Origin: an uncultured bacterium
GTDB lineage: Bacteria; Krumholzibacteriota; Krumholzibacteriia; Krumholzibacteriales; Krumholzibacteriaceae
NCBI GenBank assembly: GCA_965369375.1
Contig: CBDUQN010000002.1
Coordinates: forward strand, 36,966 to 100,965
Reading direction: 5' to 3'
Length of the DNA: 64,000 nucleotides
Positions 1 to 64,000 of this stretch are shown here, piece after piece. The notes under the pieces are model-generated. The model did not search any database and was not told the DNA's origin. It saw only the letters and a list, made by a program, of their open reading frames with translations. How positions within the stretch are numbered: the first letter of the stretch is position 1; each line of letters starts with the position of its first letter. A program made the translations under genes and the position numbers.

Positions 1-591
1 GGTCTCGAGGCGAAGGGAAAGCGGTTTCTTCTTCAGGCGCTCAATTACGACCCGGATCTCGATTTTGGGCACTGCAACGCGATCGCCGGGGAGCTGCTCC
101 TCGAGCGGAGGGATTACGAAGGATCCGTCGAGCATTTCGAACGTTATCTCGCGGAATATCCGGACACGGCCGGTGCGGCGCAGGTGATGATGCACCTCGG
201 AACGGCATACGAGGGCAAGGGTGATGTAGATAAAGCGATTGAACACTACCGGATCTTTCAGAAACGATATTCGCGGAGCCGGCTCAAGACAACAGCCAGA
301 TGGAGGATAGAAAACCTGCTCTATGCCAAGGCGAAGGATCATAGGGCGGCGGGAGAGACATCGTCGGCGATCGCCGTTCTCGAGCCACTCGCCTCATCGG
401 CTCAGAATCCATTGGTGCGCGAACGGGCCAATTTTGTCTTAGGAGAGATTTTCGAGGAGCAGGGAGATCCGACGAGAGCCCTTTCGTATTACCGTCACGT
501 TATCAACTTGAACCTCGGTTCGAGCGGCAGGCTCGTTGAAAAGGCAAAAGAAAGGATAGAGCGGATTGAGATATCGAAATCTTCCAGGTAA
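1..591 (+). CDS. TPR-repeat protein, 5'-truncated at window edge (frame open from nt 1; first ATG at 184)
   Basis: Frame 1 is open from nt 1 to the stop at 591. TPR-like A/Y/G-rich helical repeats (LGTAYEGKGDVDKAIEHY, LGEIFEEQGDPTRALSYY). Confidence 0.55.
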   Translation, partial: GLEAKGKRFLLQALNYDPDLDFGHCNAIAGELLLERRDYEGSVEHFERYLAEYPDTAGAAQVMMHLGTAYEGKGDVDKAIEHYRIFQKRYSRSRLKTTARWRIENLLYAKAKDHRAAGETSSAIAVLEPLASSAQNPLVRERANFVLGEIFEEQGDPTRALSYYRHVINLNLGSSGRLVEKAKERIERIEISKSSR

Positions 592-1348
592 CGGCTTGTC
601 ATCTGCGATCCTTCTCCTTTCGAGCCTTCTGATCTTCGCGTCGTGCGGCGGGCCCTACACGGCAAAGAGGGTTTCACTGCCCGACGAAAAACTGGCCCTC
701 GCGCGGAAATATTTCGACAGGGGCAGATACAACAGAGCCGCAGCCGAGTACAAGGATTTCCTCGCAACGTTTGCCGGTGACGAGAGAAGCGATTTCGCGC
801 AATACCGTCTTGCCGAGAGCTACCGTTTGGACGGGGATTATGCGCTCGCCGCAGTGGAGTATCGGATTCTTATTACCGATTACGGTTACAGCGAGTATGT
901 CGACGATGCATTCTTTCTCGAGGCCGTCTGTCACTTCAGGCAGGCGCAGCGCTCGGAGCGTGACCAGACGGAGAGCTACAACGCCCTGAACAAGATTACC
1001 AGGTTTCTCCAGCTCTTTCCCGACAGTCCCCGCCGTGAAGAGGCTGAGGCCGCGCGTGATGAGATACACGATCGCCTCGGCCGGAAGGATTTCCTCAATG
1101 CGAAGTTGTATTACAGGGGCAAGCACTATACCGCGGCGCTGATCTACTTCGATAAGATCATCAAGAGCTATCCGAAGACGATCTGGGCAGTGCGGAGTCA
1201 CTACTTCAGGGGGGCGATCATGGAGAAGCGGTATAAATTCGAAGAGGCGATCAAGGAGTACAAAGCCGCCCTGTCATCGGAGAGGTCGTTTCCTGAGAAG
1301 AATCACGCAGGCATGCGTCTAAAGGGGCTCGAGAAGTGGAGCGAGTAG
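566..1348 (+). CDS. bamD: Outer membrane protein assembly lipoprotein BamD/YfiO-like (TPR-like lipoprotein)
   Basis: N-terminal signal plus lipobox-like LIFASCGG. Repeated Y/A-rich helical motifs typical of BamD (AEYKDF, AQYRLAESY, AKLYYRGKHYTAAL). About 250 aa. Start position approximate. Confidence 0.55.
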   Translation: MRYRNLPGNGLSSAILLLSSLLIFASCGGPYTAKRVSLPDEKLALARKYFDRGRYNRAAAEYKDFLATFAGDERSDFAQYRLAESYRLDGDYALAAVEYRILITDYGYSEYVDDAFFLEAVCHFRQAQRSERDQTESYNALNKITRFLQLFPDSPRREEAEAARDEIHDRLGRKDFLNAKLYYRGKHYTAALIYFDKIIKSYPKTIWAVRSHYFRGAIMEKRYKFEEAIKEYKAALSSERSFPEKNHAGMRLKGLEKWSE

Positions 1349-1349
1349 G

Positions 1350-1946
1350 TTGACGGGCAGCTGGAAAGTCGGTCTTTTCGGAGGGACGTTCGATCCGATT
1401 CACACCGGACACCTGATCCTCGCTCAGGTTGCCTCTGATTTCATCGGACTCGACCGTGTCTTCTTTTTGCCGACCTCCTACCCGCCGCACAAGGCCGAAG
1501 CGTCGCTCACCGACTTCGCCACGCGAAGACGGATGGTGGAACTGGCGATAGCGGACAATTCTCGTTTCGAGCTTTCGCTTGCAGAAGAGAGCGAGGGTAT
1601 CGTTTATACATATGAAACGGTTCTCCATTTTGCCGACGGGGGATTCGATCGCGAGGCGCTGCATCTGCTCATCGGGAGCGATTCCCTCGAGGAGCTGTTT
1701 TCCTGGAAGAATCCCGATATCATATTTTCTCGTGCAACGATCGTGGTGCTCAAGCGCCCGGGGTGCGAATCGATGCCGGCGCTGCCGGACGACGCGGCGG
1801 TCATAATGATCGAGACCGGCTGTAATACTATCTCCTCGAGTGAGGTCAGGGAGCGTGTCGGTAGCGGAAAATCGGTGCGCTACCTCGTTCCAGACGCGGT
1901 GGAGCGCTTCATTATCGATCACTCGCTCTACGGCGCAACCGCTTGA
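1350..1946 (+). CDS. nadD: Nicotinate-nucleotide adenylyltransferase
   Basis: GGTFDPIHTGH nucleotidyltransferase motif near the N-terminus; about 198 aa. Non-ATG start (TTG/GTG) inferred from the ORF track. Confidence 0.8.
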   Translation: MTGSWKVGLFGGTFDPIHTGHLILAQVASDFIGLDRVFFLPTSYPPHKAEASLTDFATRRRMVELAIADNSRFELSLAEESEGIVYTYETVLHFADGGFDREALHLLIGSDSLEELFSWKNPDIIFSRATIVVLKRPGCESMPALPDDAAVIMIETGCNTISSSEVRERVGSGKSVRYLVPDAVERFIIDHSLYGATA

Positions 1947-1966
1947 CTGTAAGGGGAATCCTCACC

Positions 1967-4681
1967 ATGGCGCTCTTTCTCATAGATGGACATGCTCTCG
2001 TATACCGGGCGTATTTCGCCTTCATTCGCAGCCCACTGACGAACTCGAAGGGCGAGAATACGAGCGCCGTTTATGGATTCACGAGGACGCTTCTCCAGCT
2101 GATCAAGAAATACCGTCCGGAGCATCTCGCCGTCGTATTCGACAGTGAGGAAGAAACCGAGCGGCACCGCGCGTATCCCGAATACAAGGCGCATCGCGAA
2201 GAGATGCCCGACGAGATGTCGGTGCAGTTCCCCTGGATCTTCGATGTCATAGAGGCTATGGGGATCGCTATCGTGATTAAGCCGGGGTACGAGGCCGACG
2301 ATATAATCGCTACGCTTGCGAGGAAGGATTTTGCGGACGGCATGGACGTCAAGATCGTCACGAGTGACAAGGATCTCTTCCAGCTTCTCTCCGCGAAGGT
2401 GCATATCCTCAAGCCCTCGAAGGGATCGAACTTCGAGGATGAGATAGGTCCCGCATACCTCGAACAGCGATTCGGTCTCGGACCCGACCAGATAGTCGAT
2501 CTCCTTGCGCTCATGGGTGACAGCAGCGATAACATTCCCGGCGTGCGCGGAATCGGTGAAAAGACTGCGCTCAAGCTGCTGCATGCATTCGGCTCGCTCG
2601 ATGAGATACTGGCCAATACGGGCAGGATAGAGCCCCGGCATGTGCGCGACAAGATCGAGCGGGATCGTGACAGCGCACTCTCTTCCCGGGATCTCGTCAC
2701 GCTCTTGGAAGTTCCTCTAGATCTGACGCTCGAGGGCCTCGAGGTGGGAGAGCCCGACGAAAAGCGTCTCACGGAGCTTCTGATCAGGTTCGAATTTCAC
2801 CAGATCCTTCGGGAATTCTCCTTCGGATCGAAGAGCGCCCCGAAACGCGTCGACTACCGGTGCGTGGACGAGCAGGGCCTGTCCGCGCTCGCGGGTGCGC
2901 TTGGGGAAAGCACGGCGTTAGTGCTCGATGTCGAAACGACGTCTCTCGATCCGCTCTCAGCGGAGATCGTCGGGATATCATTCTGCGCGCGGGAAGGGAA
3001 GTCATGGTACGTGCCGGTCTCCTGCGTGGGCGATTCCGAGCCGGGGGGGCTCTTCGACGAGGGTGCAGGCATGGGTGGAGGTATTCCCGTCGATAAGGTG
3101 AGAAACGCCCTCGGACCCGTCCTGTCGGATGCCTCTATCGGCAAGATCGGGCACAATATCAAGTATGATTCCCTGGTGCTCGAAGCACACGGTTTCGAGG
3201 TGAAAGGGATTTCATTCGACACGATGATCGCATCGTACTGTCTCGATCCCGAGCGAAGGTCGCATTCGCTCGATACGCTTGCCCTCGAATTCTGCCGCCA
3301 TACGATGATCTCATACCGGGATCTCTTCCGGCCAGATGACAAGGTGCGCGATATACGTTCCGTTCCCCTCGAGAAGCTCACCCGGTACTCCTGCGAGGAT
3401 GCCGACTACACGATGAGACTGAAGAATATTTTCGATCCGAAGCTCGACTCGTACGGCGTGACTAAGCTCTTCAACGAGGTCGAGATGCCCCTCGCACTCG
3501 TTCTGGCGAGGATGGAGCGGGAAGGCGTCGCGCTCGACACGGGCATTCTAGAGTCCCTCTCGGATGGCGTTACCCGTGATCTCGATCGTCTGACATCACA
3601 GATCCACGAGATGGCGGGTGAGCAGTTCAATATCAATTCGAGCAAGCAGCTTCAGCGAATACTCTTTGAGAAACTGGGCCTCCCCGTCGTCAGACGGACA
3701 AAAACGGGATTCTCGACCGATGTCGAGGTGTTGCGCGAGCTCGCGCCGCAAAACGAGATCGCCGGAGCGGTTCTCGAGCACAGGCAGCTCTCGAAGCTCG
3801 CGAGCACGTATCTCCAAGCGTTGCCGAAGCTCGTGAATGATTCGACGGGGCGCATCCATACTTCATTCAACCAGACGGTGACGGCGACCGGCCGTCTCTC
3901 GTCGAGTGAGCCCAATTTGCAGAACATACCGATTCGAACCGAACTCGGGAGACGGATACGCAGCGCGTTCGTGCCGCGGGAGGGAAACGTCTTGATGGAC
4001 GCTGATTACTCGCAGATAGAGCTTCGCATCCTGGCGCACCTTTCCGAGGACGAGGCGCTGATGGAGGCATTCAGAGAGGGTGTCGATATCCACACGAGAA
4101 CCGCCGCGCGGATAAACGGCGTGAGCGAGGAGGAAGTCGACGGTGCGATGCGCTCACGCGCTAAGACGATCAATTTCGGCGTCGTGTACGGCATGGGTGC
4201 GCGCGGCCTCGCGCGCCAGCTCGGAATCCCGGTGCAGGAAGCGAAACAATTTATCGAGGAGTATTTCAGCACCTACCCGGGAGTCAAGGCGTTCATCGAT
4301 ACGGCGATCGAGAATGCCCGCAACAACATGTATACCGAGACATTGCTCGGCAGGAGACGTCTCCTTCCCGATATCAACACCGATGACGGGCGGGTGCGGA
4401 GTTTTTCCGAGCGCATAGCCGTGAATACGCCTATCCAGGGCACCGCGGCGGACATGATAAAGGTGGCGATGGTGAATATCGATCGGGCCGTCATGGAGCG
4501 CGCCCTCGGCAGCAGGATGATTCTGCAGGTTCACGACGAGCTCGTATTCGATGTTCCTCCCGCTGAGCTAGACGTCATCAAGGAGATTGTCCGATCATCG
4601 ATGGAGGCGGCGATCGACCTTCGCGTGCCTATCGTCGTCGACATCGGATGCGGCAAGAATTGGTTGGAGGCCCATCCATGA
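1967..4681 (+). CDS. polA: DNA polymerase I
   Basis: 5'-3' exonuclease N-terminus (MALFLIDGHALVYRAYFAF), 3'-5' exonuclease region and C-terminal polymerase motifs (RRxAKTINFGVVYG, LQVHDELVF). ATG at 1967 preceded by AAGGGG. The ORF track start at 1943 is a TTG extension. Confidence 0.95.
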   Translation: MALFLIDGHALVYRAYFAFIRSPLTNSKGENTSAVYGFTRTLLQLIKKYRPEHLAVVFDSEEETERHRAYPEYKAHREEMPDEMSVQFPWIFDVIEAMGIAIVIKPGYEADDIIATLARKDFADGMDVKIVTSDKDLFQLLSAKVHILKPSKGSNFEDEIGPAYLEQRFGLGPDQIVDLLALMGDSSDNIPGVRGIGEKTALKLLHAFGSLDEILANTGRIEPRHVRDKIERDRDSALSSRDLVTLLEVPLDLTLEGLEVGEPDEKRLTELLIRFEFHQILREFSFGSKSAPKRVDYRCVDEQGLSALAGALGESTALVLDVETTSLDPLSAEIVGISFCAREGKSWYVPVSCVGDSEPGGLFDEGAGMGGGIPVDKVRNALGPVLSDASIGKIGHNIKYDSLVLEAHGFEVKGISFDTMIASYCLDPERRSHSLDTLALEFCRHTMISYRDLFRPDDKVRDIRSVPLEKLTRYSCEDADYTMRLKNIFDPKLDSYGVTKLFNEVEMPLALVLARMEREGVALDTGILESLSDGVTRDLDRLTSQIHEMAGEQFNINSSKQLQRILFEKLGLPVVRRTKTGFSTDVEVLRELAPQNEIAGAVLEHRQLSKLASTYLQALPKLVNDSTGRIHTSFNQTVTATGRLSSSEPNLQNIPIRTELGRRIRSAFVPREGNVLMDADYSQIELRILAHLSEDEALMEAFREGVDIHTRTAARINGVSEEEVDGAMRSRAKTINFGVVYGMGARGLARQLGIPVQEAKQFIEEYFSTYPGVKAFIDTAIENARNNMYTETLLGRRRLLPDINTDDGRVRSFSERIAVNTPIQGTAADMIKVAMVNIDRAVMERALGSRMILQVHDELVFDVPPAELDVIKEIVRSSMEAAIDLRVPIVVDIGCGKNWLEAHP

Positions 4682-5280
4682 GACCACCGATTATCGTTGT
4701 CACGGGCTCTATAGCCTCGGGAAAAACGCTTGTCGCGGATCTTCTCGCCGGCGCGGACGGAGCGCTCATCGACTGTGACTCGCTCGCGCACCGTGCCTAC
4801 GATGACGCCGAGCTAACAGAGCGCATCATCCGGAGATTCGGCGATTCGATCCTCACGCCTTCCGGGAAGATCTCGAGGGTTGAACTCGGAAGAATGGTTT
4901 TCTCCGATAGTCAACTCCTTGCGGCGCTCAACAGGCTCGTAGGGCCGTTCGTGGGGAGGATTATCGGCGAAAAGGTAAGGAGTTTGAGAACCGAGGCGCG
5001 ATATATTGTGCTTGATGCGGTGCTCTTTTTTCAGTATAAATTCAGGTTCAAAGTCGATCTCGTGGTGCTGACGGAAGCCTCCATGGAGACACGTCTCAGT
5101 CGAGTGATGCGCAGAGACGGGTTTTCGAGAAAGGAGGCTCTCATGCGAATTGAGCGGCAAAAATCCCTCGAGCGGGAATGGGCGCAGGCCGACATTACAA
5201 TACGCACGGACCAACCGAGGGAGAGGGTTATCGCCGCCGCGGCCGGCATACGCGACCGGTTCATCGCGCAGTACCTGTAG
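4678..5280 (+). CDS. coaE: Dephospho-CoA kinase
   Basis: P-loop IIVVTGSIASGKT near the N-terminus; about 200 aa. ATGA overlap with the polA stop (ATG 4678, polA TGA 4679-4681). Confidence 0.8.
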   Translation: MRPPIIVVTGSIASGKTLVADLLAGADGALIDCDSLAHRAYDDAELTERIIRRFGDSILTPSGKISRVELGRMVFSDSQLLAALNRLVGPFVGRIIGEKVRSLRTEARYIVLDAVLFFQYKFRFKVDLVVLTEASMETRLSRVMRRDGFSRKEALMRIERQKSLEREWAQADITIRTDQPRERVIAAAAGIRDRFIAQYL

Positions 5281-5296
5281 CTGAGCGGAGGAGTTC

Positions 5297-6416
5297 ATGG
5301 AATCGAGAATGACATCGAAGGAGATCGAGGAGCACATCCTCAAAATGGAGGAGCGGCTTTCGGCGCTGCAGGGTTACCTTTGACCTGGAAGGGATGGACA
5401 GGGACGCCGCTTCGATAGAGAAGCTGATGGAGGTGCCGGGCTTCTGGGACGATCGCGAAAAGGCCGAGTCGCTGGTTTCGAGACTCAAGAAACTGAGGGG
5501 CAGCCTCGATCCTTTCAGGGCGCTTCAGGAGGACCTCGAGGCGATTAAGGAGCTGATCGCTCTCGATTCCGAGGTAGAAGAGGAATCGCTCCACGGTGAG
5601 ATAACCGCCGAGCTCGGCACATTGGAACGCAGGCTCATCGACTTCGAGATGAAGGTGCTCCTCGGCGGGGAGCATGACGGCGACAACGCGCTGATGAACA
5701 TACATCCGGGCGCCGGGGGAACGGAATCGCAGGACTGGGCCGAGATGCTGGTGCGGCTCTACACGCGGTACCTCGAGCAGAACGGGTACAGTATCCGGAT
5801 CCTCGATCACCAGCCGGGCGATGAGGCGGGGATCAAGAACGCCACAATAGAGATAAAAGGCGAGTACGCATACGGCAGGCTTAAATCCGAGAGTGGTATT
5901 CACCGGCTCGTGCGCATTTCTCCATTTGACGCGAGTAAGCGGAGGCATACATCGTTCGCTTCCGTTTTCGTATATCCTGAAATCGATGACAAGGTCGAAG
6001 TAGAGATCATTCCGAATGATATTCGTGTCGACACATACCGCGCGAGCGGCGCAGGCGGACAACACGTCAACAAGGTTTCCTCCGCCGTTCGGATCACGCA
6101 TTTTCCGTCGGGGATCGTCGTGCAGTGCCAGAACGAGCGTTCCCAGCACCGCAACCGGGAAATGTGCATGAGGGTGCTCCGGTCGCGAATCTACGCCAAG
6201 CTCCTCGAGAAGGAGGAAGAGAAGAAGGCGAAGATCGCCGGAGAAAAAAAGGACATATCCTGGGGAAACCAGATACGCAGTTATGTATTTCAACCATATA
6301 CAATGGTGAAGGATCATCGCACCGGCGTACAAACGGGCAATATCCAGGCGGTGATGAACGGGGAGATCGACGAATTCATAGAAGGGTATCTGAGATGGAA
6401 GGAAAGGAAGTCGTAA
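5297..6416 (+). CDS. prfB: Peptide chain release factor 2 with programmed +1 frameshift: join(5297..5380,5382..6416)
   Basis: ORF0 MESRMTSKEIEEHILKMEERLSALQGYL ends at an in-frame UGA (5381-5383) in the context CUU UGA C. The +1 frame continues DLEGMDRDAASIEKL... and carries the RF2 motifs SPFDASKRRHTSFASVFVYPE and GGQHVN. Layout matches E. coli RF2 (LRGYL*DY). GGAGGAG precedes ATG 5297. Confidence 0.9.
5372..5383 (+). promoter_or_regulatory. prfB: prfB autoregulatory +1 frameshift site (GGU UAC CUU UGA, slippery CUU followed by UGA C, weak upstream SD-like AGGG)
   Basis: Read directly: cag ggt tac ctt tga cct. The stop lies 28 codons into the gene and the downstream +1 frame encodes the rest of RF2. 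Confidence 0.85.
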
Positions 6417-6417
6417 C

Positions 6418-7914
6418 GTGACGGGTGAGGACCCGAAATCAAACGCAGGGAAGGAACGGGATCAGCGTATACTCAAGCTCGACCAGCTCCGCGCCATGGG
6501 CATCAATCCATATCCATACCGTTTCGAGCGAACGCATCACATCGCTGCTGCGGTGGCTGGGGAGGAGAAACTCACATCGGCCGGGACCGAGCTCGTTCTC
6601 GCCGGCCGGGTGATGTCGCTGCGAAAGCACGGTCACGCGGCTTTCGGAAACATCAAGGACAGTACGGGTACGATCCAGTTCTATATCAAGGAGGACGAGA
6701 TCGGCGAGGCGGCGTTCGAGGCCTTCAAGCTCGTCGATGTCGGCGACATCATCGGGATCACCGGGGTGTTCTTCCGCACGCGGACAGAGGAGCTGACGCT
6801 CAGGATCGGAGTGCTCGAGCTTCTCTGCAAGGCACTCAGGCCGCTTCCCGAAAAGTACCACGGGCTGCAAAACAAGGAACTCCGGTATCGTCGCAGGTAT
6901 GTCGATCTCATTGTCAATGATGATGTGGTGCAAGTTTTTCTCATGAGATCGAAAATCATCGAGACCGTGAGACGGTTTCTGCTCGACAACGACTTCGTGG
7001 AAGTCGAAACGCCTATTCTGCAGCCGATATACGGCGGCGCCGTGGCGAGACCGTTCATGACCCATCACAACGCTCTCGGGATGGATCTGTATTTGCGCAT
7101 CGCGGATGAGCTCTATCTCAAGCGTCTCATAGCGGGCGGCATGGAACGCGTCTTCGAATTCGCCAAGGATTTCCGAAACGAGGGCATGGATCGATCTCAC
7201 AATCCCGAGTTTACCATGCTCGAATGCTACGCGGCCTACTGGGATTACAATGACATGATGAATTTCGTCGAGCAGATGTTTTCCGCTCTTTCGGTGGGAG
7301 TGCTGGGAACGAACAAGTTCGTCTATTCGGAAACCGAACTCGATTTCTCTCCGCCCTGGCGGAGGTTGAAATTCTTTGAAGCTCTCGAGACGGTGACGGG
7401 AGCGGATCTAGCCGGCGCCGATGAGAAGAAACTTGGACGTTTGGCGAAAGACGGAAATATCGATCTCGAAGGTGTAACGGGAAGAGCCGGCCTTCTCGAT
7501 GCTCTCTTTTCCGAGCTCGTCGAACCTACGCTCATCCAGCCCACCTTTGTAATGGATTATCCTGTGGAGCTCTCGCCGCTCGCGAAGCTGCATCGCGAGA
7601 CGGAGGGTCTTGTGGAGCGGTTCGAACCGTATATAGCCGGACTCGAAATCGGGAACGCGTTCAGCGAGCTCAATGACCCTCTCGATCAGCGTAACCGCTT
7701 CGAGCGGCAGAACGCGGCGCGCGCGGCCGGGGCTGCCGAGGCCCACCCGATCGATGAAGATTACCTCCGGGCGCTCGAGCACGGCATGCCGCCGACGGGA
7801 GGGCTCGGAATCGGAATAGACAGGGTGATCATGTTGCTCACCGACTCGCCTTCCATTCGGGACGTCATCCTCTTTCCCCAGATGCGCCCCGAGGAAGGCA
7901 GGGAGAAAGAGTGA
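6418..7914 (+). CDS. lysS: Lysyl-tRNA synthetase (class II)
   Basis: Anticodon-binding OB-fold N-terminus followed by a class II catalytic core (motifs around FEFAKDFRNEGMD and GGLGIGIDRVIMLLTD). GTG start 1 nt after the prfB stop. prfB-lysS is a conserved gene pair. Confidence 0.9.
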   Translation: MTGEDPKSNAGKERDQRILKLDQLRAMGINPYPYRFERTHHIAAAVAGEEKLTSAGTELVLAGRVMSLRKHGHAAFGNIKDSTGTIQFYIKEDEIGEAAFEAFKLVDVGDIIGITGVFFRTRTEELTLRIGVLELLCKALRPLPEKYHGLQNKELRYRRRYVDLIVNDDVVQVFLMRSKIIETVRRFLLDNDFVEVETPILQPIYGGAVARPFMTHHNALGMDLYLRIADELYLKRLIAGGMERVFEFAKDFRNEGMDRSHNPEFTMLECYAAYWDYNDMMNFVEQMFSALSVGVLGTNKFVYSETELDFSPPWRRLKFFEALETVTGADLAGADEKKLGRLAKDGNIDLEGVTGRAGLLDALFSELVEPTLIQPTFVMDYPVELSPLAKLHRETEGLVERFEPYIAGLEIGNAFSELNDPLDQRNRFERQNAARAAGAAEAHPIDEDYLRALEHGMPPTGGLGIGIDRVIMLLTDSPSIRDVILFPQMRPEEGREKE

Positions 7915-7919
7915 GATAG

Positions 7920-9176
7920 ATGCACTATTCTCTCTCGATAGCGCTGCGGTATCTGCGAAAGAGACGTCGCAGCGGTTTCGTTTCACGCGTCACGATGATC
8001 GCCGTCGGGGGAACCTTTGTCGGCGTCGCAACGCTCATTATCGTTCTCTCGCTCATGAATGGTTTCGAGAGCGAGCTCCGCAGCAGGATCATCGGATTCA
8101 ACACCCACGTTCTCGTCTTTGCGAGAACCCCGGGATCGTGGACCGGCATCGATTCGATCGCGGCCGAGATCGAATCGATACCGAATGTCGTCGCATCAGC
8201 GCCGTTCGTGAGGGGGGAAGCGCTGGTCTATTACGAGATGGTGCCCGGTGTCAGGGTGAAAACGAAAGGCGTGATCGTCAAGGGGGTGGAGCTCAACAGG
8301 GAACGGAATGTATCGACCGTGATTGATTCCATCTCGCCTCCCGTTCGATCGTTCATCGTGGATGGCTTCGAGGAGGACGAGGATCTGCCGGGGATCGTAT
8401 TCGGAAAGGATCTCGGCAAGGATTTGAGAATCTATCTCGGCGAGGTGGTAACGCTCGTAACCACCCCCGCGAAGCTCAGGGTCGGCAAGATCCATCCGCG
8501 GACGCGTGATTTCCGCGTTATAGGTTTCTTCAAGACGGGGGTCTACGAATTCGACTCCCGGTTCGCCTACATCGACATCGGAGAGGCGGAGAGCTTTTTC
8601 GATTTCGAGGCGGCGACACGGGGGCTCGGCATCAAGGTGGAGGATATCTACCAGGCCGATTCCGTCGACGAGGAAATAAATGAACGGCTGCAGTCTTACG
8701 TCTACGGCACGAACAACTGGATACAGCTCAACCGGAATCTCTTCAGTTATATAAAAGTCGAGAAGATATTGATGTTCCTGCTTCTCACCCTGATCATTCT
8801 CGTTGCCGCCTTCAATCTCGTCGGAATGTTGACGATGGTAATCATGGAGAAGCGCAGCGAGATCGGGATACTGCGGTCGATGGGCGCATCGTCCGGCGGG
8901 ATCATGTCGATATTCATGATCGAGGGAACGTTGATAGGCGTCATAGGGACTATAATGGGAATCGCTGCAGGGCTCGGTATCTGCGCGATTCTGAGTTCGG
9001 TGAAGATAGATCTTCCCGCGGATGTCTACTTTATCAATACCCTCCCCGTCCTCGTTCAGGGACAGGATATAGTGATAGTAAGTCTCGCGTCACTCTTCAT
9101 ATCGTTTGTCGCGGCGGTCTATCCGAGCTGGGAGGCGTGCCGTCTTATGCCGCTCGACGTTATCCGGTATGACTGA
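7920..9176 (+). CDS. Lipoprotein-releasing system permease, LolC/LolE (FtsX/MacB-type) family
   Basis: N-terminal LRYLRKRR plus TM segment, a large periplasmic domain and a C-terminal FtsX-like 3-TM bundle. 418 aa, immediately upstream of lolD. A single permease gene, as in non-gammaproteobacterial Lol systems. Confidence 0.75.
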   Translation: MHYSLSIALRYLRKRRRSGFVSRVTMIAVGGTFVGVATLIIVLSLMNGFESELRSRIIGFNTHVLVFARTPGSWTGIDSIAAEIESIPNVVASAPFVRGEALVYYEMVPGVRVKTKGVIVKGVELNRERNVSTVIDSISPPVRSFIVDGFEEDEDLPGIVFGKDLGKDLRIYLGEVVTLVTTPAKLRVGKIHPRTRDFRVIGFFKTGVYEFDSRFAYIDIGEAESFFDFEAATRGLGIKVEDIYQADSVDEEINERLQSYVYGTNNWIQLNRNLFSYIKVEKILMFLLLTLIILVAAFNLVGMLTMVIMEKRSEIGILRSMGASSGGIMSIFMIEGTLIGVIGTIMGIAAGLGICAILSSVKIDLPADVYFINTLPVLVQGQDIVIVSLASLFISFVAAVYPSWEACRLMPLDVIRYD

Positions 9177-9263
9177 GCGCCAATTCCGTTAAGCGCGGCT
9201 CGAGAGGCATGCTAGAGGGCGTCTTGCTATAAGTGGAGCGAGTAAGTATATTTAAATACATCT

Positions 9264-9950
9264 GTGTGTATCTTGAAGGCAGAAGACGTTTGGAAGACCT
9301 TTCCGGGCTCGAAGGGGACGATCGAGGTTCTGACAGGTTTGAACCTCTCGGTGCGCGAGGGTGAAATAGCTGTAATTATCGGAGATTCCGGGGTGGGCAA
9401 AAGCACGCTGCTTCATATTCTCGGCACGCTCGACGTGCCGGACAGGGGCAGGGTCTTCATCCAGGGCAGGGATCCACGGGAGTGCTCGAGCGCCGAACTC
9501 AATGAGATACGGAACCGTAACATTGGATTTATATTCCAGTTCCACTATCTTCTGCCCGAATTCGATGCGCTCGAAAACGTGATGATGCCGGCTATCCTGA
9601 GAGGCACCGGGAGGGAGGCGGCCGAGAAGCGGGCAACGATGCTTCTCGCCGAGGTCGGCCTTGAAGAGCGTGTTTCGCACCGGCCGGCAGAGCTCTCTGG
9701 AGGAGAGCAGCAGCGGATCGCCGTTGCGAGAGCCCTTATGAACGCGCCGGCGATCGTGCTGGCGGACGAGCCCTCGGGCAACCTCGACGAGCGCAACAGT
9801 GAAGGGCTGCACTCGTTGATTCAGGAGCTCAGCAGATCGAAGAAACAGACATTTGTCATCGTGACGCACAAGAAGGAATTGTTACTGAAAGCCGACAGGA
9901 CGCTCGTTTTACGAGAAGGGATTCTGCACGATATGGATGGCGCCGGGTAG
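9264..9950 (+). CDS. lolD: Lipoprotein-releasing ABC transporter ATPase
   Basis: Walker A GDSGVGKST, ABC signature LSGGEQQRIAVARAL, Walker B IVLADEPSGNLD. Start ambiguous (GTG 9264 or TTG 9273). Confidence 0.8.
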   Translation: MCILKAEDVWKTFPGSKGTIEVLTGLNLSVREGEIAVIIGDSGVGKSTLLHILGTLDVPDRGRVFIQGRDPRECSSAELNEIRNRNIGFIFQFHYLLPEFDALENVMMPAILRGTGREAAEKRATMLLAEVGLEERVSHRPAELSGGEQQRIAVARALMNAPAIVLADEPSGNLDERNSEGLHSLIQELSRSKKQTFVIVTHKKELLLKADRTLVLREGILHDMDGAG

Positions 9951-9958
9951 GAGCAATC

Positions 9959-10462
9959 ATGATTTGTCAGTTCTGCAAGACACGCGAAGCATCGATTCAC
10001 TTTACGAACGTCGTTGGCAAAAAGGTGAACAAGATTCACATCTGCCACCACTGCGCCGAGGAGAAGGGATTCGACTACCTGAAAAAGAGCAATTTCGCCA
10101 TGGGAGATCTGCTATCCGGCCTCTTCGAATCGTCCGCGGAGCAGATGGAATCGGGGAGCACGAAGAACAAGTGTCCCAACTGCGGAACGCACTTCGCCAA
10201 CTTCAAGAAGGTCGGAAGGCTCGGATGCTCGCAATGCTATGAATCATTCGAGGCCGAGTTGCTGCCGCTGCTGAGATCCATTCATGGCAACACGACCCAT
10301 ATGGGGAAGGTGCCGAAGCGTTTCTGCCGGCAGGTCAATTTGCACAGAAGGGTCAGGGAGCTTCAGGAAGAGCTCGGAAGAGCCGTCGAGCGTGAGGAAT
10401 ACGAGCGGGCCGCCGAGATCAGGGATGAGATCAAGAACTTAAGACAGTGCGAAAACAAGTGA
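9959..10462 (+). CDS. mcsA: McsA-like activator of protein arginine kinase (zinc-finger plus UVR motif protein)
   Basis: MICQFCKTREASIHFT...HICHHCAEE, second Cys cluster CPNCG...LGCSQCYESF, C-terminal UvrB/C-like EYERAAEIRDEIKNL. Close parallel to Bacillus McsA (MICQECHERPATFHFTKVV...). Confidence 0.8.
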   Translation: MICQFCKTREASIHFTNVVGKKVNKIHICHHCAEEKGFDYLKKSNFAMGDLLSGLFESSAEQMESGSTKNKCPNCGTHFANFKKVGRLGCSQCYESFEAELLPLLRSIHGNTTHMGKVPKRFCRQVNLHRRVRELQEELGRAVEREEYERAAEIRDEIKNLRQCENK

Positions 10463-10469
10463 GATCATC

Positions 10470-11531
10470 GTGATTGCATTTCAGGAACTGATACAGAAAC
10501 CATCCGCATGGCTCTCCGGCGAGAACGAGGAGGGTGAGATCGTTCTGTCCTGCAGGGTGCGTCTCGCGAGAAATCTCGACAAGCGTCCATTCACGCACGG
10601 TTCAAAACCCGAATTTTTGGGGGCGATTCGCGAGGAGATTGTTTCCGCCCTCAAGAAAACATCTTCGATGAAGAAGACGCTCGTAATAGACATGGATGCC
10701 ATCTCCGAGTCGGAGCGCATGGTCCTCGCCGAGCGGCACCTCATCACGAGAGACATGGTAAAGAACTACAAGAGCAGGGGGCTCGCGTCTATTGCAAGCG
10801 AAAAGCTGAGCGTTATGATAAACGAAGAGGATCATCTGAGACTTCAATCGGTTGAATCGGGGCTCTCTTTCAAGCAGGCCTTCGTTAGGATGAGCAAGCT
10901 CGATCGCGATCTCGACGAGCATCTCCAGTACGCGTTCAGCGAGAAACTCGGATTCCTCACGGCGTGTCCGACGAATGTCGGCACGGGGCTGCGTGTTTCG
11001 GCAATGGTTCATCTGCCCGGCCTCGTCCACAACAAGGATATCAGCCAAATAATAGATGGGCTGCGCAGCGTTCGCCTGACAGTGAGGGGGCTCTACGGAG
11101 AGGGTTCCGAGATCATGGGAAACTTCGTCCAGATCTCGAACAGCATCACGCTCGGTCTCTCTGAAGAGGACACGGTGAAGAACCTCGAATCGCACATCAG
11201 GAAGGTGCTGGAATTCGAAAAGAAAGCACGCGAGGTAATACTCACGAAGGCACGGAGCTTGCTGGAAGACAAGATTTGGAGGGCGTACGGTTTATGCAAA
11301 ACGGCCCGCATTGTAACTTCAAAAGAGGCAATGGGTTTGATTTCCGCCGTGCGCATGGGTGTCGGTCTGGGTGTTATTACGGATGTCAAATTGTCAGTTC
11401 TCAACCAGCTTCTGATCATGATACAGCCGATGCATCTGCAGCGGCTGCATAAGCGGGCGATGGGGCCGGAAGAGCGGGACATGGCCAGGGCTGATTATAT
11501 CCGTGCTATATTGGCAGAGAAGAGGCCTTGA
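10470..11531 (+). CDS. mcsB: Protein arginine kinase McsB (ATP:guanido phosphotransferase family)
   Basis: Phosphagen-kinase-like catalytic domain (CPTNVGTGLRVSAMVHLPGL). 353 aa, GTG start. Sits between mcsA and clpC as in the Firmicutes ctsR operon. Confidence 0.8.
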   Translation: MIAFQELIQKPSAWLSGENEEGEIVLSCRVRLARNLDKRPFTHGSKPEFLGAIREEIVSALKKTSSMKKTLVIDMDAISESERMVLAERHLITRDMVKNYKSRGLASIASEKLSVMINEEDHLRLQSVESGLSFKQAFVRMSKLDRDLDEHLQYAFSEKLGFLTACPTNVGTGLRVSAMVHLPGLVHNKDISQIIDGLRSVRLTVRGLYGEGSEIMGNFVQISNSITLGLSEEDTVKNLESHIRKVLEFEKKAREVILTKARSLLEDKIWRAYGLCKTARIVTSKEAMGLISAVRMGVGLGVITDVKLSVLNQLLIMIQPMHLQRLHKRAMGPEERDMARADYIRAILAEKRP

Positions 11532-11564
11532 AATGGCAGCTGATGGAAAGGACACTGGAGGAAT

Positions 11565-14012
11565 ATGAACGATAAGTTCACTGAACGAGTACGTAAGGTG
11601 ATCTACCTTGCCCGGGATGAGGCAAACAGGTTGCAGCATGATTATATCGGAACCGAGCATCTGCTTCTCGGAATCGTGCGGGAGGGCGATGGAATCGCGG
11701 CGAGGGTTCTGCAGAAGCTCGATCTCGACCTCGATCAGATCCAGCAGGCCATAGAGCATATCGTCAAGCCAAGCGGCGGGACGCTCATGCTCGGTGAGAT
11801 CCCCCTGACGCCGAGAGCCAAGCGGGTTCTCGAGCTCTCCGTGGAGGAGGCGAGACTCCTCGGTCACAACTATGTCGGAACCGAGCATCTGCTTCTCGGT
11901 CTCATCCGTGAAGGTGACGGTGTTGCGGCGAGGGTTCTGCTCGAACTCGGTGTCGACCGAAAGCGCGTTCGTGAAGAGATCATGAAGATACTCAACCAGG
12001 GCGGAGGCGGCCCGAGAGGAGCAAAGGCGCGAAGGGAGAAGAGCGAATCCCCCACGCTCGACCAGTTCGGCCGCGATTTGACCAAGCTCGCCGGTGACAA
12101 CAAGCTCGATCCGATTACCGGGAGGGATCAGGAGATCAGCCGTGTCATTCAGATTCTCTGTCGCAGGAAAAAGAACAACCCCGTGCTTATCGGAGAGCCG
12201 GGCGTCGGCAAGACCGCCATAGTCGAGGGTCTTGCCCAGGGGATCATGGAAAACAAGGTCCCCGAGCTGCTCAGGGGCAAGAGGATAACGACACTCGACC
12301 TTGCATCTATTGTAGCTGGAACGAAATACAGGGGACAGTTTGAGGAACGCTTGAAGACGATCATCAACGAGATTAGTGAAAACGACCAGATCATAATCTT
12401 CATCGACGAGATACATACCATCGTCGGCGCCGGCGGCGCGGAGGGTGCGATCGATGCATCGAACATGCTCAAACCCGCGCTCGCGCGCGGTGAGATCCAG
12501 TGCATCGGCGCGACGACACTCAACGAGTACCGCAAGTACATCGAGAAGGACGGGGCGCTCGAGCGCAGGTTCCAGCCGATTCTCATCAATCCGCCGACGG
12601 AGGAAGAAACGATACAGATAATTATGGGCCTGCGTGATAAATACGAGGCCCACCACCGGACGAAATTCACCGACGAGGCGGTACGGCAGGCAGTTTATCT
12701 CTCCCAGCGGTACATCCAGGGGAGGTTCCTGCCGGACAAGGCGATCGACGTGATAGACGAAGCGGGCGCCAGGGCGAGGTTATCGGTTACGACGGTGCCC
12801 GATTCGCTCCGTGATCTCGAGCGCAAAATCGAAGAGATTTCGAAAGAGAAGGAATCGTCCATTCAGGCGCAGGAGTTCGAGAAGGCTGCGTCATTCAGGG
12901 ATGAGGAGAAGGAACTCCGTAAGATATTGAAGGATAAACACCGCGAGTGGAGTGAATCGAGGCAGGAGAACGAGTCGGAAGTCACTGAGAAGGACATTGC
13001 CTGCGTTATTTCCGCCATGACGGGGATTCCCGTTTCCGATGTCGAGGAGGAGGAGACGGCAAAACTTCTCAATCTCGAAAACGAGCTCCGCAATCGTGTT
13101 GTCGGCCAGGAGGAGGCGCTCAAGGCGATAGCTACGTCCGTGAGGCGAAACCGCGCAGGTCTGCGGGATCCGCGCCGGCCGATAGGCTCGTTCATGTTCC
13201 TCGGGCCCACGGGAGTAGGAAAAACAGAGCTAGCGAGGACGTTGTCGGCTATGCTCTTCGAGAGCGAAGATGCCCTCATTCAGATAGACATGTCGGAGTA
13301 TATGGAGAAATTCGCGATTTCGCGGCTCATAGGCGCCCCTCCGGGATATGTCGGTTACGAGGAGGGCGGGCAGCTCACAGAGAAGGTGCGGCGCAAACCA
13401 TACTCGGTCGTTCTGCTCGACGAGATCGAAAAAGCGCATCCCGATGTATTCAACCTCCTGCTGCAGATTCTCGAAGACGGCAGTCTCACCGATTCCTTCG
13501 GGCGACGGGTTGATTTCAAGAATACCGTTCTCATCATGACCTCCAACGTCGGCGCGAAGGCGATCAAGGGCACGAGGGGTCTCGGATTCATTTCCGAGGG
13601 AGTGGACAGCGGATATCAGCAGATGAAGTCGCGGGTTCTCGAGGAAGCGAAAAAGCTTTTCAATCCGGAGTTTATCAACAGGCTCGACGAGTTCATCGTA
13701 TTCCGGCACCTCGACCGCGAAAATCTGATGCAGATCATCGATATCCTGCTGAGAGACCTCTACACGAGGCTCGAATCCCAGAATATCGATTTCGAAATTG
13801 CAGTCTCGGCGAAGGAGTTCATACTGGAAAAGGGATACAATCCCGAACTGGGAGCGCGGCCGCTGAAGCGGGCAATCCAGAAATGTCTCGAGGATCCCCT
13901 GAGCGAGAAGATGCTCAGCGGACAGATCAGCCGCAAAAACAAGCTTTTGATAACGGCGAAACCGGGCGATGAGAACTTGAGCTTCGAGACGGAAAAAACG
14001 GTATCCTCCTAG
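11565..14012 (+). CDS. clpC: ATP-dependent Clp protease ATP-binding subunit ClpC
   Basis: Two Clp_N repeats, two AAA+ modules (GEPGVGKTAIVEGLA, GPTGVGKTELARTL) and a UVR-like linker. 815 aa. GGAGGAAT RBS before the ATG. Confidence 0.9.
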   Translation: MNDKFTERVRKVIYLARDEANRLQHDYIGTEHLLLGIVREGDGIAARVLQKLDLDLDQIQQAIEHIVKPSGGTLMLGEIPLTPRAKRVLELSVEEARLLGHNYVGTEHLLLGLIREGDGVAARVLLELGVDRKRVREEIMKILNQGGGGPRGAKARREKSESPTLDQFGRDLTKLAGDNKLDPITGRDQEISRVIQILCRRKKNNPVLIGEPGVGKTAIVEGLAQGIMENKVPELLRGKRITTLDLASIVAGTKYRGQFEERLKTIINEISENDQIIIFIDEIHTIVGAGGAEGAIDASNMLKPALARGEIQCIGATTLNEYRKYIEKDGALERRFQPILINPPTEEETIQIIMGLRDKYEAHHRTKFTDEAVRQAVYLSQRYIQGRFLPDKAIDVIDEAGARARLSVTTVPDSLRDLERKIEEISKEKESSIQAQEFEKAASFRDEEKELRKILKDKHREWSESRQENESEVTEKDIACVISAMTGIPVSDVEEEETAKLLNLENELRNRVVGQEEALKAIATSVRRNRAGLRDPRRPIGSFMFLGPTGVGKTELARTLSAMLFESEDALIQIDMSEYMEKFAISRLIGAPPGYVGYEEGGQLTEKVRRKPYSVVLLDEIEKAHPDVFNLLLQILEDGSLTDSFGRRVDFKNTVLIMTSNVGAKAIKGTRGLGFISEGVDSGYQQMKSRVLEEAKKLFNPEFINRLDEFIVFRHLDRENLMQIIDILLRDLYTRLESQNIDFEIAVSAKEFILEKGYNPELGARPLKRAIQKCLEDPLSEKMLSGQISRKNKLLITAKPGDENLSFETEKTVSS

Positions 14013-14167
14013 AGTGGGGGAACCTTCCTTCCCGCAAAATCGTTTAATGTAAAGAGAAGCCTAAAACCGGGCGTATGGGAGCATTCTGCATGTGCCTTTT
14101 ACGTTTGCAAAGGATATGGGCCTATGCTAGCATATACCGAATTTTTTGCAAGTCGAATAGGTGGAAT

Positions 14168-16420
14168 ATGATTGCAAAGGCGATGATGATCATTGCGGCG
14201 GGTCTGCTTCTCGCTTCCGCCGGTAATGCTATCGAAATCGGATCGATAGAGGTAGAGGGGAACATCAATGTTTCCGAGGAGAAGATTCTGTCCATCTTCG
14301 CGATCCGTGTGGGCGAGGAATTCAAACCCGAGCGGGTTTCTTCGGGCGTCAGGGCGCTCTTCAACACGAAAGATTTCTCCGATATCGAGGTTCGGTACGT
14401 CGAGGAGGAGGGCAAAGCGGTACTGATCGTCGTCATCAGGGAGTACCCGCGGGTGAAAGAGGTGCGGTTCATCGGCAACGATCATATCGATGATGATGAT
14501 CTGAGAAACAAGATCCTTCTCCGGGAGGGTTTCTTCGCCAGGCCGGCCATGATGACCAGGGATGTTGCGACGATCAAGGGGATGTACGAGGAGAAGGGAT
14601 ATAACAAGGCGGAGATAGAGATCAAGCAGACACCGAAGGAGAAGGAGCACAAGGTAATCGTTACATACGCAGTCGATGAGGGTGAAAAGGTCAAGATACG
14701 CAACATCGACTTTCTCGGCAACGGGGCGATCAGCTCCAAGGAGCTGCGCAAGGCGATGGAGAGCAAGACCGACAACTGGCTGCGGGGCGGAGAGTACAAA
14801 GCGGCCGTGCTCGAGGAGGATCTCAAGAAGATCAAGCAGCTCTATGCCAATCAGGGCTATCTCGATGCCGTGGTAATGCTCGGAGAGCAGGTGGAGATCG
14901 ACGGCGGAAAACACGTCGATATCTTTATCGAGATCGACGAGGGCAGGCCCTATTACGTAGGCGAGGTTACCTGGTCGGGCAATACGATAGTCAGCGACGA
15001 AGAGATCGAAGCGGTGATCGCGCTATACGAGGGGGATCGCTATTCGGTCGAGTACGTCGAGATGAATCAGATGGCGATAAACAGCAAATATATGGAGCAG
15101 GGGTACATATGGAGCAGGGTCATCCCGGAGCAGGAGGTTCGCCGGGGGAAGATCGACCTGCATCTCAAGGTCGTCGAGAACAATCCCGCCCATATACACG
15201 AGATAAAGATCAGCGGCAACACCAAGACGTTCGAAAATATCATTCGAAGGGAACTGGGAGTCTATCCGGGAGACAGATTCATACTCAGTGACGTCCAGCG
15301 AAGCCTCAGGGACATCTTCGCGCTCGGTTATTTCAACGGGCCTCCGCAGGTCGGGACGGAACCGGTGAATGAGGAAGGAGATATCAATCTCCTCATCTCC
15401 GTGGAGGAGAAACAGACCGGGTACTTCAGAATGGGCGCGGGGTTTTCGCAGCTCAATTCGATTACGGGTTTCTTCGGCGTAACCGAGAACAATTTCCTCG
15501 GCCGGGGCAAGCGGGTATCGATCGACTGGGAGTTTGGCAAATACCGTCAGAATCTGAACCTGTCATACTCCGAGCCGTACTTCCTCGGCACGAACAACTC
15601 GATGACCGTCTCGATTTTCAACTGGATACAGAACAGGGTCCAGCAGCAGTTTTACACCGACCGGCGCAAGGGTTTCTCGGTGCAGCTCGGGCGGCCCTTT
15701 CCGCTCCTCGACTACACGAGGATATTCACGAGCTACCGCTTAGAGAATGTCAACCTGTATGATTTCTCACCGCTTTATCCTTTATCGGGTTCACTTCGCC
15801 ACACCGACTGGCCGCTCAACAAGAGCAGTCTGCTCGTCAGCATTGCGCGAAACTCGACGGATAATCCCTTTCATCCGACGAGGGGGTCGATCACGAACCT
15901 CTCGGCGGAATTCACCGGAGGACCGCTCGGAGGCAATGTCGATTTCATGAGATACTCGGCCAGCTTTTCCTGGTTCAGAAGCATATTATGGAGATTTACG
16001 TATCACATGGCCGTCAAGGGCGCCGTTATCGACAGGTTTGCCGGTGGCGCCCCGGTCGAGGAATTCGAGAAGTACCGCCTCGGTGGAAACCGCCGGTATG
16101 CCTTGCGCGGATACGATTTCTACGAGGTGGTTCCCGAGGGGAATGATATATACGTGGGAGGGCGTTTCTTTTCAATATTCACGCAGGAGGTGCTTTTTCC
16201 CTTTACACCGGCGATTTACGGGCTCGTATTCTACGATGTCGGAAACACATGGAACTCGTTCAGCGGGGCGCAGCTCTCGAACATGAGACGGGGTTTGGGG
16301 TTCGGCATCAGGTTGGAAATGCCCGGCATCGGAAACCTTGGATTTGATTATGGTTACGGTTTTGACAAACGCGGCGGCGGAGCGTGGGAACCGCACTTCG
16401 CCTTCGGAACTTTCTTTTAA
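14168..16420 (+). CDS. bamA: Outer membrane protein assembly factor BamA (POTRA repeats plus Omp85 beta-barrel)
   Basis: Signal peptide MIAKAMMIIAAGLLLASAGNA, multiple POTRA-like repeats, C-terminal barrel ending in an aromatic residue (HFAFGTFF). Followed by skp-lpxD. ATG 14168 chosen over the longer TTG/ATG-extended ORF at 14075. Confidence 0.9.
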   Translation: MIAKAMMIIAAGLLLASAGNAIEIGSIEVEGNINVSEEKILSIFAIRVGEEFKPERVSSGVRALFNTKDFSDIEVRYVEEEGKAVLIVVIREYPRVKEVRFIGNDHIDDDDLRNKILLREGFFARPAMMTRDVATIKGMYEEKGYNKAEIEIKQTPKEKEHKVIVTYAVDEGEKVKIRNIDFLGNGAISSKELRKAMESKTDNWLRGGEYKAAVLEEDLKKIKQLYANQGYLDAVVMLGEQVEIDGGKHVDIFIEIDEGRPYYVGEVTWSGNTIVSDEEIEAVIALYEGDRYSVEYVEMNQMAINSKYMEQGYIWSRVIPEQEVRRGKIDLHLKVVENNPAHIHEIKISGNTKTFENIIRRELGVYPGDRFILSDVQRSLRDIFALGYFNGPPQVGTEPVNEEGDINLLISVEEKQTGYFRMGAGFSQLNSITGFFGVTENNFLGRGKRVSIDWEFGKYRQNLNLSYSEPYFLGTNNSMTVSIFNWIQNRVQQQFYTDRRKGFSVQLGRPFPLLDYTRIFTSYRLENVNLYDFSPLYPLSGSLRHTDWPLNKSSLLVSIARNSTDNPFHPTRGSITNLSAEFTGGPLGGNVDFMRYSASFSWFRSILWRFTYHMAVKGAVIDRFAGGAPVEEFEKYRLGGNRRYALRGYDFYEVVPEGNDIYVGGRFFSIFTQEVLFPFTPAIYGLVFYDVGNTWNSFSGAQLSNMRRGLGFGIRLEMPGIGNLGFDYGYGFDKRGGGAWEPHFAFGTFF

Positions 16421-16493
16421 AAGAGGTTTCGCGTGCGACGAGATTCAGCTATCATTAACGAGCTCTATGAGAGTATCCAAAAGGAGGCGTACG

Positions 16494-17027
16494 ATGAAGT
16501 TAGCGTCAAGAGTGATTCTCGCGGCCTGTCTCTGTGCCTTTTTACCGATTCATGCGGCCATAGCGCAGGAGATCAAGCTGGGTTACATTGATACTGTCAA
16601 GATCTTTGCGGAGTTCAAGGAAACGATCGAGGCCGAAGAGCTATACAAGAAGGAAGTAGAGGCCTGGAAGAAAGAAGCAGCCGAAATGGAAACGGAACTC
16701 GCCAATCTCCGTGAGGAGATTCAGAGCCAGAGCCTCATGCTCAGCGAGGAGAAGCTCGCGGAAAAGAAACTCGTATTCGAACAGAGGCTCAAGGAGTATC
16801 AGACGTACATGACGGATGTCTTCGGTGAGGGTGGACAGGCCGAACGCAGAAACAGAGAGCTCACACAGCCGATAGTAGAGAGGATAAACAGCGTTATCGC
16901 AGAGATGGCAGAGGCACAGGGGTACGATGTCATCCTCGATTCGGCGCAGGGAAATATCATCTATGCAAAAAAAGAACTCGATCTGACCGAGTTCGTCCTC
17001 GAGAAATTGCGCACCGAGCTGGAATAG
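16494..17027 (+). CDS. skp: Periplasmic chaperone Skp (OmpH)
   Basis: Signal peptide MKLASRVILAACLCAFLPIHA followed by a coiled-coil-rich, K/E-rich roughly 150 aa domain. AAGGAGG RBS 6 nt before ATG 16494. Canonical position between bamA and lpxD. Confidence 0.8.
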   Translation: MKLASRVILAACLCAFLPIHAAIAQEIKLGYIDTVKIFAEFKETIEAEELYKKEVEAWKKEAAEMETELANLREEIQSQSLMLSEEKLAEKKLVFEQRLKEYQTYMTDVFGEGGQAERRNRELTQPIVERINSVIAEMAEAQGYDVILDSAQGNIIYAKKELDLTEFVLEKLRTELE

Positions 17028-17063
17028 GGCTCATCCAGCGGGTGGACCGGCTTTTCTTTGCTA

Positions 17064-17093
17064 TTTACAATGTTCGCTCTTGAACGGTACAAT
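17064..17093 (+). promoter_or_regulatory. Candidate sigma70-type promoter upstream of lpxD (TTTACA-N18-TACAAT)
   Basis: Hexamers read directly in the 123-nt skp-lpxD gap. Weak call. Confidence 0.3.
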
Positions 17094-17150
17094 CCCTGAA
17101 AATCGTGTCAATAGCCGGACGTATCGCGGGTGCTTTAGTGGAATAGACTA

Positions 17151-18212
17151 ATGATTACTTACTCGCTCAAAGAATTAGCTGAAGCTGTCGGCGGTGAGAT
17201 TGTCGGCGAGCGCGAGGTGAAGATAACGGGTGTGGCGGGGATCAGGGAGGCGAAGGAGGGGGAGATCACCTTTCTTGCCAACCCGAAGTACGAACCGTAT
17301 CTCGCGACCACCAGGGCTTCCGCCGTTATTGCGGACAAGGACGGCAGCTCCCCGCGCCCCATCCTCAGGGTCGAGAATCCCTACCTTGCCTTCCTGAAGG
17401 TCGTAACCCTCTTTACGGAGCGTGCCTTCGATCTCTATCCCCGCGGCATTGACACAGCCGCGATTATTGCGGAAACCGCGAAACTGGGCAAGGATGTCTC
17501 GATCGGCGCCTATTCCGTGATAGAGGAGCGTGTCGAGATCGGGGACAGGGTCACCATTCGGCCACTCGTCTCTATCTGTGATGACGTCACGATCGGCGAG
17601 GATTGCCTGATCTATCCGCACGTGACGATCCGGGAGCGGTGTGAGATAGGCAACAGGGTGATCATTCACTCAGGCGCCGTTGTTGGAAGCGACGGATTCG
17701 GGTACGCAAAGGACGGTAATAAGCATCACAAGATACCCCAGATAGGGATAGTGCGCCTGGAGGATGATGTCGAGATAGGAGCCAATGCTACGATCGACAG
17801 GGCTACGACCGGTGTAACCCTCATCAAGCACGGTTCGAAAATAGACAATCTCGTTCAGATAGCGCATAATGTCATTGTGGGAGAAAACTCGATTCTTGCG
17901 GCGCAGGTCGGTGTCTCGGGGAGTACCGAGCTGGGCAAGAACGTTGTCCTCGCCGGCCAAGCGGGGCTGGTCGGTCATATCAGGATCGGTGACGGGGCTA
18001 TGGTGGGTGCCCAGGGCGGCGTCACGAAATCAATACCGCCGAACACGAGGGTTTCCGGCTACCCGGCACGGGAGCATGGATTCGCCCGGAAGATCTATGC
18101 GGCGTCGACGCGTCTGCCCGAGCTTCTCAAAGAGTTCAGAAAGCTCCAGAAGAGAGTCGAGGCGCTGGAGAAAGAAACAGGTAAGGATGGTTCGCCAGCA
18201 GAGAACGTTTAA
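17151..18212 (+). CDS. lpxD: UDP-3-O-(3-hydroxyacyl)glucosamine N-acyltransferase
   Basis: N-terminal LpxD domain followed by left-handed beta-helix hexapeptide repeats; about 353 aa. Correct cluster position. Confidence 0.9.
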   Translation: MITYSLKELAEAVGGEIVGEREVKITGVAGIREAKEGEITFLANPKYEPYLATTRASAVIADKDGSSPRPILRVENPYLAFLKVVTLFTERAFDLYPRGIDTAAIIAETAKLGKDVSIGAYSVIEERVEIGDRVTIRPLVSICDDVTIGEDCLIYPHVTIRERCEIGNRVIIHSGAVVGSDGFGYAKDGNKHHKIPQIGIVRLEDDVEIGANATIDRATTGVTLIKHGSKIDNLVQIAHNVIVGENSILAAQVGVSGSTELGKNVVLAGQAGLVGHIRIGDGAMVGAQGGVTKSIPPNTRVSGYPAREHGFARKIYAASTRLPELLKEFRKLQKRVEALEKETGKDGSPAENV

Positions 18213-19497
18213 GGATTCGTTTACCTATGAAGGTATCGGGCTTCACACGGGCAAGAAGGTGAAGACCGTCTATCACCCCGCCCCGCCCGATACGGGGATA
18301 ATCTTCAAGCGCGTGGATCTCGATCCGGCAATCGAGATTCCGGCGCGCGTCAATTATGTTCATGAAGAGGAGATCCGGCGCAACACGACGATAACGAAGC
18401 ATGGAATCAATATTCACACCGTCGAGCATATCCTGGCCACCGCTTCCGGCCTGCAGGTCGACAACATGATCGTCGAGATCGACGCGGATGAGCCGCCCGA
18501 GCCGAAGGACGGCAGTTGCGCGCCGTTTGTCGAGGCCTTTCAGAAGATCGGATTCAAGAATCAGGGAGTGCCGACGAGGTTTGTGAAGATTGCGAGACCG
18601 ATCACCTTTTCAGAGAACGGCTGCGAGCTCGTCGCCCTGCCGTATGACGGATTCAGGGTCAGTTTCACCATTGATTATGAAAACAAGCATATCGGAACGC
18701 AATTTGCCTCTTTCGAAATCAATCCCGAGGTTTTCATCAAGGAGATCGCCCCGGCGCGGACCTTCGCGCTCATGTCGGATGTGGAGATGCTCAAGTCCCA
18801 GGGTTTGATCAAGGGAGGAAGCCTCGAGAACGCGATCGTCGTCGACACGGACGGCATTCTCAACAAGGAACCGCTTCGCTTCTCGGATGAATTCGTGCGT
18901 CACAAGATACTCGATCTCCTAGGCGACCTGACACTCGTCGGAGCGCCGATCGAGGCTCATATCATTGCGCTGCGCTCCGGACACATCAGCAATCTGAAAT
19001 TCGCGCGGCTGCTCTCGGATGAAGCTGAGAACAGGGCAAAGATGTCTGTCGTCGGCGGCGGAAAAATCTGGGATATCAACGTGATCCAGCAGATTATGCC
19101 GCACCGGTATCCGTTTCTCCTCGTCGACCGGATACTCGAGCTCGAAGACAAGAAACGAGTCGTGGGAATAAAAAATGTGACGATCAATGAACCGTACTTC
19201 CAGGGTCATTTTCCGGGACATCCGATAATGCCGGCTGTTCTCATCATTGAATCGATGGCCCAGGTCGGGGGGATTCTGCTGCTTTCGAGCGTTGACAGGC
19301 CCGAGAATTACCTCGTTTACTTTATCGGAATCAACAAGGCCAAGTTCCGCAGGCCCGTCTTTCCGGGGGACCAGGTGCGGTTCGAGCTCGATATGCTCAT
19401 GCTGAGACGGCGCTTCTGCAAGATGAAGGGTGTGGCGTATGTTGACGGGCAGGTCGTGGCCGAAGCGGAGCTCACATCCTCGATCGTAAATCGCTGA
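18187..19497 (+). CDS. lpxC-fabZ: Bifunctional UDP-3-O-acyl-GlcNAc deacetylase / 3-hydroxyacyl-ACP dehydratase (LpxC-FabZ fusion)
   Basis: N-terminal LpxC (FTYEGIGLHTGKKV...HTVEHILATASGL...) joined to a C-terminal FabZ hot-dog fold (INEPYFQGHFPGHPIMPAVLIIESMAQ). ATG 18187 with a GGTAAGG RBS, overlapping the lpxD end by 26 nt. The ORF track start at 17869 is an over-extension. Confidence 0.9.
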   Translation: MVRQQRTFKDSFTYEGIGLHTGKKVKTVYHPAPPDTGIIFKRVDLDPAIEIPARVNYVHEEEIRRNTTITKHGINIHTVEHILATASGLQVDNMIVEIDADEPPEPKDGSCAPFVEAFQKIGFKNQGVPTRFVKIARPITFSENGCELVALPYDGFRVSFTIDYENKHIGTQFASFEINPEVFIKEIAPARTFALMSDVEMLKSQGLIKGGSLENAIVVDTDGILNKEPLRFSDEFVRHKILDLLGDLTLVGAPIEAHIIALRSGHISNLKFARLLSDEAENRAKMSVVGGGKIWDINVIQQIMPHRYPFLLVDRILELEDKKRVVGIKNVTINEPYFQGHFPGHPIMPAVLIIESMAQVGGILLLSSVDRPENYLVYFIGINKAKFRRPVFPGDQVRFELDMLMLRRRFCKMKGVAYVDGQVVAEAELTSSIVNR

Positions 19498-19507
19498 GCA
19501 AGGAGTC

Positions 19508-20284
19508 ATGCTGACCGAGATACACGATACGGCCATAGTTCATCCCGGCGCTCGGCTGGGCGAAAATGTTTCGATCGGTCCCTATTCCGTCATCGGAGAG
19601 CATGTCGAGATAGGGGATAATTGCACCATCGGGAGCTCGATCCTCCTGGACGGCAACACGGTGATGGGCGCAGATAACCGTGTCTTTCACGGCGCTTCGA
19701 TCGGGACGGTTCCGCAGGATCTCAAATACCGCGGCGCGAAATCTTCTCTCGTGATCGGTGACAGAAACGTTTTCCGTGAATTTGTTACGATCAACATAGC
19801 CACGAATGAAGGGGAGCGCACGTACATAGGTAATAATAATCTTCTCATGGCGTACGTCCACGTGGCCCACAATTGCTGGATAGGGGACAACGTCGTTCTC
19901 GCGAATTCGGTGAATCTCGCAGGCCATGTAACGATATACGATTATGTGATCGTCGGCGGAGTTGTTCCGATTCACCAGTTTGTTTCTATCGGCGCGCACT
20001 CGATCATCGGCGGCGGAAGCCGGGTCCCGAAAGATATTCCGCCCTTTATCAAGGTGGCGGGCAATCCCCCCCGAGTAGGCGGACTGAACAGTATCGGCCT
20101 CAAGCGGCGGGGATTCACTATTGAACAACGTTCATTGATCAAGAAGGCTTTCTGTATGCTGTACCGTGAAGACCTGAATGTCACGCAGGCGGTAGGAAAG
20201 ATAGAAATGGAGCTCCCGCAAACGCCGGAGATCGAAATGCTCGTTGATTTTGTTCGAAAGTCCAAGCGGGGCATCACGAAATAG
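19508..20284 (+). CDS. lpxA: Acyl-ACP--UDP-GlcNAc O-acyltransferase
   Basis: Hexapeptide-repeat beta-helix and a C-terminal helical domain; 258 aa. Cluster position. Confidence 0.9.
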   Translation: MLTEIHDTAIVHPGARLGENVSIGPYSVIGEHVEIGDNCTIGSSILLDGNTVMGADNRVFHGASIGTVPQDLKYRGAKSSLVIGDRNVFREFVTINIATNEGERTYIGNNNLLMAYVHVAHNCWIGDNVVLANSVNLAGHVTIYDYVIVGGVVPIHQFVSIGAHSIIGGGSRVPKDIPPFIKVAGNPPRVGGLNSIGLKRRGFTIEQRSLIKKAFCMLYREDLNVTQAVGKIEMELPQTPEIEMLVDFVRKSKRGITK

Positions 20285-20326
20285 CTTTTTCCATGAACAT
20301 TGCGTAGAGGAATCCTCTAAGGGGCT

Positions 20327-21280
20327 ATGAAAGGCAGCATAAAAGCGGGTGTAATCGGTGTCGGGACGCTCGGGAGGGAGCATGCGCGCATCTACGCCTC
20401 TTCAGATCATGTATCGGCGCTCGTGCTCTACGATCGGATCGAAGACCGCGCGCGGGAGGTGGCCTTGATTCACGGCGCGCAAGCCGCATCATCGATCGAG
20501 GAGCTGCTGGGAGAGTGCGATGCGGTGAGCGTCTGCACACCCGCCACCCATCATTATGAGACGGTACGGAGCGCGTTTGACCATGGCGTCGATGTCCTCG
20601 TCGAGAAGCCGATAGCTGCGAATTCGTCGGAAGCGAATCTCATGGCCCGCAGCGCGGAATCGAAGGGCTGTCTACTGCAGGTCGGACATATCGAGAGATT
20701 CAACGGGGCGTTTCAGGCGGCCCTGCCGCTGCTCGATCACCCGCTCTTTATAGAAACACACCGTCTCTCGACATTCACGCCGAGAGGTACGGATGTTTCC
20801 GTCGTCGTCGATCTCATGATTCATGATATCGATCTGATCCTCGCTACTCTGAAATGGGACGGCATCAAGGATCTCAAAGCTTCCGGCACGAGGGTTCTCA
20901 CGGATTCGCCCGACATCGTGAATGCGCGGCTCGAATTCGAGAACGGATGCGTGGCCAATATCACCGCAAGCAGGATATCGAGGGAGCCGCTGAGAAAGAT
21001 CCGGTTCTTCCAGGAGAACCGGTACGTATCGCTGGATCTCAGACGAAAAGAGATAGAGGCTTTCGAAAAAACGGCGACGACCGATATCGAGGCCCTCCAG
21101 GCCGATCCGAGCGCTTTCATTCGAAGGTTGAACATCGAGATTGATCGGACTGAACCCCTCAAGCGTGAGATCGATTCCTTTATCGAAGCGCATATGAACA
21201 GGAGTACGCCGCTCGTGTCGGGATTCGAAGCGGTTGCTGCCCTCGAGGTAGCGGAGATGATATTGGAACGCATTTCTTAA
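20327..21280 (+). CDS. Gfo/Idh/MocA-family NAD(P)-dependent oxidoreductase (GnnA-like UDP-GlcNAc 3-dehydrogenase candidate)
   Basis: Rossmann N-terminus AGVIGVGTLGREHARIY and EKP motif (VLVEKPIA). Inserted between lpxA and lpxB, the position where gnnA-gnnB sit in Acidithiobacillus. Confidence 0.7.
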   Translation: MKGSIKAGVIGVGTLGREHARIYASSDHVSALVLYDRIEDRAREVALIHGAQAASSIEELLGECDAVSVCTPATHHYETVRSAFDHGVDVLVEKPIAANSSEANLMARSAESKGCLLQVGHIERFNGAFQAALPLLDHPLFIETHRLSTFTPRGTDVSVVVDLMIHDIDLILATLKWDGIKDLKASGTRVLTDSPDIVNARLEFENGCVANITASRISREPLRKIRFFQENRYVSLDLRRKEIEAFEKTATTDIEALQADPSAFIRRLNIEIDRTEPLKREIDSFIEAHMNRSTPLVSGFEAVAALEVAEMILERIS

Positions 21281-21289
21281 GAGAAGGGT

Positions 21290-22456
21290 TTGAAGGTGAA
21301 GACGATCCTTCTGACCTGCGGCGAAACGAGCGGGGAGCACCATGCTTCCCGTGTCGTATATGAGCTTCGAAGCCGTGATCCGTCGGTTCGTGTCGTTGCA
21401 CTCGGCGGACGCGAGCTCGAGGCCGCGGGAGCGGAAATCCTCTTTCCCATGGCGGAGTACGCATTCATGGGTTTCTCCGAAGTGATCACCCATCTTCCGA
21501 AGGTGCTTGCGCTCGAGCGAAAGATCAAGAAACTCCTGAGAAGCGGTCGTATCGATCTGTTCATGCCGGTGGACTACCCGGGGCTCAATCTCCGCCTCGC
21601 GCGTTACGCGAAAGCGGCGGGCGTTCCCGTTCTATATTTTGTAAGCCCGCAGGTCTGGGCGTGGGGGGGATGGCGCGTGCAGCGGATGAAGGAGATCGTT
21701 GATCTGATGACGGTCATTCTCCCCTTCGAGGAAGAGATCTATCGTCGCGCGGGGATTCCGGTTGTGTTCGTCGGTCACTCGGCGCTCGATGAGATAGAAG
21801 CGCCGGCGCTTCCCAAAGAAGCGCCGAAAGAAAAACAACCCTTCAATATTCTGCTCTTTCCCGGAAGCCGACAGCAGGAGGTGGCGCGGATGCTTCCGCC
21901 GCTCATCGAGGCTTCGTTGATACTCAAACGCAGGTTTCCCCAGGCCCGTTTCAGGCTCGGCCTGGCGCCTCTTATCGAAGAAGAGACGCTCGATATCCCC
22001 TTGGATGCGCGGTCTTTTATCGAGATAACGAGAAGGGGCGTAGATGAACTGACCGACGCTGCTCTCGTTCTGGCCGCTTCAGGCACCGTAACCCTGCTCA
22101 CGGCGATTTCGGGAACACCGATGGTCGTATTCTACAAGACGACGATATTGACCTATTTGCTGGGGAGGCTTCTCGTGAAAATTCCCTGGATAGCCATGCC
22201 GAACGTTCTCGCAGGTAAGCGTCTAGTGCCCGAGCTCGTTCAGGGGGATGCCACGCCGGCACGCATCGCCGACGAAGCCGCCGCGCTGCTCGGCAGCGGG
22301 AACCGTTACCGGGAGCTATCGAGCAATCTCCTCGGGCTCAGAGAACGGCTGCGCGGATCGGGCGGAGCGGTCCGCGTCGCGGATGTTGCGGCGCGGATGG
22401 CGAACGGGGAGGAGATCGGCGATATGATCGGCTCTTCGATCGGAGAAGGGTCGTGA
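21290..22456 (+). CDS. lpxB: Lipid-A-disaccharide synthase
   Basis: GT19 fold; N-terminal ILLTCGETSGEHHA typical of LpxB; 388 aa. Confidence 0.9.
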   Translation: MKVKTILLTCGETSGEHHASRVVYELRSRDPSVRVVALGGRELEAAGAEILFPMAEYAFMGFSEVITHLPKVLALERKIKKLLRSGRIDLFMPVDYPGLNLRLARYAKAAGVPVLYFVSPQVWAWGGWRVQRMKEIVDLMTVILPFEEEIYRRAGIPVVFVGHSALDEIEAPALPKEAPKEKQPFNILLFPGSRQQEVARMLPPLIEASLILKRRFPQARFRLGLAPLIEEETLDIPLDARSFIEITRRGVDELTDAALVLAASGTVTLLTAISGTPMVVFYKTTILTYLLGRLLVKIPWIAMPNVLAGKRLVPELVQGDATPARIADEAAALLGSGNRYRELSSNLLGLRERLRGSGGAVRVADVAARMANGEEIGDMIGSSIGEGS

Positions 22457-23136
22457 AGATACCCTTTCATATGGGGCTTACGAGCTTTTTCGGGTCGTTG
22501 CTCATACGTTTGCTCGGCGCCACCTGGCGGATCGAGTGGCGTGGGAAGGAGCATCTCGAGCGTGCGCGGCGGATGTCGTCCCGCGTGATATTTGTCTTCT
22601 GGCACGGCCGGCTTCTCGTATTGAGCTTTTCCCACCGGCACAGGAGGATCCAGGTGCTCGCCTCGGAGCATCCCGACGGCGATCTCATGGGAAGAACGAT
22701 TCAATGGCTCGGGTTCGGCCATCTGAAAGGATCTTCTTCCAGGGGTGGAGCGCGCGCCCTGCGTGAGCTCGCACATGTTCTCAGGCAGGGGCTCGAGGTA
22801 GGTTTGACGGTAGACGGTCCGCGGGGTCCCCGGGGTGTGATGCAGCAGGGAGCGATCGAGCTGAGCCGGATAGCGGACTCGGCGATCGTGCCCGTTTCGA
22901 ACTCCGCCCGGCCGCGCCGCCTCTTCTCCTCCTGGGACCGGTTTCAGCTACCGGGGTTGTTTGCCAAAGTGGTGATCTCATACGGCGAACCGATTCTCGT
23001 TCCCGCCGATGCGGACACGAAGGCACGGAAAACACTGAAGTCGACACTCGAGGAGCGGTTGAACAGGCTCACGGCGGAGTTGGACGGCGCCCTCGGCTAC
23101 CGCGGATCGGAAATATGGCCTCATGAGAATAGTTGA
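22453..23136 (+). CDS. DUF374-domain protein (LPLAT-like), commonly encoded beside lpxB/lpxK
   Basis: About 227 aa with a conserved VFVFWHGRL motif. GTGA overlap with the lpxB stop. ATG 22471 is an alternative start. Confidence 0.55.
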   Translation: MKIPFHMGLTSFFGSLLIRLLGATWRIEWRGKEHLERARRMSSRVIFVFWHGRLLVLSFSHRHRRIQVLASEHPDGDLMGRTIQWLGFGHLKGSSSRGGARALRELAHVLRQGLEVGLTVDGPRGPRGVMQQGAIELSRIADSAIVPVSNSARPRRLFSSWDRFQLPGLFAKVVISYGEPILVPADADTKARKTLKSTLEERLNRLTAELDGALGYRGSEIWPHENS

Positions 23137-24286
23137 GCGTTACTCGACGGCGTTTTCAATCTTCTCGGGACGGGGACTCGGAATCCTCTTCCTCCCGGCA
23201 CGGGCCGTTCTTTCGCTCTTCTACTGGATCTGGATTTCTCTTTCCGATCGCGACGTGCCTGCGAAAGACGACGGACGGCAATCGAAGACAAAGCGCGAAA
23301 GGCACGGAGCAACGATAATCTCGGTCGGAAACATCGAGGTCGGGGGGAGCGGCAAAACACCCTGCGTCATCGCACTCGCTTCGGAGATCGCCCGGCGAGG
23401 CGGGAGCGTGGTCGTTGTCACGCGGGGGTACAAGAGTGAAGCCGCCCGGCATTGCCCCTTCGTCGTTTCAGCCGGCACGTCTCTCACGCATGCCGATGGT
23501 GTAGATTATACGACCGAAGAAGCATATGTCGAGGTGCGTCGCGGTTCGGGCAGGATGCGCGGGATGCCGCTCATCGCGCGGATTATCGGTGACGAGGTGA
23601 TGCTCTACCGGAATCGGAACATACCGGTTGTGATCGATCCGAAGCGCGCGCGCGGAATCGACGTTGCACAGCGGCTCTTTGAGCCGACCCACATACTGCT
23701 CGACGATGCGTATCAGCAGCGGTCTATTCATAAAGATCTCGATATCCTCCTTCTCGATGCATCGGATCCGCTGCGGGGAGGGATGCTTCTTCCGCTTGGA
23801 TTATTGCGGGAAAAGCCATCGGCGGTTCGCCGCGCCGATGCCGTTATCTTTACACGATCTGAAAGTGATACCGTCCCGCGCGACGTGGAATTGTTGGTGA
23901 AGGGCGGGATGGTACGCTTTGCGAGACATCGGGCGACCGATCTTGCTGCGAGGGGCGGGGCATCGCTCCCGTTGTCATACCTCGACGGCACATCCGTTTC
24001 CTGCTTCTCGGGGATTGCCCGGCCCGATTCCTTCGAAGGGCTCATGTTTTCCCTCGGTGCCCGGATAGACGTATCATTCAGATATATCGATCATCATACC
24101 TACACGCGAGGCGATATCGAAGCGATGACTGCTGCGGTGGGAGAAAGCGGTCCGTTCATCACAACCGAGAAGGATTGGGTGAAGGTGGCTCACCTGTTTC
24201 CTGATAATGCGGAGGTCTACGCGCTGCGCATAGTGATGGATATCGATGGAATCGGCGGCCTGCTCGATATGCTCGACCGGGGATAG
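23123..24286 (+). CDS. lpxK: Tetraacyldisaccharide 4'-kinase
   Basis: P-loop ISVGNIEVGGSGKTP and downstream LLDDAYQ motif. N-terminal membrane anchor. Confidence 0.85.
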   Translation: MRIVERYSTAFSIFSGRGLGILFLPARAVLSLFYWIWISLSDRDVPAKDDGRQSKTKRERHGATIISVGNIEVGGSGKTPCVIALASEIARRGGSVVVVTRGYKSEAARHCPFVVSAGTSLTHADGVDYTTEEAYVEVRRGSGRMRGMPLIARIIGDEVMLYRNRNIPVVIDPKRARGIDVAQRLFEPTHILLDDAYQQRSIHKDLDILLLDASDPLRGGMLLPLGLLREKPSAVRRADAVIFTRSESDTVPRDVELLVKGGMVRFARHRATDLAARGGASLPLSYLDGTSVSCFSGIARPDSFEGLMFSLGARIDVSFRYIDHHTYTRGDIEAMTAAVGESGPFITTEKDWVKVAHLFPDNAEVYALRIVMDIDGIGGLLDMLDRG

Positions 24287-24345
24287 ATTTTCGAGCTGCG
24301 GCGTCCACGCCGATCCCCCGTTCGAAGCCGGCGCAACGGGGCCGT

Positions 24346-25080
24346 TTACTTCATATTCCTGATTCGGACCTCTATATCTTTTTCGCCTTCGAGCAATGCG
24401 ACGATCTTCGATGTATCGGTGTCACCGAAGTGATAGGGGTAGAGTACCTTCGGTTTGAAGGCCCGGGCGGCATCCGCTGCCATTTCCGGCGTCATGGTAT
24501 AGGGGAGATTCATCGGTAGAAACGCTATGTCGATGTCGGTGAGCTCTTTCATCTCGGGAATATTCTCCGTGTCGCCCGCGATATATATTCTCGTGTTCCC
24601 GTACGTAATCACGTAGCCGTTACCGGCGCCCTTTGGGTGGAAGGGCTTGCCGTCGTCGCGTTTGTGAACGATGTTGTACGCGGGCACCGCCACGATCTCG
24701 AAGCCTCTGAACGTCAGGGTGTCCCCGTTTTTCATGACCGTTCCCTTCGGCCATTCGGCAAGGCACGCTTCGCTTAACACGACCTCTGTGCTCTCCGTGC
24801 ATATCTCTTTGAGCGCTTTCCCGTCGAGATGGTCTCGATGCTCGTGTGTTATCAGCACGAGATCGGCCTCGGCAAGCTCCGAATAATCGGCGAGACGGCC
24901 GAATGGATCGACATGGATGATCGCTTCCTCGAATTCGAACATCAGCGATCCATGGCCGATAAACACGATTGCGAAGTCACCCTCCTTCGCCTTGATGATA
25001 TCCTGCTCGAACGATGCCGCCCCTGTCGCCATGATTATCGGTAGCGCCATAAGGATCAATCCTGCCGGAACGCATCTCAT
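24346..25080 (-). CDS. Secreted MBL-fold metallo-hydrolase
   Basis: Signal peptide MRCVPAGLILMALPIIMATGAA. HxHxDH motif (ITHEHRDHLDG) plus downstream His/Asp ligands. 244 aa. Confidence 0.7.
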   Translation of the reverse strand: MRCVPAGLILMALPIIMATGAASFEQDIIKAKEGDFAIVFIGHGSLMFEFEEAIIHVDPFGRLADYSELAEADLVLITHEHRDHLDGKALKEICTESTEVVLSEACLAEWPKGTVMKNGDTLTFRGFEIVAVPAYNIVHKRDDGKPFHPKGAGNGYVITYGNTRIYIAGDTENIPEMKELTDIDIAFLPMNLPYTMTPEMAADAARAFKPKVLYPYHFGDTDTSKIVALLEGEKDIEVRIRNMK

Positions 25081-25200
25081 CGTATTACCTCCGGGCAGCG
25101 AGTTGCCCGGTTCGAGGAAAACAGCCGTCTGTGTGAGGGTATGATAATGTTAACTTCTTGTCAATTCCAACGCGGCTGGGAGTTGGTTGGAAGCAGCGGC

Positions 25201-25243
25201 AAAAAAAAGAACGGGAGGCCCGCGTGCGTAACGCAGACCTCCC
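25201..25243 (-). terminator. Rho-independent terminator for the minus-strand lipoprotein gene (GGGAGG...CCTCCC stem followed by U8 on the minus strand)
   Basis: Plus strand shows A8 (25201-25208) then GGGAGGcccgcgtgcgtaacgcagaCCTCCC. The reverse complement is a GC stem followed by a T-run, immediately downstream of the stop at 25284. Confidence 0.6.
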
Positions 25244-25283
25244 TATCTATCGATAGCGAACGGTGGTTACCTGGTTAATTTCA

Positions 25284-25901
25284 CTAGTTGTCGTCCGTGA
25301 TGAGCGGATCGGCAAAGTGAACGGTGATTCCCGATGTGAATGTGACTTTCCGCGATGTCTGCACCTCGTGCCCCTCGAAGGTGATCGTCGCATATGTCAT
25401 GATCTCTTCCGCCGTATAATGCATGTCGAAAAGCGGAGAGATGGTTTTAGCATAGAATGGGACGATCGGAACCGATATCTCAACCATGTTGTTCGCGGGA
25501 ACAAGCGAATTCAGCTTTCCAGAGAATGGCGCAACGGGTGCCGTCACGCCGGGAACCGTCGAAAACGTGACGGTATATTCGACATGGTAATCCGTTATGA
25601 GAAAGTCCCCGAGCGAGCCGGTACAGGGATTGATGATACTGTTGTACGGCCTGTTATGCACCAATACGAGAACATTATCCTCGCTGACGTAGTCGTCATT
25701 TCTGACGGGCGTCACACCGTCATTCTCGTAGATCGAATCACCCTGGTTGAGCACATCGCTGAAGTACGGATTGCCATCGTTTACGCTGGCCACTATGACG
25801 ACGGTTCTCTGATCGTAGTTCGAATCGTCACACCCGATTGCAATGAGGACTATACTGAGCACAACTATGAAGGTAAGGGGGATAAACTTCTTCGATAACA
25901 T
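25284..25901 (-). CDS. Hypothetical lipoprotein (no recognisable domain)
   Basis: Signal peptide plus lipobox MLSKKFIPLTFIVVLSIVLIAIGCDD. AGGAGG RBS 8 nt upstream of ATG 25901. GC visibly lower (about 50%) than the flanks. The tool ORF is extended to 26069. Confidence 0.5.
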   Translation of the reverse strand: MLSKKFIPLTFIVVLSIVLIAIGCDDSNYDQRTVVIVASVNDGNPYFSDVLNQGDSIYENDGVTPVRNDDYVSEDNVLVLVHNRPYNSIINPCTGSLGDFLITDYHVEYTVTFSTVPGVTAPVAPFSGKLNSLVPANNMVEISVPIVPFYAKTISPLFDMHYTAEEIMTYATITFEGHEVQTSRKVTFTSGITVHFADPLITDDN

Positions 25902-26136
25902 CGGGCAACCTCCTACTGCATGACTGGCTGTAAAGAGCTTCAACAACCCACGCTCGCAATGATTGTGCCAAGTATCACAGCGCCCAGAAGCGCATAATGT
26001 AATATTTAATAAGGAGATACGCCTGACTCCCGGGCTGCGGCAGAATTTTGTCTCTCCGTGATTGCACATTGCACTTCTTTATGTTGCGGTAATATCTGTC
26101 ATTACCTATGATGAATGTAAAACGGGGTGGTAATAA

Positions 26137-27729
26137 TTGGAGACGTACAAAAGCGATATACTCGTTCTGGGAAGCGGCGCCGCCGGGCTCTTCTTTGCGC
26201 TCGATGCCGCCCGATTCGCTGAGACGGTGGTGCTGACGAAAAAGCGGACCTTCCAGAGCAACACATACTATGCGCAGGGAGGTATCGCGTCCGTGGTGGG
26301 GGGGGACGACTCCTTCGAGCTCCACGTGGCGGACACCCTCGCCGCCGGGCAGGGTCTCTGCGACCGCGAGGCGGTCGAGATCATGGTCAGGGAAGGTCCC
26401 GATCGGCTCGAAGAGCTGTCGGCTCTCGGTGTCAGCTTCAACAGGGATGCAAAGAGCGGTTCCTACATTCTCGGGCGTGAGGGGGGACATTCCGCTCCGC
26501 GCATAGTTCATCACAATGATGTTACGGGTCGCACGATAGAGGATACACTGATAGACGAGGTCGAGAGAAACAAGAATATCGAGCTGCGGGAGGATCATCT
26601 CGCGGTTGATCTTATTAAGGATAAGTGGGGCGCGGTGAGGGGATGCTATGTCTTCGACCGGTGCGGTGGCAAGGCAATCGCGTTTCTCGCCAGGCATACC
26701 GTTCTCGCCACCGGCGGGGCCGGCAAGATATATCTCTATACATCGAATCCCGATGTCGCGACGGGGGACGGGATTGCAATGGCGTACCGGGCGGGGGCCA
26801 CCATCGCGAATCTCGAATTCGTACAGTTTCACCCCACCTGTTTCTATCATCAAGAGGTGAAATCACTGCTCATTTCAGAAACCCTCAGGGGAGAGGGCGC
26901 CGTGCTCAAGAATCTTGAGGGCGAGGAATTCATGGAGCGATACGATGATCGGCGCGAGCTTGCCCCCCGTGACATCGTTGCGCGGTCTATCGACAGCGAA
27001 ATGAAGCGGAGCGGGGATAAGAACGTCCTCCTCGACATCACGAGCAGGCCGGGGGATTGGCTGACAAAAAGGTTTCCCTATGTATTCGAGAACTGTCTTC
27101 GCTATGGAATCGACATCAGGCGGGATCCGATACCGGTCGTCCCGGCTGCACACTACATGTGCGGCGGCGTAAAGGTGGATCTCAACGGATGCACCGATCT
27201 GCCCGGGCTCTTCGCCATCGGTGAGGTATCGTGCTCGGGAGTGCACGGCGCGAACCGGCTGGCGAGCAATTCACTTCTCGAGGTGCTCGTCGTGGCAAAG
27301 CGGTGTTCGCAGTTGCTCGAGAAACAGCCGGGACGCAATCACGATTCCGACGGGGTGGGACTGATCGCTGCGAAGATCGCGGATGCGAAGGCCCTCGAGA
27401 CGGTCATTCTCGACCACGACTGGGATCTCACGAGAAGGGTGATGTGGGATTACGTGGGCATCGTGCGCTCCGAGGAACGGCTGGGGATTGCGCGCCAGAG
27501 AATCGCGCAGATCCGGGAGACGGTTGAACGTCTCTACCGGGAATATGGAATCTCGGGAGATCTTATCGAGCTCCGAAACATCGCGCTCGTCAGCAGGCTC
27601 GTCGTCGAATCGGCGCTCTTGCGCAAAGAGTCGAGGGGGCTCCATTTTATGCAGGAATATCCCGAGCCCGATCCTTCCTGGGAAAAGAATACCCTCATGA
27701 AATTAAAAAGGAATACGAATCGGAACTGA
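26137..27729 (+). CDS. nadB: L-aspartate oxidase
   Basis: FAD-binding VLGSGAAGL and flavoprotein-oxidase core (succinate dehydrogenase / fumarate reductase flavoprotein-like). 530 aa, TTG start. Confidence 0.85.
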   Translation: METYKSDILVLGSGAAGLFFALDAARFAETVVLTKKRTFQSNTYYAQGGIASVVGGDDSFELHVADTLAAGQGLCDREAVEIMVREGPDRLEELSALGVSFNRDAKSGSYILGREGGHSAPRIVHHNDVTGRTIEDTLIDEVERNKNIELREDHLAVDLIKDKWGAVRGCYVFDRCGGKAIAFLARHTVLATGGAGKIYLYTSNPDVATGDGIAMAYRAGATIANLEFVQFHPTCFYHQEVKSLLISETLRGEGAVLKNLEGEEFMERYDDRRELAPRDIVARSIDSEMKRSGDKNVLLDITSRPGDWLTKRFPYVFENCLRYGIDIRRDPIPVVPAAHYMCGGVKVDLNGCTDLPGLFAIGEVSCSGVHGANRLASNSLLEVLVVAKRCSQLLEKQPGRNHDSDGVGLIAAKIADAKALETVILDHDWDLTRRVMWDYVGIVRSEERLGIARQRIAQIRETVERLYREYGISGDLIELRNIALVSRLVVESALLRKESRGLHFMQEYPEPDPSWEKNTLMKLKRNTNRN

Positions 27730-27730
27730 A

Positions 27731-29320
27731 ATGAACGCCGAGTTTATTTCCGCATCATCAATTACCCGGTTTCAGCAGCCTTTCCGCGAGTTGCTCGGCG
27801 GCGCGGATCATCCGCTCCTTCCTGCGCTCTCGTCGCGTTTTGGATATGACGATCGACTCGGGCTCCTCTCGAACAGACCCGGCGTGCCGGAATCGATTGC
27901 CGCCGATCTCGAGGATCATAACAGAAGGATGGGTGCCGGCGAGGAGATCATCGAGAAGATGCGGTACGTTCTCGAGGGCGCGGGAGGCATCGTCGTCACG
28001 GGACAGCAGCCGGGACTCTTCGGCGGGCCGCTTCTGACGCTTTACAAAGGGCTGACCGCCGTGGCGCTCGCCCGGAGACTCGAGGAGCGGTTCGCGGTGC
28101 CGGTTGTTCCCGTCTTCTGGAACGCGGTGAACGACGATGATTTTGCCGAGGTGCGTTCCTGCACGCTCGTCACGCCTGAGCCGAAGCTCGTTACGATAGA
28201 GGTTCCAGCACGCTATCACGAGTCTGGAATGTGCGTCGGATCGATTCCCGTCGGGGATCTGTCGGGATTGCTCGATGCGGCCCGCGGATTCCTCGAACAA
28301 TGGGGCGGGAACGGCCGGGAAGCCTTTCGCTTGCTCGCGCAGGCCTTTGAATCGGAGTATTGGGGAGAGCATTTCGCGCGCATCCTCGTGCGCCTGCTCG
28401 GGGGGCGAATTCTCGTTTTCAACGCCGGTTCGAGCGCCTGGGTATGCGAAGGGGTGAATATCGCAAGGGCGTTTGCCGCCGATCGACAGAAGGCACTCGA
28501 ATCGCTGCGTGAACGAGCGAGACGCATGAAATCGATCGACATGCCGGCGACGATACCCGAGGGAACGCTCGGGATCCCCCTGACCCTGATCGAGGACGGC
28601 AGGCGCAGGCGTTTCTCCGCGTGGGACGAAGCGACGATCGCCCGCCTGATCGAAGAGCGGGCGTGCGATCTTTATCCTAATGTCGCGCTCAGATCGATAT
28701 ACCAGGACGCGCTCCTTCCCGTTCTCGCGCACGTGGTGGGTCCCGGCGAGGTGCACTATCTCGCGCAGCTCTCACCGCTCTACGAAGCGCTCGGTGTCCC
28801 CGAGCCGGTACGCGTTCCACGCATGACTCTCACGCTTCTCCCTCCGGCGGTGTCGTCGGTATCCGCGGCACTGGATAAGTCCCGATCTGATGTTTATCTC
28901 GATTGGGCGCTGAGCAGACGTCAGTATGTCGCATCCCTCATGCCGGACGGTTACTGCGAAGCGGTCGAGGAGCTGGCATCGCTCGTTTCCCGGGACGGAA
29001 GCGAGCTCATCCGGCGGATCGATGGGGGGGCGCAGCTTCAGAAAGAGATAAACAGGATTTCAGAGCTCGTTTCCGGCTTGAAATCAAAAGCCGAGGAGCT
29101 GTTAGTTCAACGATCCAAACAGGAGGGTCTCGATCTTTCTCTCGTTTCTGATTTTCTCCATCCGAGAGGCGCCCTCCAGGAGCGGATGCTATCGTTGCTC
29201 GTTCCGTTGTGCGCGGGGGGCTTTGAATTCGTCACCGGGCTTCTCTCTCTCGCGGATGAACATCTCGAGCGACTCGAGGGATCCGGCTCGGGGCATTTCG
29301 TCGTGGATTTGCAATCGTGA
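27731..29320 (+). CDS. bshC: Bacillithiol biosynthesis cysteine-adding enzyme BshC-like (YllA/UPF0747 family)
   Basis: VVTGQQPGLFGGPLLTLYK and PVVPVFWNAVNDDDFAEV match the BshC hallmark VVGGQQAGLLTGPLYTIHK / PVIPIFWVAGEDHDLDE. About 530 aa. Confidence 0.7.
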   Translation: MNAEFISASSITRFQQPFRELLGGADHPLLPALSSRFGYDDRLGLLSNRPGVPESIAADLEDHNRRMGAGEEIIEKMRYVLEGAGGIVVTGQQPGLFGGPLLTLYKGLTAVALARRLEERFAVPVVPVFWNAVNDDDFAEVRSCTLVTPEPKLVTIEVPARYHESGMCVGSIPVGDLSGLLDAARGFLEQWGGNGREAFRLLAQAFESEYWGEHFARILVRLLGGRILVFNAGSSAWVCEGVNIARAFAADRQKALESLRERARRMKSIDMPATIPEGTLGIPLTLIEDGRRRRFSAWDEATIARLIEERACDLYPNVALRSIYQDALLPVLAHVVGPGEVHYLAQLSPLYEALGVPEPVRVPRMTLTLLPPAVSSVSAALDKSRSDVYLDWALSRRQYVASLMPDGYCEAVEELASLVSRDGSELIRRIDGGAQLQKEINRISELVSGLKSKAEELLVQRSKQEGLDLSLVSDFLHPRGALQERMLSLLVPLCAGGFEFVTGLLSLADEHLERLEGSGSGHFVVDLQS

Positions 29321-29414
29321 GAATAGCACCGGCAACTGGTGGGGGCCCGGGAATGAGAGACACGGGCCGGACGCGGTAACGAGTTAACGGCATTGTTGGA
29401 GGAGGGAGGTCCAC

Positions 29415-30125
29415 ATGAAGGTGCTGTCGCTCGGCATACATCCCGATGATGCGGATTTCGGAACGGGGGGGTATCTCCTTCTTCTATCGCAGGCGGGCTG
29501 GGAGACGGTCATCCTCGATCTCACGGAGGGGGAGAGATCTACCAACGGAACAGTCGAGGAACGCAGAGATGAGGCGAAGCGATCCGCAGGCGTGCTCGGG
29601 CTGTCGAAGAGACTCAACTGCCGCCTTCCCGATTGCGGCATCGATCGGAGCGATTCGGGACAGCTCGTGTGCGTCGTGCGTCAGTTCCGTGCCGAACGGC
29701 CCGACCTCCTCCTCGTTCCGTACTGGGAAGACGATCATCCAGATCATATCGAAGGAAGCCATCTTGCGACGAGGGCGAGATATACGGCCGGTCTCGTCAA
29801 TTACCTGCCCGAAGGCGGAGAGCCGTACCGCATTCCGACCGTTTTGTATTATCCGTGCCGGAAGACGTTCAAGCCGACATTTATCGTGGATATTTCGTCC
29901 GTATTCGAGGAGAAGGAGCGCGCAGCACGGTGTTTCGAGAGCCAGGTGATACTGTCTGAGAAAACAAGGTCCACGCCGCTTAATTCTCCGCTTTTCCTCG
30001 ACCGGCTCAGGGCCCGATCTGTGACGCTGGGCGCGACGGCGGGGGTCGACTTCGGGGAGGCGTACCTTGCCACTGAACCGTTTCTTCTGAACAAATGCGA
30101 GCGGCTTGCTCCGGGGAGGTGGTAG
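29415..30125 (+). CDS. bshB: LmbE/PIG-L family N-acetylglucosaminyl deacetylase (BshB-like)
   Basis: N-terminal VLSLGIHPDDADFGTGG (HPDD motif) and a later HxDH motif. 236 aa. Sits between bshC and bshA. GGAGGAGGGAGG RBS. Confidence 0.7.
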   Translation: MKVLSLGIHPDDADFGTGGYLLLLSQAGWETVILDLTEGERSTNGTVEERRDEAKRSAGVLGLSKRLNCRLPDCGIDRSDSGQLVCVVRQFRAERPDLLLVPYWEDDHPDHIEGSHLATRARYTAGLVNYLPEGGEPYRIPTVLYYPCRKTFKPTFIVDISSVFEEKERAARCFESQVILSEKTRSTPLNSPLFLDRLRARSVTLGATAGVDFGEAYLATEPFLLNKCERLAPGRW

Positions 30126-30128
30126 GGC

Positions 30129-31262
30129 GTGGCCCAACAGGACTTGCTGCGAATCGGCATCACGTGCTATCCCTTTCTCGGCGGAAGCGGTATCGTCGCA
30201 ACCGAACTCGGTATCGAGCTCGCGCATCTCGGCCATGACGTCCATTTTATAACGACGTCCCAGCCGATCAGGCTCAAACACTTCACGCGGAACATATTCT
30301 TTCACCAGGTCAATGTCGATAACTACCCCGTATTTCATTCACCTCCCTACGTGCTCAATCTCGCGGTGAAGATGGTCGAGGTTGCGCGAAGAAACGCTCT
30401 CGACGTACTGCATGTTCACTATGCCATCCCGCACGCCGTTTCCGCATACCTCACCAAGGAGATACTCGGGTCGAATGCGCCGGGAATCATAACGACGCTG
30501 CATGGAACAGATATAACGCTCGTCGGCAACCGCCCGGGATTTTTCGACATAACCCGTTTCGCGATCGAGCGGAGCGACGCCGTTACGACCGTTTCGGAAT
30601 TTCTCAAAATCCAAACGCGGGAGACGTTCGATCTCGAGAAAGACATTGTCGTCATTCCCAACTTCGTCGATCAGCGAAGATTCAAACCGCTCGATGTAGA
30701 GGGCAGAAGGGAGCTCTTTGCGAAACCCGACGAGAAGATTGTCCTGCACGCGAGCAATTTCAGGGCGGTGAAGCGGGTCGATACGGTCATAAAGATCTTT
30801 GGCCGGATTGCCCGGTCGCGAGCGGCCCGGCTTCTGCTCATGGGTGACGGACCCGAACTCCACGCCACCCAGCTCCTCTCGGAAGAACTCGGACTGGGCG
30901 ATCGTGTGATCTTTCTCGGAGCAAATGAGAGCGTCGAGGAGATATTTCCAATTGCCGATGTTTTTATATTGCCGAGCGATCACGAGGCGTTCGGACTCGC
31001 GGCACTCGAGGCGATGAGCTGCGGCGTGCCGGTAATCGGCACTGCGAACGGCGGGATGCGCGAGTTTATAAAAGACGGCGTGAATGGTTTTCTCTACGAT
31101 CCCGATGATATCAATGGAATGGCCGGGCGCGCGATCGAGCTTCTCGGTGACGAAGCGCGGAGACTTTCCATCGGCAAGAATGCGAGATGCGCGGTTATTC
31201 AGAGCTTCACGCGTGAGAAAATCGTGAAAAAATATGTAGAGGTGTACCGCGGCCTCGTCTAA
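30129..31262 (+). CDS. bshA: GT4 glycosyltransferase BshA-like (N-acetyl-alpha-D-glucosaminyl L-malate synthase)
   Basis: N-terminus LRIGITCYPFLGGSGIVATELGIELAHLGHDVHFIT parallels Bacillus BshA ([35 protein letters not shown]). Retaining GT-B C-terminal motifs. GTG start. Confidence 0.75.
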   Translation: MAQQDLLRIGITCYPFLGGSGIVATELGIELAHLGHDVHFITTSQPIRLKHFTRNIFFHQVNVDNYPVFHSPPYVLNLAVKMVEVARRNALDVLHVHYAIPHAVSAYLTKEILGSNAPGIITTLHGTDITLVGNRPGFFDITRFAIERSDAVTTVSEFLKIQTRETFDLEKDIVVIPNFVDQRRFKPLDVEGRRELFAKPDEKIVLHASNFRAVKRVDTVIKIFGRIARSRAARLLLMGDGPELHATQLLSEELGLGDRVIFLGANESVEEIFPIADVFILPSDHEAFGLAALEAMSCGVPVIGTANGGMREFIKDGVNGFLYDPDDINGMAGRAIELLGDEARRLSIGKNARCAVIQSFTREKIVKKYVEVYRGLV

Positions 31263-31279
31263 AATCGGCTCGGCGAATC

Positions 31280-31678
31280 GTGGACTTTATCAAAGAGGCG
31301 TATTCGGCGATGAAGCACCTTGGGGAGACGTTGCAGAGGATTGAGGGGATCATAGAGCGTGATTCCCGGTACAAGGCAAACGCTTATACTTTTATCATGT
31401 CCGCGCTCGAATACACGGTGAGCTCTGTCCCTCAGACACGGCATGTATCGGGCAGGGAGCTGATTGCGGGGATCAGGCGGTTCGCGGTTCAGCAGTTCGG
31501 CCCGATGGCGAAAGAGGTGTTTAACTTCTGGGGCATTCATGCAACGGAAGATTTCGGGCATATCGTATTCAATCTCGTGGGGGAGGGGCTCCTGAGCAAA
31601 ACCGACGAAGACAGCATCGAGGATTTCCGCAACGGATACGATTTTAAGAAGGTGTTTGAAGACGATTACTACGGCTGA
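31280..31678 (+). CDS. Hypothetical cytoplasmic protein (132 aa)
   Basis: Clean ORF, GTG start, no recognised domain. Confidence 0.4.
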   Translation: MDFIKEAYSAMKHLGETLQRIEGIIERDSRYKANAYTFIMSALEYTVSSVPQTRHVSGRELIAGIRRFAVQQFGPMAKEVFNFWGIHATEDFGHIVFNLVGEGLLSKTDEDSIEDFRNGYDFKKVFEDDYYG

Positions 31679-31733
31679 CGATCTTTCATTACCACATCCG
31701 GTGAGTGACGAATCACTGAAATCGGTTCATGTA

Positions 31734-33938
31734 ATGGCTCTCGGGTTCTGTGCCCTCTGCGCGCAGGCCATTTTCATACGGGAGCTCATGGCCCTCTTCA
31801 CGGGGACGGAGCTCGTGATAGGCATTCTGTTCGCCGGTTGGCTTCTGTGGGTGGGACTCGGCGGGTTGGTGGGGGGCAGGATTCTCAGGGGAACGGGAAG
31901 GCAGGACTTCGCCCTCTTCGCAGTCATGGTCCTCATTGTATCGCTGCTTCTCCCGGTTACCGCCGTAGTAATCAGATTCGGCCGTGGGCTGATAGTTACG
32001 GTGCCCGGTGAGCTGCCCCGGTTCGCGCCCGCTCTCCTGCTCTCTCTCGCAGCGATGGCGCCGTTCGGGTTCCTCTACGGCACGCTCTACAACAGTGCAA
32101 GCAGATTGTGGAGAGAGAGAGGGGGGATTCGTGGCGGGGTGTCGCGGGTCTACATCTGGGAGGCGGCCGGTTCCATAGCGGGGGCGGTTGCGTTTTCATT
32201 TATTCTGCTTCCTTTTTTTTCCCAGCTCGAGGCGGCGTTCATTATCGCATTTATTGTTATCGCCATCGTGAATTTTCCCTCTGGAAGCAGGAGGCGGATC
32301 GTGGGCCGATCGGTGCTGCTTTGCGTTCTCGGCGCTGCTTTTCTCTTTCTCGCACCCCCGCTCGATCGGGTGAGTATCGAAGCCGTCTACCCGGGGTACC
32401 GCGTAGAGCGTTTTCTCTCGTCGAAATACGGCGAGATAGTGGCGGCATCGCGAGAAGAGGTGATCTCTTTCTTCTCGGCTGGAGGGAGGTTGTTCTCGGT
32501 TCCCGAGCCGGAACGAGCGGAGGAGGTTGTGCATTTACCATTGCTGCTGCATCCTGAGCCGAAACGTTTGCTTCTGATAGGGGGATCGCTCGGTGGGGGA
32601 TGGGAGGAGTCGATAAAGCATCCATCCATCGAGAGCGTTGACTGTCTGGAACTAGACGGTGAGCTTCTCAGGCTCGCGCTCGAGATGACGGCGGCGGATT
32701 CCTCGATGCTCGAAAATATCGATTCGAGCGGGAAAATCGAAATCGGCGGCAATCGAACGGTGCGGTTCATAGAGGGTGATGGCAGATTTTTTCTGTCGAC
32801 GAGGCGGGAACGGTACGACGTTATCATTCTCAGTGCGCCGCCGCCGGTCAATCTCCAGTGGAATCGTTACTATACGAGGGAATTCTTCGAGCTCGTGGCA
32901 ATGTCGCTGCATCGCGGCGGGCTCTTCGGATTCAGTCATCCCTCCTCTGAAAACTTCGTCTCCGAGGAGCAGGCGATGGTCCTTCGCTCGCTCGAGGTAA
33001 CACTCGAGAGCGTTTTCGGCGAGGTGACGATCCTTCCCGGCTCGACGGCCCACTTCATAGCGGGTGATGCGCCGATCGATTTGGGGGTGATTATGCCGAG
33101 GCTCGAGGCGAGGGGTATAGAGACGCTCTATATCAGCCGGGATTATATTCCGTACCGTTTCTCGAAAGACAGGATCGAATCCCTGGAGGCGACCCTCGCC
33201 GACGTAAGAAATGCCGGGGAGAATACCGATGCAAAGCCCGTTCTGCCCATTCATGAACTCGTCCTCGAGGGCAGACGGGTCGGCTCGCGCTTCATGGGGA
33301 TGTTCGAGGTTCTGCCGGCCGCGTCTTCTCTGATTGTCATAGGGATACTATCCGTTGCTATTATCATCCTGTTTATCACCGCGCGCGGCGCCGCCGCCGC
33401 GAGGCTCGGTGTGTGGGCGGTGGGTCTCGGAAGTTTCATCTTTCAGCTTCTCGTGCTGCTCGTGTACCAGTCGTTTTCCGGGATCTTGTATCAGGCGATT
33501 GTCATGATGACGGCGCTTTTCATGGCAGGCGCTTCCGTCGGCGCGTATGTTTCGTACCGTCGCCGGGGACGCGCGACGAGAACGCTCAGAATGATACATG
33601 CTGCTTATATTCTGCTGGCGCTTTCTATCATCGTGTGGACCCTTATAATCGAAAGGAGCGCGGTGCCGTACGGAGTGGGCGCCATGGTCTTTTTCCTGTA
33701 CGCGTTTTGCGGAGGAGGGCTCACGGGCATGTATTATCCGGTAGTCGTGCGGACTGCATTACCCGAGAACGAACGGTCGATTCCGGCTACTTTTTATGCG
33801 TGGGATCTCTTCGGGGCGTGTCTCGGCGGCCTTCTCGGCGGTGCGGTGCTCTTTCCCGCTCTCGGAATTCACGGAACGGCATTCTTCGTGGTGTTTATAC
33901 ACCTCGCTGCATCGATACTGCTCGCGGGGAGATGGTAG
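31734..33938 (+). CDS. Membrane-embedded spermidine-synthase-like (aminopropyltransferase-fold) protein flanked by polytopic TM domains
   Basis: Central region (LLLIGGSLGGG..., DCLELDGELLRLA, VRFIEGDGRFF, YDVIILSAPPP) matches the spermidine synthase / class I MTase fold. N- and C-terminal thirds are multi-pass hydrophobic. Start uncertain (TTG 31656 in the tool, ATG 31734 here). Confidence 0.55.
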   Translation: MALGFCALCAQAIFIRELMALFTGTELVIGILFAGWLLWVGLGGLVGGRILRGTGRQDFALFAVMVLIVSLLLPVTAVVIRFGRGLIVTVPGELPRFAPALLLSLAAMAPFGFLYGTLYNSASRLWRERGGIRGGVSRVYIWEAAGSIAGAVAFSFILLPFFSQLEAAFIIAFIVIAIVNFPSGSRRRIVGRSVLLCVLGAAFLFLAPPLDRVSIEAVYPGYRVERFLSSKYGEIVAASREEVISFFSAGGRLFSVPEPERAEEVVHLPLLLHPEPKRLLLIGGSLGGGWEESIKHPSIESVDCLELDGELLRLALEMTAADSSMLENIDSSGKIEIGGNRTVRFIEGDGRFFLSTRRERYDVIILSAPPPVNLQWNRYYTREFFELVAMSLHRGGLFGFSHPSSENFVSEEQAMVLRSLEVTLESVFGEVTILPGSTAHFIAGDAPIDLGVIMPRLEARGIETLYISRDYIPYRFSKDRIESLEATLADVRNAGENTDAKPVLPIHELVLEGRRVGSRFMGMFEVLPAASSLIVIGILSVAIIILFITARGAAAARLGVWAVGLGSFIFQLLVLLVYQSFSGILYQAIVMMTALFMAGASVGAYVSYRRRGRATRTLRMIHAAYILLALSIIVWTLIIERSAVPYGVGAMVFFLYAFCGGGLTGMYYPVVVRTALPENERSIPATFYAWDLFGACLGGLLGGAVLFPALGIHGTAFFVVFIHLAASILLAGRW

Positions 33939-33944
33939 CCCCGG

Positions 33945-35471
33945 CTATCGCAGGTCTAGTTCTCTTTCCGAAAAGATTTCCGCAGAGAAAACTTCTATCT
34001 TTATCCCCGGCTCTTTCCATGAATCCGCGGGAAGTCCCGCTTTCATGCAGGTATGCTCGAGAAAGGTCTTGCGGTCCCAACCCATTTCGGTTGCAACCTG
34101 CGGGAGAAGCAGGCCGCGGTTCACCCCCCGTGTGATTATGATGCCGTGCTTCCCGACTTCTATCTCCGATGGATCGTCAATCTTTCGTATCGGGCTCAGC
34201 ACCGATATCTCGATCTCGAGATCGGGGACCTCTCGGGTCGTAACGGGCCGGAACCGGTGGTCGCTGAATGCCGCGGCCTTTGCCATATCCCGTATCGTCT
34301 CGGCGAGCGGCTTGACCGCTTCGATGTATCCGATGCAGCCCCGAAGCTGTCCCTGCTTCTTGAGAGTGACGAATGCGCCGAGCGGCTTCTTCATGATCGC
34401 CGAGTCGGGGACTTCCGTGTCGGCCGTCTCACCGCTGCATTCGGCCTCGATCGTCCGGCGCGCGAGTGTAATGAGAAAAACCTTTTCGTCCCTGCTCAGT
34501 CCAACGATATCCTGCGACCCGGGGTGGTGGTCCTTGTTTTGCGAACCTGGAGGATTTGCCTTTCCCTGTGGATCCGGATTATGGATCTCTTTGCTTTGAG
34601 GCTCGCTTTTTTCTGAAGGCGCGCTCTCACTTCTTATTATCGCGGCGGAGACGTACCCTACGACGTTTCCCCTGTCGCCGGTGATATCGCCTGAAGTCGC
34701 ATAGTTGAGGACCTTGCATCGATCCGATCCGAGACTGCGGGCGGCGATCATGACTGCGGCCGTCGGTCCCCCGCCGCAGGCTTCTGTGCTACGTTCGCTC
34801 AGGGCGCTAGTGAGATCGTCCGCATCGAACGCCTCGAGCTTCTCGATAAAGACGCTATCGAGCTCCCGCGCAGTCTTGTCGTTGTGAAAATGTGAGAGAT
34901 CGGTGCTTGCGACCATCAGAACGTTGCGCCCCTGCAGCGCTTCTCCGAGAACCTCACCGAGGGCTCTGATATTCCTCGTGCTCTGATCTCCCATGACGAT
35001 CGGGACGAGTTCGAACGAGCCGAGTGCCACCTGCAGGAACGGTAGCTGTACCTCGAGTGAGTGCTCGCCGCGGTCGTGTGGTGTGAAGGTATGCCCTCTC
35101 GTATCGGCCCGCACGAGCTTATTCTTCGATGCAATGAGATCGGCGAGCTCTCGGGCGATAGGTATCTCGCCGAGGGGTGTCGCGTAGGCCTTCCCGGTGA
35201 AAACCGAGGAGAAATTAAAGTATTCGGTATGGCTCGGCGAGATTACGACGACGGCGTCATACTCTTTTCCCATTACGAGGCTGTAGCCGTAGGCTGCGAC
35301 TTGTCCAGAGTACATATATCCCGCGTGAGGAGAGACGAGCGCAATCACGTCTCCCTTACCGGCCGCTGCGTCGGCATTAGCGAGATACCGTTCGATTTCG
35401 GCCCGCAGTGCAGTCGGGTTGCCGGTATAGAACTGTCCCGCGAAAGCCGGCTTGCGAATCATCTGTTCCAT
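33945..35471 (-). CDS. AmmeMemoRadiSam system fusion protein: Memo-like (system protein B) N-terminal domain plus AMMECR1 (system protein A) C-terminal domain
   Basis: N-terminus MEQMIRKPAFAGQFYTGNP...VSPHAGYMYSG is Memo-like. C-terminus PLGAFVTLKKQGQLRGCIGYIE...GLLLPQV is AMMECR1. ATG 35471 has AAGGAG 5 nt upstream. The tool ORF to 35684 over-extends and would overlap the upstream gene by about 120 nt. Confidence 0.75.
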   Translation of the reverse strand: MEQMIRKPAFAGQFYTGNPTALRAEIERYLANADAAAGKGDVIALVSPHAGYMYSGQVAAYGYSLVMGKEYDAVVVISPSHTEYFNFSSVFTGKAYATPLGEIPIARELADLIASKNKLVRADTRGHTFTPHDRGEHSLEVQLPFLQVALGSFELVPIVMGDQSTRNIRALGEVLGEALQGRNVLMVASTDLSHFHNDKTARELDSVFIEKLEAFDADDLTSALSERSTEACGGGPTAAVMIAARSLGSDRCKVLNYATSGDITGDRGNVVGYVSAAIIRSESAPSEKSEPQSKEIHNPDPQGKANPPGSQNKDHHPGSQDIVGLSRDEKVFLITLARRTIEAECSGETADTEVPDSAIMKKPLGAFVTLKKQGQLRGCIGYIEAVKPLAETIRDMAKAAAFSDHRFRPVTTREVPDLEIEISVLSPIRKIDDPSEIEVGKHGIIITRGVNRGLLLPQVATEMGWDRKTFLEHTCMKAGLPADSWKEPGIKIEVFSAEIFSERELDLR

Positions 35472-35560
35472 TTCGCTCCTTCTTTTATCAGCCATAACCT
35501 GGGGCGCCGTCACGATTGTGGCGGTTACAAGCACAGCAATAATGCGCAGTAATCTCAAAT

Positions 35561-36709
35561 CTAGTCCTCCTGCCAGATCCCGGGAATCGAATGCCCGCAG
35601 AAGCGGCATCCGCCGTCCATAATGTCGACACGTTCGATGGTGTAGCCGCGCCTCGATATTACTACCTTGCCGCATTTCGGACAAACGGTACTTTCGGTCT
35701 TGTGCCCAGGCACGTTTCCGACATAGACATAGTCGAGGCCCTCTTCACGGCAAATCTCGTATGCCCGTTCGAGCGATGAAACGGGGGTGGGGGACAGGTT
35801 TGTCATGCGGTACTGGGGGAAGAATCGTGAAAAGTGAATCGGCACGTCGGCGCCGACGTTGGCGACGAGCCAGCGGGCCATTTCACGGATCTTGTCCGGG
35901 TTGTCGTTGAGCGTCGGCACCATGAGGTAAACGATCTCGAGCCATACTCCCTGCTTGCGTATCAGGATCAAGGCATCGAGAACGGGGCGGAGCTCCGAGC
36001 TGCAGACATCATGATAGTATGACTCTTCGAACGCTTTGAGGTCGACTTTTATCGCGTCGACCATGCCGCAGAGATCGAGCAGGGGATCTTTCTTGATATA
36101 GCCGCTCGATATTACGACGTTTCGTATTCCCTTGGCTGCGGCTTCTCGCGCGATATCCTGCATGTACTCAATGAAGACGACGGGCTCGCCGTATGTATAG
36201 GCGATTGACGGGGCGCGGTATCGTTCAGCCATGTCCACGATCTGCCGGGGCGGTGTGAAGCGGGTTTCAACCTGCTCCGGCGTTGATTGCGATATCTGCC
36301 AGTTCTGACAGAACTTGCACTCCATGTTGCAGCCTACCGTGGAGAGGGAGAGCGCCTGCGTACCGGGCAGGACATGGAAGAGCGGCTTCTTCTCTATCGG
36401 ATCGATATGGAGAGCGCAGGGATGACCGTATGCGAGCGCATAGTACGTGCCGTCCCTGTTCTCCCTCACGCCGCAGTATCCGCGCTCCCGGTCTCCGACC
36501 AGGCATTCCTTCGGGCAGAGGAGGCAGCGGATTTCGTGGTGCTCGAGTTTCTCGTAATACCGCGCTTCGACCGGCCTCTCACGAGCGCCCGTTCTCACCG
36601 GTATTCCGGCGGCCGCTACCGTCAGCAGCGCCGCTGAGCCGGTAATGAAGGTGCGCCGCGTTATGGCGTCACTTTCGCGCGTGTCGGCAATCTCTCGTTG
36701 CTTGCTCAT
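35561..36709 (-). CDS. AmmeMemoRadiSam system radical SAM enzyme with an N-terminal twin-arginine (TAT)-like extension
   Basis: CNMECKFCQNW (CxxxCxxC), conserved YYEKLEHHEIRCLLCPKEC...CGVREN N-terminal region, PFL-activase-like core. ATG 36709 with AGGAAC RBS gives a 48-aa leader TRRTFITGSAALLTVAAAG. An internal GTG at VRTGARERPV would remove the leader. Confidence 0.75.
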   Translation of the reverse strand: MSKQREIADTRESDAITRRTFITGSAALLTVAAAGIPVRTGARERPVEARYYEKLEHHEIRCLLCPKECLVGDRERGYCGVRENRDGTYYALAYGHPCALHIDPIEKKPLFHVLPGTQALSLSTVGCNMECKFCQNWQISQSTPEQVETRFTPPRQIVDMAERYRAPSIAYTYGEPVVFIEYMQDIAREAAAKGIRNVVISSGYIKKDPLLDLCGMVDAIKVDLKAFEESYYHDVCSSELRPVLDALILIRKQGVWLEIVYLMVPTLNDNPDKIREMARWLVANVGADVPIHFSRFFPQYRMTNLSPTPVSSLERAYEICREEGLDYVYVGNVPGHKTESTVCPKCGKVVISRRGYTIERVDIMDGGCRFCGHSIPGIWQED

Positions 36710-36745
36710 ATTCGTTCCTGTTTCCTCGATCACGTGAGGAGCATA

Positions 36746-37714
36746 CTATATATCGAGCTCGATCGTTTCAGTCGATTCGATACTGCCGATCCCGGCGCGC
36801 GCTGCTGTTTCGATATAAACGGGATAGATGCCCTTGTCCCGAAGACTCCGCCGCTGAAGGCCGCTCCGGTATTTTTCGAGCGCAGCGAGCGCCGTAACAT
36901 CGACCGATACGGGATTTCTGCCGGTGAGAATCGTGTTTGCCTCAACCGCCCACTGACTTTTGAACGAGGGACCGCCGTCGGCCTGTATGCGCGTGAGATC
37001 GCCGATAATGAGCGTCTCCCTTTCACGAATCAGCTTCATCGTGTTCAGATCGGCGATGTACGGGTCGCAGTGGTTGAGATGGTACCTGTTGGGATTATTT
37101 ATCGCTCCGAAGTAGTTTTTCAAGGCGAATGTGATTCCGCAGATCCCATGGTCCTTCAGAACGGGCATATTGATTACCTTGTTGCAGCGTCTTGCGAGAA
37201 TCTCGCTGAAGAGACTCGCCACCGATCCCTTCTCTTGGAGATCCCGTCCGTAGCCTGCCTCGTCTGTGCCGTAGCAATGCACGGCGCTCCCTCTTTTCGA
37301 AAGCTCATACCCGGCCTCCTCGAGCTCGCTGCTCTTGCGATCCCAGATGATGATCCTGTTCCGCCTGACTCCGCATATCTCGAGCCGGTCCGTCACCGCT
37401 CTCACAAGCATCGGATTTGTTGACATCGATGGGCCGCCGAGACAGTTTACCTTGATAGAAACATGGTCGGCGGGGGAGAAGAGACTGCTCCATGCATCGG
37501 CCGCATTCGGAGCGCCTGTCATCGCGGTCATGGATTTGTCCAGGAGAGATCCGAGTATCTCGATGTCGAGGCGCTTCTTTCCCCCGTACCTGGCGGTAAC
37601 GACTCTGCCGGAGGAAGGGGGGAGCGAATAACCACTGCGGGGCAGTCCCGCTCCGGAAAGTGCGCCACCGGCGAGAATTGTGAGCATGTCACGACGGCTG
37701 TAACGATTTTTCAC
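36746..37714 (-). CDS. DUF362-like protein with a TAT-type signal peptide
   Basis: N-terminus MKNRYSRRDMLTILAGGALSGAG (RR motif plus h-region). Conserved block VINMPVLKDHGICGITFALKNYFGAINNPNRYH resembles DUF362 (recalled from memory, not searched). GTG 37714 with GAGGAG upstream. Confidence 0.4.
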   Translation of the reverse strand: MKNRYSRRDMLTILAGGALSGAGLPRSGYSLPPSSGRVVTARYGGKKRLDIEILGSLLDKSMTAMTGAPNAADAWSSLFSPADHVSIKVNCLGGPSMSTNPMLVRAVTDRLEICGVRRNRIIIWDRKSSELEEAGYELSKRGSAVHCYGTDEAGYGRDLQEKGSVASLFSEILARRCNKVINMPVLKDHGICGITFALKNYFGAINNPNRYHLNHCDPYIADLNTMKLIRERETLIIGDLTRIQADGGPSFKSQWAVEANTILTGRNPVSVDVTALAALEKYRSGLQRRSLRDKGIYPVYIETAARAGIGSIESTETIELDI

Positions 37715-37740
37715 TGTCGAATCACTCCTCGCTACTATGT

Positions 37741-37769
37741 AAGATATCAGACAATGTTATGAAATTCAA
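37741..37769 (-). promoter_or_regulatory. Candidate sigma70-type promoter for the DUF362 / radical SAM / Memo-AMMECR1 operon (minus strand TTGAAT-N17-TATCTT)
   Basis: Hexamers read from the reverse complement of 37741-37769, about 27 nt upstream of the GTG at 37714. Confidence 0.3.
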
Positions 37770-37801
37770 GTGCGACGAGAGTTCCCGTCTGGAGCGCCGC
37801 C

Positions 37802-39133
37802 TCAGGGACCAGAGCCAATTGCGGTAAAGATCCGATGGAGCGAAGCAAGCGTTCCCGCCTCGAGGCGCCCCTGGGCGTTTGCCGAATTCGATGCGCCGAT
37901 TTCGTGAGAATCATCAATAACGGAAATCGCCATGCGATCGACGATCTCACCGGCGGGATCTCTCAGGGTGAGTTGCAGATCGGCCCCATCGAAAAAGCCG
38001 CCGCCTTCGGGAAACGGCTCTTTCGTGATTTTAGTGAACTTGATGCTCTCCAACTTTCTCAGAAACCGGTTTATCTCGTGCGAGTTGATCGGCGCCGAGG
38101 GGGCGCCGGCCATGTTCCACCGTCCGCCCGAAGCTTCAAAGACGGCCGATGTGTCTGCTGTTTCATAGTGAATGGTATGTAGCGCACCAACGTAGTAAAA
38201 GGTGAGATTCATGGCGCGCATTCCGTTCTCGAGGATATCGAACAGTCCTTCGACCTTACGGTCGAGAAGCAGCACCCGGTCTTCGCCGGTGCGGACGGCA
38301 TAGATACGGTTGCCCTTCCGGGCTCCGAAACGGATCGTTACGGTATCTGCGGCGGTGTACAGCACGATCTCGCGTTTCGGTTCTCCGAAGCCGAAAGACG
38401 AGAGGCTGTCGATATCTTCACGCGCGAACTCATAGACAAGCGCTTTCGTGATTTTATTGAGGTTTCCTTCGACTACTGCGTTGTGAACTCGGTGCCTCGG
38501 TTTCTCCCGCCACCAGTGATATGCGGTTCTCTCGAGAGAAACACGCTTCGTTCCTCCGGTGATCGTGATTTTGTTGATCGCCTCTGCGCGCAGGTGGAGG
38601 AAGTTTTTATCCCTCAGGTGGTACAGGTTTTTCTGCATCACATTGCGGGTCATCTCGTGCGCGACGATGATGTTCGGTGAACCGCCGAGACGAACATAGC
38701 TGCTCGAACCTGTTGGCGTCTTGTCGCCGACAAATATGGTATCGGGCTGCGAGCGCGCGCTCGAGAATATAATGAGTGTGGCGAACGGTTCCGCGAGTCC
38801 GTAGCCGGCCGGATCGATGGCGCCGGCGAGCTCTTTCAATCGAAATCCCGGTACCGTTTGCCGGAGCAACACGTCTATTGTGGAATTAGAGCCGGGTGTG
38901 ATAGTCGGGTAGGTGATCATCCAGTCGTCGCCGCGGCGTTCCATTTCGATCCGCTCGCCCCGAGGGTTGATCAGAACGAGCCACTGAACATCTTTCGGGC
39001 CGTAAGGAAGGAGCTTTCGCGCGATTATTCTCTCCTCTTCCTTTGCGGCTTGTTGCCTCTTTTCGACAAGAAAGTAGAAGAGAGCGATCACGGTGAAGGC
39101 GGCGAGGAGTATCCAGGTTGTCTTGAACTTCAT
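37802..39133 (-). CDS. DUF4340-domain protein (periplasmic partner commonly encoded after GldG-like genes)
   Basis: N-terminal TM anchor KTTWILLAAFTVIALFYFLV then a roughly 400 aa soluble domain. Last gene of the ABC-GldG operon. Confidence 0.55.
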   Translation of the reverse strand: MKFKTTWILLAAFTVIALFYFLVEKRQQAAKEEERIIARKLLPYGPKDVQWLVLINPRGERIEMERRGDDWMITYPTITPGSNSTIDVLLRQTVPGFRLKELAGAIDPAGYGLAEPFATLIIFSSARSQPDTIFVGDKTPTGSSSYVRLGGSPNIIVAHEMTRNVMQKNLYHLRDKNFLHLRAEAINKITITGGTKRVSLERTAYHWWREKPRHRVHNAVVEGNLNKITKALVYEFAREDIDSLSSFGFGEPKREIVLYTAADTVTIRFGARKGNRIYAVRTGEDRVLLLDRKVEGLFDILENGMRAMNLTFYYVGALHTIHYETADTSAVFEASGGRWNMAGAPSAPINSHEINRFLRKLESIKFTKITKEPFPEGGGFFDGADLQLTLRDPAGEIVDRMAISVIDDSHEIGASNSANAQGRLEAGTLASLHRIFTAIGSGP

Positions 39134-39146
39134 CGGTCACGCTCCA

Positions 39147-40697
39147 TCAACCCGATCGTCTCCTGTTGATTCCTGCAATGATTCCAAGGATCGTCACGAG
39201 CGCCGGCAGTCCGAAGATCGGTATCCAGAAAAAGATTCGTCCCTGCCGGTCGGAAAAGAGAAGGGGCTGAACCATGGGATCTTTCGCGCGGATTGCAATG
39301 AGATTCTCCTCGGCGGCAAGCCAGCTAATCGTGTTCATGATCAGATCCTTGTTGGCGAGCAGCTCGAAGTATGCGTTGTTGGCGAAATCGCTGTCGCCGA
39401 AGACCGCTATACGGCTGCCGCCGGTTGTATCGCCCTCCGCCGTCACCGTTGGTGCTCTCGTCGCCACCGCTGCGAGGTGCAAAGGGCCGGAGATGTCGCT
39501 TTCGCCTTCGAATTGGCTCTTTCCGGCGAGGAGGGTATCGATATTGGTCTCCCCGTAAGCCGTTTTTCCCGTCGAGGCGATCGCCGATACGCTCAACCCG
39601 TCGGAAGGCTTCCCGGAAACCATGACTGTTCGCGCCCTGGGAAACAGTGATGCCATCGTTATCTTTTCGGTGATCGGATGGTCGGAATATTCAGTGACGA
39701 CGGGGATGAGGAAGTTGCCGGCCATGATCCTTCCCGATTTATCGATTATGACGTTGTCGCCGACTTCGATACCGTAACCGGTAATAATGGTTTCCAATTC
39801 GGAGAGCTCGAGAATCGGCTCGAGCATGACGAGAACGTTGCCGCCCTTCGCAAGGTAGCGTGAAACGACTTCCCGCTCCTGGGGAAAGAGATCCTTCTCC
39901 GGGCCCGCAATAACGAGTATATAGCTGTCGTCCGGCACCGCTGCATCCCGTAATGTGAGAAGCTCTTTCACCTCGTAATTTTCACCCTTTAGTGCCTCCC
40001 GCAGCTTGCTGTATCCGTCCGTGTCGGTGTTCGTGACCGATTTTTCTCCGTGGCCTGTGAGGAAGTAGATGACCTTCTTTTCCTCGCGGATTACGCGCAG
40101 AATTACGTTGGTGATCTTTTCTTCCGTGATCTGAGATATTTTCTCTTCGGCGCCGCCGCTTCTGACGACGATTGTTCCGTCATCGGTGACGTCGTACCGA
40201 TTGGTCGTCACCGGGTCCTTATCGGGATCGATGAAGGTATAGAAAATGCGCGGACTCCTGCTCGTATATTCCTTGAGAAGCTCCTCGAGCTCGATCTTTC
40301 CGGGAGTTGTCCCTTTGAAGAAGCAGGTGAATTCGACTTCCCGGTCCAAGTTGTTCAGTATCTGGACGGTCTGTGAGGAGAGAGAAAACCTCTTGTTTCT
40401 CGTCGTGTCGATCCGCGCATTGTGTCTTGCAGAGAGTGTCTGCAGCAGGATGAGGATCGAGGCGAGAAATACGATCGAGGCGCCGGTATGCATACCGTAT
40501 CGCGCCGTTCTGCGGTATCCGGCCGCATCCTTCCTTCGCAGGTTGCTTACCAGGGAGAATACGACGAGAACGAGACCGACGAGCAGAGGCGCGAAAGCGA
40601 TCGGTCCGCTCGTGTAGAGTATTCCGTAGGTGACGCCCCCGACGAGGATGAGCGCGAGACCGACGGGACCGGCAAGCATTTTCAATCGTTCCACCAT
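39147..40697 (-). CDS. GldG-like ABC-transporter auxiliary component (Gldg family)
   Basis: N-terminal TM hairpin, large extracytoplasmic domain, C-terminal TM (LPALVTILGIIAGINRRRS). ATG 40697 shares one nt with the TGA of the upstream permease gene. The tool ORF is over-extended to 41033. Confidence 0.7.
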   Translation of the reverse strand: MVERLKMLAGPVGLALILVGGVTYGILYTSGPIAFAPLLVGLVLVVFSLVSNLRRKDAAGYRRTARYGMHTGASIVFLASILILLQTLSARHNARIDTTRNKRFSLSSQTVQILNNLDREVEFTCFFKGTTPGKIELEELLKEYTSRSPRIFYTFIDPDKDPVTTNRYDVTDDGTIVVRSGGAEEKISQITEEKITNVILRVIREEKKVIYFLTGHGEKSVTNTDTDGYSKLREALKGENYEVKELLTLRDAAVPDDSYILVIAGPEKDLFPQEREVVSRYLAKGGNVLVMLEPILELSELETIITGYGIEVGDNVIIDKSGRIMAGNFLIPVVTEYSDHPITEKITMASLFPRARTVMVSGKPSDGLSVSAIASTGKTAYGETNIDTLLAGKSQFEGESDISGPLHLAAVATRAPTVTAEGDTTGGSRIAVFGDSDFANNAYFELLANKDLIMNTISWLAAEENLIAIRAKDPMVQPLLFSDRQGRIFFWIPIFGLPALVTILGIIAGINRRRSG

Positions 40698-41467
40698 CAG
40701 CTTCTCCAGCGGGTTGATTCGATTGAGCGTACGGATAGAAACAGAAAAAACGTGGTGAGAAAGATGTAATAACTCACATCCTGCGTATCGATAACGCCCT
40801 TGGAAAAGGAGCCGAAATGCTGAAGCAGTGAGAACTGCGAAATTATCTTCGATGACCTGGGGCCGACGAAGGGCGCCGCCCAGCCGATGAGGAGAAAAAA
40901 GAGCGCAAGTCCGAATGTCAGAACACCAGCCACGAGCTGGCTGCTCGTTACGGACGAAAAAAAGATACCTATCGAGATAAAGGTGCAGCCGACGAGGAAC
41001 AATCCCAGGTATCCCACCAGTATCGGGCCCCATTCGGGTTCGGCGAGAATGTCGAGGAGGATGGGGTAGAGGAGCGTGGCGCCGATCATGATAGCGAACA
41101 TTGTGAGCGATGCGAGAAATTTGCCGGCGATCACGTAGCCATCACGAATAGGGTAGGTAAGCAGGAGTTCGAACGTTCCTTCCCTCTTCTCCTCGGCGAT
41201 CAGTCGCATGGTGAGCAGGGGGAGAACGAGCAGGAGCACGATGCTTATATTGCTCAGCAGGGGCTGGATGATACCTTCGACGAGGTTGAGGTATTGTTCG
41301 TAAGCAGGTTGTCTCGCGGCCTGGTACGATACCCAGTTGTATTTCGCGCACTGATTAAAGAAGAAGAAACCGGATATGAAGAGGAAAACGGCATACGTCA
41401 CATAGGCCGCTGTATGTTGAAAGTAATACTTTAACTCTCTTTTGTAAATAGCTATTATTTTAAGCAT
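40697..41467 (-). CDS. ABC-2 family transporter permease (GldF-like)
   Basis: Six predicted TM helices, 256 aa. Positioned between the ATPase and the GldG-like gene. Confidence 0.7.
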   Translation of the reverse strand: MLKIIAIYKRELKYYFQHTAAYVTYAVFLFISGFFFFNQCAKYNWVSYQAARQPAYEQYLNLVEGIIQPLLSNISIVLLLVLPLLTMRLIAEEKREGTFELLLTYPIRDGYVIAGKFLASLTMFAIMIGATLLYPILLDILAEPEWGPILVGYLGLFLVGCTFISIGIFFSSVTSSQLVAGVLTFGLALFFLLIGWAAPFVGPRSSKIISQFSLLQHFGSFSKGVIDTQDVSYYIFLTTFFLFLSVRSIESTRWRS

Positions 41468-42412
41468 TTATATCGCCTCTTCGGTAATCAGCCGAAGGTA
41501 GATGTCCTCGAGTGTGAGCTCCTCTTGATAGATTTCGATGAGCGGGAGGTCCGCCGCTGTGAGCGTCTTGACGATCTCGCCGCGAAGGTCACGATCGGGT
41601 GGCGTTTCGATCGTCAGGCCCCGCGGCCCGTCCGTGACGTGGTCTTCGGTAACGAGCTGGATCCCTTCCAGTTTCGAAAGTATATCTCTCGCGTGTTCCG
41701 ATGGTGCGGTATTTTTCAGTTTGATGTGGATTACCGAGGCTTGTTTGAGTTTCGCCCGGAGATTGTCCGGGGTGTCGTCCGCAACGAGCTCGCCCCTGTT
41801 TATGATGATAATCCGGTTACAGACATGACTAACCTCGGGAAGGATATGGCTGCTCAGGATAATGGTCCGGTCTTGCCCGAGGCCCTTGATCAGCTCCCTG
41901 ATCTCTATGATCTGCTTCGGGTCGAGGCCTATCGTCGGCTCGTCGAGAATCAGGAGCTCGGGATCGGCAAGGAGCGCCTGCGCGATTCCGATTCGCTGCT
42001 GGTATCCCTTCGAAAGTTTCTGAATCATCCGTTTGGGAACCGACTGCAGGCCGCATTGCTCGAGGACCCGGTCCACTTCGCGGGGGATACGCCTCGCATG
42101 GACACCCTTGAGCCGCGCGATATATTCGAGGTAGTGGTACGTGCTCATGTCTCCATAGAGGGGATTGTGTTCCGGGAGGTAACCGATGCACGCGCGAGCG
42201 GCAAGCGAATTCTCGAGAATATCATAACCGAAGATACTCGCCGTCCCCGAGCTGGGGGGGAGGTAGCAGGTCAGCATCTTCATGGTCGTCGTTTTGCCGG
42301 CTCCGTTCGGGCCGAGAAACCCGAGCACCTCGCCTTTGGCGACTTCGAAATTCAGATCACGGGCACCGACAGTGGCCCCGTAGTATTTGGTCAGACCCCT
42401 GACCTTTATCAA
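41468..42412 (-). CDS. ABC transporter ATP-binding protein (GldA-like)
   Basis: Walker A GPNGAGKTT, signature LSKGYQQRIGIAQAL, Walker B LLILDEPTIGLD. TTG start at 42412 with GGGAGG 6 nt upstream gives the canonical MIKVRGLTKYYG N-terminus. Confidence 0.8.
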   Translation of the reverse strand: MIKVRGLTKYYGATVGARDLNFEVAKGEVLGFLGPNGAGKTTTMKMLTCYLPPSSGTASIFGYDILENSLAARACIGYLPEHNPLYGDMSTYHYLEYIARLKGVHARRIPREVDRVLEQCGLQSVPKRMIQKLSKGYQQRIGIAQALLADPELLILDEPTIGLDPKQIIEIRELIKGLGQDRTIILSSHILPEVSHVCNRIIIINRGELVADDTPDNLRAKLKQASVIHIKLKNTAPSEHARDILSKLEGIQLVTEDHVTDGPRGLTIETPPDRDLRGEIVKTLTAADLPLIEIYQEELTLEDIYLRLITEEAI

Positions 42413-42480
42413 AAAGAACCTCCCGCGAGAACGCCGAGGCTGTGTGTAACCATGCTGATGATAATTCCAGTAACTTATAA

Positions 42481-42509
42481 AATGTAGTACTTTGCGGCAA
42501 AGTGTCAAT
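42481..42509 (-). promoter_or_regulatory. Sigma70-type promoter of the gldA-like operon (minus strand TTGACA-N17-TACATT) with a 15-bp perfect palindrome ACTTTGCgGCAAAGT in the spacer
   Basis: Consensus -35 TTGACA and near-consensus -10 read on the reverse complement. The 7-bp inverted-repeat arms fill the spacer. Confidence 0.5.
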
Positions 42510-42718
42510 TACAAACACGAAATAATTCTTTACCTCTGGCGGCGGGCTTATCTATTATGGCCCGTAATGCGAATCTGATAGCGTGTCATGTATGCGGATG
42601 GGGCGGGAACCGGCCCGCCGCCGGATTCAATGCGCTATCGGTTGAATTGATGGAACAAAATACGATAGCGCGCGTAGAGACTTATGATGCCGTTATGTAA
42701 CCAGGAGAAAGGAATGAG

Positions 42719-43195
42719 ATGAAAAGAGTATTCCTTCTGGCTGTCGTCATCGTTTTGCTGATGACATCCTCGCCTCAGGCCGATGGGAACGGTGACGTCT
42801 GGTATTCGGTTGTGTTTCCCGGATGGGGCCAGATGAGGTCGGGCCGGTACGGACGCGGGGCCACCTTTTTGACCCTCGGAGTCGTTTCACTGACCGGTCT
42901 CTTCATGTCGGAGGTTCAGTACAACAGGGCTGTGGAGGATTATGAAATCGGGCGCGCAAACTACCTGAACGCGACCTACATCGGTGATGCCGTGTCGTGG
43001 TACGATCAGATGAATGCCAAATGGAACGATGCCGAGAACTTGCACACGTATCGCCAGGTATTTCTATACAGCTACCTGGGCGTATGGGCGATAAATGTAA
43101 TCGACATGCTCGTGGGGCCCGAAGCAAAGCAACCACCGATTACGATGACGGTCGATGGCGATGGGTTCTACGTTATAAAGACATTTTCATTCTAA
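42719..43195 (+). CDS. Small secreted/membrane protein, DUF5683-like
   Basis: Signal peptide MKRVFLLAVVIVLLMTSSPQA. SVVFPGWGQM motif and hydrophobic helices. Family assignment from memory. Confidence 0.4.
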   Translation: MKRVFLLAVVIVLLMTSSPQADGNGDVWYSVVFPGWGQMRSGRYGRGATFLTLGVVSLTGLFMSEVQYNRAVEDYEIGRANYLNATYIGDAVSWYDQMNAKWNDAENLHTYRQVFLYSYLGVWAINVIDMLVGPEAKQPPITMTVDGDGFYVIKTFSF

Positions 43196-43211
43196 CGGCT
43201 GGGAGTAAACG

Positions 43212-43598
43212 ATGAAGCGAATACTAGCGATCTGCTCGATATGCCTGCTGGCGCTGCTGGGCGCCTGCTCAAAGGATCATACAGACCTGCCTACGGGATT
43301 CATCTACGATCCGCCGTCCACACCGACCAATCTCCAGGTGGAGGGGGGAGCGGAGCGAGCTGCCCTCTCGTGGAGCTACCCCGAGGATGAGTATGATGAT
43401 GTGGAGTTCAGGATCTACTACTATGTGCAGGTCTTTGATCTGCTGGAACTCATAGGAACGACGAGCGATTCCACCTATATAGATTCCCTGCTCGTGGGTA
43501 ATCTAGTTTACTGCTACTCCATATCCGCAGTCGATACAACAACGGGTCTTGAAGGTTGGCGCACGCCGTCCGTATGCGATACCGTCTATTCCAAGTAA
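43212..43598 (+). CDS. Lipoprotein with fibronectin-III-like domain
   Basis: Lipobox LLALLGACSKD; TNLQVEGGAERAALSWSYPED resembles an FN3 strand pattern. Confidence 0.4.
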   Translation: MKRILAICSICLLALLGACSKDHTDLPTGFIYDPPSTPTNLQVEGGAERAALSWSYPEDEYDDVEFRIYYYVQVFDLLELIGTTSDSTYIDSLLVGNLVYCYSISAVDTTTGLEGWRTPSVCDTVYSK

Positions 43599-43702
43599 CT
43601 GCACAGAGATAACTTCCCCCTTAGAGAATCCGGGCGGTACCGGGCAGCGGGCCGATTATGGCATGAAAAGTGCTGCAATCAGCCTATGTCAAGAGGTGGA
43701 GT

Positions 43703-44254
43703 ATGCCTGAAAAAATCAATAACGTTACATCCGGGAAAGAGCTCGGCCTCGGCGAGGCGATCTTCGATCAGCCTGATACGCGAAAGAACTATCGTGTCAT
43801 GCTCGAGGGCGAAAACAAAGAGATCGAAACGGCGGCTTCGTTTGCGATAAAGATTTCGATCCTGCTCAAGGTGCCTGTAACGAGGATCAAGCATACCATG
43901 CGCAGCCTCCCCGCGACCCTTTGGGCGGGGCCGAGCAAGATTCAGGCGCAGCGCCTGCTCGCATTGATCGAAGAAGCCGGTGGTTTAGGGCGGATAGAAG
44001 AGAAAGAACGGAATGATAAAAGCGCCGATCCGAAAAGCCCGAAGAGTCAGGACATGAAGGCGTGCCGGTCGTGCGGTTTCTCGATCAAGAATGGTGACAA
44101 GTTCTGCGGATTCTGCACCACTCCCGTCACTCACACCGAGCAGACCGAAACACACGTCAAAGTCGAAGGCAAACAAACGGTTCCAATGACTCGTCTCGTT
44201 TTCTACCTGGCGCTCTTTATCGCCATTTTAATTATCGCGTTGGCTCTGCGATAG
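43703..44254 (+). CDS. Membrane-anchored protein with an L7/L12-C-terminal-like domain and a zinc ribbon
   Basis: AGGTGGAG RBS before ATG 43703. Region AAS FAIKISILLKVPVTRIKHTMRSL...LIEEAGG resembles the bL12 C-terminal domain. CRSCGFSIKNGDKFCGFC zinc ribbon. C-terminal TM LVFYLALFIAILIIALAL. Confidence 0.4.
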   Translation: MPEKINNVTSGKELGLGEAIFDQPDTRKNYRVMLEGENKEIETAASFAIKISILLKVPVTRIKHTMRSLPATLWAGPSKIQAQRLLALIEEAGGLGRIEEKERNDKSADPKSPKSQDMKACRSCGFSIKNGDKFCGFCTTPVTHTEQTETHVKVEGKQTVPMTRLVFYLALFIAILIIALALR

Positions 44255-44285
44255 TGATTGCGATAGGTACTCACCCTAACACTCT

Positions 44286-45185
44286 TTACCCGAGAAGATC
44301 GCCTTGGCGGGAAACGTTTGTAGCTATCGCCCCGAGCTGCGGGTAGGCGGTGGTCAGTGTGGGGGGCACGTCGAGTTTTCGTTTCTCCAGCATCGACTTG
44401 ATCTGGAAGGCGTTGACGAGCGCCTGACCGCGATAATGATTATTTGTTATGATAAAAAGATTTTGCACCTTCTCCAACATCCTCTTGGCCCTATCACGCC
44501 ATTCTTCTAGCTCGCTTTCGTTATAGAGATAATCATACCGTTCGTCCCTGCCCGCTTCCTTCCTGAACCAGTTTCTCCTGTTCCGTCCGTGCAGACGTAT
44601 GTATCCGAGTTTTTCATCGGTCACATATTCCGTCGGAGGTATCGATTTCCCGATCACCGGCTGGTCTATATTGCAAAATGCAAGTCCGCTGCCGGTCAGG
44701 AGCTTTCTGGTTTCGTGCGCGTTCCAGGAGCCGTGGCGGAGTTCGATCGCCGTGGGGTATCCGGAAAACCAGCCCCCGAGTTTTTCGAGGTACCGGCGAT
44801 TGACGGCTTCGTTCTTGAACGACCATGGGAATTGGAGCAGGAACGCACCGATCTTCCCGCATTCCAACAGCGGATCGAAGCGGTGTATGAATGCGCCTAT
44901 CTCGTTTCCGGTCGCCTTCATCTCGTGCGTGTAGCGCTGCCACACTTTCACGCTGAATTTGAATCGTTGATTAAAGGACAGGCGCCTCCTCCAGCTCTCG
45001 ACGAGCCGTTCTCCCGGGATGCGATAGAACGAGCTGTTGAGCTCGATGCAATCGAAGAACCGCGCAATCGTCACGAGCTGGTCGACCTTTTTGCCGGCGG
45101 GATAGACGGGCCCGACCCAGTCCTTGTACGACCACCCGGCCGGACCGATATAGAGATCGGACGAGTGTGTTCGAGCATTATTCAT
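44286..45185 (-). CDS. DUF72-domain protein (UPF0759)
   Basis: N-terminus LYIGPAGWSYKDW typical of DUF72 (YIGTSGWSY). ATG 45185 with AGGTGG 7 nt upstream. Confidence 0.7.
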   Translation of the reverse strand: MNNARTHSSDLYIGPAGWSYKDWVGPVYPAGKKVDQLVTIARFFDCIELNSSFYRIPGERLVESWRRRLSFNQRFKFSVKVWQRYTHEMKATGNEIGAFIHRFDPLLECGKIGAFLLQFPWSFKNEAVNRRYLEKLGGWFSGYPTAIELRHGSWNAHETRKLLTGSGLAFCNIDQPVIGKSIPPTEYVTDEKLGYIRLHGRNRRNWFRKEAGRDERYDYLYNESELEEWRDRAKRMLEKVQNLFIITNNHYRGQALVNAFQIKSMLEKRKLDVPPTLTTAYPQLGAIATNVSRQGDLLG

Positions 45186-45306
45186 CGGTTTACCACCTGC
45201 CGGCACAAGGATATCCGGCTGGAAATATCAGCACAATTCTTTTTTGTTCTTCTTGGGCCGTGCTTTCGTCTGGAAAAATAGATCGTTATGGATTATAACT
45301 GTCTTC

Positions 45307-46824
45307 ATGAGGGAAGCACGGAATAGCGTAGGAGGATGGGCGCTCATCACGGCAATAATGGTCGTGGCATTATTCTTGAGGCTTTTCCGTATCGGCCACC
45401 AGTCCTTGTGGATCGATGAGCTGCTTTCGCTCAGGGCCATCACCCCCCCTCCCGGTGTTTCGTTCTGGGAAAGAGTCCTCTGGGATGTTCACGGACCCCT
45501 TCACTCGACGATCCTTCATTTCTGGAGCCGCGTTTCGATGTCGGATGCGTGGTTGAGAGGACCGAGCGCAATTGCCGGTGCCCTCTCCGTGTTCTTCATC
45601 TATCGGTGGCTCGCACCGAAAGGGGGGAGGGAAAGAGCCTTAGCGGCGGCCCTTATCCTTGCGCTCAATCCATTCAGCCTGTACTACTCTCAGGAGCTCC
45701 GATTCTATTCGTTGCTCGTTCTCTTCGTGATCATATCCCTGATCGTTTTCGAGCGCTTCCTCGAGCATCCGTCGCCGGGCAGCGGTGCGGTTCTCGGAGT
45801 TATCCTCGCACTGACTTGCCTGTCGCACTTCTCGGGCGGATTCCTCTGCCTCGCCTTTCTCGTCTACCTGACCTGCACCGGGAGGTTGAAGGGCGGACAC
45901 CTCTGGCCGGCGTTGCTCGCCGTTGTTATCGTTCTCGGGGCGATATCACCGTGGATCTATCGCGAGATCCTCAATTTGCGGAGCATAGAGGTAGTGAATA
46001 TTTCAACACTCCCAGTCGAAGAGAGACTGAGAGGCGAACTGACGCTGAATCTCTGGTCCTACCCGTATATTCTACACGCTTTTTCCACCGGGTACTCGTT
46101 CGGTCCCGATCTTCGCGAGCTCCATATGATCGGTTCCGCATTCGAACTGCTCAAGGGCTATTGGCCGCACCTGCTGATAACCGTAGCGCTCTTCGGCGGC
46201 CTCGCGGCGGCGGGAGTGGTCAGCGCATTCAGAGAAGGCAGGCTCGGGTTCTTCCTATCTATTGTTGCGGTTACGATCGTTTCCGGAACGGTCATAGCGC
46301 TGCTGAATATAAAGGTGTTCAACGTCCGGTACCTGATGAGCGCGTTCCCCGTTTTCATAGCGCTCCTCGCGTATGGATTGCCAAAACGCAGGATTTACCG
46401 GATAGCGTTTCTCGCGGTCGTCGCTGCCGTGATGCTCGTTTCCGATTGGAACTATTATTTCGCTGCGAAATATGCGAGGGACGATCTGAGGGGTGCGGCG
46501 CGCATCGTCGGCATGGAGGAGAGAGAGGGAGATTTGATAGTCACGGGTATGGCGAAACTCTTCACGTATTACTACGAAGGCCATAACCGGGTCAGGTATA
46601 TACGTCCCCGGAAGCACGATAGAGATGTCTTGAGAGAGATCGTCGGGACAATAATCGAGGGTCATCCGAGAGTCTGGTATCTTCGAACGAGAACGTGGCA
46701 CTTCGATCCCGATGATTCGCTCATTGATGTTCTTTCGTCATCGTTTCAGGGGCGCGAGGAATGGGACCTGCCCGGCATACGGTTGATGCTCTTCAAAGAA
46801 TCTTCTATAACTGATAATAAGTGA
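45307..46824 (+). CDS. Polytopic membrane glycosyltransferase, PMT/ArnT-like (GT39/GT83 fold)
   Basis: Multiple TM helices with N-terminal motifs (IGHQSLWIDE, DVHGPLH, ALNPFSLYYSQELRFYS) typical of dolichyl/undecaprenyl-phosphate-sugar-utilising transferases. Start uncertain (TTG 45244 or ATG 45307). Confidence 0.55.
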   Translation: MREARNSVGGWALITAIMVVALFLRLFRIGHQSLWIDELLSLRAITPPPGVSFWERVLWDVHGPLHSTILHFWSRVSMSDAWLRGPSAIAGALSVFFIYRWLAPKGGRERALAAALILALNPFSLYYSQELRFYSLLVLFVIISLIVFERFLEHPSPGSGAVLGVILALTCLSHFSGGFLCLAFLVYLTCTGRLKGGHLWPALLAVVIVLGAISPWIYREILNLRSIEVVNISTLPVEERLRGELTLNLWSYPYILHAFSTGYSFGPDLRELHMIGSAFELLKGYWPHLLITVALFGGLAAAGVVSAFREGRLGFFLSIVAVTIVSGTVIALLNIKVFNVRYLMSAFPVFIALLAYGLPKRRIYRIAFLAVVAAVMLVSDWNYYFAAKYARDDLRGAARIVGMEEREGDLIVTGMAKLFTYYYEGHNRVRYIRPRKHDRDVLREIVGTIIEGHPRVWYLRTRTWHFDPDDSLIDVLSSSFQGREEWDLPGIRLMLFKESSITDNK

Positions 46825-46918
46825 CGCACAGGCAACCACTTACACTCTTTGATAATTTTAAAAAGAGCGGCTTTATATTAATATATTCCGGCATGGCTCA
46901 ATAATTATGTTCAGGAGG

Positions 46919-46946
46919 TTGACAGTTGGATAAAGCGTGATATAAT
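46919..46946 (+). promoter_or_regulatory. Consensus sigma70 promoter: TTGACA (46919-46924), 16-nt spacer, TATAAT (46941-46946)
   Basis: Both hexamers are perfect consensus, read directly. Located in an AT-rich 300-nt gap upstream of the sORF and lipoprotein gene. Confidence 0.6.
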
Positions 46947-46984
46947 ACAATGTGTAGGGAGGGTTCCTCCAGAGGAGGCATCCC

Positions 46985-47119
46985 ATGAACGCAGAAAGCC
47001 CTAAAAAACCGAACTTTGACCGAGGCGCTACGGGTGAAATTGCACCATGGCGTTTTTTTTGTGCATTGGATATCCCTACCGCCAATGCCGGCCGATACCG
47101 TAAGACCCGAGAGGATTGA
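46985..47119 (+). CDS. Candidate small ORF, 44 aa (MNAESPKKPNFDRGATGEIAPWRFFCALDIPTANAGRYRKTRED), possibly a leader or upstream peptide of the lipoprotein gene
   Basis: Strong SD AGAGGAGG 6 nt before ATG 46985, about 30 nt downstream of the consensus promoter. The TGA stop (47117-47119) lies inside the RBS of the next gene (ATG 47125). Below the 60-aa ORF-track cutoff. No homolog recognised. Confidence 0.3.
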   Translation: MNAESPKKPNFDRGATGEIAPWRFFCALDIPTANAGRYRKTRED

Positions 47120-47124
47120 GGAAC

Positions 47125-47568
47125 ATGAAGTCTATTTCACTGGTAATGATCTTGATCGCAATTGCCGCAGGGGGTTGCTCCTGGGTGACATCGAGTGAAC
47201 GGGCGAGTCTCACGAGGCCACAGTCGAGAGAGGAGTATATTACGACCCATCATGATGGTGCGTATAACGATTACATCAGAAACGGTGAGATAACGAAGGG
47301 GATGAATACGCATGAAATTCTTGCTTCTTGGGGATTTCCGAATGCGTATCTCGCATCGAAAAAAGATTCGCGGGAGCATTGGATCTACTATGTGCAAAAC
47401 GAGGATTCGAGATCATATATAACCTACACGCTCAACTTTTCCGGCGAGGTTCTTGCTGGGTGGGCCATCGATATCAAGAGATTTAACGACTACGGCTCCG
47501 GCGGGTCGATCGTCCTGAAGCAGGAGATTCCAGCCGAAGAAAACCGTGTATTTCGAAAGAAGAATTAG
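47125..47568 (+). CDS. BamE/SmpA-OmlA-like outer membrane lipoprotein
   Basis: Lipobox VMILIAIAAGGCS. ITKGMNTHEILASWGFPN...HWIYY resembles the SmpA_OmlA domain. About 147 aa. GC lower than the window average. Confidence 0.45.
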   Translation: MKSISLVMILIAIAAGGCSWVTSSERASLTRPQSREEYITTHHDGAYNDYIRNGEITKGMNTHEILASWGFPNAYLASKKDSREHWIYYVQNEDSRSYITYTLNFSGEVLAGWAIDIKRFNDYGSGGSIVLKQEIPAEENRVFRKKN

Positions 47569-47574
47569 GGTTCG

Positions 47575-47637
47575 GGGCGCCCATTCCACGGAATTGATTT
47601 GAAGAGGTTAAAGGGTGACGAATCGAAGGGCGCCCCT
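47575..47637 (+). other. GC-clamped long-loop inverted repeat (GGGGCGCCC ... GGGCGCCCC, 9-bp arms, about 45-nt loop containing an inner ATTCC/GGAAT hairpin), followed by a pyrimidine-rich, T-rich tract
   Basis: Read directly 7 nt after the lipoprotein stop, about 130 nt upstream of hsp20. Terminator-like or regulatory structure. Confidence 0.35.
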
Positions 47638-47767
47638 TCCCGCTGCAGCCCTTCCTTTTTAAAATTGACTTTCTAATTTCCCTTCTCTATTCTAAAATTC
47701 GATATTTATTAAAGATACTTCTTCAAACGGTATTTCTTACACGGTTTGAGCGAGGGGTGAAGCGCTC

Positions 47768-48190
47768 ATGGCACGAGATGAGCATGATTCTTTAGAGGAG
47801 ATATTCAAGATCTGGGATTCGGAACGGCCCGGGAGCGGACGGATGAAAGTGCAGTCGGAGTTAACGTGGGAACCGGCGGTCGACGTTATCGAAACGGATG
47901 AAGAGCTCATCGCAATTGTCGAGATAGCCGGCATGAACGGTAAGGACATCGATGTCGTGACGGATGGCAATGTTCTCAGAATCAGCGGCCTGCGCAAGGC
48001 CGACGGCCCCGGCGGGAGGAAGCAGTTTCACACGCTCGAGATACGGGTCGGGCGGTTCCTGCGTGAGATCCCGATACCCGTGCGGGTGGACCATTCCAAG
48101 GTTACGGCGAGCTACAATAACGGTATGCTGGAAGTGAGAATCCGCAAGATAAAACAGAGCAGGCATGTCAGGAGAGTAGAGATCGATTGA
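47768..48190 (+). CDS. Hsp20 / alpha-crystallin family small heat-shock protein
   Basis: Alpha-crystallin domain (PAVDVIETDEELIAIVEIAGMNGKDIDV...GMLEVRIRKI), 140 aa. Confidence 0.85.
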   Translation: MARDEHDSLEEIFKIWDSERPGSGRMKVQSELTWEPAVDVIETDEELIAIVEIAGMNGKDIDVVTDGNVLRISGLRKADGPGGRKQFHTLEIRVGRFLREIPIPVRVDHSKVTASYNNGMLEVRIRKIKQSRHVRRVEID

Positions 48191-48207
48191 TCTCGTTACC
48201 TCTCGAT

Positions 48208-50619
48208 ATGAAAGGTGGGGGTATCGTGTCGAAAGACCGGGACAACAACGATCTCCTTCGGGAAATCCCCGAGGAGTTGGCAATTATTCCTGTCAACGAT
48301 GCAGTGGTCTTTCCCTATATGCTGATACCGCTCTTGATAACGGACGGTAACCTGATTCGGCTCGTTGACGAAGCCCTCGCAGAAAGCAAGATAGTCGGTG
48401 TTTGTACTCAGATTGACAGCTCGATCGAGCATCCGGGACCAGATGACATATTCACCGTTGGATGCGCTATTCTCATACAAAAGATGTCGCGTTTGCCCGA
48501 GGGTCACGTGCGGATTATCGGCCAGGGGCTCGCGCGCATCGAGATCGCAACGGTTATCGACGACATGCCGTTTATCCGGGCGCGAACGAAGATTCTCACC
48601 GAGCCCGAGAGAAGTGACGACCGGACGAAAGCCATGATGCGCAACGTGGTCAATGCGTTCATGAAGATAATTGACACTTCCGAAGGTATCCCTGACGAGA
48701 TCAGGAGCATTACTCGAAATCTGAAATCGGCGGGAAGGCTCGCTGATGTCCTCTCGGTGAACCTCAGCATGGAGATCGAGGAAAAGCAGAAGGTCCTCGA
48801 GATCATCGATCCCGCTCAGAGGCTCGCGTACGTCTATGAGTTCATCAATAACGAACTGGAGATACTGCGTATCGGGGAGAAGATCAAGAAGGACGTGCGC
48901 AGAGAGATGGACCGCGAGCAGCGCGAGTATTATCTCAGGCAGCAGATGAAAGTGATTCAGCGGGAGCTCGGTGACGAGGACACTGCCGTAGAGATGGAGG
49001 AGCTCAAAATCCAGATCGAAAAGATCGAAATGCCTGAGATCGCGCAGAGAGCGGCCATGAAAGAGTGGAACAGGCTTCAGAGAATGTCCGAGAATGCAGC
49101 CGAGTATAGCGTGGCGCGCACCTACATCGACTGGATTCTCGAGCTCCCGTGGGAGGAGTCCACCGAGGACGTTATCGATATCGAACAGGCGCGAAAGATC
49201 CTGAACAGGGATCACTACGATCTCGATCAGGTCAAGGAGCGGATACTAGAATTTCTGTCGGTGAAGAAACTCATGGCGAGCACAAAGGGCTCTATCCTCT
49301 GTTTCGTCGGGCCTCCCGGCGTCGGCAAGACATCCCTCGGGAGAAGTATTGCGTCTGCGCTCGGGCGAAAATTTATCAGGATTTCGCTCGGCGGCGTGAA
49401 GGATGAAGCCGAGATTCGCGGGCACCGGCGCACATACATCGGAGCGCTTCCCGGTCGCGTCATACAGGGTATCCGGACGGCGGGGAGCAACAATCCCGTC
49501 TTCATGCTCGACGAGATCGACAAGCTGGGAAGCGATTTCAGAGGTGATCCATCCTCCGCCCTGCTCGAAGTGCTCGATCCGGAGCACAACCGGACGTTCG
49601 AGGATCACTATATAAATCTGCCCTTCGATCTCTCCCGTGTAATGTTTATCACGACGGCGAACGTGCGGGACACCATTCCGGACCCGTTACTCGATCGAAT
49701 GGAGGTTCTCGATCTGCCGGGATACATCGGCACTGAGAAGATACGGATCGCGCGGCGGTATCTCATACCGAGGCAGTTCGAGGACAATGGTATCTCGAAA
49801 ACGAAACTGAATATTTCGGATGACGCGGTTCGGACGATTGTCGAGCGGTACACGAGGGAAGCAGGCGTGAGAGAGCTCGAACGGAAGATAGCCGGTATAG
49901 CCAGGAAGACGGCGAGGAAGCTCGTTGAAGGCAAGCGGGGTCCGTACCGGGTTACGGCTAGGAATATAAAGGCGTACCTCGGCCCGGAGGATTATCCCGA
50001 GCAGGAAAAATTACCGAGGCCCGAGGTCGGCGTTGCTACCGGGATGGCCAAGTCCAGGGCGGGAGGCGTCATACTCTTTGTCGAAGCATTGAAAATGAGC
50101 GGACAGGGAAAGCTGAAGATGACCGGTCATCTCGGTGAGGTGATGAAGGAATCGGCGGAAGCGGCGTTGAGCTATGTCAAGGCGAGGTTCAGCGGTGATT
50201 CGATGCAGACGGGATTTTTCGAGAAGAACGATATTCACCTCCATATTCCGGCCGGCGCGGTGCCGAAGGACGGGCCGAGTGCCGGTATAGCCATCGCTAC
50301 GGCTCTGGCCTCGCTTGCGTTGGAGCGACATGTGCGCAACGATGTCGCCATGACCGGTGAAGTAACGCTTACCGGCAAGATTTTGCCCGTTGGATCGATA
50401 AAGGACAAAGTTATAGCGGCTCACAGGGCCGGTATCAAGGAGATCATTCTTCCGGCGTCGAATAAAAAGGATCTCGAAGAGATTCCGGGAGAGATAAAGC
50501 GGGGGCTTACCTTCAGCTTCGTAGACAAGATCGAGGACGGGATTGCAATTGCTCTCGATGACAGGAAGTCAAGGGGAGGAGCCCGCACAAAGAGGAAGCG
50601 CAGATATGCGAGGATCTAA
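48208..50619 (+). CDS. lon: ATP-dependent protease Lon (La)
   Basis: LON N-domain, AAA+ module (GPPGVGKTSLGRSIA) and a C-terminal Ser-Lys protease domain (PKDGPSAGIAIATAL...). Start ATG 48208 (the tool begins at 48187). Confidence 0.95.
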   Translation: MKGGGIVSKDRDNNDLLREIPEELAIIPVNDAVVFPYMLIPLLITDGNLIRLVDEALAESKIVGVCTQIDSSIEHPGPDDIFTVGCAILIQKMSRLPEGHVRIIGQGLARIEIATVIDDMPFIRARTKILTEPERSDDRTKAMMRNVVNAFMKIIDTSEGIPDEIRSITRNLKSAGRLADVLSVNLSMEIEEKQKVLEIIDPAQRLAYVYEFINNELEILRIGEKIKKDVRREMDREQREYYLRQQMKVIQRELGDEDTAVEMEELKIQIEKIEMPEIAQRAAMKEWNRLQRMSENAAEYSVARTYIDWILELPWEESTEDVIDIEQARKILNRDHYDLDQVKERILEFLSVKKLMASTKGSILCFVGPPGVGKTSLGRSIASALGRKFIRISLGGVKDEAEIRGHRRTYIGALPGRVIQGIRTAGSNNPVFMLDEIDKLGSDFRGDPSSALLEVLDPEHNRTFEDHYINLPFDLSRVMFITTANVRDTIPDPLLDRMEVLDLPGYIGTEKIRIARRYLIPRQFEDNGISKTKLNISDDAVRTIVERYTREAGVRELERKIAGIARKTARKLVEGKRGPYRVTARNIKAYLGPEDYPEQEKLPRPEVGVATGMAKSRAGGVILFVEALKMSGQGKLKMTGHLGEVMKESAEAALSYVKARFSGDSMQTGFFEKNDIHLHIPAGAVPKDGPSAGIAIATALASLALERHVRNDVAMTGEVTLTGKILPVGSIKDKVIAAHRAGIKEIILPASNKKDLEEIPGEIKRGLTFSFVDKIEDGIAIALDDRKSRGGARTKRKRRYARI

Positions 50620-50689
50620 CAACAGGGAATATTTCCTGACAAGGATTGTCTCTTTCATATTAAGAAGAACGGGGAAGGGCCGGTCCTTT

Positions 50690-51697
50690 ATGATACCGAA
50701 GGATGTCGTCGAATCCGACCGTCTCCTCCTCATCGATTCCGGCGATGCGACGGATCTTTTGTTCGCCGCACCCGTTATCAACTATTTTCACAGCAATCAT
50801 CCCTCGATAAAGACGACGTTCATCGTTGAGGGAAAGAATGCAGAAATCGTCAAGGACATGATCCACGTCCACCGGATCATAACGTACGAGCGGAACCAGC
50901 TGAGACTGTTCCGGGCGGATTACCTTGCGTTGATTCGGAAACTCAAACGGCAGTCGATGGAGACGGCGATTATTCTCTGCCGTCGGTTCTCGCTCGAGAG
51001 GTATCTGCTCGCATTCGCCTGCGGAGCGAGAATTCGCATCGGTTTCGCTCATCCGCTCGCGTTTCCGTTTCTCAACTGCGAGATTCGTGTATCGGAGGAC
51101 GGATATGAAGGCAACAAGATGTCAGAGCTTCTTCGTAACATCGGATTGAAAATGGACGGGAAGATCGAGCCTATGAGTCTCTCCCAGAAACAGACGAAAC
51201 ACGCCCGCCAGTTGATACATTTCAGAAAGCCCGAGAAGGAATGTCTGATGGTTGGAATCGACCCGAGCCGGGGAAAAACGAAACACCAAGTGATACCTGA
51301 GATCATTGCGTACCTGGCGAACAATCTGGCGAGCCGCAGAAAGGTCAAGTTTCTCATTCTCGCCGATCCGTGGGAGGAGAGGGTGGTACGCACCCTGACC
51401 GGTGAATTGAAGGGTGAGGTGGTCGATCTCAAGCCCGCCGACGTCAATGATGCTGTTGCGTTCATGTCCCAGTGCGATCTCTTTCTATCGGGCAATACGA
51501 ACCTGTTCCATTTCGCCGCCGCCCTTCGTGTTCCCACTATCGGTCTTTTTACAAAGTACGACGATTCCAGGTGGATTCCTTCACATACCGAGAATGTGCG
51601 GATCTTCAAGGGAATGCGAGGTGAAAAGCTCTCCCTGAAAGACTTCTTCACCAAGGTCGAAGAGGTGCTCTCCACAGAAGAAAATGTTTCAGTGTAA
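50690..51697 (+). CDS. GT9 glycosyltransferase (ADP-heptose:LPS heptosyltransferase family)
   Basis: N-terminal LLLIDSGDATDLLFAAPVI pattern and GT-B C-terminal half typical of GT9. Start uncertain (50606 or 50690). Confidence 0.65.
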   Translation: MIPKDVVESDRLLLIDSGDATDLLFAAPVINYFHSNHPSIKTTFIVEGKNAEIVKDMIHVHRIITYERNQLRLFRADYLALIRKLKRQSMETAIILCRRFSLERYLLAFACGARIRIGFAHPLAFPFLNCEIRVSEDGYEGNKMSELLRNIGLKMDGKIEPMSLSQKQTKHARQLIHFRKPEKECLMVGIDPSRGKTKHQVIPEIIAYLANNLASRRKVKFLILADPWEERVVRTLTGELKGEVVDLKPADVNDAVAFMSQCDLFLSGNTNLFHFAAALRVPTIGLFTKYDDSRWIPSHTENVRIFKGMRGEKLSLKDFFTKVEEVLSTEENVSV

Positions 51698-51721
51698 AGT
51701 GGCTGCCATCATACAGGGAAT

Positions 51722-53584
51722 TTGATCATGGGTGATCAGAGTACCGGGAAAATATATTTCAGGCTCTTGAGCTACCTTGCTCCCTTCTGGAAACGAGTAA
51801 TCGTGCTCTTCATTTGCACGACGATCTTCGCATGCCTCAACGGCGTTTCTCTCACGCTTATTCCTCCGTTCTTGCACATACTCTTCGGTTCCCAGCCGAC
51901 CGAAGTGGTGGAAGAGTCGGAAAAGAAGGATGACGGCGTGCCGCTTCCCGACCAGATCGAGAGCCGCATAGACGGTGTAGTCGCTTTTGCAAAAGGCATC
52001 ATATACGAAGGAGAGCCGATCGAGCGGCTCGCAAGGTTTTGCGTCATATTCCTCGCGTTGATGCTTATCAAGAATTTTTTCGGATATGTGAGCACATATC
52101 TGACAATCTATCTCGAGCAATCCGTTCTGTACCGTATTAGAAACGATCTCTACGGCAAGATACAGGTTCTGCCGCTATCGTTCTTCGACAAACAGCGAAC
52201 GGGTCATCTCATCTCCCGGATCACCAATGATGTAACGAACCTGCGTGGGGCGGTCGTCGGCGGCATGGCGAGCATCGTACGCAACGGATTCATGACGTTG
52301 ATTGCAATAGGGATCATTTTTTACACGTCGTGGCGGCTTTCCCTGCTCACGATCATTGTCGTGCCGCTCAATATACTGCTCATCGCGATCATTAGCCGGA
52401 AGCTGAGAAAGGGGAGCCGCAGGTCGCAGGAGCGCATGGCGGATGTGACGTCCGTGTTGCAGGAGACGATATCCGGGGTGCGGGTCGTGAAGGCATTCGG
52501 GATGGAGGACTTCGAAAAGACCAAGTTCAATATGTTCAATCTGCGGTATCTGGGAGAGTATCTGAAGATGAGGCGTATCGCAGCGCTCGCTTCGCCGACG
52601 AGCGAGACCCTCGGAACATTCGCCAGCGTCGTGATCCTCTGGTACGGAGGAAGGCTTGTTATAGCTGAACATCTCGATCCTGCGAGTCTCATGATGTTCA
52701 TCGGCGCCATGCTGTGGGTAATCACGCCGATCAAGAACCTGAGCAAGTTGAACAATGCGATACAGGAGGGAATGGCGTGCGGCCAGCGGATTTTTCAGAT
52801 AATCGATATTGATTCCGAGACGAAGGATTCAGGAGAAATCGAAATCGGATCGCTCTCCGATTCAATCGTCTACGATGACATTTCCTTCAGTTACGGCGAG
52901 GATATCGAGGTCTTGCGGCACGTGAGCTTCACGATACACAAGGGGGAGTCCGTGGCGATCGTGGGCCCGAGCGGAGCGGGAAAATCGACGATTGCAGATC
53001 TCCTGCCGCGTTTCTACAGGCCCACCGGGGGCAGGATTCTGATCGACGGTAATGATCTAGCCGATATCAGGCTCCAATCTCTCCGGAAGCTCCTCGGCAT
53101 CGTCACGCAGGAGACGATTCTCTTCAACGACACGGTGTTCAACAATATCGCATACGGCAAGGAGGAATGCCCGAAGGAGGATGTAATCCGCGCGGCGCAA
53201 GCGGCGAATGCCCATGAATTCATAGTTGCGATGCCCAACGGATATGAAACGTTTATCGGTGACCGCGGTGTGCAGCTCTCCGGCGGACAGCGGCAGCGGC
53301 TCGCGATCGCGAGGGCGCTTCTCAAGAATCCGCAGATCCTCCTTCTCGACGAAGCTACGAGCTCCCTCGATGTCGAAAGTGAGGCGCTCGTACAGGAAGC
53401 GATCGATCGTTTGATGAAGGGGCGTACGAATCTGGTGATTGCGCACCGGCTGTCGACGATCAGGAGCGCAGACAAGATAATCGTCGTAGAAGACGGTAAG
53501 ATCAAGCAGATCGGCAATCATGAGGAGTTGATCGGTGAGGAAGGGACATACCGGAAGCTCTACCACCTGCAATTCCGGACGTAA
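51722..53584 (+). CDS. msbA: Lipid A / lipid exporter ABC transporter MsbA-like (fused permease-ATPase)
   Basis: Six-TM N-terminal domain plus NBD with Walker A GPSGAGKST, LSGGQRQRLAIARAL, ILLLDEATSSLD. 620 aa, embedded in LPS core genes. Confidence 0.8.
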   Translation: MIMGDQSTGKIYFRLLSYLAPFWKRVIVLFICTTIFACLNGVSLTLIPPFLHILFGSQPTEVVEESEKKDDGVPLPDQIESRIDGVVAFAKGIIYEGEPIERLARFCVIFLALMLIKNFFGYVSTYLTIYLEQSVLYRIRNDLYGKIQVLPLSFFDKQRTGHLISRITNDVTNLRGAVVGGMASIVRNGFMTLIAIGIIFYTSWRLSLLTIIVVPLNILLIAIISRKLRKGSRRSQERMADVTSVLQETISGVRVVKAFGMEDFEKTKFNMFNLRYLGEYLKMRRIAALASPTSETLGTFASVVILWYGGRLVIAEHLDPASLMMFIGAMLWVITPIKNLSKLNNAIQEGMACGQRIFQIIDIDSETKDSGEIEIGSLSDSIVYDDISFSYGEDIEVLRHVSFTIHKGESVAIVGPSGAGKSTIADLLPRFYRPTGGRILIDGNDLADIRLQSLRKLLGIVTQETILFNDTVFNNIAYGKEECPKEDVIRAAQAANAHEFIVAMPNGYETFIGDRGVQLSGGQRQRLAIARALLKNPQILLLDEATSSLDVESEALVQEAIDRLMKGRTNLVIAHRLSTIRSADKIIVVEDGKIKQIGNHEELIGEEGTYRKLYHLQFRT

Positions 53585-54599
53585 ATCTATTCTCGTCCTT
53601 GCTCCGAATTGGCTGGGGGATGCAGTTATGGCAACCCCTTTCCTATTTATGCTGCGCTCTTTTTTCCCCGATGCGCTCGTACATGTGCTGTGCCGGTCAT
53701 ACATCGCGGAGGTGTTACGCCGATGTTCGGCCGTGGACGCGCTCTTCGGCTATGAACGAGCGGGGGGATTCCGAGGGTGGTTATCGGCGCTACGCGGCAA
53801 CAGGCCCGCCAGAGGATGGGAAATATGTTTCGTGTTGCCCGTGTCATTCTCCTCGGCCCTTCTCGCCTTTATTTCACGCGCGCGCCGGCGAATCGGCTAC
53901 GGGGGTGAGCTGAGAGGTGCTTTTCTTACCGACGTTTTGCCGCATTCCGCCTACCGGAGCCGACATCTCTCTCTCGTATACGCTCGTCTCGCGGAGCGGG
54001 CGGCCGGTAGAGAGGCGGGAGAAATCCCGCTGCCCGTAGTCGTGGCGCCCTACGAGTGGGACCAGGTGCTCGAACGGGAGAAGATCGTTGAGAGTTATTT
54101 CGTTCTCGCCCCCGGTGCCACGTACGGAATAGCAAAAGTGTGGCCGGCGGAACGGTTCGCCGCCCTGGGCGCGCGGATCGCGGCGGAGACCGGTTGGCGG
54201 GTCGTCGTCGTCGGCACGGCGGCCGAACGGGAGAACGCGTCTGCGGTGCTCGAATCTTCCGGTGTCGAGGGAAGAAACATGGCGGGTGAATGCGACGTCG
54301 GCGGGCTTCTCTGCGTCTTGCGCGGAGCGAAGCTCGTCATCGGGAACGACAGCGGTCCGGTGCATCTCTCATCCGCAATGGGCAGGCCCACAGTCGCTCT
54401 CTTCGGATCGACCGACCGGGGATGGACGGCTCCCCGGGGAGGGGCGGTGAGCATTGTTGCGGGAGAGGCGGATTGTTCTCCGTGCTTCGAGCGGGAGTGT
54501 CCGATGGGGGCCCCCCGGTGCCTGCTCGATATAACGGTTAGTGATGTTTTCGAATCAGCGATACGGCTGATTGAGGAGGGTTACCGTGACGAAGCGTGA
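53535..54599 (+). CDS. GT9 heptosyltransferase (WaaF/RfaF-like)
   Basis: Conserved N-terminal SILVLAPNWLGDAVMATP motif. The only in-frame start upstream of that motif is GTG 53535 (GAGGAG 7 nt upstream), which overlaps the msbA 3' end by 50 nt. Confidence 0.7.
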   Translation: MRKGHTGSSTTCNSGRKSILVLAPNWLGDAVMATPFLFMLRSFFPDALVHVLCRSYIAEVLRRCSAVDALFGYERAGGFRGWLSALRGNRPARGWEICFVLPVSFSSALLAFISRARRRIGYGGELRGAFLTDVLPHSAYRSRHLSLVYARLAERAAGREAGEIPLPVVVAPYEWDQVLEREKIVESYFVLAPGATYGIAKVWPAERFAALGARIAAETGWRVVVVGTAAERENASAVLESSGVEGRNMAGECDVGGLLCVLRGAKLVIGNDSGPVHLSSAMGRPTVALFGSTDRGWTAPRGGAVSIVAGEADCSPCFERECPMGAPRCLLDITVSDVFESAIRLIEEGYRDEA

Positions 54600-55599
54600 T
54601 TTGAGGTCGGCGGCGCTCGAGGCGCTCATTTCTGGCTGGAAGAACAAGCGGATCATAGTCCTCGGTGATATGATACTAGATGAGTTCGTTTTCGGCACGA
54701 CGAATCGTGTATCCCGGGAAGCCCCCATTGTCATCGTCAAGTACGATGAGAGCAGTTACGGCCTCGGCGGCGCGGCGAACGCCGTGCAAAACCTCGCCTC
54801 GCTCGGCGGATATCCGATTGCGATCGGTGTGATCGGCACGGATGCATCCGGGCTGCAGATGAAACGCTTGTTCAAAGCGAGGGGAGCCGCGGTGAGGGGA
54901 CTCGTCTCCTCGCCGTCGAGAACGACGACAACGAAGATCAGGGTGCTTGCGGGCGATTACCATGCGCAGCGCCAGCAGATTGTGAGAATAGACAAGGAAC
55001 AGGACAAACCGTTGACGGCGCGCGAGGAGGACAAGATAATCGCCGTCTTCAAAAAGGAGCTCAGACAAGCAGACGCGGCGGTATTGAGCGATTATCACCA
55101 ATCCCTCTTCACAGACCGTGTGATCGGAGAATCGATACACCTATGCAGGCGGTCCGGCATTCCGGTGATCGCGGATTCCCGGTTCAGGTTGAAGAAGTTC
55201 AAGGGCGTGACGACCGCGACGCCGAACGAGGTTGAAGCCGCTGCGGCGGTAGGGGAAGATCTCGTCGGCGACGAAGCGGTTACCCGGATCGGAAGGAAGC
55301 TCCTGAGGGCGCTTTCGGCGTCTTCCCTTCTCGTTACACGGGGAAGATACGGAATGGCTCTCTTCGAGCCGGGTAAACGGGTGAAGACGATCGAGGTGAT
55401 CGGCAGCACGGAGGCGACCGATGTTACAGGCGCCGGAGACACGGTGGCGGCGTCCGTAGCGCTGACGCTGGCTGCAGGCGGAGATATGAGCGCGGCAATG
55501 CGCATTGCAAATGTTGCCGCATCGATTGTAGTGATGAAACGTGGCACGGCGGTGGCCGAAGTCGAAGAAGTTGTCGGGCTCGTCGGCAGCCTCGGGTAA
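54586..55599 (+). CDS. hldA: D-glycero-beta-D-manno-heptose-7-phosphate kinase (HldE domain I / HldA, PfkB family)
   Basis: PfkB ribokinase-like fold with the C-terminal GAGDT motif (VTGAGDTVAAS). GTG 54586 after GGAGGG. Confidence 0.75.
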   Translation: MTKRDLRSAALEALISGWKNKRIIVLGDMILDEFVFGTTNRVSREAPIVIVKYDESSYGLGGAANAVQNLASLGGYPIAIGVIGTDASGLQMKRLFKARGAAVRGLVSSPSRTTTTKIRVLAGDYHAQRQQIVRIDKEQDKPLTAREEDKIIAVFKKELRQADAAVLSDYHQSLFTDRVIGESIHLCRRSGIPVIADSRFRLKKFKGVTTATPNEVEAAAAVGEDLVGDEAVTRIGRKLLRALSASSLLVTRGRYGMALFEPGKRVKTIEVIGSTEATDVTGAGDTVAASVALTLAAGGDMSAAMRIANVAASIVVMKRGTAVAEVEEVVGLVGSLG

Positions 55600-55621
55600 G
55601 AGGCAAGGAGCTTTATACGCA

Positions 55622-56689
55622 TTGAGAATTGCAGCTGTTCTTCCTCATATGCTCGTTTACGGCGGCGTGCGCCGCTACATCGAGCTCGGCAATGAATTTG
55701 TGTCGAGAGGGCACGAGTTCATAATCTATACGCCGGATGGAAAGCCGCCGGATTGGCTTGCCTTTTTCGGTTCCATGCGACGGCTCGATTCCATGCCGGA
55801 GCACGGGCATGATGTGATCCTCAACGGTTCACCTGAGTATGCATCATATGTCGACAGGGGAAAGGCCCGGCTGAAGATATTCTATATACAGGGTGAAAAC
55901 GTTCTCGATGAGAGGGAGATAATAACGTCGGGCCGGTACCGGATCATGGTCAATTCGTCGGGGCTTCGCAAAAAGGTTCGCAAGCGTTATTCGATCGATC
56001 CGATCGACGGCATAGGTGGGATAAATCAGAAGATTTTCAATCCGGGAGGTAACGGCGAGGCGGAAGTGTTCACCGGGGCGGCGGAAGTGTTCACCGGGGC
56101 GAAGGAATCGAATAATGGGCGTGCGGGCGCCTTCGATGGACGAACGGGATCGTTCAAGGTTCTCTGCTACGGCCGGCTGTCGAGACCGCACAAGGGAACG
56201 CGGTTCGTGATACAGGCGGTGCGATCGATGTTGCGTAAGGGATGCGACGTCGAGCTGCATCTCTTCGATTATCATACACAGGGCAATCCCGATCCCAGGA
56301 TAGGATTTCAACCGGGTGTTCCCTTCACGTTCTACATGGACCTTCCTCAATCAGCCATGGCGGCCATGTACCGGGCGGCTGATGTGTTTGTTTCCGCCGA
56401 ACATCGAACGGGTTGGTGCAACACGGGTGTGGAGGCGGTTGCGTGCGGCCTGCCGCTCGTATGCACGAGGAGCGGGACCGAGGATTTTGCGATTAATAAT
56501 GTCAGCGCCCTCGTCGTTCCGTACCGCACCTCATTCTTCGTCAAGCGCGCATTGACAAGGCTCTACCATGACCGGGAGCTGGGGGTGCGGCTCGGCGAGG
56601 AGGCACGCGGCAGAATCAGCGAGTTCACCTGGGGGAAGGTATGTGATAAGATGGAGCGATCATTCGTGGAGCTCACACGCTCCGATTGA
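55622..56689 (+). CDS. GT4-family glycosyltransferase (retaining GT-B)
   Basis: N-terminus MRIAAVLPHMLVYGGVRRYIELGNEFVSRGHEF and C-terminal E-x7-E region typical of GT4. TTG 55622 start proposed. Contains the 21-bp tandem duplication listed below. Confidence 0.65.
   Translation: MRIAAVLPHMLVYGGVRRYIELGNEFVSRGHEFIIYTPDGKPPDWLAFFGSMRRLDSMPEHGHDVILNGSPEYASYVDRGKARLKIFYIQGENVLDEREIITSGRYRIMVNSSGLRKKVRKRYSIDPIDGIGGINQKIFNPGGNGEAEVFTGAAEVFTGAKESNNGRAGAFDGRTGSFKVLCYGRLSRPHKGTRFVIQAVRSMLRKGCDVELHLFDYHTQGNPDPRIGFQPGVPFTFYMDLPQSAMAAMYRAADVFVSAEHRTGWCNTGVEAVACGLPLVCTRSGTEDFAINNVSALVVPYRTSFFVKRALTRLYHDRELGVRLGEEARGRISEFTWGKVCDKMERSFVELTRSD
56060..56101 (+). repeat. Perfect 21-bp tandem duplication (gcggaagtgttcaccggggcg x2) inside the GT4 gene, encoding AEVFTGA twice
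   Basis: Read directly; both copies identical and in frame. Confidence 0.9.
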
Positions 56690-56764
56690 GCGTCGGGTCA
56701 GCAAACAGGCTGCGTGGAGATTTCTCTGTTCGGCGGCACTATATTCGTGAAGGAAGAATCATAC

Positions 56765-57256
56765 ATGAATGAGAGAATTTTCAGGGATGCCGGGCTCCTG
56801 GCGAAACATTTGCAGAAGCTCCGCGTAGACCAGGGCCCGCTCGTCCTCGCGAACGGCTGCTTTGACATCCTTCATGTCGGACATGTCCGTTACCTCGTCG
56901 ATGCGGCAGCGCTCGGCGGTATACTCGTCGTTGCGCTCAATGACGACGCTTCGACGCTCAAACTCAAGGGTGCGGGCAGACCGGCGGTACCGGTCGATGA
57001 GCGGGCTGAGATTCTCATAGCCCTCGAGCCCGTCGATTACGTTCTGATCTTCGCGGACGAAACGGTCGATTCCATTATCGAAGTGCTGCGGCCCGACTCC
57101 CACGCGAAGGGGACGGATTATGCCGTAGAGACCGTTCCGGAAAGGGGCGCGGCGAAGGCGATCGGATGCAAGACAGTGATCGTAGGGGATCCGAAGAACC
57201 ATTCGAGCCGGGACATGATTGGGAGAATCAGGGGGGAGGGGAAGTGTGGATCTTGA
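56765..57256 (+). CDS. hldC: D-beta-D-heptose-1-phosphate adenylyltransferase (HldE domain II / HldC, cytidylyltransferase-like)
   Basis: VLANGCFDILHVGHVRYL nucleotidyltransferase HxGH motif. About 164 aa. GAAGGAAG RBS before ATG 56765. Confidence 0.8.
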   Translation: MNERIFRDAGLLAKHLQKLRVDQGPLVLANGCFDILHVGHVRYLVDAAALGGILVVALNDDASTLKLKGAGRPAVPVDERAEILIALEPVDYVLIFADETVDSIIEVLRPDSHAKGTDYAVETVPERGAAKAIGCKTVIVGDPKNHSSRDMIGRIRGEGKCGS

Positions 57257-58289
57257 GAAGGAAGCCCGGCTCAGGGGAAGGAAACTGCGGATTCTCGTTA
57301 CGAGGCTCCGGTATCTCGGAGACGTGATCATTACGACCCCCGTGCTCTCGGCTCTCAAGCGGCGATACCCAACTGCTGAGATTCATTACCTGACCGAGGC
57401 CCGGTATGCCCCCGTCCTCTATGAGAATCCGTTTATCGACCGGGTGATCGAGCTCAAAAGCGGCATCTTTTCCTCGCTATCGGTCATACATACAATGCGG
57501 CAAACAGGATTCGTCGCGGCCCTCGATCTCTTTTTTAATCCGAGAAGCGCGTTTCTTCTCTATCTTTCAGGCATTCCCATTCGGATCGGGGGAAGCAGGA
57601 AGTGGCGCAGGAGATTCTACACCGATATCTTTTCCGTGCCGCCGGCGGTGCGAAGCACCGTTGCGTATAGCCTTAATGCGCTCGATTGTTTCGATATCGA
57701 AGCGGAGGAGGAGCTTCCGCGCATTTATCTCACCGATGAGGAGCGTTCGGAAGGTGTCAATCTGCTCGAAGAAACAATCGCGCGGAGCCCCGGCGGCAGG
57801 CTAGTCGTTGCCGTTCATCCGGGCGGTACCTGGCAGTCGAAACGATGGAAACCGGAATCGTTCGCCACCCTCGCCGATAACCTCGTGAAACGCCACGATG
57901 CACGGGTGGTGATTATCACGGGACCGGGAGAGGAGGGGATTGCCGAAGCTGTCCGGAATGAATCGAACGGCCGTGCGTTCGTTCTGCCCCACTTGCCGCT
58001 GCGTTCCCTTGCAGCCGTTCTCAATTCCTGCGATGCCGTCATCGCCAATGATGGCGGCGTGCTTCACATGGCGGTGGCGCTCGGGCGTCCGACGGTCGGC
58101 ATATTCGGACCGACGGAGCCGGACATCTGGTTTCCATACGGGGGGAAAGGCCCCTTTGTCCTCGTGACGAGAAACGAAGATTGCGCTCCGTGCCACAAAC
58201 ATTACTGCGATGATCTGCGATGCCTCGATTCGATCAAACCGCAGGAGGTTCTCCGTACGGTGGAAGAAGTGATCGGCGGAGGAGCGTGA
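57246..58289 (+). CDS. GT9 heptosyltransferase
   Basis: N-terminus LRILVTRLRYLGDVIITTPVL (GT9 signature). GTG 57246 after GGAGGGG. Confidence 0.7.
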   Translation: MDLEKEARLRGRKLRILVTRLRYLGDVIITTPVLSALKRRYPTAEIHYLTEARYAPVLYENPFIDRVIELKSGIFSSLSVIHTMRQTGFVAALDLFFNPRSAFLLYLSGIPIRIGGSRKWRRRFYTDIFSVPPAVRSTVAYSLNALDCFDIEAEEELPRIYLTDEERSEGVNLLEETIARSPGGRLVVAVHPGGTWQSKRWKPESFATLADNLVKRHDARVVIITGPGEEGIAEAVRNESNGRAFVLPHLPLRSLAAVLNSCDAVIANDGGVLHMAVALGRPTVGIFGPTEPDIWFPYGGKGPFVLVTRNEDCAPCHKHYCDDLRCLDSIKPQEVLRTVEEVIGGGA

Positions 58290-58339
58290 TGGATGGTAAA
58301 GCAAAATGAATGGAATAGCTTAATAGGCGGAAAAACGTG

Positions 58340-59473
58340 ATGACCGATTCGATGCAGTACGATCTTTCGGAAAGGGACGGCATCGACTCCATCCTGATTG
58401 TCAGGTTGAAGGCCCTCGGCGATATCGTTCTTTCCCTGCCGATCATCGGCGCTTTGCGCGCGCGTTTCCCGAACGCCTGGATCGGTTATCTCTGTTGGGA
58501 ACAGTTTGCCGAGGCCCTCTCGGGAGAGACGGGACTCGATGAGATTCTCACGCTGCCGAAGCGATGGCTCGATCAGGCCGGGCTGCTGCTGCGGCTTCGC
58601 CGGAAGCGGGTAGACATCGTTCTCGATCTTCTGAGCTCACCGCGCAGCGCACTATTCACCTGGATGTCCGGCGGACGCATGCGGATCGGGATGGATGTCG
58701 GGAGACATCGGTGGTGTTATCATCTCGTGCTCCCTCGCGCCATTCTGCGGGACGGGCGCATCGTAAAGCGGTATACGATGGTATCCAACTGGGAGATCGT
58801 CAGGTTGCTCGGGCTCAAGGAGGAATATGCGGCCCTCGTGGGCGCCGCATGCGGATCGGCCGGTATGACGGCTCATGACGCCGACCGTATGGTTGCCGAC
58901 TCGAAGGCGCCGAAGACATTCGATTTTCGTATAGGCTTTCCGGCGGCGGAAAGCGAGCGCGCGTGGGCGAGGCACTATTTCGACGCGCTCGGCACTCTTC
59001 CAGAGAAGATCGTCGGCATCGTTCCAGGGGCGACCTATCGAGCCAAATCGTGGCCTGAAGAAAAATTCGCAGCCCTTTCGATGCTGCTTGTGAAGCGCCT
59101 CGGCCTGACGCCGCTCCTTATATGGGGACCGGGAGAGGAAGATCTCGCCCGCAGCATCCAGAGCGCGGCGCCGGGATCGATCCTCGCTCCTCAAACGGGC
59201 ATAGCCAGGCTCGGTGCTCTCATCGCGCATCTGTCCCTTCTCGTCACGCTCGATACGGGGCCGAAGCATATTGCAGTGCTCGAGGGGACGCGCACGGTAA
59301 CACTCTTCGGTCCGACGGATCCGGAATATTGGGATCCGTTGACTGATAGGCACGTTGCGGTACACAGGAAAATCGAATGTTTTCCCTGCCGGGAATTTGA
59401 TTGCAACCCGAACAGCTGCCTCACCGGCATCAGCCCCGAGGATGTCCTCGATGCGATCAAGGAAATACCGTGA
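58340..59473 (+). CDS. GT9 heptosyltransferase
   Basis: N-terminus ILIVRLKALGDIVLSLPII (GT9 signature). 378 aa. Confidence 0.7.
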   Translation: MTDSMQYDLSERDGIDSILIVRLKALGDIVLSLPIIGALRARFPNAWIGYLCWEQFAEALSGETGLDEILTLPKRWLDQAGLLLRLRRKRVDIVLDLLSSPRSALFTWMSGGRMRIGMDVGRHRWCYHLVLPRAILRDGRIVKRYTMVSNWEIVRLLGLKEEYAALVGAACGSAGMTAHDADRMVADSKAPKTFDFRIGFPAAESERAWARHYFDALGTLPEKIVGIVPGATYRAKSWPEEKFAALSMLLVKRLGLTPLLIWGPGEEDLARSIQSAAPGSILAPQTGIARLGALIAHLSLLVTLDTGPKHIAVLEGTRTVTLFGPTDPEYWDPLTDRHVAVHRKIECFPCREFDCNPNSCLTGISPEDVLDAIKEIP

Positions 59474-59487
59474 ATGGATACTTTTTA

Positions 59488-59516
59488 TTGAAAATTGCAC
59501 AACCCTTGCATATTGT
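59488..59516 (+). promoter_or_regulatory. Candidate promoter TTGAAA-N17-TATTGT upstream of the DUF3108-like gene
   Basis: Hexamers read directly in the 117-nt AT-rich gap. Confidence 0.3.
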
Positions 59517-59590
59517 TTATTCAGGTATGGCGTACCAGCTTCACGAAGTGGATGAAGTGTGCGACATAACAGATTGGAATAAAAATAATT

Positions 59591-60511
59591 ATGCCAAACA
59601 AGATATTGAAAGATAGAAAAAGATTGATTGGCTGGATCCTCGCCGCCATCGCTGTTTTCGTCCTCGTTTCCGGTCAGGTGTGGTCGCGGGAGGACAGGGA
59701 TTCCGCAGGCGCCGCTGCGACTGAAGAGGTCCGGGGGCGCGACGGCGCGGCTGTCGATCCGCAGCTGGAAGGTTTCGAGCTGGTGAATCTGCTGCCGGAA
59801 GTAGTGCCGTTCGGTGTGGGGGAAAAGCTGACATTCGCCATTCAGTACGGTTTGATCTATGCGGGCGATGCGACACTCGAGATCAGGAATATAGCGGTAC
59901 TCGATTCTGTGAAGACTTACCATGTGATCTCAACCGCCCGCACGAACAGGGCGTTTGATCTGGTATTCAAGGTCAGGGACCGCCACGAGTCGTTCATCGA
60001 TTACGATAATCTATTTTCACTGCGCTTCGAGAAACATCTGCGGGAGGGTAAATTCAAACGGGATGAAGAGGTCGATTTCGATCAGAAGAACCACCGGGCG
60101 ATCTATCCCGACAGGGATGTATCGATTGCTCCTAATACACAGGATATTCTATCGGCCCTCTATTATGCGCGCACGCTCCCCCTCGATGTCGGCCAGGCTA
60201 TCGCGATGGCGAACCATACGGGAGGCAAGAATTACCCGATCTACATAAAGATCCTCGGGCGCGAGAAGGTCAGTGTCCCCGCCGGGGAATTCGACTGCCT
60301 CGTGGTGGAACCGGTGCTGAAGACGAGCAGCCTCTTCGAGCAGAAGGGGAAGTTGACAATCTGGATAACCGATGATACGGTCAAGATGCCCGTTCTCATG
60401 CGCTCGAAGGTCGTCGTCGGCGCTTTCGAAGCGGTGCTCAAGGAGTATCGGTTGAGCGAGGAAAGCTTTCGCGTTTTCGAAAGAAAGGCTTATCCCGGAA
60501 ATGGCCAGTAA
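59591..60511 (+). CDS. Secreted DUF3108-like protein
   Basis: N-terminal signal/anchor LIGWILAAIAVFVLVSG, then a roughly 250 aa beta-rich domain. Family assignment from memory only. Confidence 0.35.
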   Translation: MPNKILKDRKRLIGWILAAIAVFVLVSGQVWSREDRDSAGAAATEEVRGRDGAAVDPQLEGFELVNLLPEVVPFGVGEKLTFAIQYGLIYAGDATLEIRNIAVLDSVKTYHVISTARTNRAFDLVFKVRDRHESFIDYDNLFSLRFEKHLREGKFKRDEEVDFDQKNHRAIYPDRDVSIAPNTQDILSALYYARTLPLDVGQAIAMANHTGGKNYPIYIKILGREKVSVPAGEFDCLVVEPVLKTSSLFEQKGKLTIWITDDTVKMPVLMRSKVVVGAFEAVLKEYRLSEESFRVFERKAYPGNGQ

Positions 60512-61448
60512 GTACGAATCTCTCGATCTTTCCCGGATAAAAACCATCCCGATTGCAGAGCGCGGGAGCAAGGTCCGCGTCACGGATTTCGGCGATCCGG
60601 TCAAGGGGGGAAAGGCCTTTGCGAAATGGCTTCACGCTCTGCCAGATGTCCTCGCGGTGCGGCGCGTGCGCGAGCTCAAGACCGCGATGAGAAGGGCGGT
60701 TTCGGGAAAGAACAAGGAGATCATCTGGATGATCGGCGCCCATGTAATCAAATGCGGCCTGTCGCGCTACCTCATCGAGCTCATGAAAAAGGGGTATATT
60801 ACATCGATCGCTATGAACGGGGCCGCATTGATCCACGATATGGAGATTGCCGTCTTCGGCGAGACGTCCGAGGATGTTTCGCGAAACCTCGAACGTGGCA
60901 TATTCGGTTTCTCGGCGGAAACGGCCTCGATATGTTTCGAAGCGGTGTCGAAGGGGAGCGAGGCTGAACGGGGGCTCGGCGAGGCGGCGGGAGCGTACCT
61001 GGTGAAGACCAAGGCGCCTCACCGCGAATACAGCCTGCTCGCAGAGTCGTATCGCCTCGATGTCCCCGCGACGGTGCATATTGCCCTCGGCACGGACATC
61101 GTTCACCAGCACCCCGGATTCGACGGAGCGGCGTGGGGGGAGCTCTCGATGAGGGATTTCCGCATCTTTGCAGCCCGTATCGAGAATCTTGGAATCTCCG
61201 GCGGCGTCGCGCTCAACGTCGGATCGGCGGTGATCCTGCCGGAGGTCTTTCTCAAGGCATTGAGCGTCGCCCGTAATCTCGGCGCCGGATTCGATTCAAT
61301 TACCGTCTGCAACATGGATATGATCCACCATTACCGTCCCACCGAAAATGTGCTCGTGCGGCCCGCAGCCTTTGGAGGCACGGCCATCCAGCTCACGGGG
61401 CGTCACGAGATCATGCTCCCGCTCCTCTATTCGGCGCTGCTCTCCTGA
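60501..61448 (+). CDS. Deoxyhypusine-synthase-like (DHS family) protein, function unknown
   Basis: Segment CGLSRYLIELMKKGYITSIAMNGAALIHD parallels the DHS motif [29 protein letters not shown]. C-terminal Gly-rich region (LGTDIVHQHPGFDG, GISGGVALNVGSA). Assignment by eye. Confidence 0.35.
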   Translation: MASKYESLDLSRIKTIPIAERGSKVRVTDFGDPVKGGKAFAKWLHALPDVLAVRRVRELKTAMRRAVSGKNKEIIWMIGAHVIKCGLSRYLIELMKKGYITSIAMNGAALIHDMEIAVFGETSEDVSRNLERGIFGFSAETASICFEAVSKGSEAERGLGEAAGAYLVKTKAPHREYSLLAESYRLDVPATVHIALGTDIVHQHPGFDGAAWGELSMRDFRIFAARIENLGISGGVALNVGSAVILPEVFLKALSVARNLGAGFDSITVCNMDMIHHYRPTENVLVRPAAFGGTAIQLTGRHEIMLPLLYSALLS

Positions 61449-61491
61449 GCTTTCCGGCCGGCGGACAGCGGGAATGCCATCAATGCTAGAA

Positions 61492-61530
61492 ACCTATTAA
61501 AGGGAACCTATTAACGAGAACCATTATTAA
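61492..61530 (+). repeat. Three tandem direct repeats (AACCTATTAA, AACCTATTAA, AACCATTATTAA) separated by 3-4 nt spacers, abutting the -35 of the downstream promoter
   Basis: Read directly: gaaACCTATTAAagggAACCTATTAAcgagAACCATTATTAAtgtgTTGACA. Confidence 0.8.
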
Positions 61531-61534
61531 TGTG

Positions 61535-61564
61535 TTGACAAAACGGGTTTTTTCATGTTACAAT
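61535..61564 (+). promoter_or_regulatory. Strong sigma70 promoter with extended -10: TTGACA-N18-TGtTACAAT
   Basis: -35 TTGACA at 61535-61540, TG at 61556-61557, -10 TACAAT at 61559-61564. Drives the sugar-transferase / wza / wzc locus. Confidence 0.55.
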
Positions 61565-61656
61565 AGTGTTCGACATCAGGAGGTAACAGTTCGCGACGTT
61601 TGCTAAAGGTCTTTGCTTCGGAATCTAGCATGTGATCTGGGATTTGAAGTAGGCCT

Positions 61657-62412
61657 GTGGCAAGCGTTTTTATTATGCCCGGGCGGATCAGCATGCTCGG
61701 GCTTTTTGTTTCGGAGGATACAGTGTCAGGGTATCCAGAGTTGCGCGATGTTGCTTTAGAGCGGGAATCAGCCATCAATTTGGTCGATACTTCGGAGATC
61801 AAAGAAAGCCCATCATACATCTTCGTGAAACGTTTCATCGATATCGTTGCGGCTCTCCTGCTTATTATTCTATTCCTTCCGATCATTCCCGTTGTCGGCA
61901 TTCTGATAAAGCTGGATTCTCAGGGACCTGTTCTTTTCAAGCAGAAGAGAATCGGCAAGAACGGAAAAGAGTTCGACTTCTACAAATTTCGCTCCATGAT
62001 CGACGATGCGGAGGCGGTCATCAGGACACTCCGTCCCCTGAGCAAGGATAACGGTCCCATTTTCAAGCTCAAGGACGATCCGAGGGTCACTCCTGTTGGA
62101 CGGTTTCTCCGCCGTTCGAGCCTTGATGAACTGCCTCAATTGCTTAACGTCCTGAAGGGCGATATGAGCATTGTAGGACCCCGTCCGAACTTGCCTTCCG
62201 AGGTTTCACATTACCTGTCCTGGCAGAAGAGACGACTGGACGTAACTCCCGGTATAACATGCTTCTGGCAAATTGCCGGAAGAAGTCATATCGGGTTCCA
62301 GGAGTGGATGCGGCTGGATCTCGAGTATATCCGCAAAAGGAGCATGCTCACGGATCTCAAGATAATGATCAAGACGATCCCGGCCGTTATAGCCAGGAAG
62401 GGGGCCTATTAG
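61657..62412 (+). CDS. Undecaprenyl-phosphate sugar phosphotransferase (bacterial sugar transferase family, WbaP/WcaJ C-terminal-type)
   Basis: TM FIDIVAALLLIILFLPIIPVVGILIKL, then LFKQKRIGKNGKEFDFYKFRSM and SIVGPRP motifs. Start uncertain (GTG 61657, ATG 61693, or GTG 61723 behind GGAGG). Confidence 0.8.
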   Translation: MASVFIMPGRISMLGLFVSEDTVSGYPELRDVALERESAINLVDTSEIKESPSYIFVKRFIDIVAALLLIILFLPIIPVVGILIKLDSQGPVLFKQKRIGKNGKEFDFYKFRSMIDDAEAVIRTLRPLSKDNGPIFKLKDDPRVTPVGRFLRRSSLDELPQLLNVLKGDMSIVGPRPNLPSEVSHYLSWQKRRLDVTPGITCFWQIAGRSHIGFQEWMRLDLEYIRKRSMLTDLKIMIKTIPAVIARKGAY

Positions 62413-62523
62413 CTTACGTGGCACGTATCTTGCCGCAAAATTCATTGACATAGTATATCCAAATTCTTAGATTCTTCTTTAAGTTGCGTGGATAAAGGAA
62501 GTTTCTGAATAGGTTGCAGGGTG

Positions 62524-63348
62524 ATGTCGAAAAATTTTTCTGTTTGTATCGTATACTGTCGCATGCTCGCCGCCGCGGTGATCGCCGCCGCCATCCTCTC
62601 TGGATGCGGCCACAAGGGCAGCTATCTTCTCGATCGCGATCCCGATGGAGATGTACAGCGCGGTGAGCTCGATCTCCAGAACATTCCGACAGCGCCCGAA
62701 CCGGAGGGTTACGTTATCGGTTACGGTGACCATCTCGACATCCATTTTCTCTATAACACGGATTTTTCCATGATCGATGTCAAGGTGCGTCCCGACGGCA
62801 AGATATCCTTTCCGTACGTCGGCGAATTGGCCGTCGCGGGCATGACGACGACGATGCTCGACAGCATCATGACGGCGCGTTTTTCGGAGATCATCAGGGA
62901 ACCCGATATCACGGTGATGGTGAGCAGGCTGCAGACGAGATATGTCTATGTGTTGGGGCAAGTCAAGAGGCCCGGCGGGTATCCGCTGGATCAGAGCGGT
63001 TCTCTTCTGAGAGCCATGGCAATGAGCGGCGGGGCGACAAGCGAGGGCAAGAAAAACAGCGTGCTCGTTATCAGGCGCGTGACTCCCGATCGCATAGTGG
63101 GCATGCAGATCGATTATCAGGAACTTCTCAGCGGGCACAATTTCGCGCTGGATATACCGCTCAAGCCATATGATATCGTCTATGTGCCCAAGAACTGGAT
63201 CTCGAGAGTCGAGGATTATTCGCAGCAGCTCTACAATATACTCGTCATGCCGATGGATCTCTATCTGAAGGGCTGGCAGGTTCAGGGCATCAAGGTGTAC
63301 TACGAATTCTACGAGCGGGCGAGCCGGCCTGAAATAACCAATCCGTAA
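62524..63348 (+). CDS. wza: Polysaccharide export outer-membrane lipoprotein Wza/KpsD-like
   Basis: Lipobox AAILSGCG, Poly_export domain (YVIGYGDHLDIHF) and an SLBB-like region (VYVLGQVKRPGGYPL). Confidence 0.7.
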   Translation: MSKNFSVCIVYCRMLAAAVIAAAILSGCGHKGSYLLDRDPDGDVQRGELDLQNIPTAPEPEGYVIGYGDHLDIHFLYNTDFSMIDVKVRPDGKISFPYVGELAVAGMTTTMLDSIMTARFSEIIREPDITVMVSRLQTRYVYVLGQVKRPGGYPLDQSGSLLRAMAMSGGATSEGKKNSVLVIRRVTPDRIVGMQIDYQELLSGHNFALDIPLKPYDIVYVPKNWISRVEDYSQQLYNILVMPMDLYLKGWQVQGIKVYYEFYERASRPEITNP

Positions 63349-63360
63349 AGGGCGACGATA

Positions 63361-64000
63361 ATGGAGCAGACAGAGAAGCGACGGGAATCGACGGTAAAGG
63401 ATTTTCTCGAGGTTGTCTTCCGCCGTAAGTGGATAATCCTCGGAATCGTTGTCGTGGCCGTCATCGTCGTCGCCTTTCTCAACGTCCGGGAGCCCGCGTT
63501 GTACGAATCGAGCGCCAAGATGCTCGTGAGGCGGGGGGAGGCGATCAGCGTGTTCAGCCGATCCGTTCGGACGCTGGCGTGGGAGGAGGAGATCGCTTCG
63601 CAGATAGAGATGATCCGGTCGCAGGTGATCATCGGCAGGGCCAAGGAATTGCTCGGTGATTTCATGCCCGCGGGGTATGAACCGAAAGAGACGATATCGG
63701 GGGGACGCGTGAATTCCGGCGTGATCAGTACGTCAAACGTCCTCTGGGTGACGTATGGTTCGGGTGATCCCGTATTCTGCGAAGCGGCGGTGAATGCGCT
63801 CGCCAATGCGTATAAGGAGTACTACCAGAGTGTGCGGACCCCGCCGGAGATGGAGGATTTCTTTTCGAATGAAATGCAAAAGCTCAAGGACGAGATCGAT
63901 TACTGGAGGGAGCGAAAGCAGCAGGTCGAGCAGGCATGGGGCGTTATTGATATCAAGAGACAGAAGGGTATTACGCTCGATCGCCTCAACCGCTATCGGA
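63361..64000 (+). CDS. Polysaccharide chain-length determinant / Wzz-Wzc N-terminal domain protein, 3'-truncated at window end
   Basis: Open frame from ATG 63361 to the window edge. VFRRKWIILGIVVVAVIVVAFL TM plus a periplasmic coiled-coil region typical of Wzz/GumC. Absent from the ORF track because no stop falls inside the window. Confidence 0.6.
   Translation, partial: MEQTEKRRESTVKDFLEVVFRRKWIILGIVVVAVIVVAFLNVREPALYESSAKMLVRRGEAISVFSRSVRTLAWEEEIASQIEMIRSQVIIGRAKELLGDFMPAGYEPKETISGGRVNSGVISTSNVLWVTYGSGDPVFCEAAVNALANAYKEYYQSVRTPPEMEDFFSNEMQKLKDEIDYWRERKQQVEQAWGVIDIKRQKGITLDRLNRYR

Follow-up and report, generated by a model that had tools for sequence, protein, structure and literature searches.

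The 64-kb window, as the whole stretch of DNA analyzed is called here, contains a complete set of genes for McsA, McsB, and ClpC behind a lolD-like gene (Table 1), as the earlier note had reported for this LPS- and BamA-bearing diderm, and the catalytic, phospho-arginine (pArg)-binding, and ClpP-docking residues of the set are intact. The genes lolD, mcsA, mcsB, and clpC are co-directional, with gaps of 8 nt between lolD and mcsA, 7 nt between mcsA and mcsB, and 33 nt between mcsB and clpC; the tight packing of lolD and mcsA described earlier was found again, but with a spacing of 8 nt rather than 9 nt. Upstream, lysS is a conserved member of the gene string, and the order lysS–lolC–lolD–(ilvE)–mcsA is found across phyla. 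Downstream of clpC lie bamA, skp, lpxD, an lpxC–fabZ fusion, lpxA, lpxB, and lpxK, and the same string also contains coaE, prfB, and polA alongside lysS. In relatives, GC-rich hairpins were seen directly after clpC. The previous description of lipid A synthesis as full holds for lpxA, lpxB, lpxC, lpxD, and lpxK but not for lpxH/I and waaA, none of which was recognized within the 64-kb window.

Table 1. Genes and promoter-like elements at the locus, with positions in the 64-kb window.
Feature	Position	Strand	Basis and remarks
lysS (lysine-tRNA ligase)	6418..7914	+	NCBIfam NF001756, score 676.7 > cutoff 468
lolC/E-like permease, single copy, MacB-type	7920..9176	+	Pfam MacB_PCD + FtsX
Sigma-70-like promoter before lolD	9224..9252	+	TTGCTA, 17 nt spacer, TATATT; consensus scan
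lolD-like ABC ATPase	9264..9950	+	PF00005; putative first gene of unit; GTG start, very short leader
mcsA, putative activator of arginine kinase	9959..10462	+	Full-length match to B. subtilis McsA, PDB 8WTB_B
mcsB, predicted protein arginine kinase	10470..11531	+	PF00217, NCBIfam NF002194
clpC, AAA+ unfoldase	11565..14012	+	1035 bits to B. subtilis ClpC
Promoter-like block before bamA	14104..14133	+	TTTGCA, 18 nt spacer, TAGCAT
bamA	14168..16420	+	TIGR03303, score 490 > cutoff 297

LolCE and LolD were the best NCBIfam matches of the permease and the ATPase upstream of mcsA, both with scores just under the respective cutoffs (TIGR02212, 337.8 against 362.45; TIGR02211, 277.3 against 307.75). 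The MacB/Lol-type architecture of the pair is certain, and a role in lipoprotein release is predicted. The GTG start of lolD lines up in alignments with ATG starts in relatives. The start of bamA was revised from 14075 to 14168, the probable position, because a signal peptide-like sequence (MIAKAMMIIAAGLLLASAGNA) runs from that ATG, GGTGG stands just before it, and the BamA proteins of relatives can be aligned only from query residue ~55.

Conserved promoter sequences were found before both lolD and bamA. Across seven Krumholzibacteriota loci, the lolD promoter has the same −10 element throughout (TATATT) together with a TTGC-type −35 element at conserved spacing (16–17 nt in L005, the most distant locus); the remainder of the gap before lolD has diverged, with a mean column identity of 53 %. 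No conserved operator-like element was seen around this promoter in the aligned Krumholzibacteriota loci. The block before bamA (CCTTTTA..TTTGCA..CTATGCTAGCAT) is shared between the window and loci L001, L002, and L005 and is surrounded by spacer that could not be aligned. We propose that lolD–mcsA–mcsB–clpC constitute one unit in Krumholzibacteriota, the phylum to which the window organism probably belongs, that this unit would be co-transcribed and constitutively expressed from the conserved, operator-free sigma-70-like promoter before lolD, and that bamA, the next gene after clpC, would be driven by a promoter of its own.

The identity of McsB (353 amino acids) was established with the ATP-guanido phosphotransferase model that had been suggested as a check (PF00217, 1.8e-64) and with the "protein arginine kinase" model NF002194 (score of 396.5, cutoff of 385), and the protein aligns over its full length, from residue 11, with structures 6FH1 and 8WTB (E = 7e-78). 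It is without the N-terminal domain of phosphagen kinases. Retained are the NEEDH motif at residues 118–122, the catalytic C166, and the pArg receptor site S284/R336/D337/R340 (119–123, C167, and S285, R337, D338, and R341 in B. subtilis), so that the loss of catalytic residues considered earlier, as in a divergent phosphagen kinase, was not observed. The catalytic E-E-D-H and Cys residues are invariant in 40 of 40 sampled diderm McsBs. The position of B. subtilis R194, which is auto-phosphorylated there and locks the closed octamer, is occupied by Q193 in the window McsB and, among the 40 diderm McsBs, by Lys in 23, Arg in 8, and Gln in 6. This lock is a trait of the B. subtilis mechanism and not a criterion of McsB family membership; because Arg is replaced by Gln here and by Lys in most diderm McsBs, octamer gating in the window McsB may differ from that in B. 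subtilis. According to the literature, protein-arginine kinase activity has never been identified for Gram-negative McsB homologues; the activity of the window McsB is predicted from its sequence.

The neighboring McsA matches B. subtilis McsA (8WTB_B) over residues 1–163 with E = 5e-39 and has eight Cys zinc ligands (Zn1, C3/C6/C29/C32; Zn2, C72/C75/C90/C93), followed by a UVR coiled coil at residues 131–163 (PF02151, 1.5e-9). Its score of 170 bits against NF053706 is under the equivalog (trusted) cutoff of 210, and it appears to be a divergent family member; the name of the model, PrRKinActvMcsABac, suggests a derivation from Bacillus-type sequences. ClpC (815 amino acids) scores 1035 bits against B. 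subtilis ClpC over residues 3–802, versus 759 bits against ClpB. It contains two Clp_N repeats with GTEH pArg sites (E31 in IGTEH and E107 in VGTEH), two AAA+ modules with a short UVR-type M-domain at residues 419–453, and an LGF ClpP-docking loop that aligns with B. subtilis VGF. In B. subtilis ClpC, E32 and E106 are reported by Trentini et al. 2016 to be the pArg-binding residues, and to our knowledge ClpB has no ClpP-docking loop. The window ClpC would be expected to work in partnership with ClpP.

Pfam scans, tblastn searches, and a scan for the CtsR box were all negative for ctsR or its operator at the locus within the 64-kb window, as the earlier note had stated. The operator was sought in its tandem heptad form, (A/G)GTCAAA-NAN-(A/G)GTCAAA. 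A single match to the box (RGTCAAANANRGTCAAA) with 3 mismatches was found in the 64 kb, inside bamA, against a chance expectation of 2.9, and there was none in the window at ≤2 mismatches. Over 1.33 Mb, made up of the window and a first set of 83 loci from reference genomes and close relatives, four matches were obtained, 0 of them upstream of lolD, mcsA, or clpC. CtsR, ClpP, and low-molecular-weight phosphatase domains were absent among the 60 window open reading frames scanned with Pfam, and six-frame tblastn with CtsR, ClpP, and YwlE probes gave nothing below E = 0.3. Neither ctsR, clpP, nor a gene for a YwlE-type pArg phosphatase was found in the window or in any of the 83 first-set loci. 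The CtsR and ClpP probes were validated by the detection of homologues in other loci, the CtsR probe finding ctsR in 36 ctsR-type loci. Genes for ClpP and a YwlE-type phosphatase are assumed to lie elsewhere in the genome.

A search of related metagenome-assembled genomes (MAGs) for the lolD–mcsA–mcsB–clpC order, which had been proposed as a check, was strongly positive. In reference genomes, mcsA is immediately preceded by lolD in Krumholzibacteriota (5/5), Gemmatimonadota (17/17), Eisenbacteria (1/1), Binatia (1/1), and Ignavibacteria (1/1), taxon labels of the compared loci being those of the MAG record titles. The order lolD–mcsA–mcsB–clpC, usually followed by bamA–skp–lpxD, was found in the last four of these groups, and bamA is the next gene after clpC in Krumholzibacteriota, Gemmatimonadota, Binatia, and Eisenbacteria. 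A gene for an ilvE-like class IV aminotransferase (Aminotran_4) stands between lolD and mcsA in Planctomycetia, Kiritimatiellia, Verrucomicrobiota, and Omnitrophota, and mcsAB lie away from lolD in most Planctomycetota (29 of the 29 loci with room). Of 18 loci compared from different phyla, 17 have lolD and mcsA either overlapping or separated by ≤37 nt, and the lolD stop and mcsA start codons often overlap. Among 58 loci with upstream room in an independent metagenome set, ctsR was present in 37 (36 by tblastn and L145 by Pfam only) and lolD, either alone or with one additional gene, in 15; none of the 58 had both upstream of mcsA. The slot before mcsA is held by ctsR in ctsR-type loci versus lolD or lolD–ilvE in diderms. 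The layout is common to at least five phyla directly and to PVC/Omnitrophota with one inserted gene, and no description of this synteny was found in the searchable literature.

The ctsR–mcsA–mcsB–clpC operon of B. subtilis and Geobacillus (class III heat-shock, pArg-ClpCP) encodes these three proteins in an identical order. Shared with B. subtilis are the McsB NEEDH motif, catalytic Cys, and pArg receptor pocket, the two zinc fingers and coiled coil of McsA, and the two pArg sites, short M-domain, and ClpP loop of ClpC. The window differs in having neither ctsR nor a CtsR operator, with lolD in the place of ctsR, in a promoter without a recognizable operator, in Q193 where B. subtilis has the R194 octamer lock, and in its host, an LPS/BamA diderm. 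In B. subtilis, the nearest protein-coding gene before ctsR is lysS. Chlamydia trachomatis, like the window, is a diderm with McsAB orthologues and without CtsR, but its mcsAB operon is unlinked from clpC and lolD (PMC10128030), whereas the three genes are contiguous within a conserved lolCD...bamA string here. Its ClpC together with ClpP2P1 degrades pArg-casein in vitro (PMC10128030), so the pArg degron system in a diderm that was suggested earlier has, in principle, a precedent. The mycobacterial ClpC1P1P2 system also operates without CtsR, and its dual pArg sites in a ClpC-type N-domain are supported by the literature (PMC9604228); neither McsB nor McsA is known from mycobacteria, whereas both are present and adjacent in the window.

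We consider it probable that the locus is a canonical McsA–McsB–ClpC pArg quality-control module working without CtsR within an inherited diderm gene string. Since McsB and arginine kinases have the ATP-guanido phosphotransferase fold in common and no clpP lies nearby, the McsB-like protein might instead be a pseudo-kinase or act on a small molecule as a phosphagen (arginine) kinase, with ClpC serving as a ClpP-independent disaggregase. This reading is disfavored and scarcely credible: phosphagen kinases align to McsB over the catalytic domain only, with E values of 5.6e-47 or weaker, compared with the end-to-end alignment to McsB structures; the McsB-specific C-terminal dimerization domain has an intact pArg receptor site, and close homologues carry the pre-existing annotation PF27454 (McsB_C); the adjacent McsA has all of its zinc ligands; and ClpC keeps its docking loop. 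The view of the genome is limited to 64 kb, and a CtsR-type repressor encoded elsewhere might still control the unit, but the box scans of the window and of the 1.33 Mb, the lack of any CtsR-like sequence in the first-set loci with a probe that was positive in ctsR-type loci, and the absence of a conserved operator-like element around the lolD promoter make this very unlikely. The label "Firmicutes-style" given earlier, read as an import, also did not hold up. Firmicutes are where the McsAB–ClpC system is best known, but a recent acquisition from them by horizontal transfer, with insertion into the lolCD–bamA cluster, is disfavored as highly improbable. The window McsB is 41–46 % identical to McsB of Bacilli, as distant as diderm phyla are from one another (40–51 %); phylum groups are recovered in the McsB tree; the GC content of the module (0.54–0.56) is no different from that of its flanks; and several phyla have the same insertion point, with a matching order of the neighboring essential genes (lysS, lolCD, and bamA) as well. 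On the basis of identity, tree, and GC content, the pArg module looks old and vertically inherited, with CtsR apparently a lineage-specific gain, added to an older core in the ctsR-type loci, which are Bacillus-like and presumably from Firmicutes. The position beside lolCD and bamA–skp–lpx is an inherited gene order common to many diderm phyla and not a rewiring special to this organism.

The coupling to envelope biogenesis suggested in the earlier note was drawn from gene order. In its favor, lolD and mcsA are adjacent in at least five phyla and nearly so in PVC/Omnitrophota, the conserved Krumholzibacteriota promoter ties lolD, and not lolC, to mcsAB–clpC, and bamA follows clpC in four groups. 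Co-expression of pArg-ClpCP with LolD, beside BamA/Skp/Lpx, might then serve the envelope by clearing unexported lipoprotein or outer membrane protein (OMP) precursors from the cytosol or by controlling an enzyme that limits the rate of envelope synthesis, such as LpxC. That the genes stand together for this reason is nevertheless unlikely. The unrelated aminotransferase gene accepted between lolD and mcsA and the free-standing mcsAB of most Planctomycetota both argue against a mechanistic need for adjacency; Chlamydia mcsAB lie away from clpC, genes without an envelope role (coaE, prfB, lysS, and polA) belong to the same string, and in the window bamA is preceded by a promoter of its own. A functional link to Lol/Bam is possible, because the lolD–mcsA junction is conserved beyond most functionally unrelated neighbors, to the point of codon overlap. 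It is doubtful that lysS–lolCD–mcsAB–clpC–bamA–skp–lpx is the ancestral diderm arrangement, with pArg-ClpCP tied to outer membrane biogenesis and the Firmicutes operon a remnant after envelope-gene loss and repressor gain; if it were, pArg-ClpCP could remove lipoprotein or OMP precursors that had failed to be exported, or adjust the amount of an envelope enzyme such as LpxC.

As a canonical quality-control module without CtsR, the locus would function as follows. McsA, through its two zinc fingers and coiled coil, would activate McsB, which would phosphorylate aberrant cytosolic proteins on arginines; these presumed substrates would be captured by the two pArg pockets of the ClpC N-domain and unfolded into a ClpP encoded elsewhere, docked via the LGF loop. 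With an operator-free promoter and no CtsR in the unit, control of the kinase would most likely be post-translational, through McsA, auto-phosphorylation, and pArg allostery.

In the literature, pArg as a degradation tag is treated as a Gram-positive speciality. A residue-intact McsA–McsB–ClpC set is present in Krumholzibacteriota, Gemmatimonadota, Eisenbacteria, Binatia, Ignavibacteria, Verrucomicrobiota, Kiritimatiellia, Omnitrophota, and Planctomycetota; none of these diderm lineages has CtsR at the locus, most have the set packed behind lolD, and outside PVC/Omnitrophota it mostly lies in front of bamA. Given this recurrence in many double-membraned phyla, the layout is inherited and under-described rather than a one-off. 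It prompts the question of what controls the kinase when CtsR is missing and offers a concrete hypothesis, that cytosolic pArg proteolysis may be linked to envelope assembly.

Judged by their sequences, the genes from lolD to clpC make up a canonical phospho-arginine (pArg)–ClpC module in a CtsR-less, lolD-led operon, and an operon of this kind is widely conserved among diderm phyla. The earlier note had described a Firmicutes-style McsA-McsB-ClpC module without ctsR, joined to lolCD in a diderm with LPS and BamA; its span of 9264-14012 corresponds exactly to lolD through clpC, and its gene-level observation was confirmed and its interpretation supported in part. The McsB protein passes the NCBIfam model NF002194 for protein arginine kinase (396.5 against a cutoff of 385) and matches McsB structures of Geobacillus and Bacillus from end to end (E=7e-78), with phosphagen kinases aligning over the catalytic domain only. 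Residue numbers of B. subtilis McsB were mapped via the mutagenesis primers of the eLife paper and a 42-sequence alignment. The NEEDH motif (residues 118-122) and the catalytic cysteine (C166) are both present, which rules out a protein lacking catalytic residues, as the note had considered, and all four pArg receptor residues are kept (S284, R336, D337 and R340). The sole departure among the mapped residues is at B. subtilis R194, which when phosphorylated locks the closed octamer (eLife paper) and which is Q193 in the window and lysine in most diderm McsBs. Because the R194 equivalent is missing, the sequence suggests that the closed-octamer gating of B. subtilis may not apply, and the intact receptor site suggests that activation and oligomerization of McsB by pArg do apply.

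McsA matches its B. subtilis counterpart over the full length (E=5e-39); none of its eight zinc-binding cysteines is missing and the UVR coiled coil is present, the two zinc-cysteine sets and coiled coil being those described in the McsA-McsB structure paper; its score of 170 is under the NCBIfam equivalog cutoff of 210. ClpC scores 1035 bits to B. subtilis ClpC versus 759 bits to ClpB, its middle domain is short and of the UVR type, and its LGF loop aligns with the VGF ClpP-docking loop of B. subtilis. Both GTEH motifs of its N-domain are kept and match B. subtilis E32 and E106, which, in work by Trentini from 2016, reportedly act in pArg binding. The existence of dual pArg sites in the ClpC N-domain is confirmed in the literature (including PMC9604228), and the example of Chlamydia trachomatis shows that a diderm ClpC can recognize pArg substrates (PMC10128030). 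In the proposed working of the module, McsA-activated McsB would phosphorylate arginines of damaged cytosolic proteins, and ClpC would bind these marks and pass the tagged proteins to ClpP. Expression would be from a housekeeping promoter, so that control would be post-translational.

The module lies in one co-directional gene run (ORF calls, Pfam and NCBIfam) in which coaE, prfB, lysS, a lolC/E-like permease gene and the lolD-like ATPase gene precede mcsA, mcsB and clpC, and bamA, skp, lpxD, an lpxC-fabZ fusion, lpxA, a GFO/IDH oxidoreductase gene, lpxB, a DUF374 gene and lpxK follow; bamD (YfiO), nadD and polA are found just 5′ of coaE. Intergenic gaps are 87 nt for lolC-lolD, 8 nt for lolD-mcsA, 7 nt for mcsA-mcsB and 33 nt for mcsB-clpC, and the GC content of the module (0.54-0.56) is the same as that of its flanks. 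The lpxC-fabZ fusion is also called in two Krumholzibacteriota relatives, L001 and L002 (436-441 aa), and L002 likewise has the oxidoreductase gene between lpxA and lpxB. No lpxH/lpxI or waaA was recognized within the window. Further downstream, three genes in a row resemble a bacillithiol-type bshC-bshB-bshA string, a trait mostly linked with Firmicutes.

Positions in the window of the module, its neighbors and predicted transcription signals
Feature	Position	Strand	Remark
Co-directional gene run	4648-24286		coaE to lpxK
prfB	5297-6416		Canonical programmed +1 frameshift site CTT TGA C at 5378; short upstream ORF from ATG 5297; listed ORF 5394-6416 is the downstream frame alone
Predicted lolD promoter	9224-9252		TTGCTA, 17 nt, TATATT; in lolC-lolD gap
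lolD	9264-9950	+	GTG start
mcsA	9959-10462	+	
mcsB	10470-11531	+	
clpC	11565-14012	+	
clpC-bamA spacer	14013-14167		155 nt
Promoter-like block	14104-14133		TTTGCA, 18 nt, TAGCAT; conserved in relatives
bamA start	14168		ATG; probable, rather than 14075
skp start			Probably later than 16338
lpxC-fabZ	17869-19497		One ORF; Pfam LpxC at residues 111-382, FabA-like at 410-534; real start probably near 18190
GFO/IDH/MocA oxidoreductase gene	20327-21280		
DUF374 gene	22453-23136		
bsh-like string	27731-31262		BshC-like gene, PIG-L deacetylase, GT4 glycosyltransferase
Sigma-70 consensus	46919-46948		TTGACA, 17 nt, TATAAT; perfect
43-codon ORF	46986 (ATG)		AGGAGG ribosome-binding site
Lipoprotein-like ORF	47126-47568		No Pfam family
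hsp20-lon	47768-50619		Genes overlap by 4 nt; sigma-70-like TTGACT, 17 nt, TATTCT upstream

As the earlier note had proposed checking, lolD-mcsA-mcsB-clpC synteny recurs in related MAGs, and it extends to several diderm phyla. The top McsB homologues are 97, 90 and 87% identical, followed by sequences at ≤71%; those with names are Candidatus Krumholzibacteriota MAGs, labeled protein arginine kinase by their sources, and relatives at 53-69% identity include the 4.1 Mb genome CP070727.1. In L001 and L002, which were annotated with Pfam, the order is the same as in the window (bamD-nadD-polA-coaE-prfB-lysS-lolC-lolD-mcsA-mcsB-clpC-bamA-skp-lpxD-lpxC/fabZ), and in two further relatives, L004 and L005, the coaE-lpxD stretch matches by tblastn. 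An McsB profile scan was carried out with one genome per species, and the best 80 of 596 relatives were searched by tblastn with window proteins. In this search, lolD is directly 5′ of mcsA in 5 of 5 Krumholzibacteriota, 17 of 17 Gemmatimonadota, the single representatives of Eisenbacteria, Binatia and Ignavibacteria (1/1 each), and 4 of 6 unnamed MAGs. One gene separates lolD from mcsA in Planctomycetia (2/2), Kiritimatiellia (1/1), Verrucomicrobiota (2/4) and Omnitrophota (3/4), and mcsAB is free-standing in all 29 of the other Planctomycetota. The intervening gene in the PVC and Omnitrophota loci encodes a class IV (IlvE-like) aminotransferase, not a regulator or phosphatase, and a divergent 545-aa gene beside Pirellulales mcsAB, considered as GroEL, is anthranilate synthase component I, with the other neighbors unrelated. 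Packing is tight: in 17 of the 18 loci examined, the lolD stop and the mcsA start overlap or are separated by ≤37 nt; lolC/lolD, mcsA/mcsB and clpC/bamA are likewise packed or overlapping in Gemmatimonadota. bamA follows clpC in Krumholzibacteriota, Gemmatimonadota (15/15), Binatia and Eisenbacteria.

A neighbor-joining McsB tree (n=42, unrooted, with Firmicutes represented by two sequences only) groups Krumholzibacteriota, most Gemmatimonadota, Verrucomicrobiota with Kiritimatiellia, and most Planctomycetota. Mean McsB identity between phyla is 40-51%, and Bacilli share 41-46% with every diderm group. These identities, the tree and the unremarkable GC content speak, as an indication rather than proof, against a recent import from Firmicutes, which the description "Firmicutes-style" could imply; an old and largely vertically inherited module is favored on the same terms.

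No CtsR operator was found in the window, where one 3-mismatch match inside bamA compares with 2.9 expected by chance. Across 1.33 Mb, comprising the window and a first set of 83 loci (reference genomes and close relatives), four matches with ≤2 mismatches were found, none of them upstream of lolD, mcsA or clpC. Pfam detected no CtsR, ClpP or low-molecular-weight phosphatase among the 60 window ORFs, and six-frame tblastn of the window and the same 83 loci with CtsR, ClpP and YwlE probes gave nothing under E=0.3. Of these probes, those for CtsR and ClpP are shown to be valid by the homologues they found in a second, independent set of metagenome loci: the CtsR probe matched 36 ctsR-type loci at 34-72% identity, and Pfam confirmed three ctsR genes, one of which the probe had missed. 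The claim of no ctsR and no CtsR operator holds for the 64-kb window and the locus; control by a ctsR encoded elsewhere in the genome, the other refuting case named in the note, appears very unlikely. Across 163 loci, a single clpP was seen nearby, in metagenome locus L118 (L118:1444-2007), where it precedes lysS by ~3 kb in a locus of the order lysS-lolC-lolD-(one extra gene)-mcsA-mcsB-clpC; it is 62% identical to the ClpP probe, which was from E. coli.

Canonical sigma-70 hexamers are in use in this genome, with a perfect consensus in the window; that promoter is followed by a 43-codon ORF and a lipoprotein-like ORF, and an Rfam scan of the whole window at gathering threshold gave no matches, including at 46919-47568. 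A consensus scan predicted the promoter ahead of lolD, which would give a very short leader, as the -10 element and the GTG are only 11 nt apart. Across seven Krumholzibacteriota loci, TATATT is invariant, the -35 is of TTGC type and the spacing is essentially kept in sequence only 53% identical, and neither an inverted repeat nor an operator-like block is conserved with them. The probable bamA start is where the signal peptide begins, and it defines the clpC-bamA spacer. GC-rich hairpins occur directly 3′ of clpC in relatives; a terminator in the window is unsupported, the spacer showing no gain in fold stability over shuffled sequence (z=0.35). The likeliest unit in this lineage is a predicted promoter-lolD-mcsA-mcsB-clpC transcript, with read-through from lysS-lolC and into bamA possible. 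By eye, the hsp20-lon promoter has no CIRCE-like or CtsR-like element, and no CIRCE-like or other common element that could serve as a shared heat-shock operator was seen between it and the lolD promoter.

The closest known system is the Bacillus ctsR-mcsA-mcsB-clpC operon, which has the same proteins in the same order; the window operon differs in its first gene, lolD, and in its regulation. Of 58 metagenome loci with room upstream of mcsA, obtained with the McsB proteins of Geobacillus and Bacillus as scan seeds, 36 have ctsR immediately 5′ of mcsA (and L145 by Pfam only), 5 have lolD there and 10 have lolD plus one gene; in at least two of the remaining 6 an aminotransferase gene is directly 5′ of mcsA. 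ctsR and lolD occur together in none of the 58, and thus the slot 5′ of mcsA holds ctsR or lolD, with or without ilvE. In B. subtilis, dusB-lysS-ctsR-mcsA are consecutive protein-coding genes according to a published paper. A general ancestral lysS-ctsR linkage was rejected, as lysS is absent upstream in all 17 ctsR-type metagenome loci whose 5′ flank reaches ≥6 kb, several of which have an EF-G paralogue instead. In L113 that paralogue immediately precedes ctsR, in L099 one ORF separates the two, and in L103 it is found upstream of mcsA; these are low-GC CtsR-type loci without lysS there (ctsR was detected in L099 and L113). The B. subtilis adjacency is therefore not general among ctsR-type loci and is only a lead. 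Among L088-L098, the loci nearest to Geobacillus McsB, at least 8 of 10 Bacillales-like contigs reaching ctsR stop ~0.5-2 kb upstream. These ends would fit a repeated rRNA operon upstream of ctsR, where one is presumably sited in B. subtilis.

The note had further suggested that the pArg module may be coupled to envelope biogenesis. The lolD-mcsA junction is kept across phyla, to the point of overlapping codons, and the Krumholzibacteriota promoter joins lolD, not lolC, with the module. However, the junction tolerates an aminotransferase gene, mcsAB is apart from lolD in most Planctomycetota and apart from clpC in Chlamydia, and coaE, prfB, lysS and polA belong to the same conserved string, so that functional coupling appears unlikely. 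The stronger reading, an ancestral envelope-linked module, is more improbable still.

In C. trachomatis mcsAB is unlinked from clpC (PMC10128030), whereas in the window the two adjoin. The McsA-McsB structure paper mentions Gram-negative homologues in some Proteobacteria, whose activity was never identified, and in the literature searched, itself of incomplete coverage, no description of a broad module distribution or of the lolD linkage was found. We consider the canonical pArg-ClpC module in its lolD-led setting to be of moderate importance, as how widely and how constantly the arrangement occurs appears to be under-described and is open to experiment.

Follow-up and report, generated by a model that had tools for sequence, protein, structure and literature searches.

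The locus described here raises the question of whether the leader-like N-termini carried by an AmmeMemoRadiSam cassette reflect an envelope-associated system or a set of membrane anchors. Within the window, the 64-kb stretch of DNA that was analyzed, three ORFs on the minus strand encode a DUF362 protein, a radical SAM (rSAM) enzyme of the TIGR04337 family and a Memo-AMMECR1 fusion protein, all of which score above curated HMM cut-offs. A preliminary description of this DNA had proposed three co-oriented minus-strand genes of these families, and both the ORFs and the assignments were borne out by searches with TIGR04335, TIGR04336, TIGR04337, PF04015 and PF04055. The spacing it gave between the DUF362 stop and the rSAM start codon, 36 nt, is exact. 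Signals were called from HMMs, motifs and purpose-written hydropathy scripts.

The rSAM enzyme (382 aa; 35561..36709, minus strand) runs from an ATG at 36709, 6 nt downstream of an AGGAA ribosome-binding site, to a stop at 35561. It scored 377 bits against TIGR04337 (cut-off 220) and 69 bits against PF04055, and contains the previously noted motifs CNMECKFCQNW and YYEKLE...CGVREN. Alignment revealed invariant cysteines at C62/C65/C69/C79, at C127/C131/C134 in the radical SAM motif and at C343/C346/C368/C371; as in canonical AmmeMemoRadiSam proteins, the CxxxCxxC motif of radical SAM enzymes and both Cys4 motifs, N- and C-terminal, are kept. Because the TIGR04337 profile starts at the YYEKLE core, the first 48 residues (36566..36709, minus strand) constitute an extension, which had been likened to a TAT signal. 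It consists of an n-region, a TRRTFIT motif, a Gly/Ala/Ser/Thr-rich h-region GSAALLTVAAAG and a basic c-region IPVRTGARERPVEA, and matched TIGR01409 (TAT_signal_seq) at 18.4 bits, above the cut-off of 16.7; against PF10518 it scored 15.5 bits, below that model's cut-off. An [ST]RRxF[LI] motif and an Ala-rich h-region precede the core in 111 of the 120 nearest homologs. Among GTDB species representatives of many phyla, a leader was found in all 78 assessable loci, with R[RK] in 68, KR in three and a hydrophobic segment lacking RR in seven; relatives from the Omnitrophota, Elusimicrobia and WOR-3 have leaders without RR that are Sec- or lipoprotein-like. Across a 37-sequence alignment with a mean column identity of 57%, residues R18, R19 and F21 were at least 90% conserved. 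The gene also has an internal GTG. The conservation of the leader goes far beyond chance, and the comparison identifies the extension as a conserved twin-arginine leader rather than a start-site artefact or an over-extended ORF.

Downstream of the rSAM gene, a single ORF encodes the Memo-AMMECR1 fusion (33945..35558, minus strand; 537 aa from a TTG at 35558). Its Memo domain (system protein B; 34641..35462, residues 79-347 of the long ORF by PF01875) scored 280 bits against TIGR04336 and 208 bits against PF01875 and contains the motifs PHAGY, EHSLEVQLPF, STDLSHFH and ACGGGP. The AMMECR1 domain (system protein A; 33960..34499), with its LRGCIGY motif, scored 191 bits against TIGR04335 and 199 bits against PF01871. 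Between them lies a low-complexity linker rich in Pro, Ser, Gln and Lys (34500..34640), to which the AF2 model assigns a pLDDT below 50 (residues 314-350 of 537); the model as a whole (mean pLDDT 87.5) has two confident domains separated by this disordered segment. Both domains occur in one chain in all 120 top homologs, so that the B-A fusion, as previously proposed, is genuine by homology and by model, and a frameshift or assembly artefact finds no support. Where the preliminary description went astray was the start codon. It had placed the fusion 90 nt from the rSAM stop; the distance is 89 nt to the ATG at 35471 (MEQMIRK), which is itself probably not the true start. In frame with this ATG, the TTG at 35558 is preceded by a GGAGG 7 nt upstream, lies only 2-3 nt from the rSAM stop, corresponds to the gene call on the source contig, and adds the N-terminal sequence MRLLRIIAVLVTATIVTAPQVMA. 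A hydrophobic leader is present in 102 of 120 homologs, seven of which have lipobox-like motifs, and in one relative (L082) the frame is open and the fusion, which starts at a GTG 2 nt past the rSAM stop, has a hydrophobic leader; some gene callers have chosen the internal ATG (14 of 120 homologs). Most likely, then, judging from these sequence features, the protein starts at TTG 35558 and bears a Sec-type signal peptide, MRLLRIIAVLVTATIVTAPQVMA followed by DKRRSEMEQMIRKP (35490..35558, minus strand), a signal which, like the start itself, had previously been missed. The early mature region is basic (DKRR), a property that can impede Sec export.

The DUF362 protein (322 aa; 36746..37714, minus strand; GTG start) scored 73.7 bits against PF04015 (cut-off 24) and begins with MKNRYSRRDMLTILAGGALSGAG. 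Its leader, MKNRYSRRDMLTILAGGALSGAGLPRSGYSLPPSS (37610..37714, minus strand), had been read as twin-arginine, and homologs agree: 82 of 120 have the RR motif, the rest beginning directly at the mature SRVV motif, and the closest share the pattern Y[ST]RR[ED]LL, conserved as [ST]RR[ED][LMF]L. The leader had no match to TIGR01409 or PF10518. In the AF2 model (pLDDT 91.5), residues 1-35 are of low confidence and the fold starts at residue 37; a Foldseek search of the PDB matched it to nickel-pincer racemases of the LarA type (E 4e-6), so the mature domain is modeled as having a LarA-like fold. The likeness holds at the level of the fold, with a TM-score of about 0.5 and an identity of only 12-15%; moreover, the mature protein has about 285 aa, whereas LarA has about 420, and it carries a Tat leader. 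DUF362 and the N-terminal domain of LarA belong to one Pfam clan, CL0471 (PMC11770544). The previously noted linkage to AmmeMemoRadiSam genes recurs: in about 26 of 80 related loci, the gene immediately upstream of rSAM encodes a DUF362 protein. About one third of the DUF362 partners are leaderless and would require Tat hitchhiking for export.

A fourth gene, overlooked in the preliminary description, converges on the fusion gene, with 6 nt between the two stop codons. It encodes a 760-aa protein (31656..33938, plus strand; putative start codon) in which 14 TM helices flank a central domain resembling spermidine synthase (PF01564, 53 bits). Full-length homologs adjoin a leader-bearing rSAM gene in 39 of 80 loci, two of them archaeal, and the homolog in L082 is syntenic; by this conservation the protein is a fourth component of the cassette. 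Like the membrane-bound aminopropyltransferases (NF002956/PRK03612, and the fused MFS/spermidine synthases of NF037959), it has an N-terminal 7-TM region followed by a SpeE-like Rossmann domain in which the Gly-rich G-loop, the ribose-binding acidic residue and a DGR motif are retained. Unlike them, it has an additional C-terminal 7-TM domain and scores far below the equivalog cut-offs (122 bits against NF002956, cut-off 472). The catalytic Asp motif of SpeE, D-x-(S/T)-D-P, is lost, being replaced by N-L-P-D-P in the family consensus and L-S-A-P-P-P in the window protein, so that a role as an aminopropyltransferase is improbable. Positive-inside analysis of the family's loops gave a mean K+R of 15.0 vs. 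1.5, a bias shared by all 27 sequences analyzed; the SpeE-like domain is accordingly predicted to lie on the non-cytoplasmic side.

Further indications of location came from a domain-fusion survey of the closest 50%-identity clusters of the rSAM enzyme. Two relatives (P0377, P0393) have a signal or anchor followed by FMN_bind and then the rSAM core with no intervening TM helix; in two others (P0368, P0364) a signal is followed by CBM11 or a beta-propeller and then rSAM; and in five (P0370, P0373, P0378, P0379, P0382) DsbD_2 or NosR-type Fer4_5 membrane modules precede rSAM. The gene before P0393 encodes a DsbD_2+Fer4_5 membrane protein, and several loci have stand-alone DsbD_2 or NosR-like genes within the cassette. 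FMN_bind, NosR/NapH-type Fer4_5, DsbD_2 and CBM11 modules typically belong to extracytoplasmic proteins or to conduits that carry electrons across the membrane. The fusion or adjacency of NosR/NapH-type, RnfG/NqrC-type FMN_bind and DsbD/CcdA modules to rSAM in close relatives matches the way in which periplasmic redox enzymes receive electrons; the window differs, since no FMN_bind, NosR or DsbD partner was found within its 64 kb. In the rSAM tree, the window enzyme belongs to a clade of 36 tips, 83% of them leader-bearing; a separate clade of 81 tips has no leaders, and the nearest neighbor is of the same category in 105 of 115 cases. Canonical members, of about 335 aa, start at MKEAxYY, have no leader and form a clade separate from the window enzyme. 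Sequence comparison assigns the arrangement to a large subfamily spread across many phyla, within which fusions are the rule; the leaderless control sample is very small. How widespread the arrangement is had gone unnoticed previously.

Taken with the established family memberships, conserved leaders, four-gene linkage and fusions of relatives to extracytoplasmic or transmembrane redox modules, from which we infer actual export of the locus proteins, our preferred reading, which we hold to be probable, is that the locus encodes a coherent and widespread extracytoplasmic variant of the AmmeMemoRadiSam system with four conserved proteins. It would differ from the canonical system in the B-A fusion through a disordered linker, in the predicted export signals on all of its proteins and in having two more conserved partners, DUF362 and the polytopic SpeE-like membrane protein, beside three adjacent genes of the canonical families. 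The rSAM enzyme would fold and receive its Fe-S clusters in the cytoplasm before Tat export via the TRRTFIT leader, and the LarA-like DUF362 protein would likewise be exported by Tat. A cleavable signal of its own would send the Memo-AMMECR1 protein through Sec to fold outside, the fusion allowing one signal peptide to deliver Memo and AMMECR1 in a 1:1 ratio. On the same outer face, the 14-TM protein would present its SpeE-like nucleotide-binding domain (of the SAM or decarboxy-SAM type), and together the four proteins would act on a periplasmic or envelope substrate by radical-SAM-dependent chemistry. That the SpeE-like protein delivers or handles an adenosyl-sulfonium cosubstrate outside the membrane is a more tentative proposal, and we regard it as doubtful.

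Known systems bear on this reading in several ways. PFL-activating enzyme (PFL-AE) is the nearest solved structure to the rSAM enzyme (E 2.5e-7), and PFL-AE and several activase HMMs are its next-best NCBIfam matches, a likeness that suggests protein- or peptide-directed H-atom abstraction. The window enzyme nonetheless scores far below the activase cut-offs, has additional Cys4 motifs and carries a Tat leader, whereas activases are cytoplasmic; no glycyl-radical enzyme was found in the locus. A PFL-activase-like enzyme could stoichiometrically 'activate' its Sec-exported partner once folded outside, in which case little SAM would be needed and the need to export the activase itself would be explained. 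Neither SAM nor a low-potential reductant is known to be available in the periplasm, which weighs against the extracytoplasmic reading; in relatives, reductant would arrive through conduits of the FMN_bind, NosR or DsbD type, either fused to the enzyme or adjacent to it. Tat-exported Fe-S proteins with signal-less hitchhiker partners are familiar from hydrogenase small/large subunits and DmsAB. The window enzyme resembles them in combining an Fe-S cofactor with an [ST]RRxF[LI] leader and, in some lineages, in having leaderless partners, but its main partner in the window uses Sec instead of hitchhiking. As far as we know, no radical SAM enzyme has been established as a Tat substrate, and none turned up in the searchable literature. 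No Tat genes were found within the 64-kb window.

That the leaders and the fusion are annotation, frameshift or assembly errors in an ordinary cytoplasmic cassette beside an unrelated DUF362 gene is extremely improbable. The internal starts in the fusion and rSAM genes would permit it, but it is already contradicted by conservation: leaders are kept at the amino-acid level across phyla, ribosome-binding sites suit the upstream starts, the fusion recurs in independent assemblies, at least two contigs carry the identical rSAM sequence, and DUF362 linkage is recurrent. A more serious, if unlikely, alternative is that the leaders are uncleaved anchors tethering a cytoplasm-facing AmmeMemoRadiSam complex to the inner membrane face beside the SpeE-like protein. 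The supply problem would then vanish, SAM and reductant both being plentiful inside; the very hydrophobic non-RR leaders of Omnitrophota, Elusimicrobia and WOR-3, which are hard to square with cytoplasmic Fe-S loading, resemble TM helices; the fusion N-terminus is one long helix in the AF2 model; and leaderless AMMECR1 and DUF362 partners adjoin leader-bearing rSAMs, as in two Thermodesulfobacteriota loci (L052, L075) where an RR-leader rSAM neighbors an unfused AMMECR1 without a leader. Against it, positive charges N-terminal to the h-regions predict an N-in, C-out orientation, and the full Tat consensus, weakly hydrophobic h-region and basic c-region of the rSAM leader are features of a cleavable Tat signal rather than an anchor. 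AxA-type cleavage sites and lipoboxes in the partners, rSAM cores placed beyond FMN_bind, CBM11 or beta-propeller domains without a TM helix between, and the uniformly outward prediction for the SpeE-like domain point the same way. Of the two possibilities raised in the preliminary description, envelope association is accordingly favored over a cytoplasm-facing anchor.

Partial export, which we judge improbable, would have the rSAM enzyme modify its partner in the cytoplasm and escort it with the Tat leader, or would make that leader a non-exporting proofreading remnant. In the latter version, DUF362 and the fusion would work outside and the leader, like that of NarG, would serve chaperone proofreading. 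There is established precedent for both Tat hitchhiking and remnant Tat motifs, and leaderless DUF362 and AMMECR1 partners beside RR-leader rSAMs fit such a scheme. Co-export of heterodimers has been noted (PMC10924467). The rSAM RR motif, however, is fully canonical and highly conserved, unlike degenerate remnants, and the window's main partner uses Sec, so it would cross the membrane unfolded, with neither prior modification as a folded protein nor co-export with the rSAM enzyme. The fusions of FMN_bind and CBM11 to the rSAM core also speak for an external location of the rSAM domain itself.

We found no description of a four-component extracytoplasmic variant in the searchable literature, the coverage of which is incomplete. 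If the extracytoplasmic reading is correct, chemistry usually regarded as strictly intracellular may in this case run outside the cytoplasmic membrane.

Three co-oriented ORFs occupy positions 33945-37714 of the minus strand, and ORF reading together with HMM searches bore out the coordinates, motifs and family guesses that the preliminary description had given for all three. The middle gene (ATG 36709 to 35561, minus strand) begins exactly 36 nt after the stop of the DUF362 gene, with AGGAA 6 nt upstream. It encodes the radical SAM enzyme (rSAM) of an AmmeMemoRadiSam cassette, scoring 377.1 bits against TIGR04337 (cut-off 220), and its CxxxCxxC motif, CNMECKFC, is invariant in the homologue alignment. 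The TIGR04337 profile starts at the YYEKLE core, leaving a 48-aa N-terminal extension on this enzyme, whereas canonical members begin at the core without a leader. Within the extension, TRRTFIT is followed by the h-region GSAALLTVAAAG, a Tat-type motif resembling [ST]-R-R-x-F-L-K with a moderately hydrophobic stretch behind it, and the leader scored 18.4 bits against TIGR01409 (cut-off 16.7) and 15.5 bits against PF10518 (cut-off 22.7). With a weakly hydrophobic h-region and a basic c-region (IPVRTGAR), the leader shows the features classically seen in cleavable Tat signals that avoid Sec, and not those of a transmembrane anchor.

The Tat-like character first proposed for this extension is supported by its conservation. 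When a 5.8-billion-protein collection was searched and the best 120 rSAM homologues were assessed, 111 had [ST]RRxF[LI] and an Ala/Gly-rich stretch ahead of the (E)ARYYEKL core, and in the remaining nine the gene call begins at a Met within the h-region. Across 37 aligned sequences (mean identity 57%), conservation of R18, R19 and F21 of the leader reaches at least 90%. One genome of each GTDB species was scanned, giving 80 loci, and the leader was present in all 78 that could be assessed: 68 had R[RK] and a hydrophobic stretch, three were KR variants, seven were very hydrophobic without RR, and two loci were cut by contig ends. Orthologues beginning at the internal GTG, the outcome that would have spoken for a shorter protein, do not occur among these homologues and loci. 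The 80 loci come from Krumholzibacteria-like MAGs, Caldithrix, KSB1, Aminicenantes, Acidobacteriota, Zixibacteria, Latescibacterota, Eisenbacteria, Poribacteria, Planctomycetota and Brocadiaceae, Omnitrophota, WOR-3, Elusimicrobia, Thermodesulfobacteriota, Aenigmatarchaeota and Altiarchaeota. Very hydrophobic, Sec- or lipoprotein-like rSAM leaders, often lacking RR, are found in Omnitrophota (L037, L038, L047, L050, L055, L056, L062, L067, L076) and Elusimicrobia (L042), and several of them end in a lipobox (..LTAC, ..LIAC, ..LVTC).

Leader-bearing enzymes also hold together phylogenetically. The rSAM family comprised 1543 clusters at E <=1e-30 (1.84 billion 50%-identity representatives searched); among the nearest 150 clusters, 47 had hydrophobic N-terminal leaders (35 with RR) and 85 had none, and leader forms filled 24 of the top 30 ranks. 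A neighbour-joining tree placed the window's enzyme in a clade of 36 tips, 83% of them leader-bearing, apart from an 81-tip clade with no leaders, and in 105 of 115 cases a tip and its nearest neighbour agreed in category. One sub-clade (L034, L061, L064, L066, L070, L072, L080) has a 30-40-aa insert between leader and core with a conserved CxxCH followed by His residues (e.g., ARYWISANSEGVRCLSCHAEDDGVEGTHYAH). CxxCH is the heme-c attachment motif, and read as such it would fit a periplasmic enzyme; however, the insert resembles a duplicate of the adjoining RCLLCP motif, and we do not claim a heme-c site. In an Omnitrophota MAG (L065, 6691-9083), two tandem rSAM paralogues, of which just one has a leader (RR type), are followed by a gene for a SpeE-like membrane protein.

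The gene downstream of rSAM encodes a Memo domain (TIGR04336 280.2 bits, cut-off 26; PF01875 208 bits) and an AMMECR1 domain (TIGR04335 191.4 bits, cut-off 99; PF01871 199 bits) in one reading frame, in B-A order. The adjacency of the two genes stands as previously described, but the 90-nt spacer does not: the gap between the rSAM stop and the ATG of MEQMIRK is 89 nt. The frame is open upstream of this ATG, and an alternative start, TTG 35558, lies 2 nt past the rSAM stop and 7 nt past GGAGG. This TTG, which is the start chosen by the gene caller on the source contig, adds MRLLRIIAVLVTATIVTAPQVMA ahead of DKRRSEMEQMIRKP. By inspection and a simple script, the resulting N-terminus (MRLLR-IIAVLVTATIVTA-PQVMA, then D) fits the Sec pattern of a charged n-region, a hydrophobic h-region and small residues at -3/-1; the preliminary description missed this putative signal peptide of the fusion's own. 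Among 120 fusion homologues, 102 were called with a hydrophobic leader followed by a conserved K(D/G)xxxM(E/D)xxVRKPAVAGQFY, and 14 were called at an internal Met. The related locus L082, whose rSAM (P0013) is 73% identical to that of the window, likewise has its fusion called from an internal ATG, with an open upstream frame in which a GTG, 2 nt past the rSAM stop and behind GGAGG, would begin VNITRILAAAVIVLLMPHQEPAA. Fusion leaders in other phyla often end in lipobox-like motifs (..LIGC, ..LVGC, ..TQGC).

That Memo and AMMECR1 are genuinely fused here, and not joined by a frameshift artefact, is clear from the presence of both Pfam domains in 120 of 120 homologues and from the AF2 model, in which an N-terminal helix leads into a Memo domain (33-309) and, past a disordered linker (314-350), an AMMECR1 domain (356-537), both domains being modelled with confidence; the model gave no confident arrangement of Memo relative to AMMECR1 (pTM 0.62). 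Loci from Thermodesulfobacteriota (L052, L075) and Sumerlaeota (L053) depart from the usual pairing of fusion and signal peptide: they combine a leader-bearing rSAM and an adjoining SpeE-like gene, yet their AMMECR1 is separate and leaderless. Other joinings also occur among the relatives, including an 835-aa triple fusion of Memo, AMMECR1 and rSAM in one polypeptide (P0384, by Pfam) and a 651-aa protein (P0392) that reads as an AMMECR1-like C-terminal segment directly ahead of the rSAM core.

The first gene of the cassette (37714 to 36746, minus strand; GTG start with GGAG upstream) encodes a DUF362 protein (PF04015 73.7 bits, gathering score 24) with a leader containing SRRDMLT and then ILAGGALSGAG. 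The twin-arginine leader described earlier holds up in comparison: the closest homologues have Y[ST]RR[ED]LL, and an RR motif occurs in 82 of 120, although the window's leader itself matched neither of the Tat HMMs TIGR01409 and PF10518. Most homologues without RR have no extension at all and begin at the mature SRVV motif, and this all-or-nothing distribution is typical of real signal peptides. The AF2 model (pLDDT 91.5), whose fold begins at residue 37, resembled LarA-type nickel-pincer racemases (E 4e-6, TM about 0.5). This match is consistent with the placement of DUF362 and the LarA N-terminal domain in a common Pfam clan, CL0471 (PMC11770544). K187, H189, K199 and H212 are invariant among the DUF362 homologues.

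A fourth component is encoded at 31656-33938 on the plus strand, convergent with the fusion gene and with the two stops 6 nt apart. Its product is a 760-aa polytopic membrane protein with a central spermidine-synthase-like domain that passes PF01564 (53 bits vs. 22.9) and falls below the equivalog cut-offs of TIGR00417 (60.9 vs. 249.55), NF002956 (122.5 vs. 472) and NF037959 (33 vs. 40). Full-length homologues lie beside a leader-bearing rSAM in 39 of the 80 loci, both archaeal loci included; some follow the rSAM or B-A gene in the same direction and others are convergent. When 14 transmembrane segments were mapped on 27 aligned sequences, one set of loops contained a mean of 15.0 K+R and the other 1.5, in the same direction in 27 of 27; under the positive-inside rule, the SpeE-like domain is predicted to be non-cytoplasmic. 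This domain retains the Gly-rich loop, the ribose-binding acidic residue (VELD) and the DGR motif. The catalytic D-x-(S/T)-D-P of SpeE, which is D-L-T-D-P in T. thermophilus SpeE, is absent, with L-S-A-P-P-P in the window and N-L-P-D-P as the homologue consensus. Since the binding motifs are kept and the catalytic motif is lost, the domain looks like a SAM- or dcSAM-type binding module and not a true aminopropyltransferase.

Canonical AmmeMemoRadiSam systems have separate A and B proteins without leaders, a typical though not strictly defining arrangement; the window, by contrast, has a single B-A ORF and leaders on all proteins. The rSAM and fusion genes are adjacent, with the fusion starting 2 nt (TTG) or 89 nt (ATG) past the rSAM stop, and this adjacency recurs in about 38 of the 80 related loci. 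Three architectures recur among the loci (DUF362-rSAM-membrane protein, rSAM-BA-membrane protein and BA-DUF362-rSAM), and all four genes occur together in the window and in L082. Eight loci from Aminicenantes, Zixibacteria and similar MAGs (L005, L007, L009, L010, L015, L018, L019, L024) have a compact trio of leaderless DUF362, RR-leader rSAM and SpeE-like membrane protein, and neither Memo nor AMMECR1 was detected within up to 8 kb on each side (less at contig ends). For rSAM of the trio clade, the link to DUF362 and the membrane protein may therefore be closer than that to Memo and AMMECR1. Four control neighbourhoods of leaderless rSAM contained no Memo, AMMECR1, DUF362 or SpeE-like neighbours, but so few controls cannot establish that only the leader-bearing clade has this linkage. 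No second, leaderless AmmeMemoRadiSam copy was found in the window.

Genes flanking the cassette were also considered. Directly upstream of the SpeE-like gene, and overlapping its start, is a gene for a 132-aa Minf_1886-family protein (31280-31678, plus strand; TIGR04138 147 bits, cut-off 60); the pairing is kept in L001, L003 and L082, and was not seen in more distant loci. Adjacent BshB1 and BshA genes (29415-31262, plus strand; TIGR04001 218 bits vs. 182.5 and TIGR03999 506 bits vs. 273.7) indicate that the organism makes bacillithiol. Directly upstream of the cassette, at 37802-42508 on the minus strand, are genes for a GldA/GldF/GldG-like ABC transporter and a DUF4340 protein, all below the Gld equivalog cut-offs. 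We do not count them as members of the system, since their association with the cassette is confined to the closest relatives (L001, L003, L014, L082), and such limited conservation probably reflects synteny and not function. A scan of 33500-43000 for promoter and terminator consensus sequences gave counts no better than shuffled sequence, an Rfam scan of 29000-43500 found no SAM riboswitch or other RNA, and no TatA-like motif was found within the 64-kb window.

Independent support for export comes from domain fusions, which occur in several of the top-ranked relatives. In P0393 and P0377, an RR motif or signal anchor is followed by FMN_bind and then rSAM, with no transmembrane helix between them. 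A CBM11 module in P0368 and a Reg_prop/PorZ-like beta-propeller in P0364, domains typical of surface or secreted proteins, stand behind a signal anchor and ahead of the rSAM core. In P0370, P0373, P0378, P0379 and P0382, DsbD_2 and/or FMN_bind and NosR/NapH-type Fer4_5 membrane modules precede rSAM. The gene of P0393 has a gene for a DsbD_2 and Fer4_5 membrane protein ahead of it. At L084 (658-3785), a gene for such a membrane protein overlaps the start of one for an RR-leader, FMN_bind and rSAM protein, and the pair looks like a complete transmembrane electron path to a radical SAM domain. Stand-alone DsbD_2-like or NosR-like genes occur in or next to the cassette in L037, L055, L067, L006, L019, L027, L054 and L060; those within the cassette in the Omnitrophota loci L037, L055 and L067, whose rSAM leaders are Sec- or lipoprotein-like, are DsbD_2-like. 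No separate FMN_bind, NosR or DsbD partner was found in the window. FMN_bind domains, such as those of RnfG, NqrC and NosR, are flavinylated by ApbE outside the cytoplasm, and NosR and DsbD move reducing power across the membrane. Fusions of this kind would be expected if the rSAM domain works outside and is fed electrons from inside.

Given the four family assignments, the conserved leaders and linkage, and the redox-conduit fusions of relatives, the catalytic domains of all four proteins probably lie outside the cytoplasmic membrane, with rSAM and DUF362 exported with their cofactors by Tat and the fusion by Sec. Under this reading, leaderless partners, among them the AMMECR1 proteins of L052 and L075 and roughly a third of the DUF362 proteins, would need Tat hitchhiking, and the non-RR, Sec- or lipoprotein-like rSAM leaders of Omnitrophota, Elusimicrobia and WOR-3 fit poorly with Fe-S loading in the cytoplasm. 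A role for the SpeE-like membrane protein in supplying or handling SAM on the outer side is rather doubtful. The nearest characterised relatives of rSAM are glycyl-radical activases, but the enzyme scores only 57.6 bits against TIGR02493 (cut-off 231.75), which sets it apart from PFL-AE-type activases, and no glycyl-radical enzyme was found in its neighbourhood. It is conceivable that, once the Sec-exported Memo-AMMECR1 protein has folded outside, rSAM activates or modifies it by radical chemistry in near-stoichiometric fashion. Activation of the partner outside would explain both the need to export the activase and the fusion of the two partner domains behind one signal peptide. For the clade as a whole, it is possible, if short of probable, that all members are extracytoplasmic, either Tat-exported with their clusters or built into NosR-, FMN_bind- or DsbD-type electron conduits, and served by a SpeE-like membrane protein that delivers or recycles SAM.

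To our knowledge, the cytoplasm is taken to be where radical SAM enzymes work, since SAM, low-potential reductants and Fe-S assembly are all found there. In the literature covered by searches on AmmeMemoRadiSam, AMMECR1/Memo/radical SAM, radical SAM with Tat, and DUF362, there was no description of an exported AmmeMemoRadiSam variant and no report of a Tat-exported radical SAM enzyme. Some of the contexts described here may already be noted in the 2019 comparative study of Memo, AMMECR1 and rSAM by Burroughs et al., the most relevant paper of its kind. The HXS antiphage system was considered as a precedent and set aside, as its sole "Tat signal" passage, in the Methods, concerns MalE/CueO signal peptides engineered onto the effector HxsA and gives no hint of an exported rSAM (PMC13128918). 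Fusions of the kind found here already go by the name "system protein B / system protein A" in databases, and in an NCBIfam search of the cassette no curated model set apart an exported or fused form. The families themselves are known.

The Tat leaders, the export signals of the partners, the outward-facing SAM-type domain and the fusions to ApbE-type FMN_bind, NosR and DsbD modules together suggest that a large, phylogenetically coherent subfamily carries out periplasmic or cell-surface radical SAM chemistry in many uncultured anaerobic phyla. If true, radical SAM chemistry would here take place outside the cytoplasm, a situation for which we found no precedent. Memo and AMMECR1 are both linked to human disease, and their biochemical role is an old open question. 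Nucleic acids in the cytoplasm are out of reach of an exported paralogous system, which narrows the range of substrates for the chemistry of the family. In the four-gene, membrane-organised version, partners, electron path and cosubstrate handling would be encoded side by side and open to reconstitution. The interest of the system therefore lies in where radical SAM chemistry can occur and in the experimental route that it would offer into the function of Memo and AMMECR1.

Follow-up and report, generated by a model that had tools for sequence, protein, structure and literature searches.

A conserved promoter and structured 5' leader upstream of a BamE-fold lipoprotein gene: a probable transcription attenuator in Krumholzibacteriota

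An intrinsic terminator embedded in a leader ORF of irrelevant sequence is a design known chiefly from pyrBI and pyrE. In pyrBI, the attenuator is contained within a leader ORF of 135 bp (Roland, Liu and Turnbough 1988, summarised in PMC4824070). According to Li et al. 2016 (PMC4824070), termination is almost abolished when a ribosome occupies a stop codon located a few bp upstream of the terminator, and terminators within the first 100 bp of an ORF remain functional as long as pausing does not couple ribosome and polymerase. In amino-acid attenuators, the stop codon lies more than 20 bp from the terminator (PMC4824070).

We analysed a region of a 64-kb stretch of DNA (the whole stretch is hereafter called the window) for which an original prediction had proposed a perfect-hexamer promoter driving a small ORF (sORF) of 44 codons, itself coupled to the gene of a BamE-like lipoprotein. 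The finding is real and its emphasis has shifted, as the region holds not a new small protein but a well-supported, phylum-restricted structured leader, the mechanism of which is plausibly ribosome-dependent. That this leader is a conserved cis-acting attenuator is, taken alone, very probable, and it most likely sets the amount of BamE-fold lipoprotein made. It is shared by dozens of uncultured members of Krumholzibacteriota, a candidate phylum which, to our knowledge, has neither cultured members nor known regulatory RNAs. Features described below lie on the plus strand, and their positions are those of the window.

Promoter and conserved leader RNA

As originally predicted, a sigma-70 promoter with two perfect hexamers and a 16-nt spacer precedes the leader. 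The -35 hexamer TTGACA (46919-46924), supported both by a promoter scan and by its conservation in leaders, is followed 16 nt further by TATAAT (46941-46946), which is part of an extended -10 element, TGaTATAAT (46938-46946, with the TG at 46938-46939). With this TG extension, the promoter scores 12/12 in the promoter scan. It is the sole TTGACA-N15-19-TATAAT in the 64 kb on both strands, where 0.01 is expected from shuffles. Conservation among leaders is striking: the promoter is kept in all 32 distinct homologous leaders and its spacing is always 16 nt, the -35 hexamer being TTGACA in 30 of them and TTGACG in the other two, and the -10 hexamer of relatives being TATAAT or TATACT. The TG of the extended -10 is confined to the clade of the window. 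Transcription is predicted to start at about 46952-46954, given the position of the -10 hexamer and the onset of RNA conservation, which sets in 8 nt past it. The AT-richness first noticed in this region also holds, with a GC content of 0.40-0.44 over 46700-46999 versus 0.52-0.59 on both flanks.

The upstream DNA of the closest relatives (61-94% lipoprotein identity) was fetched and aligned. Conservation at the nucleotide level spans the promoter and the entire 200-nt region, with indels that are not multiples of three, and an nhmmer profile of the region extends the element to many loci that are more distant, where it precedes the lipoprotein gene by some 200 nt. Structure was tested on a 22-sequence MAFFT alignment, and a covariance model (R1) built from the three-helix structure was searched in 488 kb at E < 0.01. 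The search yielded 40 matches, all of them on the strand of the lipoprotein gene and upstream of its start; the loci concerned (about 40) are those of the lipoprotein family in Krumholzibacteriota and unclassified MAGs. Within the 64-kb window there is one match, the leader itself (46952-47062; 85.9 bits, E 3e-20), which consists of a 5' hairpin domain, a linker and a terminator. The distance from terminator end to lipoprotein start is 51-81 nt in the 32 full-length leaders tabulated.

In the three-helix structure, 82.8-84.6% of cells are paired, versus 37-46% when partners are slid. Compensatory changes occur at 14 of the 24 pairs in the 22-sequence MAFFT alignment and at 19 of the 24 in the model alignment, and the observed covariation was reached by none of 500 shuffles. 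The same hairpins emerged independently from RNAalifold, run on each of two clades, and from folding the lineages one sequence at a time. The leader of the window folds no better than its shuffles (z -0.16 and -0.53), so that the structure is revealed solely by comparative data. RNAalifold on the plain MAFFT alignment found the terminator and mispaired the 5' domain; hand-derived helices P1 and P2 were then tested, and were supported.

The 5' hairpin domain (46955-47003) is defined by the fold of the window and by these two family helices. In the window fold, an outer helix pairs UAGGG (46955-46959) with CCCUA (46999-47003), and an inner hairpin pairs CCUCC (46966-46970) with GGAGG (46974-46978), thus occluding a Shine-Dalgarno-like sequence. 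At the family level, the outer helix pairs GGG(U) with (G)CCC, and the inner one pairs the region around the G-rich Shine-Dalgarno-like run with that of the start codon (for example AUCAUGGGA-GGUA-UCCCGUGAU); the consensus helix P2 also pairs the start codon in most relatives. P1 and P2 together are 80-85% paired versus about 40% when slid, with compensatory changes at 12 of 15 pairs, and in nearly every lineage the domain also emerges when single sequences are folded. Its predicted free energy at 37 C has a median of -20 kcal/mol (-15.6 in the window), of which about -13 kcal/mol is left at 55 C. Loops and junctions vary in sequence, yet stay G-rich and Shine-Dalgarno-like. One leader, L006 (leaders of relatives are referred to by L numbers), keeps the hairpin, the terminator and the ORF, but is devoid of GGAGG.

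A variable, purine-rich linker separates the 5' domain from the terminator (47026-47060), in which the hairpin CGCUACGGGUG-aaauug-CACCAUGGCG (47026-47052) is directly followed by U8 (47053-47060). The terminator helix is 87-89% paired, with seven of nine pairs compensatory, and RNAalifold finds it as well. In relatives, the hairpin has a predicted energy of -8 to -20 kcal/mol and precedes a run of U5-U8 in every lineage. The T8 run originally read as cgt ttt ttt tgt is thus present (47053-47060). The accompanying stem of GGTG (47033-47036) and CACC (47043-47046) also exists, but had been called weak, whereas it is the inner part of the longer CGCUACGGGUG/CACCAUGGCG hairpin that abuts U8. Attenuation at the T-run, which had been proposed as a secondary reading, is now the favoured one, T8 belonging to a hairpin and U-tract conserved with compensatory changes.

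Conserved pairings continue beyond the terminator. A hairpin of CAUUGG and CCAAUG (47064-47087) shows compensatory changes across a small sample of eight sequences, and its loop, UCCCUAC (47073-47079), is complementary to GUAGGGA (46954-46960) at the 5' end of the leader. In these eight sequences, the post-terminator pairings, including that of the 5' end with the loop, are paired in 88.5% of cells versus 36-52% when slid, with 6 of 13 pairs compensatory; examples are CACCGG/CCGGUG for the hairpin of L080 and GCAGGGA/UCCCUGC for the 5' end and loop of L002. Further downstream, a CCGAUACC motif (47092-47099), located between the terminator and the lipoprotein ribosome-binding site (RBS), recurs in the window clade, in the L032 clade, in L005 and in L006.

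No match to Rfam 15 (4227 families) reaches the gathering score anywhere in the window. Over 46700-47800, lowering the threshold to E up to 10 returns noise alone, and the leaders of seven other homologous loci give nothing at E up to 1. The covariance scan thus bears out the first impression that no known family explains the region, and a literature search found no description of this leader family. The leader is most likely a new, unnamed RNA family of a known general kind, namely a transcription attenuator.

The lipoprotein gene and its neighbours

The gene downstream (47110-47568 including its RBS) has a Shine-Dalgarno sequence, AGAGGA, at 47110-47115, an ATG at 47125 and a stop codon ending at 47568. 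Its product of 147 aa carries a lipobox, AAGG-C18. Relatives form a narrow family found in MAGs of Candidatus Krumholzibacteriota and Latescibacterota, and the gene order DUF72 (minus strand), PMT_2 glycosyltransferase, lipoprotein, Hsp20 and Lon is kept in essentially all of the 80-odd loci fetched.

Profile searches gave no PF04355 match in Pfam (where a weak DUF6540 match was obtained, E 0.024), and no match in NCBIfam or against PDB sequences. Alignment with hhalign to E. coli BamE reached a probability of 36% (E 4e-4), and a 46%-identical homologue is named BamE in UniRef. A first AlphaFold model, made from 14 sequences, had a pLDDT of 57 and meaningless fold matches; it was replaced by a model from a 103-sequence alignment, with a pLDDT of 80.7 overall and above 90 over residues 30-120. 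The best Foldseek matches of this second model are OsmE (4dm5) and BamE (5wam), with probabilities of 0.99-1.0. The protein shares with these SmpA_OmlA-fold proteins the lipobox, a core of two helices and three to four strands, and the motifs GM..(E/Q)V...(W/L)G.P and W.YY; it differs from them by an extra 30-residue N-terminal helix region and a disordered basic tail. The designation as BamE-like is therefore supported for the lipobox and, as modelled, for the fold, and it is at this level that the original annotation stands.

A single operon with hsp20-lon was also considered. Between the lipoprotein gene and hsp20 there are a conserved hairpin with a U-run and a second conserved promoter, and as these terminator-like and promoter sequences intervene, hsp20 and lon lie outside the transcription unit of the leader.

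The leader ORF

In the window, the Shine-Dalgarno-like sequence AGAGGAGG (46971-46978) lies 6 nt before the ATG (46985) of a 44-codon ORF (46985-47119), the product of which would be MNAESPKKPNFDRGATGEIAPWRFFCALDIPTANAGRYRKTRED. The ORF spans the terminator, and its TGA (47117-47119) falls inside gaggaTTGAggaacATG, 5 nt before the lipoprotein ATG at 47125. These elements are all placed as first described, the stop codon within the RBS of the next gene included. What the comparison with relatives retains, however, is the start of this ORF and not its length, frame or peptide.

All 32 distinct leaders have a G-rich Shine-Dalgarno-like run 5-9 nt ahead of the start codon ((A/G/T)TG, or the next codon). 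The aligned start codon is ATG in the window and GTG or TTG elsewhere. Proper spacing is kept even in L002, where the stem has been rebuilt, and in L008, L046 and L048, where the start codon is just outside the stem. Pairing to U in helix P2 would likewise permit the start codon to vary between A and G at its first base. Five divergent leaders missed by the covariance model (L024, L025, L031, L060 and L067) have a Shine-Dalgarno-like sequence and start codon about 70 nt before the U-run, and their ORF spans or abuts this run, being of 44 codons and ending in an ATGA overlap in L031.

The frame-conservation check proposed with the sORF gave a negative answer as regards a conserved 44-aa protein. 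From the aligned start, the ORF has 11 codons in L081 and 14 in L083 and L086, and is fused in frame to the lipoprotein in L080. Over the 32-33 distinct leaders, its length ranges from 8 to more than 190 codons, with three in-frame fusions to the lipoprotein, and its register relative to the lipoprotein ATG is 2, 0 and 1 in 15, 11 and 8 leaders, respectively. Among the closest relatives, the T-run is T8, T7, T6 or T4, which shifts the frame. In the best-sampled clade, variability at codon positions 1, 2 and 3 of the leader ORF is 0.53, 0.55 and 0.57 bits, versus 0.20, 0.21 and 0.58 in the lipoprotein CDS of the same 11 loci. As codon positions vary equally and neither lengths nor registers are kept, the peptide is not under protein-level selection; it has no match in Pfam or NCBIfam. 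The predicted coupling through a stop codon in the RBS likewise exists as a geometry in the window, but is not conserved, all three registers being found among relatives. The part of the sORF idea that survives, judging from the aligned sequences, is the conserved Shine-Dalgarno-like sequence with its start codon.

We also examined how far the ORF remains open. Its stop codon, where it precedes the terminator stem, is never more than 13 nt away from it, and in 26 of the 32 leaders the frame continues past the terminator. Early stops are found in none of the 32 leaders in the ORF frame, versus 10 and 29 in the other two frames. As the freely variable linker is only about 11 nt long, this stop-free stretch up to the terminator is weakly improbable (combined p about 0.05 over 16 lineages, shuffle control). 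In the terminator region, stops occur in 11 of 32 leaders in the ORF frame versus 13 and 18 in the other two. An ORF kept open up to the terminator, considered as a proof of translation, was thus downgraded to weak evidence given these values (p about 0.05; 11, 13 and 18 of 32).

Proposed attenuation mechanism, alternatives and known systems

The lipoprotein start lies 50-80 nt past the terminator, with nothing promoter-like in this interval among the sequences read, so that only read-through transcripts would yield the lipoprotein. Since its expression must pass the terminator, the leader falls under the definition of an attenuator. We propose that the region comprises the promoter and 5' leader of the lipoprotein gene and is a cis-acting transcription attenuator, kept throughout a clade of Krumholzibacteriota and possibly overridden by translation; taken as a whole, this scheme seems to us evenly balanced between right and wrong.

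The near-consensus sigma-70 promoter is placed so that transcription would begin near 46952. Over its first 50 nt or so, this RNA folds into a long hairpin in which both a start codon and a Shine-Dalgarno-like GGAGG are buried, and some 40 nt later a GC hairpin and a U-run form an intrinsic terminator. Under the proposed scheme, the 5' hairpin by default would keep the leader ORF untranslated, and transcription would end after about 108 nt. Some signal would open the hairpin and let a ribosome translate the leader ORF, and the translating ribosome would physically block formation of the terminator hairpin, in the manner known from pyrBI of E. coli. What would count is that translation takes place, the leader peptide itself being irrelevant. 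In the window, the end of the ORF 5 nt before the lipoprotein ATG could add translational coupling, a feature that is not conserved.

That the terminator is overridden by a ribosome on the leader ORF is what we infer from the alignments. Ribosome occlusion is favoured because a Shine-Dalgarno-like sequence and start codon are found in 32/32 leaders, because of the reach of the ORF, because divergent leaders are built alike, and because the geometry is one known to abolish termination. Our confidence in the full mechanism is no higher than even because the openness statistics are weak, the hairpin is stable, L006 has no GGAGG and an antiterminator may exist. We tentatively put forward a more specific version, possible rather than probable, in which the stable hairpin would act as a sensor that licenses translation of the leader ORF, and the ribosome would then erase the embedded terminator. 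The signal for such a two-step gate could be temperature, the availability of free ribosomes or of a helicase, or an envelope-stress factor. We know of no earlier description of a translational riboregulator joined to a pyrBI-style ribosome-occlusion attenuator. If this two-step gate were true, the output of a BamE-fold lipoprotein, the gene of which lies beside hsp20-lon, would be set in this way across a whole uncultured phylum.

The most serious rival is an attenuator that works with no leader translation, the 5' hairpin sensing a metabolite, an ion or an RNA-binding protein. GGAGG and GUG would then be structural, and the 3' strand of P2, CCCGUG, may act as an antiterminator by pairing with CAUGGG in the 5' arm of the terminator. 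A strong promoter followed by a structured 5' domain, a terminator and a gene is indeed the standard layout of transcriptional riboswitches, and the candidate antiterminator can form in 78.8% of cells versus 26-57% when slid; its covariation, however, is not above that of shuffles. The predicted stability of the hairpin, too high for easy ribosome entry, the missing Shine-Dalgarno sequence of L006 and the weak evidence for an ORF kept open all speak for this rival. Conversely, the loops and junctions of the 5' domain vary, unlike aptamers, in which unpaired nucleotides are the most conserved; Shine-Dalgarno spacing of the start codon persists in leaders that have this codon outside the stem (L008, L046, L048); and there is no Rfam match even at E up to 10. 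We thus regard this alternative as unlikely overall, although it remains a serious rival because of the caveats on translation, hairpin stability, L006 and the antiterminator.

Clearly less likely still is an independent sRNA gene, in which an abundant RNA of about 108 nt would act in trans and its place before the lipoprotein gene would be mere linkage. An sRNA gene would indeed be built in this way, with its perfect promoter, compact structured RNA and strong terminator, and terminated attenuator transcripts can act as sRNAs, as reportedly does rnTrpL of Sinorhizobium. Yet the approximately 40 copies all share the strand of the lipoprotein gene and precede its start by 50-80 nt, and the sequences read show nothing promoter-like between terminator and ATG. 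In addition, the pairing of the 5' end with the post-terminator loop, which shows compensatory changes, matters only in read-through transcripts, which argues that the element works in cis and not only as a free sRNA. The two functions are compatible, as the terminated RNA of an attenuator may lead a dual life as an sRNA.

A functional, basic small protein of 44 aa translationally coupled to the lipoprotein, which was the primary reading originally given, has become highly improbable: the window does have a strong Shine-Dalgarno sequence and a 44-codon ORF that begins with ATG and ends 5 nt before the lipoprotein ATG, and a subclade (L043, L010, L038 and L051) keeps a 47-codon frame ending in an ATGA overlap, but lengths vary between 8 and more than 190 codons, all three registers occur, three leaders are fused in frame, codon periodicity is absent while being strong in the neighbouring CDS, Pfam and NCBIfam hold no match for the peptide, and peptide similarity follows the RNA helices (-AFF-, for example, is the U-run). 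A simple RNA thermometer and trp-type attenuation were set aside, the former for a hairpin predicted to be too stable, the latter for its wrong geometry and for the lack of regulatory codons.

The preferred reading, an attenuator that leader translation may override, would have several consequences. It would bring in a hitherto unnamed family of cis-regulatory RNAs with good support (about 40 examples, 19/24 pairs compensatory, no Rfam match), and would provide a concrete case of a terminator embedded in a leader ORF of irrelevant sequence. The leaders also indicate that Krumholzibacteriota rely on a sigma-70 promoter of textbook form, on initiation led by a Shine-Dalgarno sequence and on intrinsic terminators of the canonical type. 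As the leader ORF happens to be in frame in some loci, the lipoprotein is sometimes annotated in public databases with an N-terminal extension of 30-65 residues. More generally, the case calls for caution, since an RNA element can incidentally give rise to an sORF that looks perfect (Shine-Dalgarno sequence, ATG, 44 codons, stop in the next RBS).

Among known systems, transcriptional riboswitches share with the leader a structured, covarying 5' domain followed by a terminator before the gene, the default product expected being a short terminated RNA. They differ from it in that unpaired positions are here unconserved, that a Shine-Dalgarno-like sequence and start codon are conserved inside the domain, and that the gene context suggests no ligand. 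RNA thermometers (ROSE, fourU, the cyanobacterial hsp17 5'UTR) likewise have a hairpin occluding a Shine-Dalgarno sequence and a start codon, and the locus adjoins hsp20 and lon. Here, however, the occluded start is that of the leader ORF instead of that of the gene, and hsp20-lon is under its own promoter. With a predicted energy of about -20 kcal/mol, the hairpin would also stay folded at 55 C, which makes a simple thermometer unlikely. The trp, his and leu leader-peptide attenuators resemble the leader in that the regulated gene is preceded by a promoter, a Shine-Dalgarno sequence, a short ORF and an intrinsic terminator. In contrast to these systems, the leaders have no conserved runs of regulatory codons, their stops lie at most 13 nt before the terminator stem or beyond it, and no antiterminator is backed by covariation.

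The pyrBI attenuator is different in several respects. A conserved U-rich, UTP-sensitive pause region was not apparent in the leaders; the linker is purine- or A-rich (A6 at 47003-47008), with no homopolymer tract shared between clades; the regulated gene codes for a lipoprotein instead of a pyrimidine enzyme, with no sequence relationship; the start of the leader ORF lies hidden within a hairpin that is both conserved and stable; and ORF length and stop position vary widely between relatives. Nevertheless, a translatable ORF that ends near the terminator or contains it, as in pyrBI, was found in 32/32 leaders, with an openness weakly above chance. In both systems, the leader ORF contains an intrinsic terminator (its length, 135 bp in both, is a coincidence; 46985-47119 in the window) and ends just before the structural gene, its peptide having no function of its own. 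As in pyrBI, a ribosome following close behind the polymerase would stop the terminator hairpin from forming.

Elements around the leader promoter and the lipoprotein ribosome-binding site

The spacer of the leader promoter (window 46925-46940) and its homologous counterparts are conserved within clades: the window clade and the distant homologous locus L005 have AGATAAAGCGTG in common, and the L043 clade shares GAATCCGGAATCGGG. Judged from these sequences, such conservation hints at an operator that would overlap the promoter.

An octamer, CCGAUACC, lies between the terminator and the lipoprotein ribosome-binding site (window 47092-47099) and is found again, 25-40 nt upstream of that site, in leaders that are otherwise divergent (loci L032, L003, L004, L005, and L006). 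It is complementary to the GGUAUC located between the Shine-Dalgarno (SD) sequence and the start codon of the leader ORF; in the window, where this spacer reads GGCAUC, the pairing is imperfect. In the L032 clade, RNAalifold pairs the terminator U-tract and CGCGCGG with CCGCAGCGCAAGGA (columns 109-171 of the clade alignment A7), a predicted structure that would mask the lipoprotein SD sequence in read-through transcripts.

From the lipoprotein gene to lon

Conservation of the spacer between the lipoprotein gene and hsp20 (window 47569-47767) spans Krumholzibacteriota and Latescibacterota. This spacer contains a long hairpin, in which GGGGCGCCC (47574-82) pairs with GGGCGCCCC (47628-36), and, 3' of it, CCUUCCUUUUU (47650-60); the hairpin and CCUUCCUUUUU together probably constitute the terminator of the lipoprotein gene. 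A second conserved promoter, TTGAC(T/A)TT-N~14-CTAT(T/C)CT (47665-47693), follows upstream of hsp20-lon and, among the loci compared, is kept even where the locus carries no leader. Within the predicted hsp20 5'UTR (window 47700-47767), the U-rich stretches CUUCUUC and UUUCUUAC lie opposite the GAGGGGUGAAG ribosome-binding site, and this region may be an RNA thermometer; the sole Rfam signal there is a sub-threshold match to pemK (E 1.4). Further downstream, the longest Lon ORF opens with a TTG, a candidate start codon, in a 4-nt overlap with the stop codon of hsp20 (window 48187-48190).

Lipoprotein gene calls and leaders of another type

Many public entries for the lipoprotein carry 30-65 additional N-terminal residues (gene calls P0003, P0006, P0030, P0037, P0060, P0084, P0090, and P0094), as exemplified by ..AAFF.., which derives from the U-run. 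These extensions are likely annotation artefacts, arising because the leader ORF is in frame by chance or because the gene caller began within the leader.

The same lipoprotein gene is preceded by a different leader in Latescibacterota-type loci (L020, L021, L024, L025, L060, L067, and L071), none of whose leaders is detected by R1, the covariance model of the leader RNA. Their leaders comprise a conserved TTATGCTAC(A/G)CT box, GGCACC, an SD sequence with a start codon, and GAUCCGCGG..CUGUGGAU with a U-run. From its sequence, this arrangement looks like a second, related family of attenuators.
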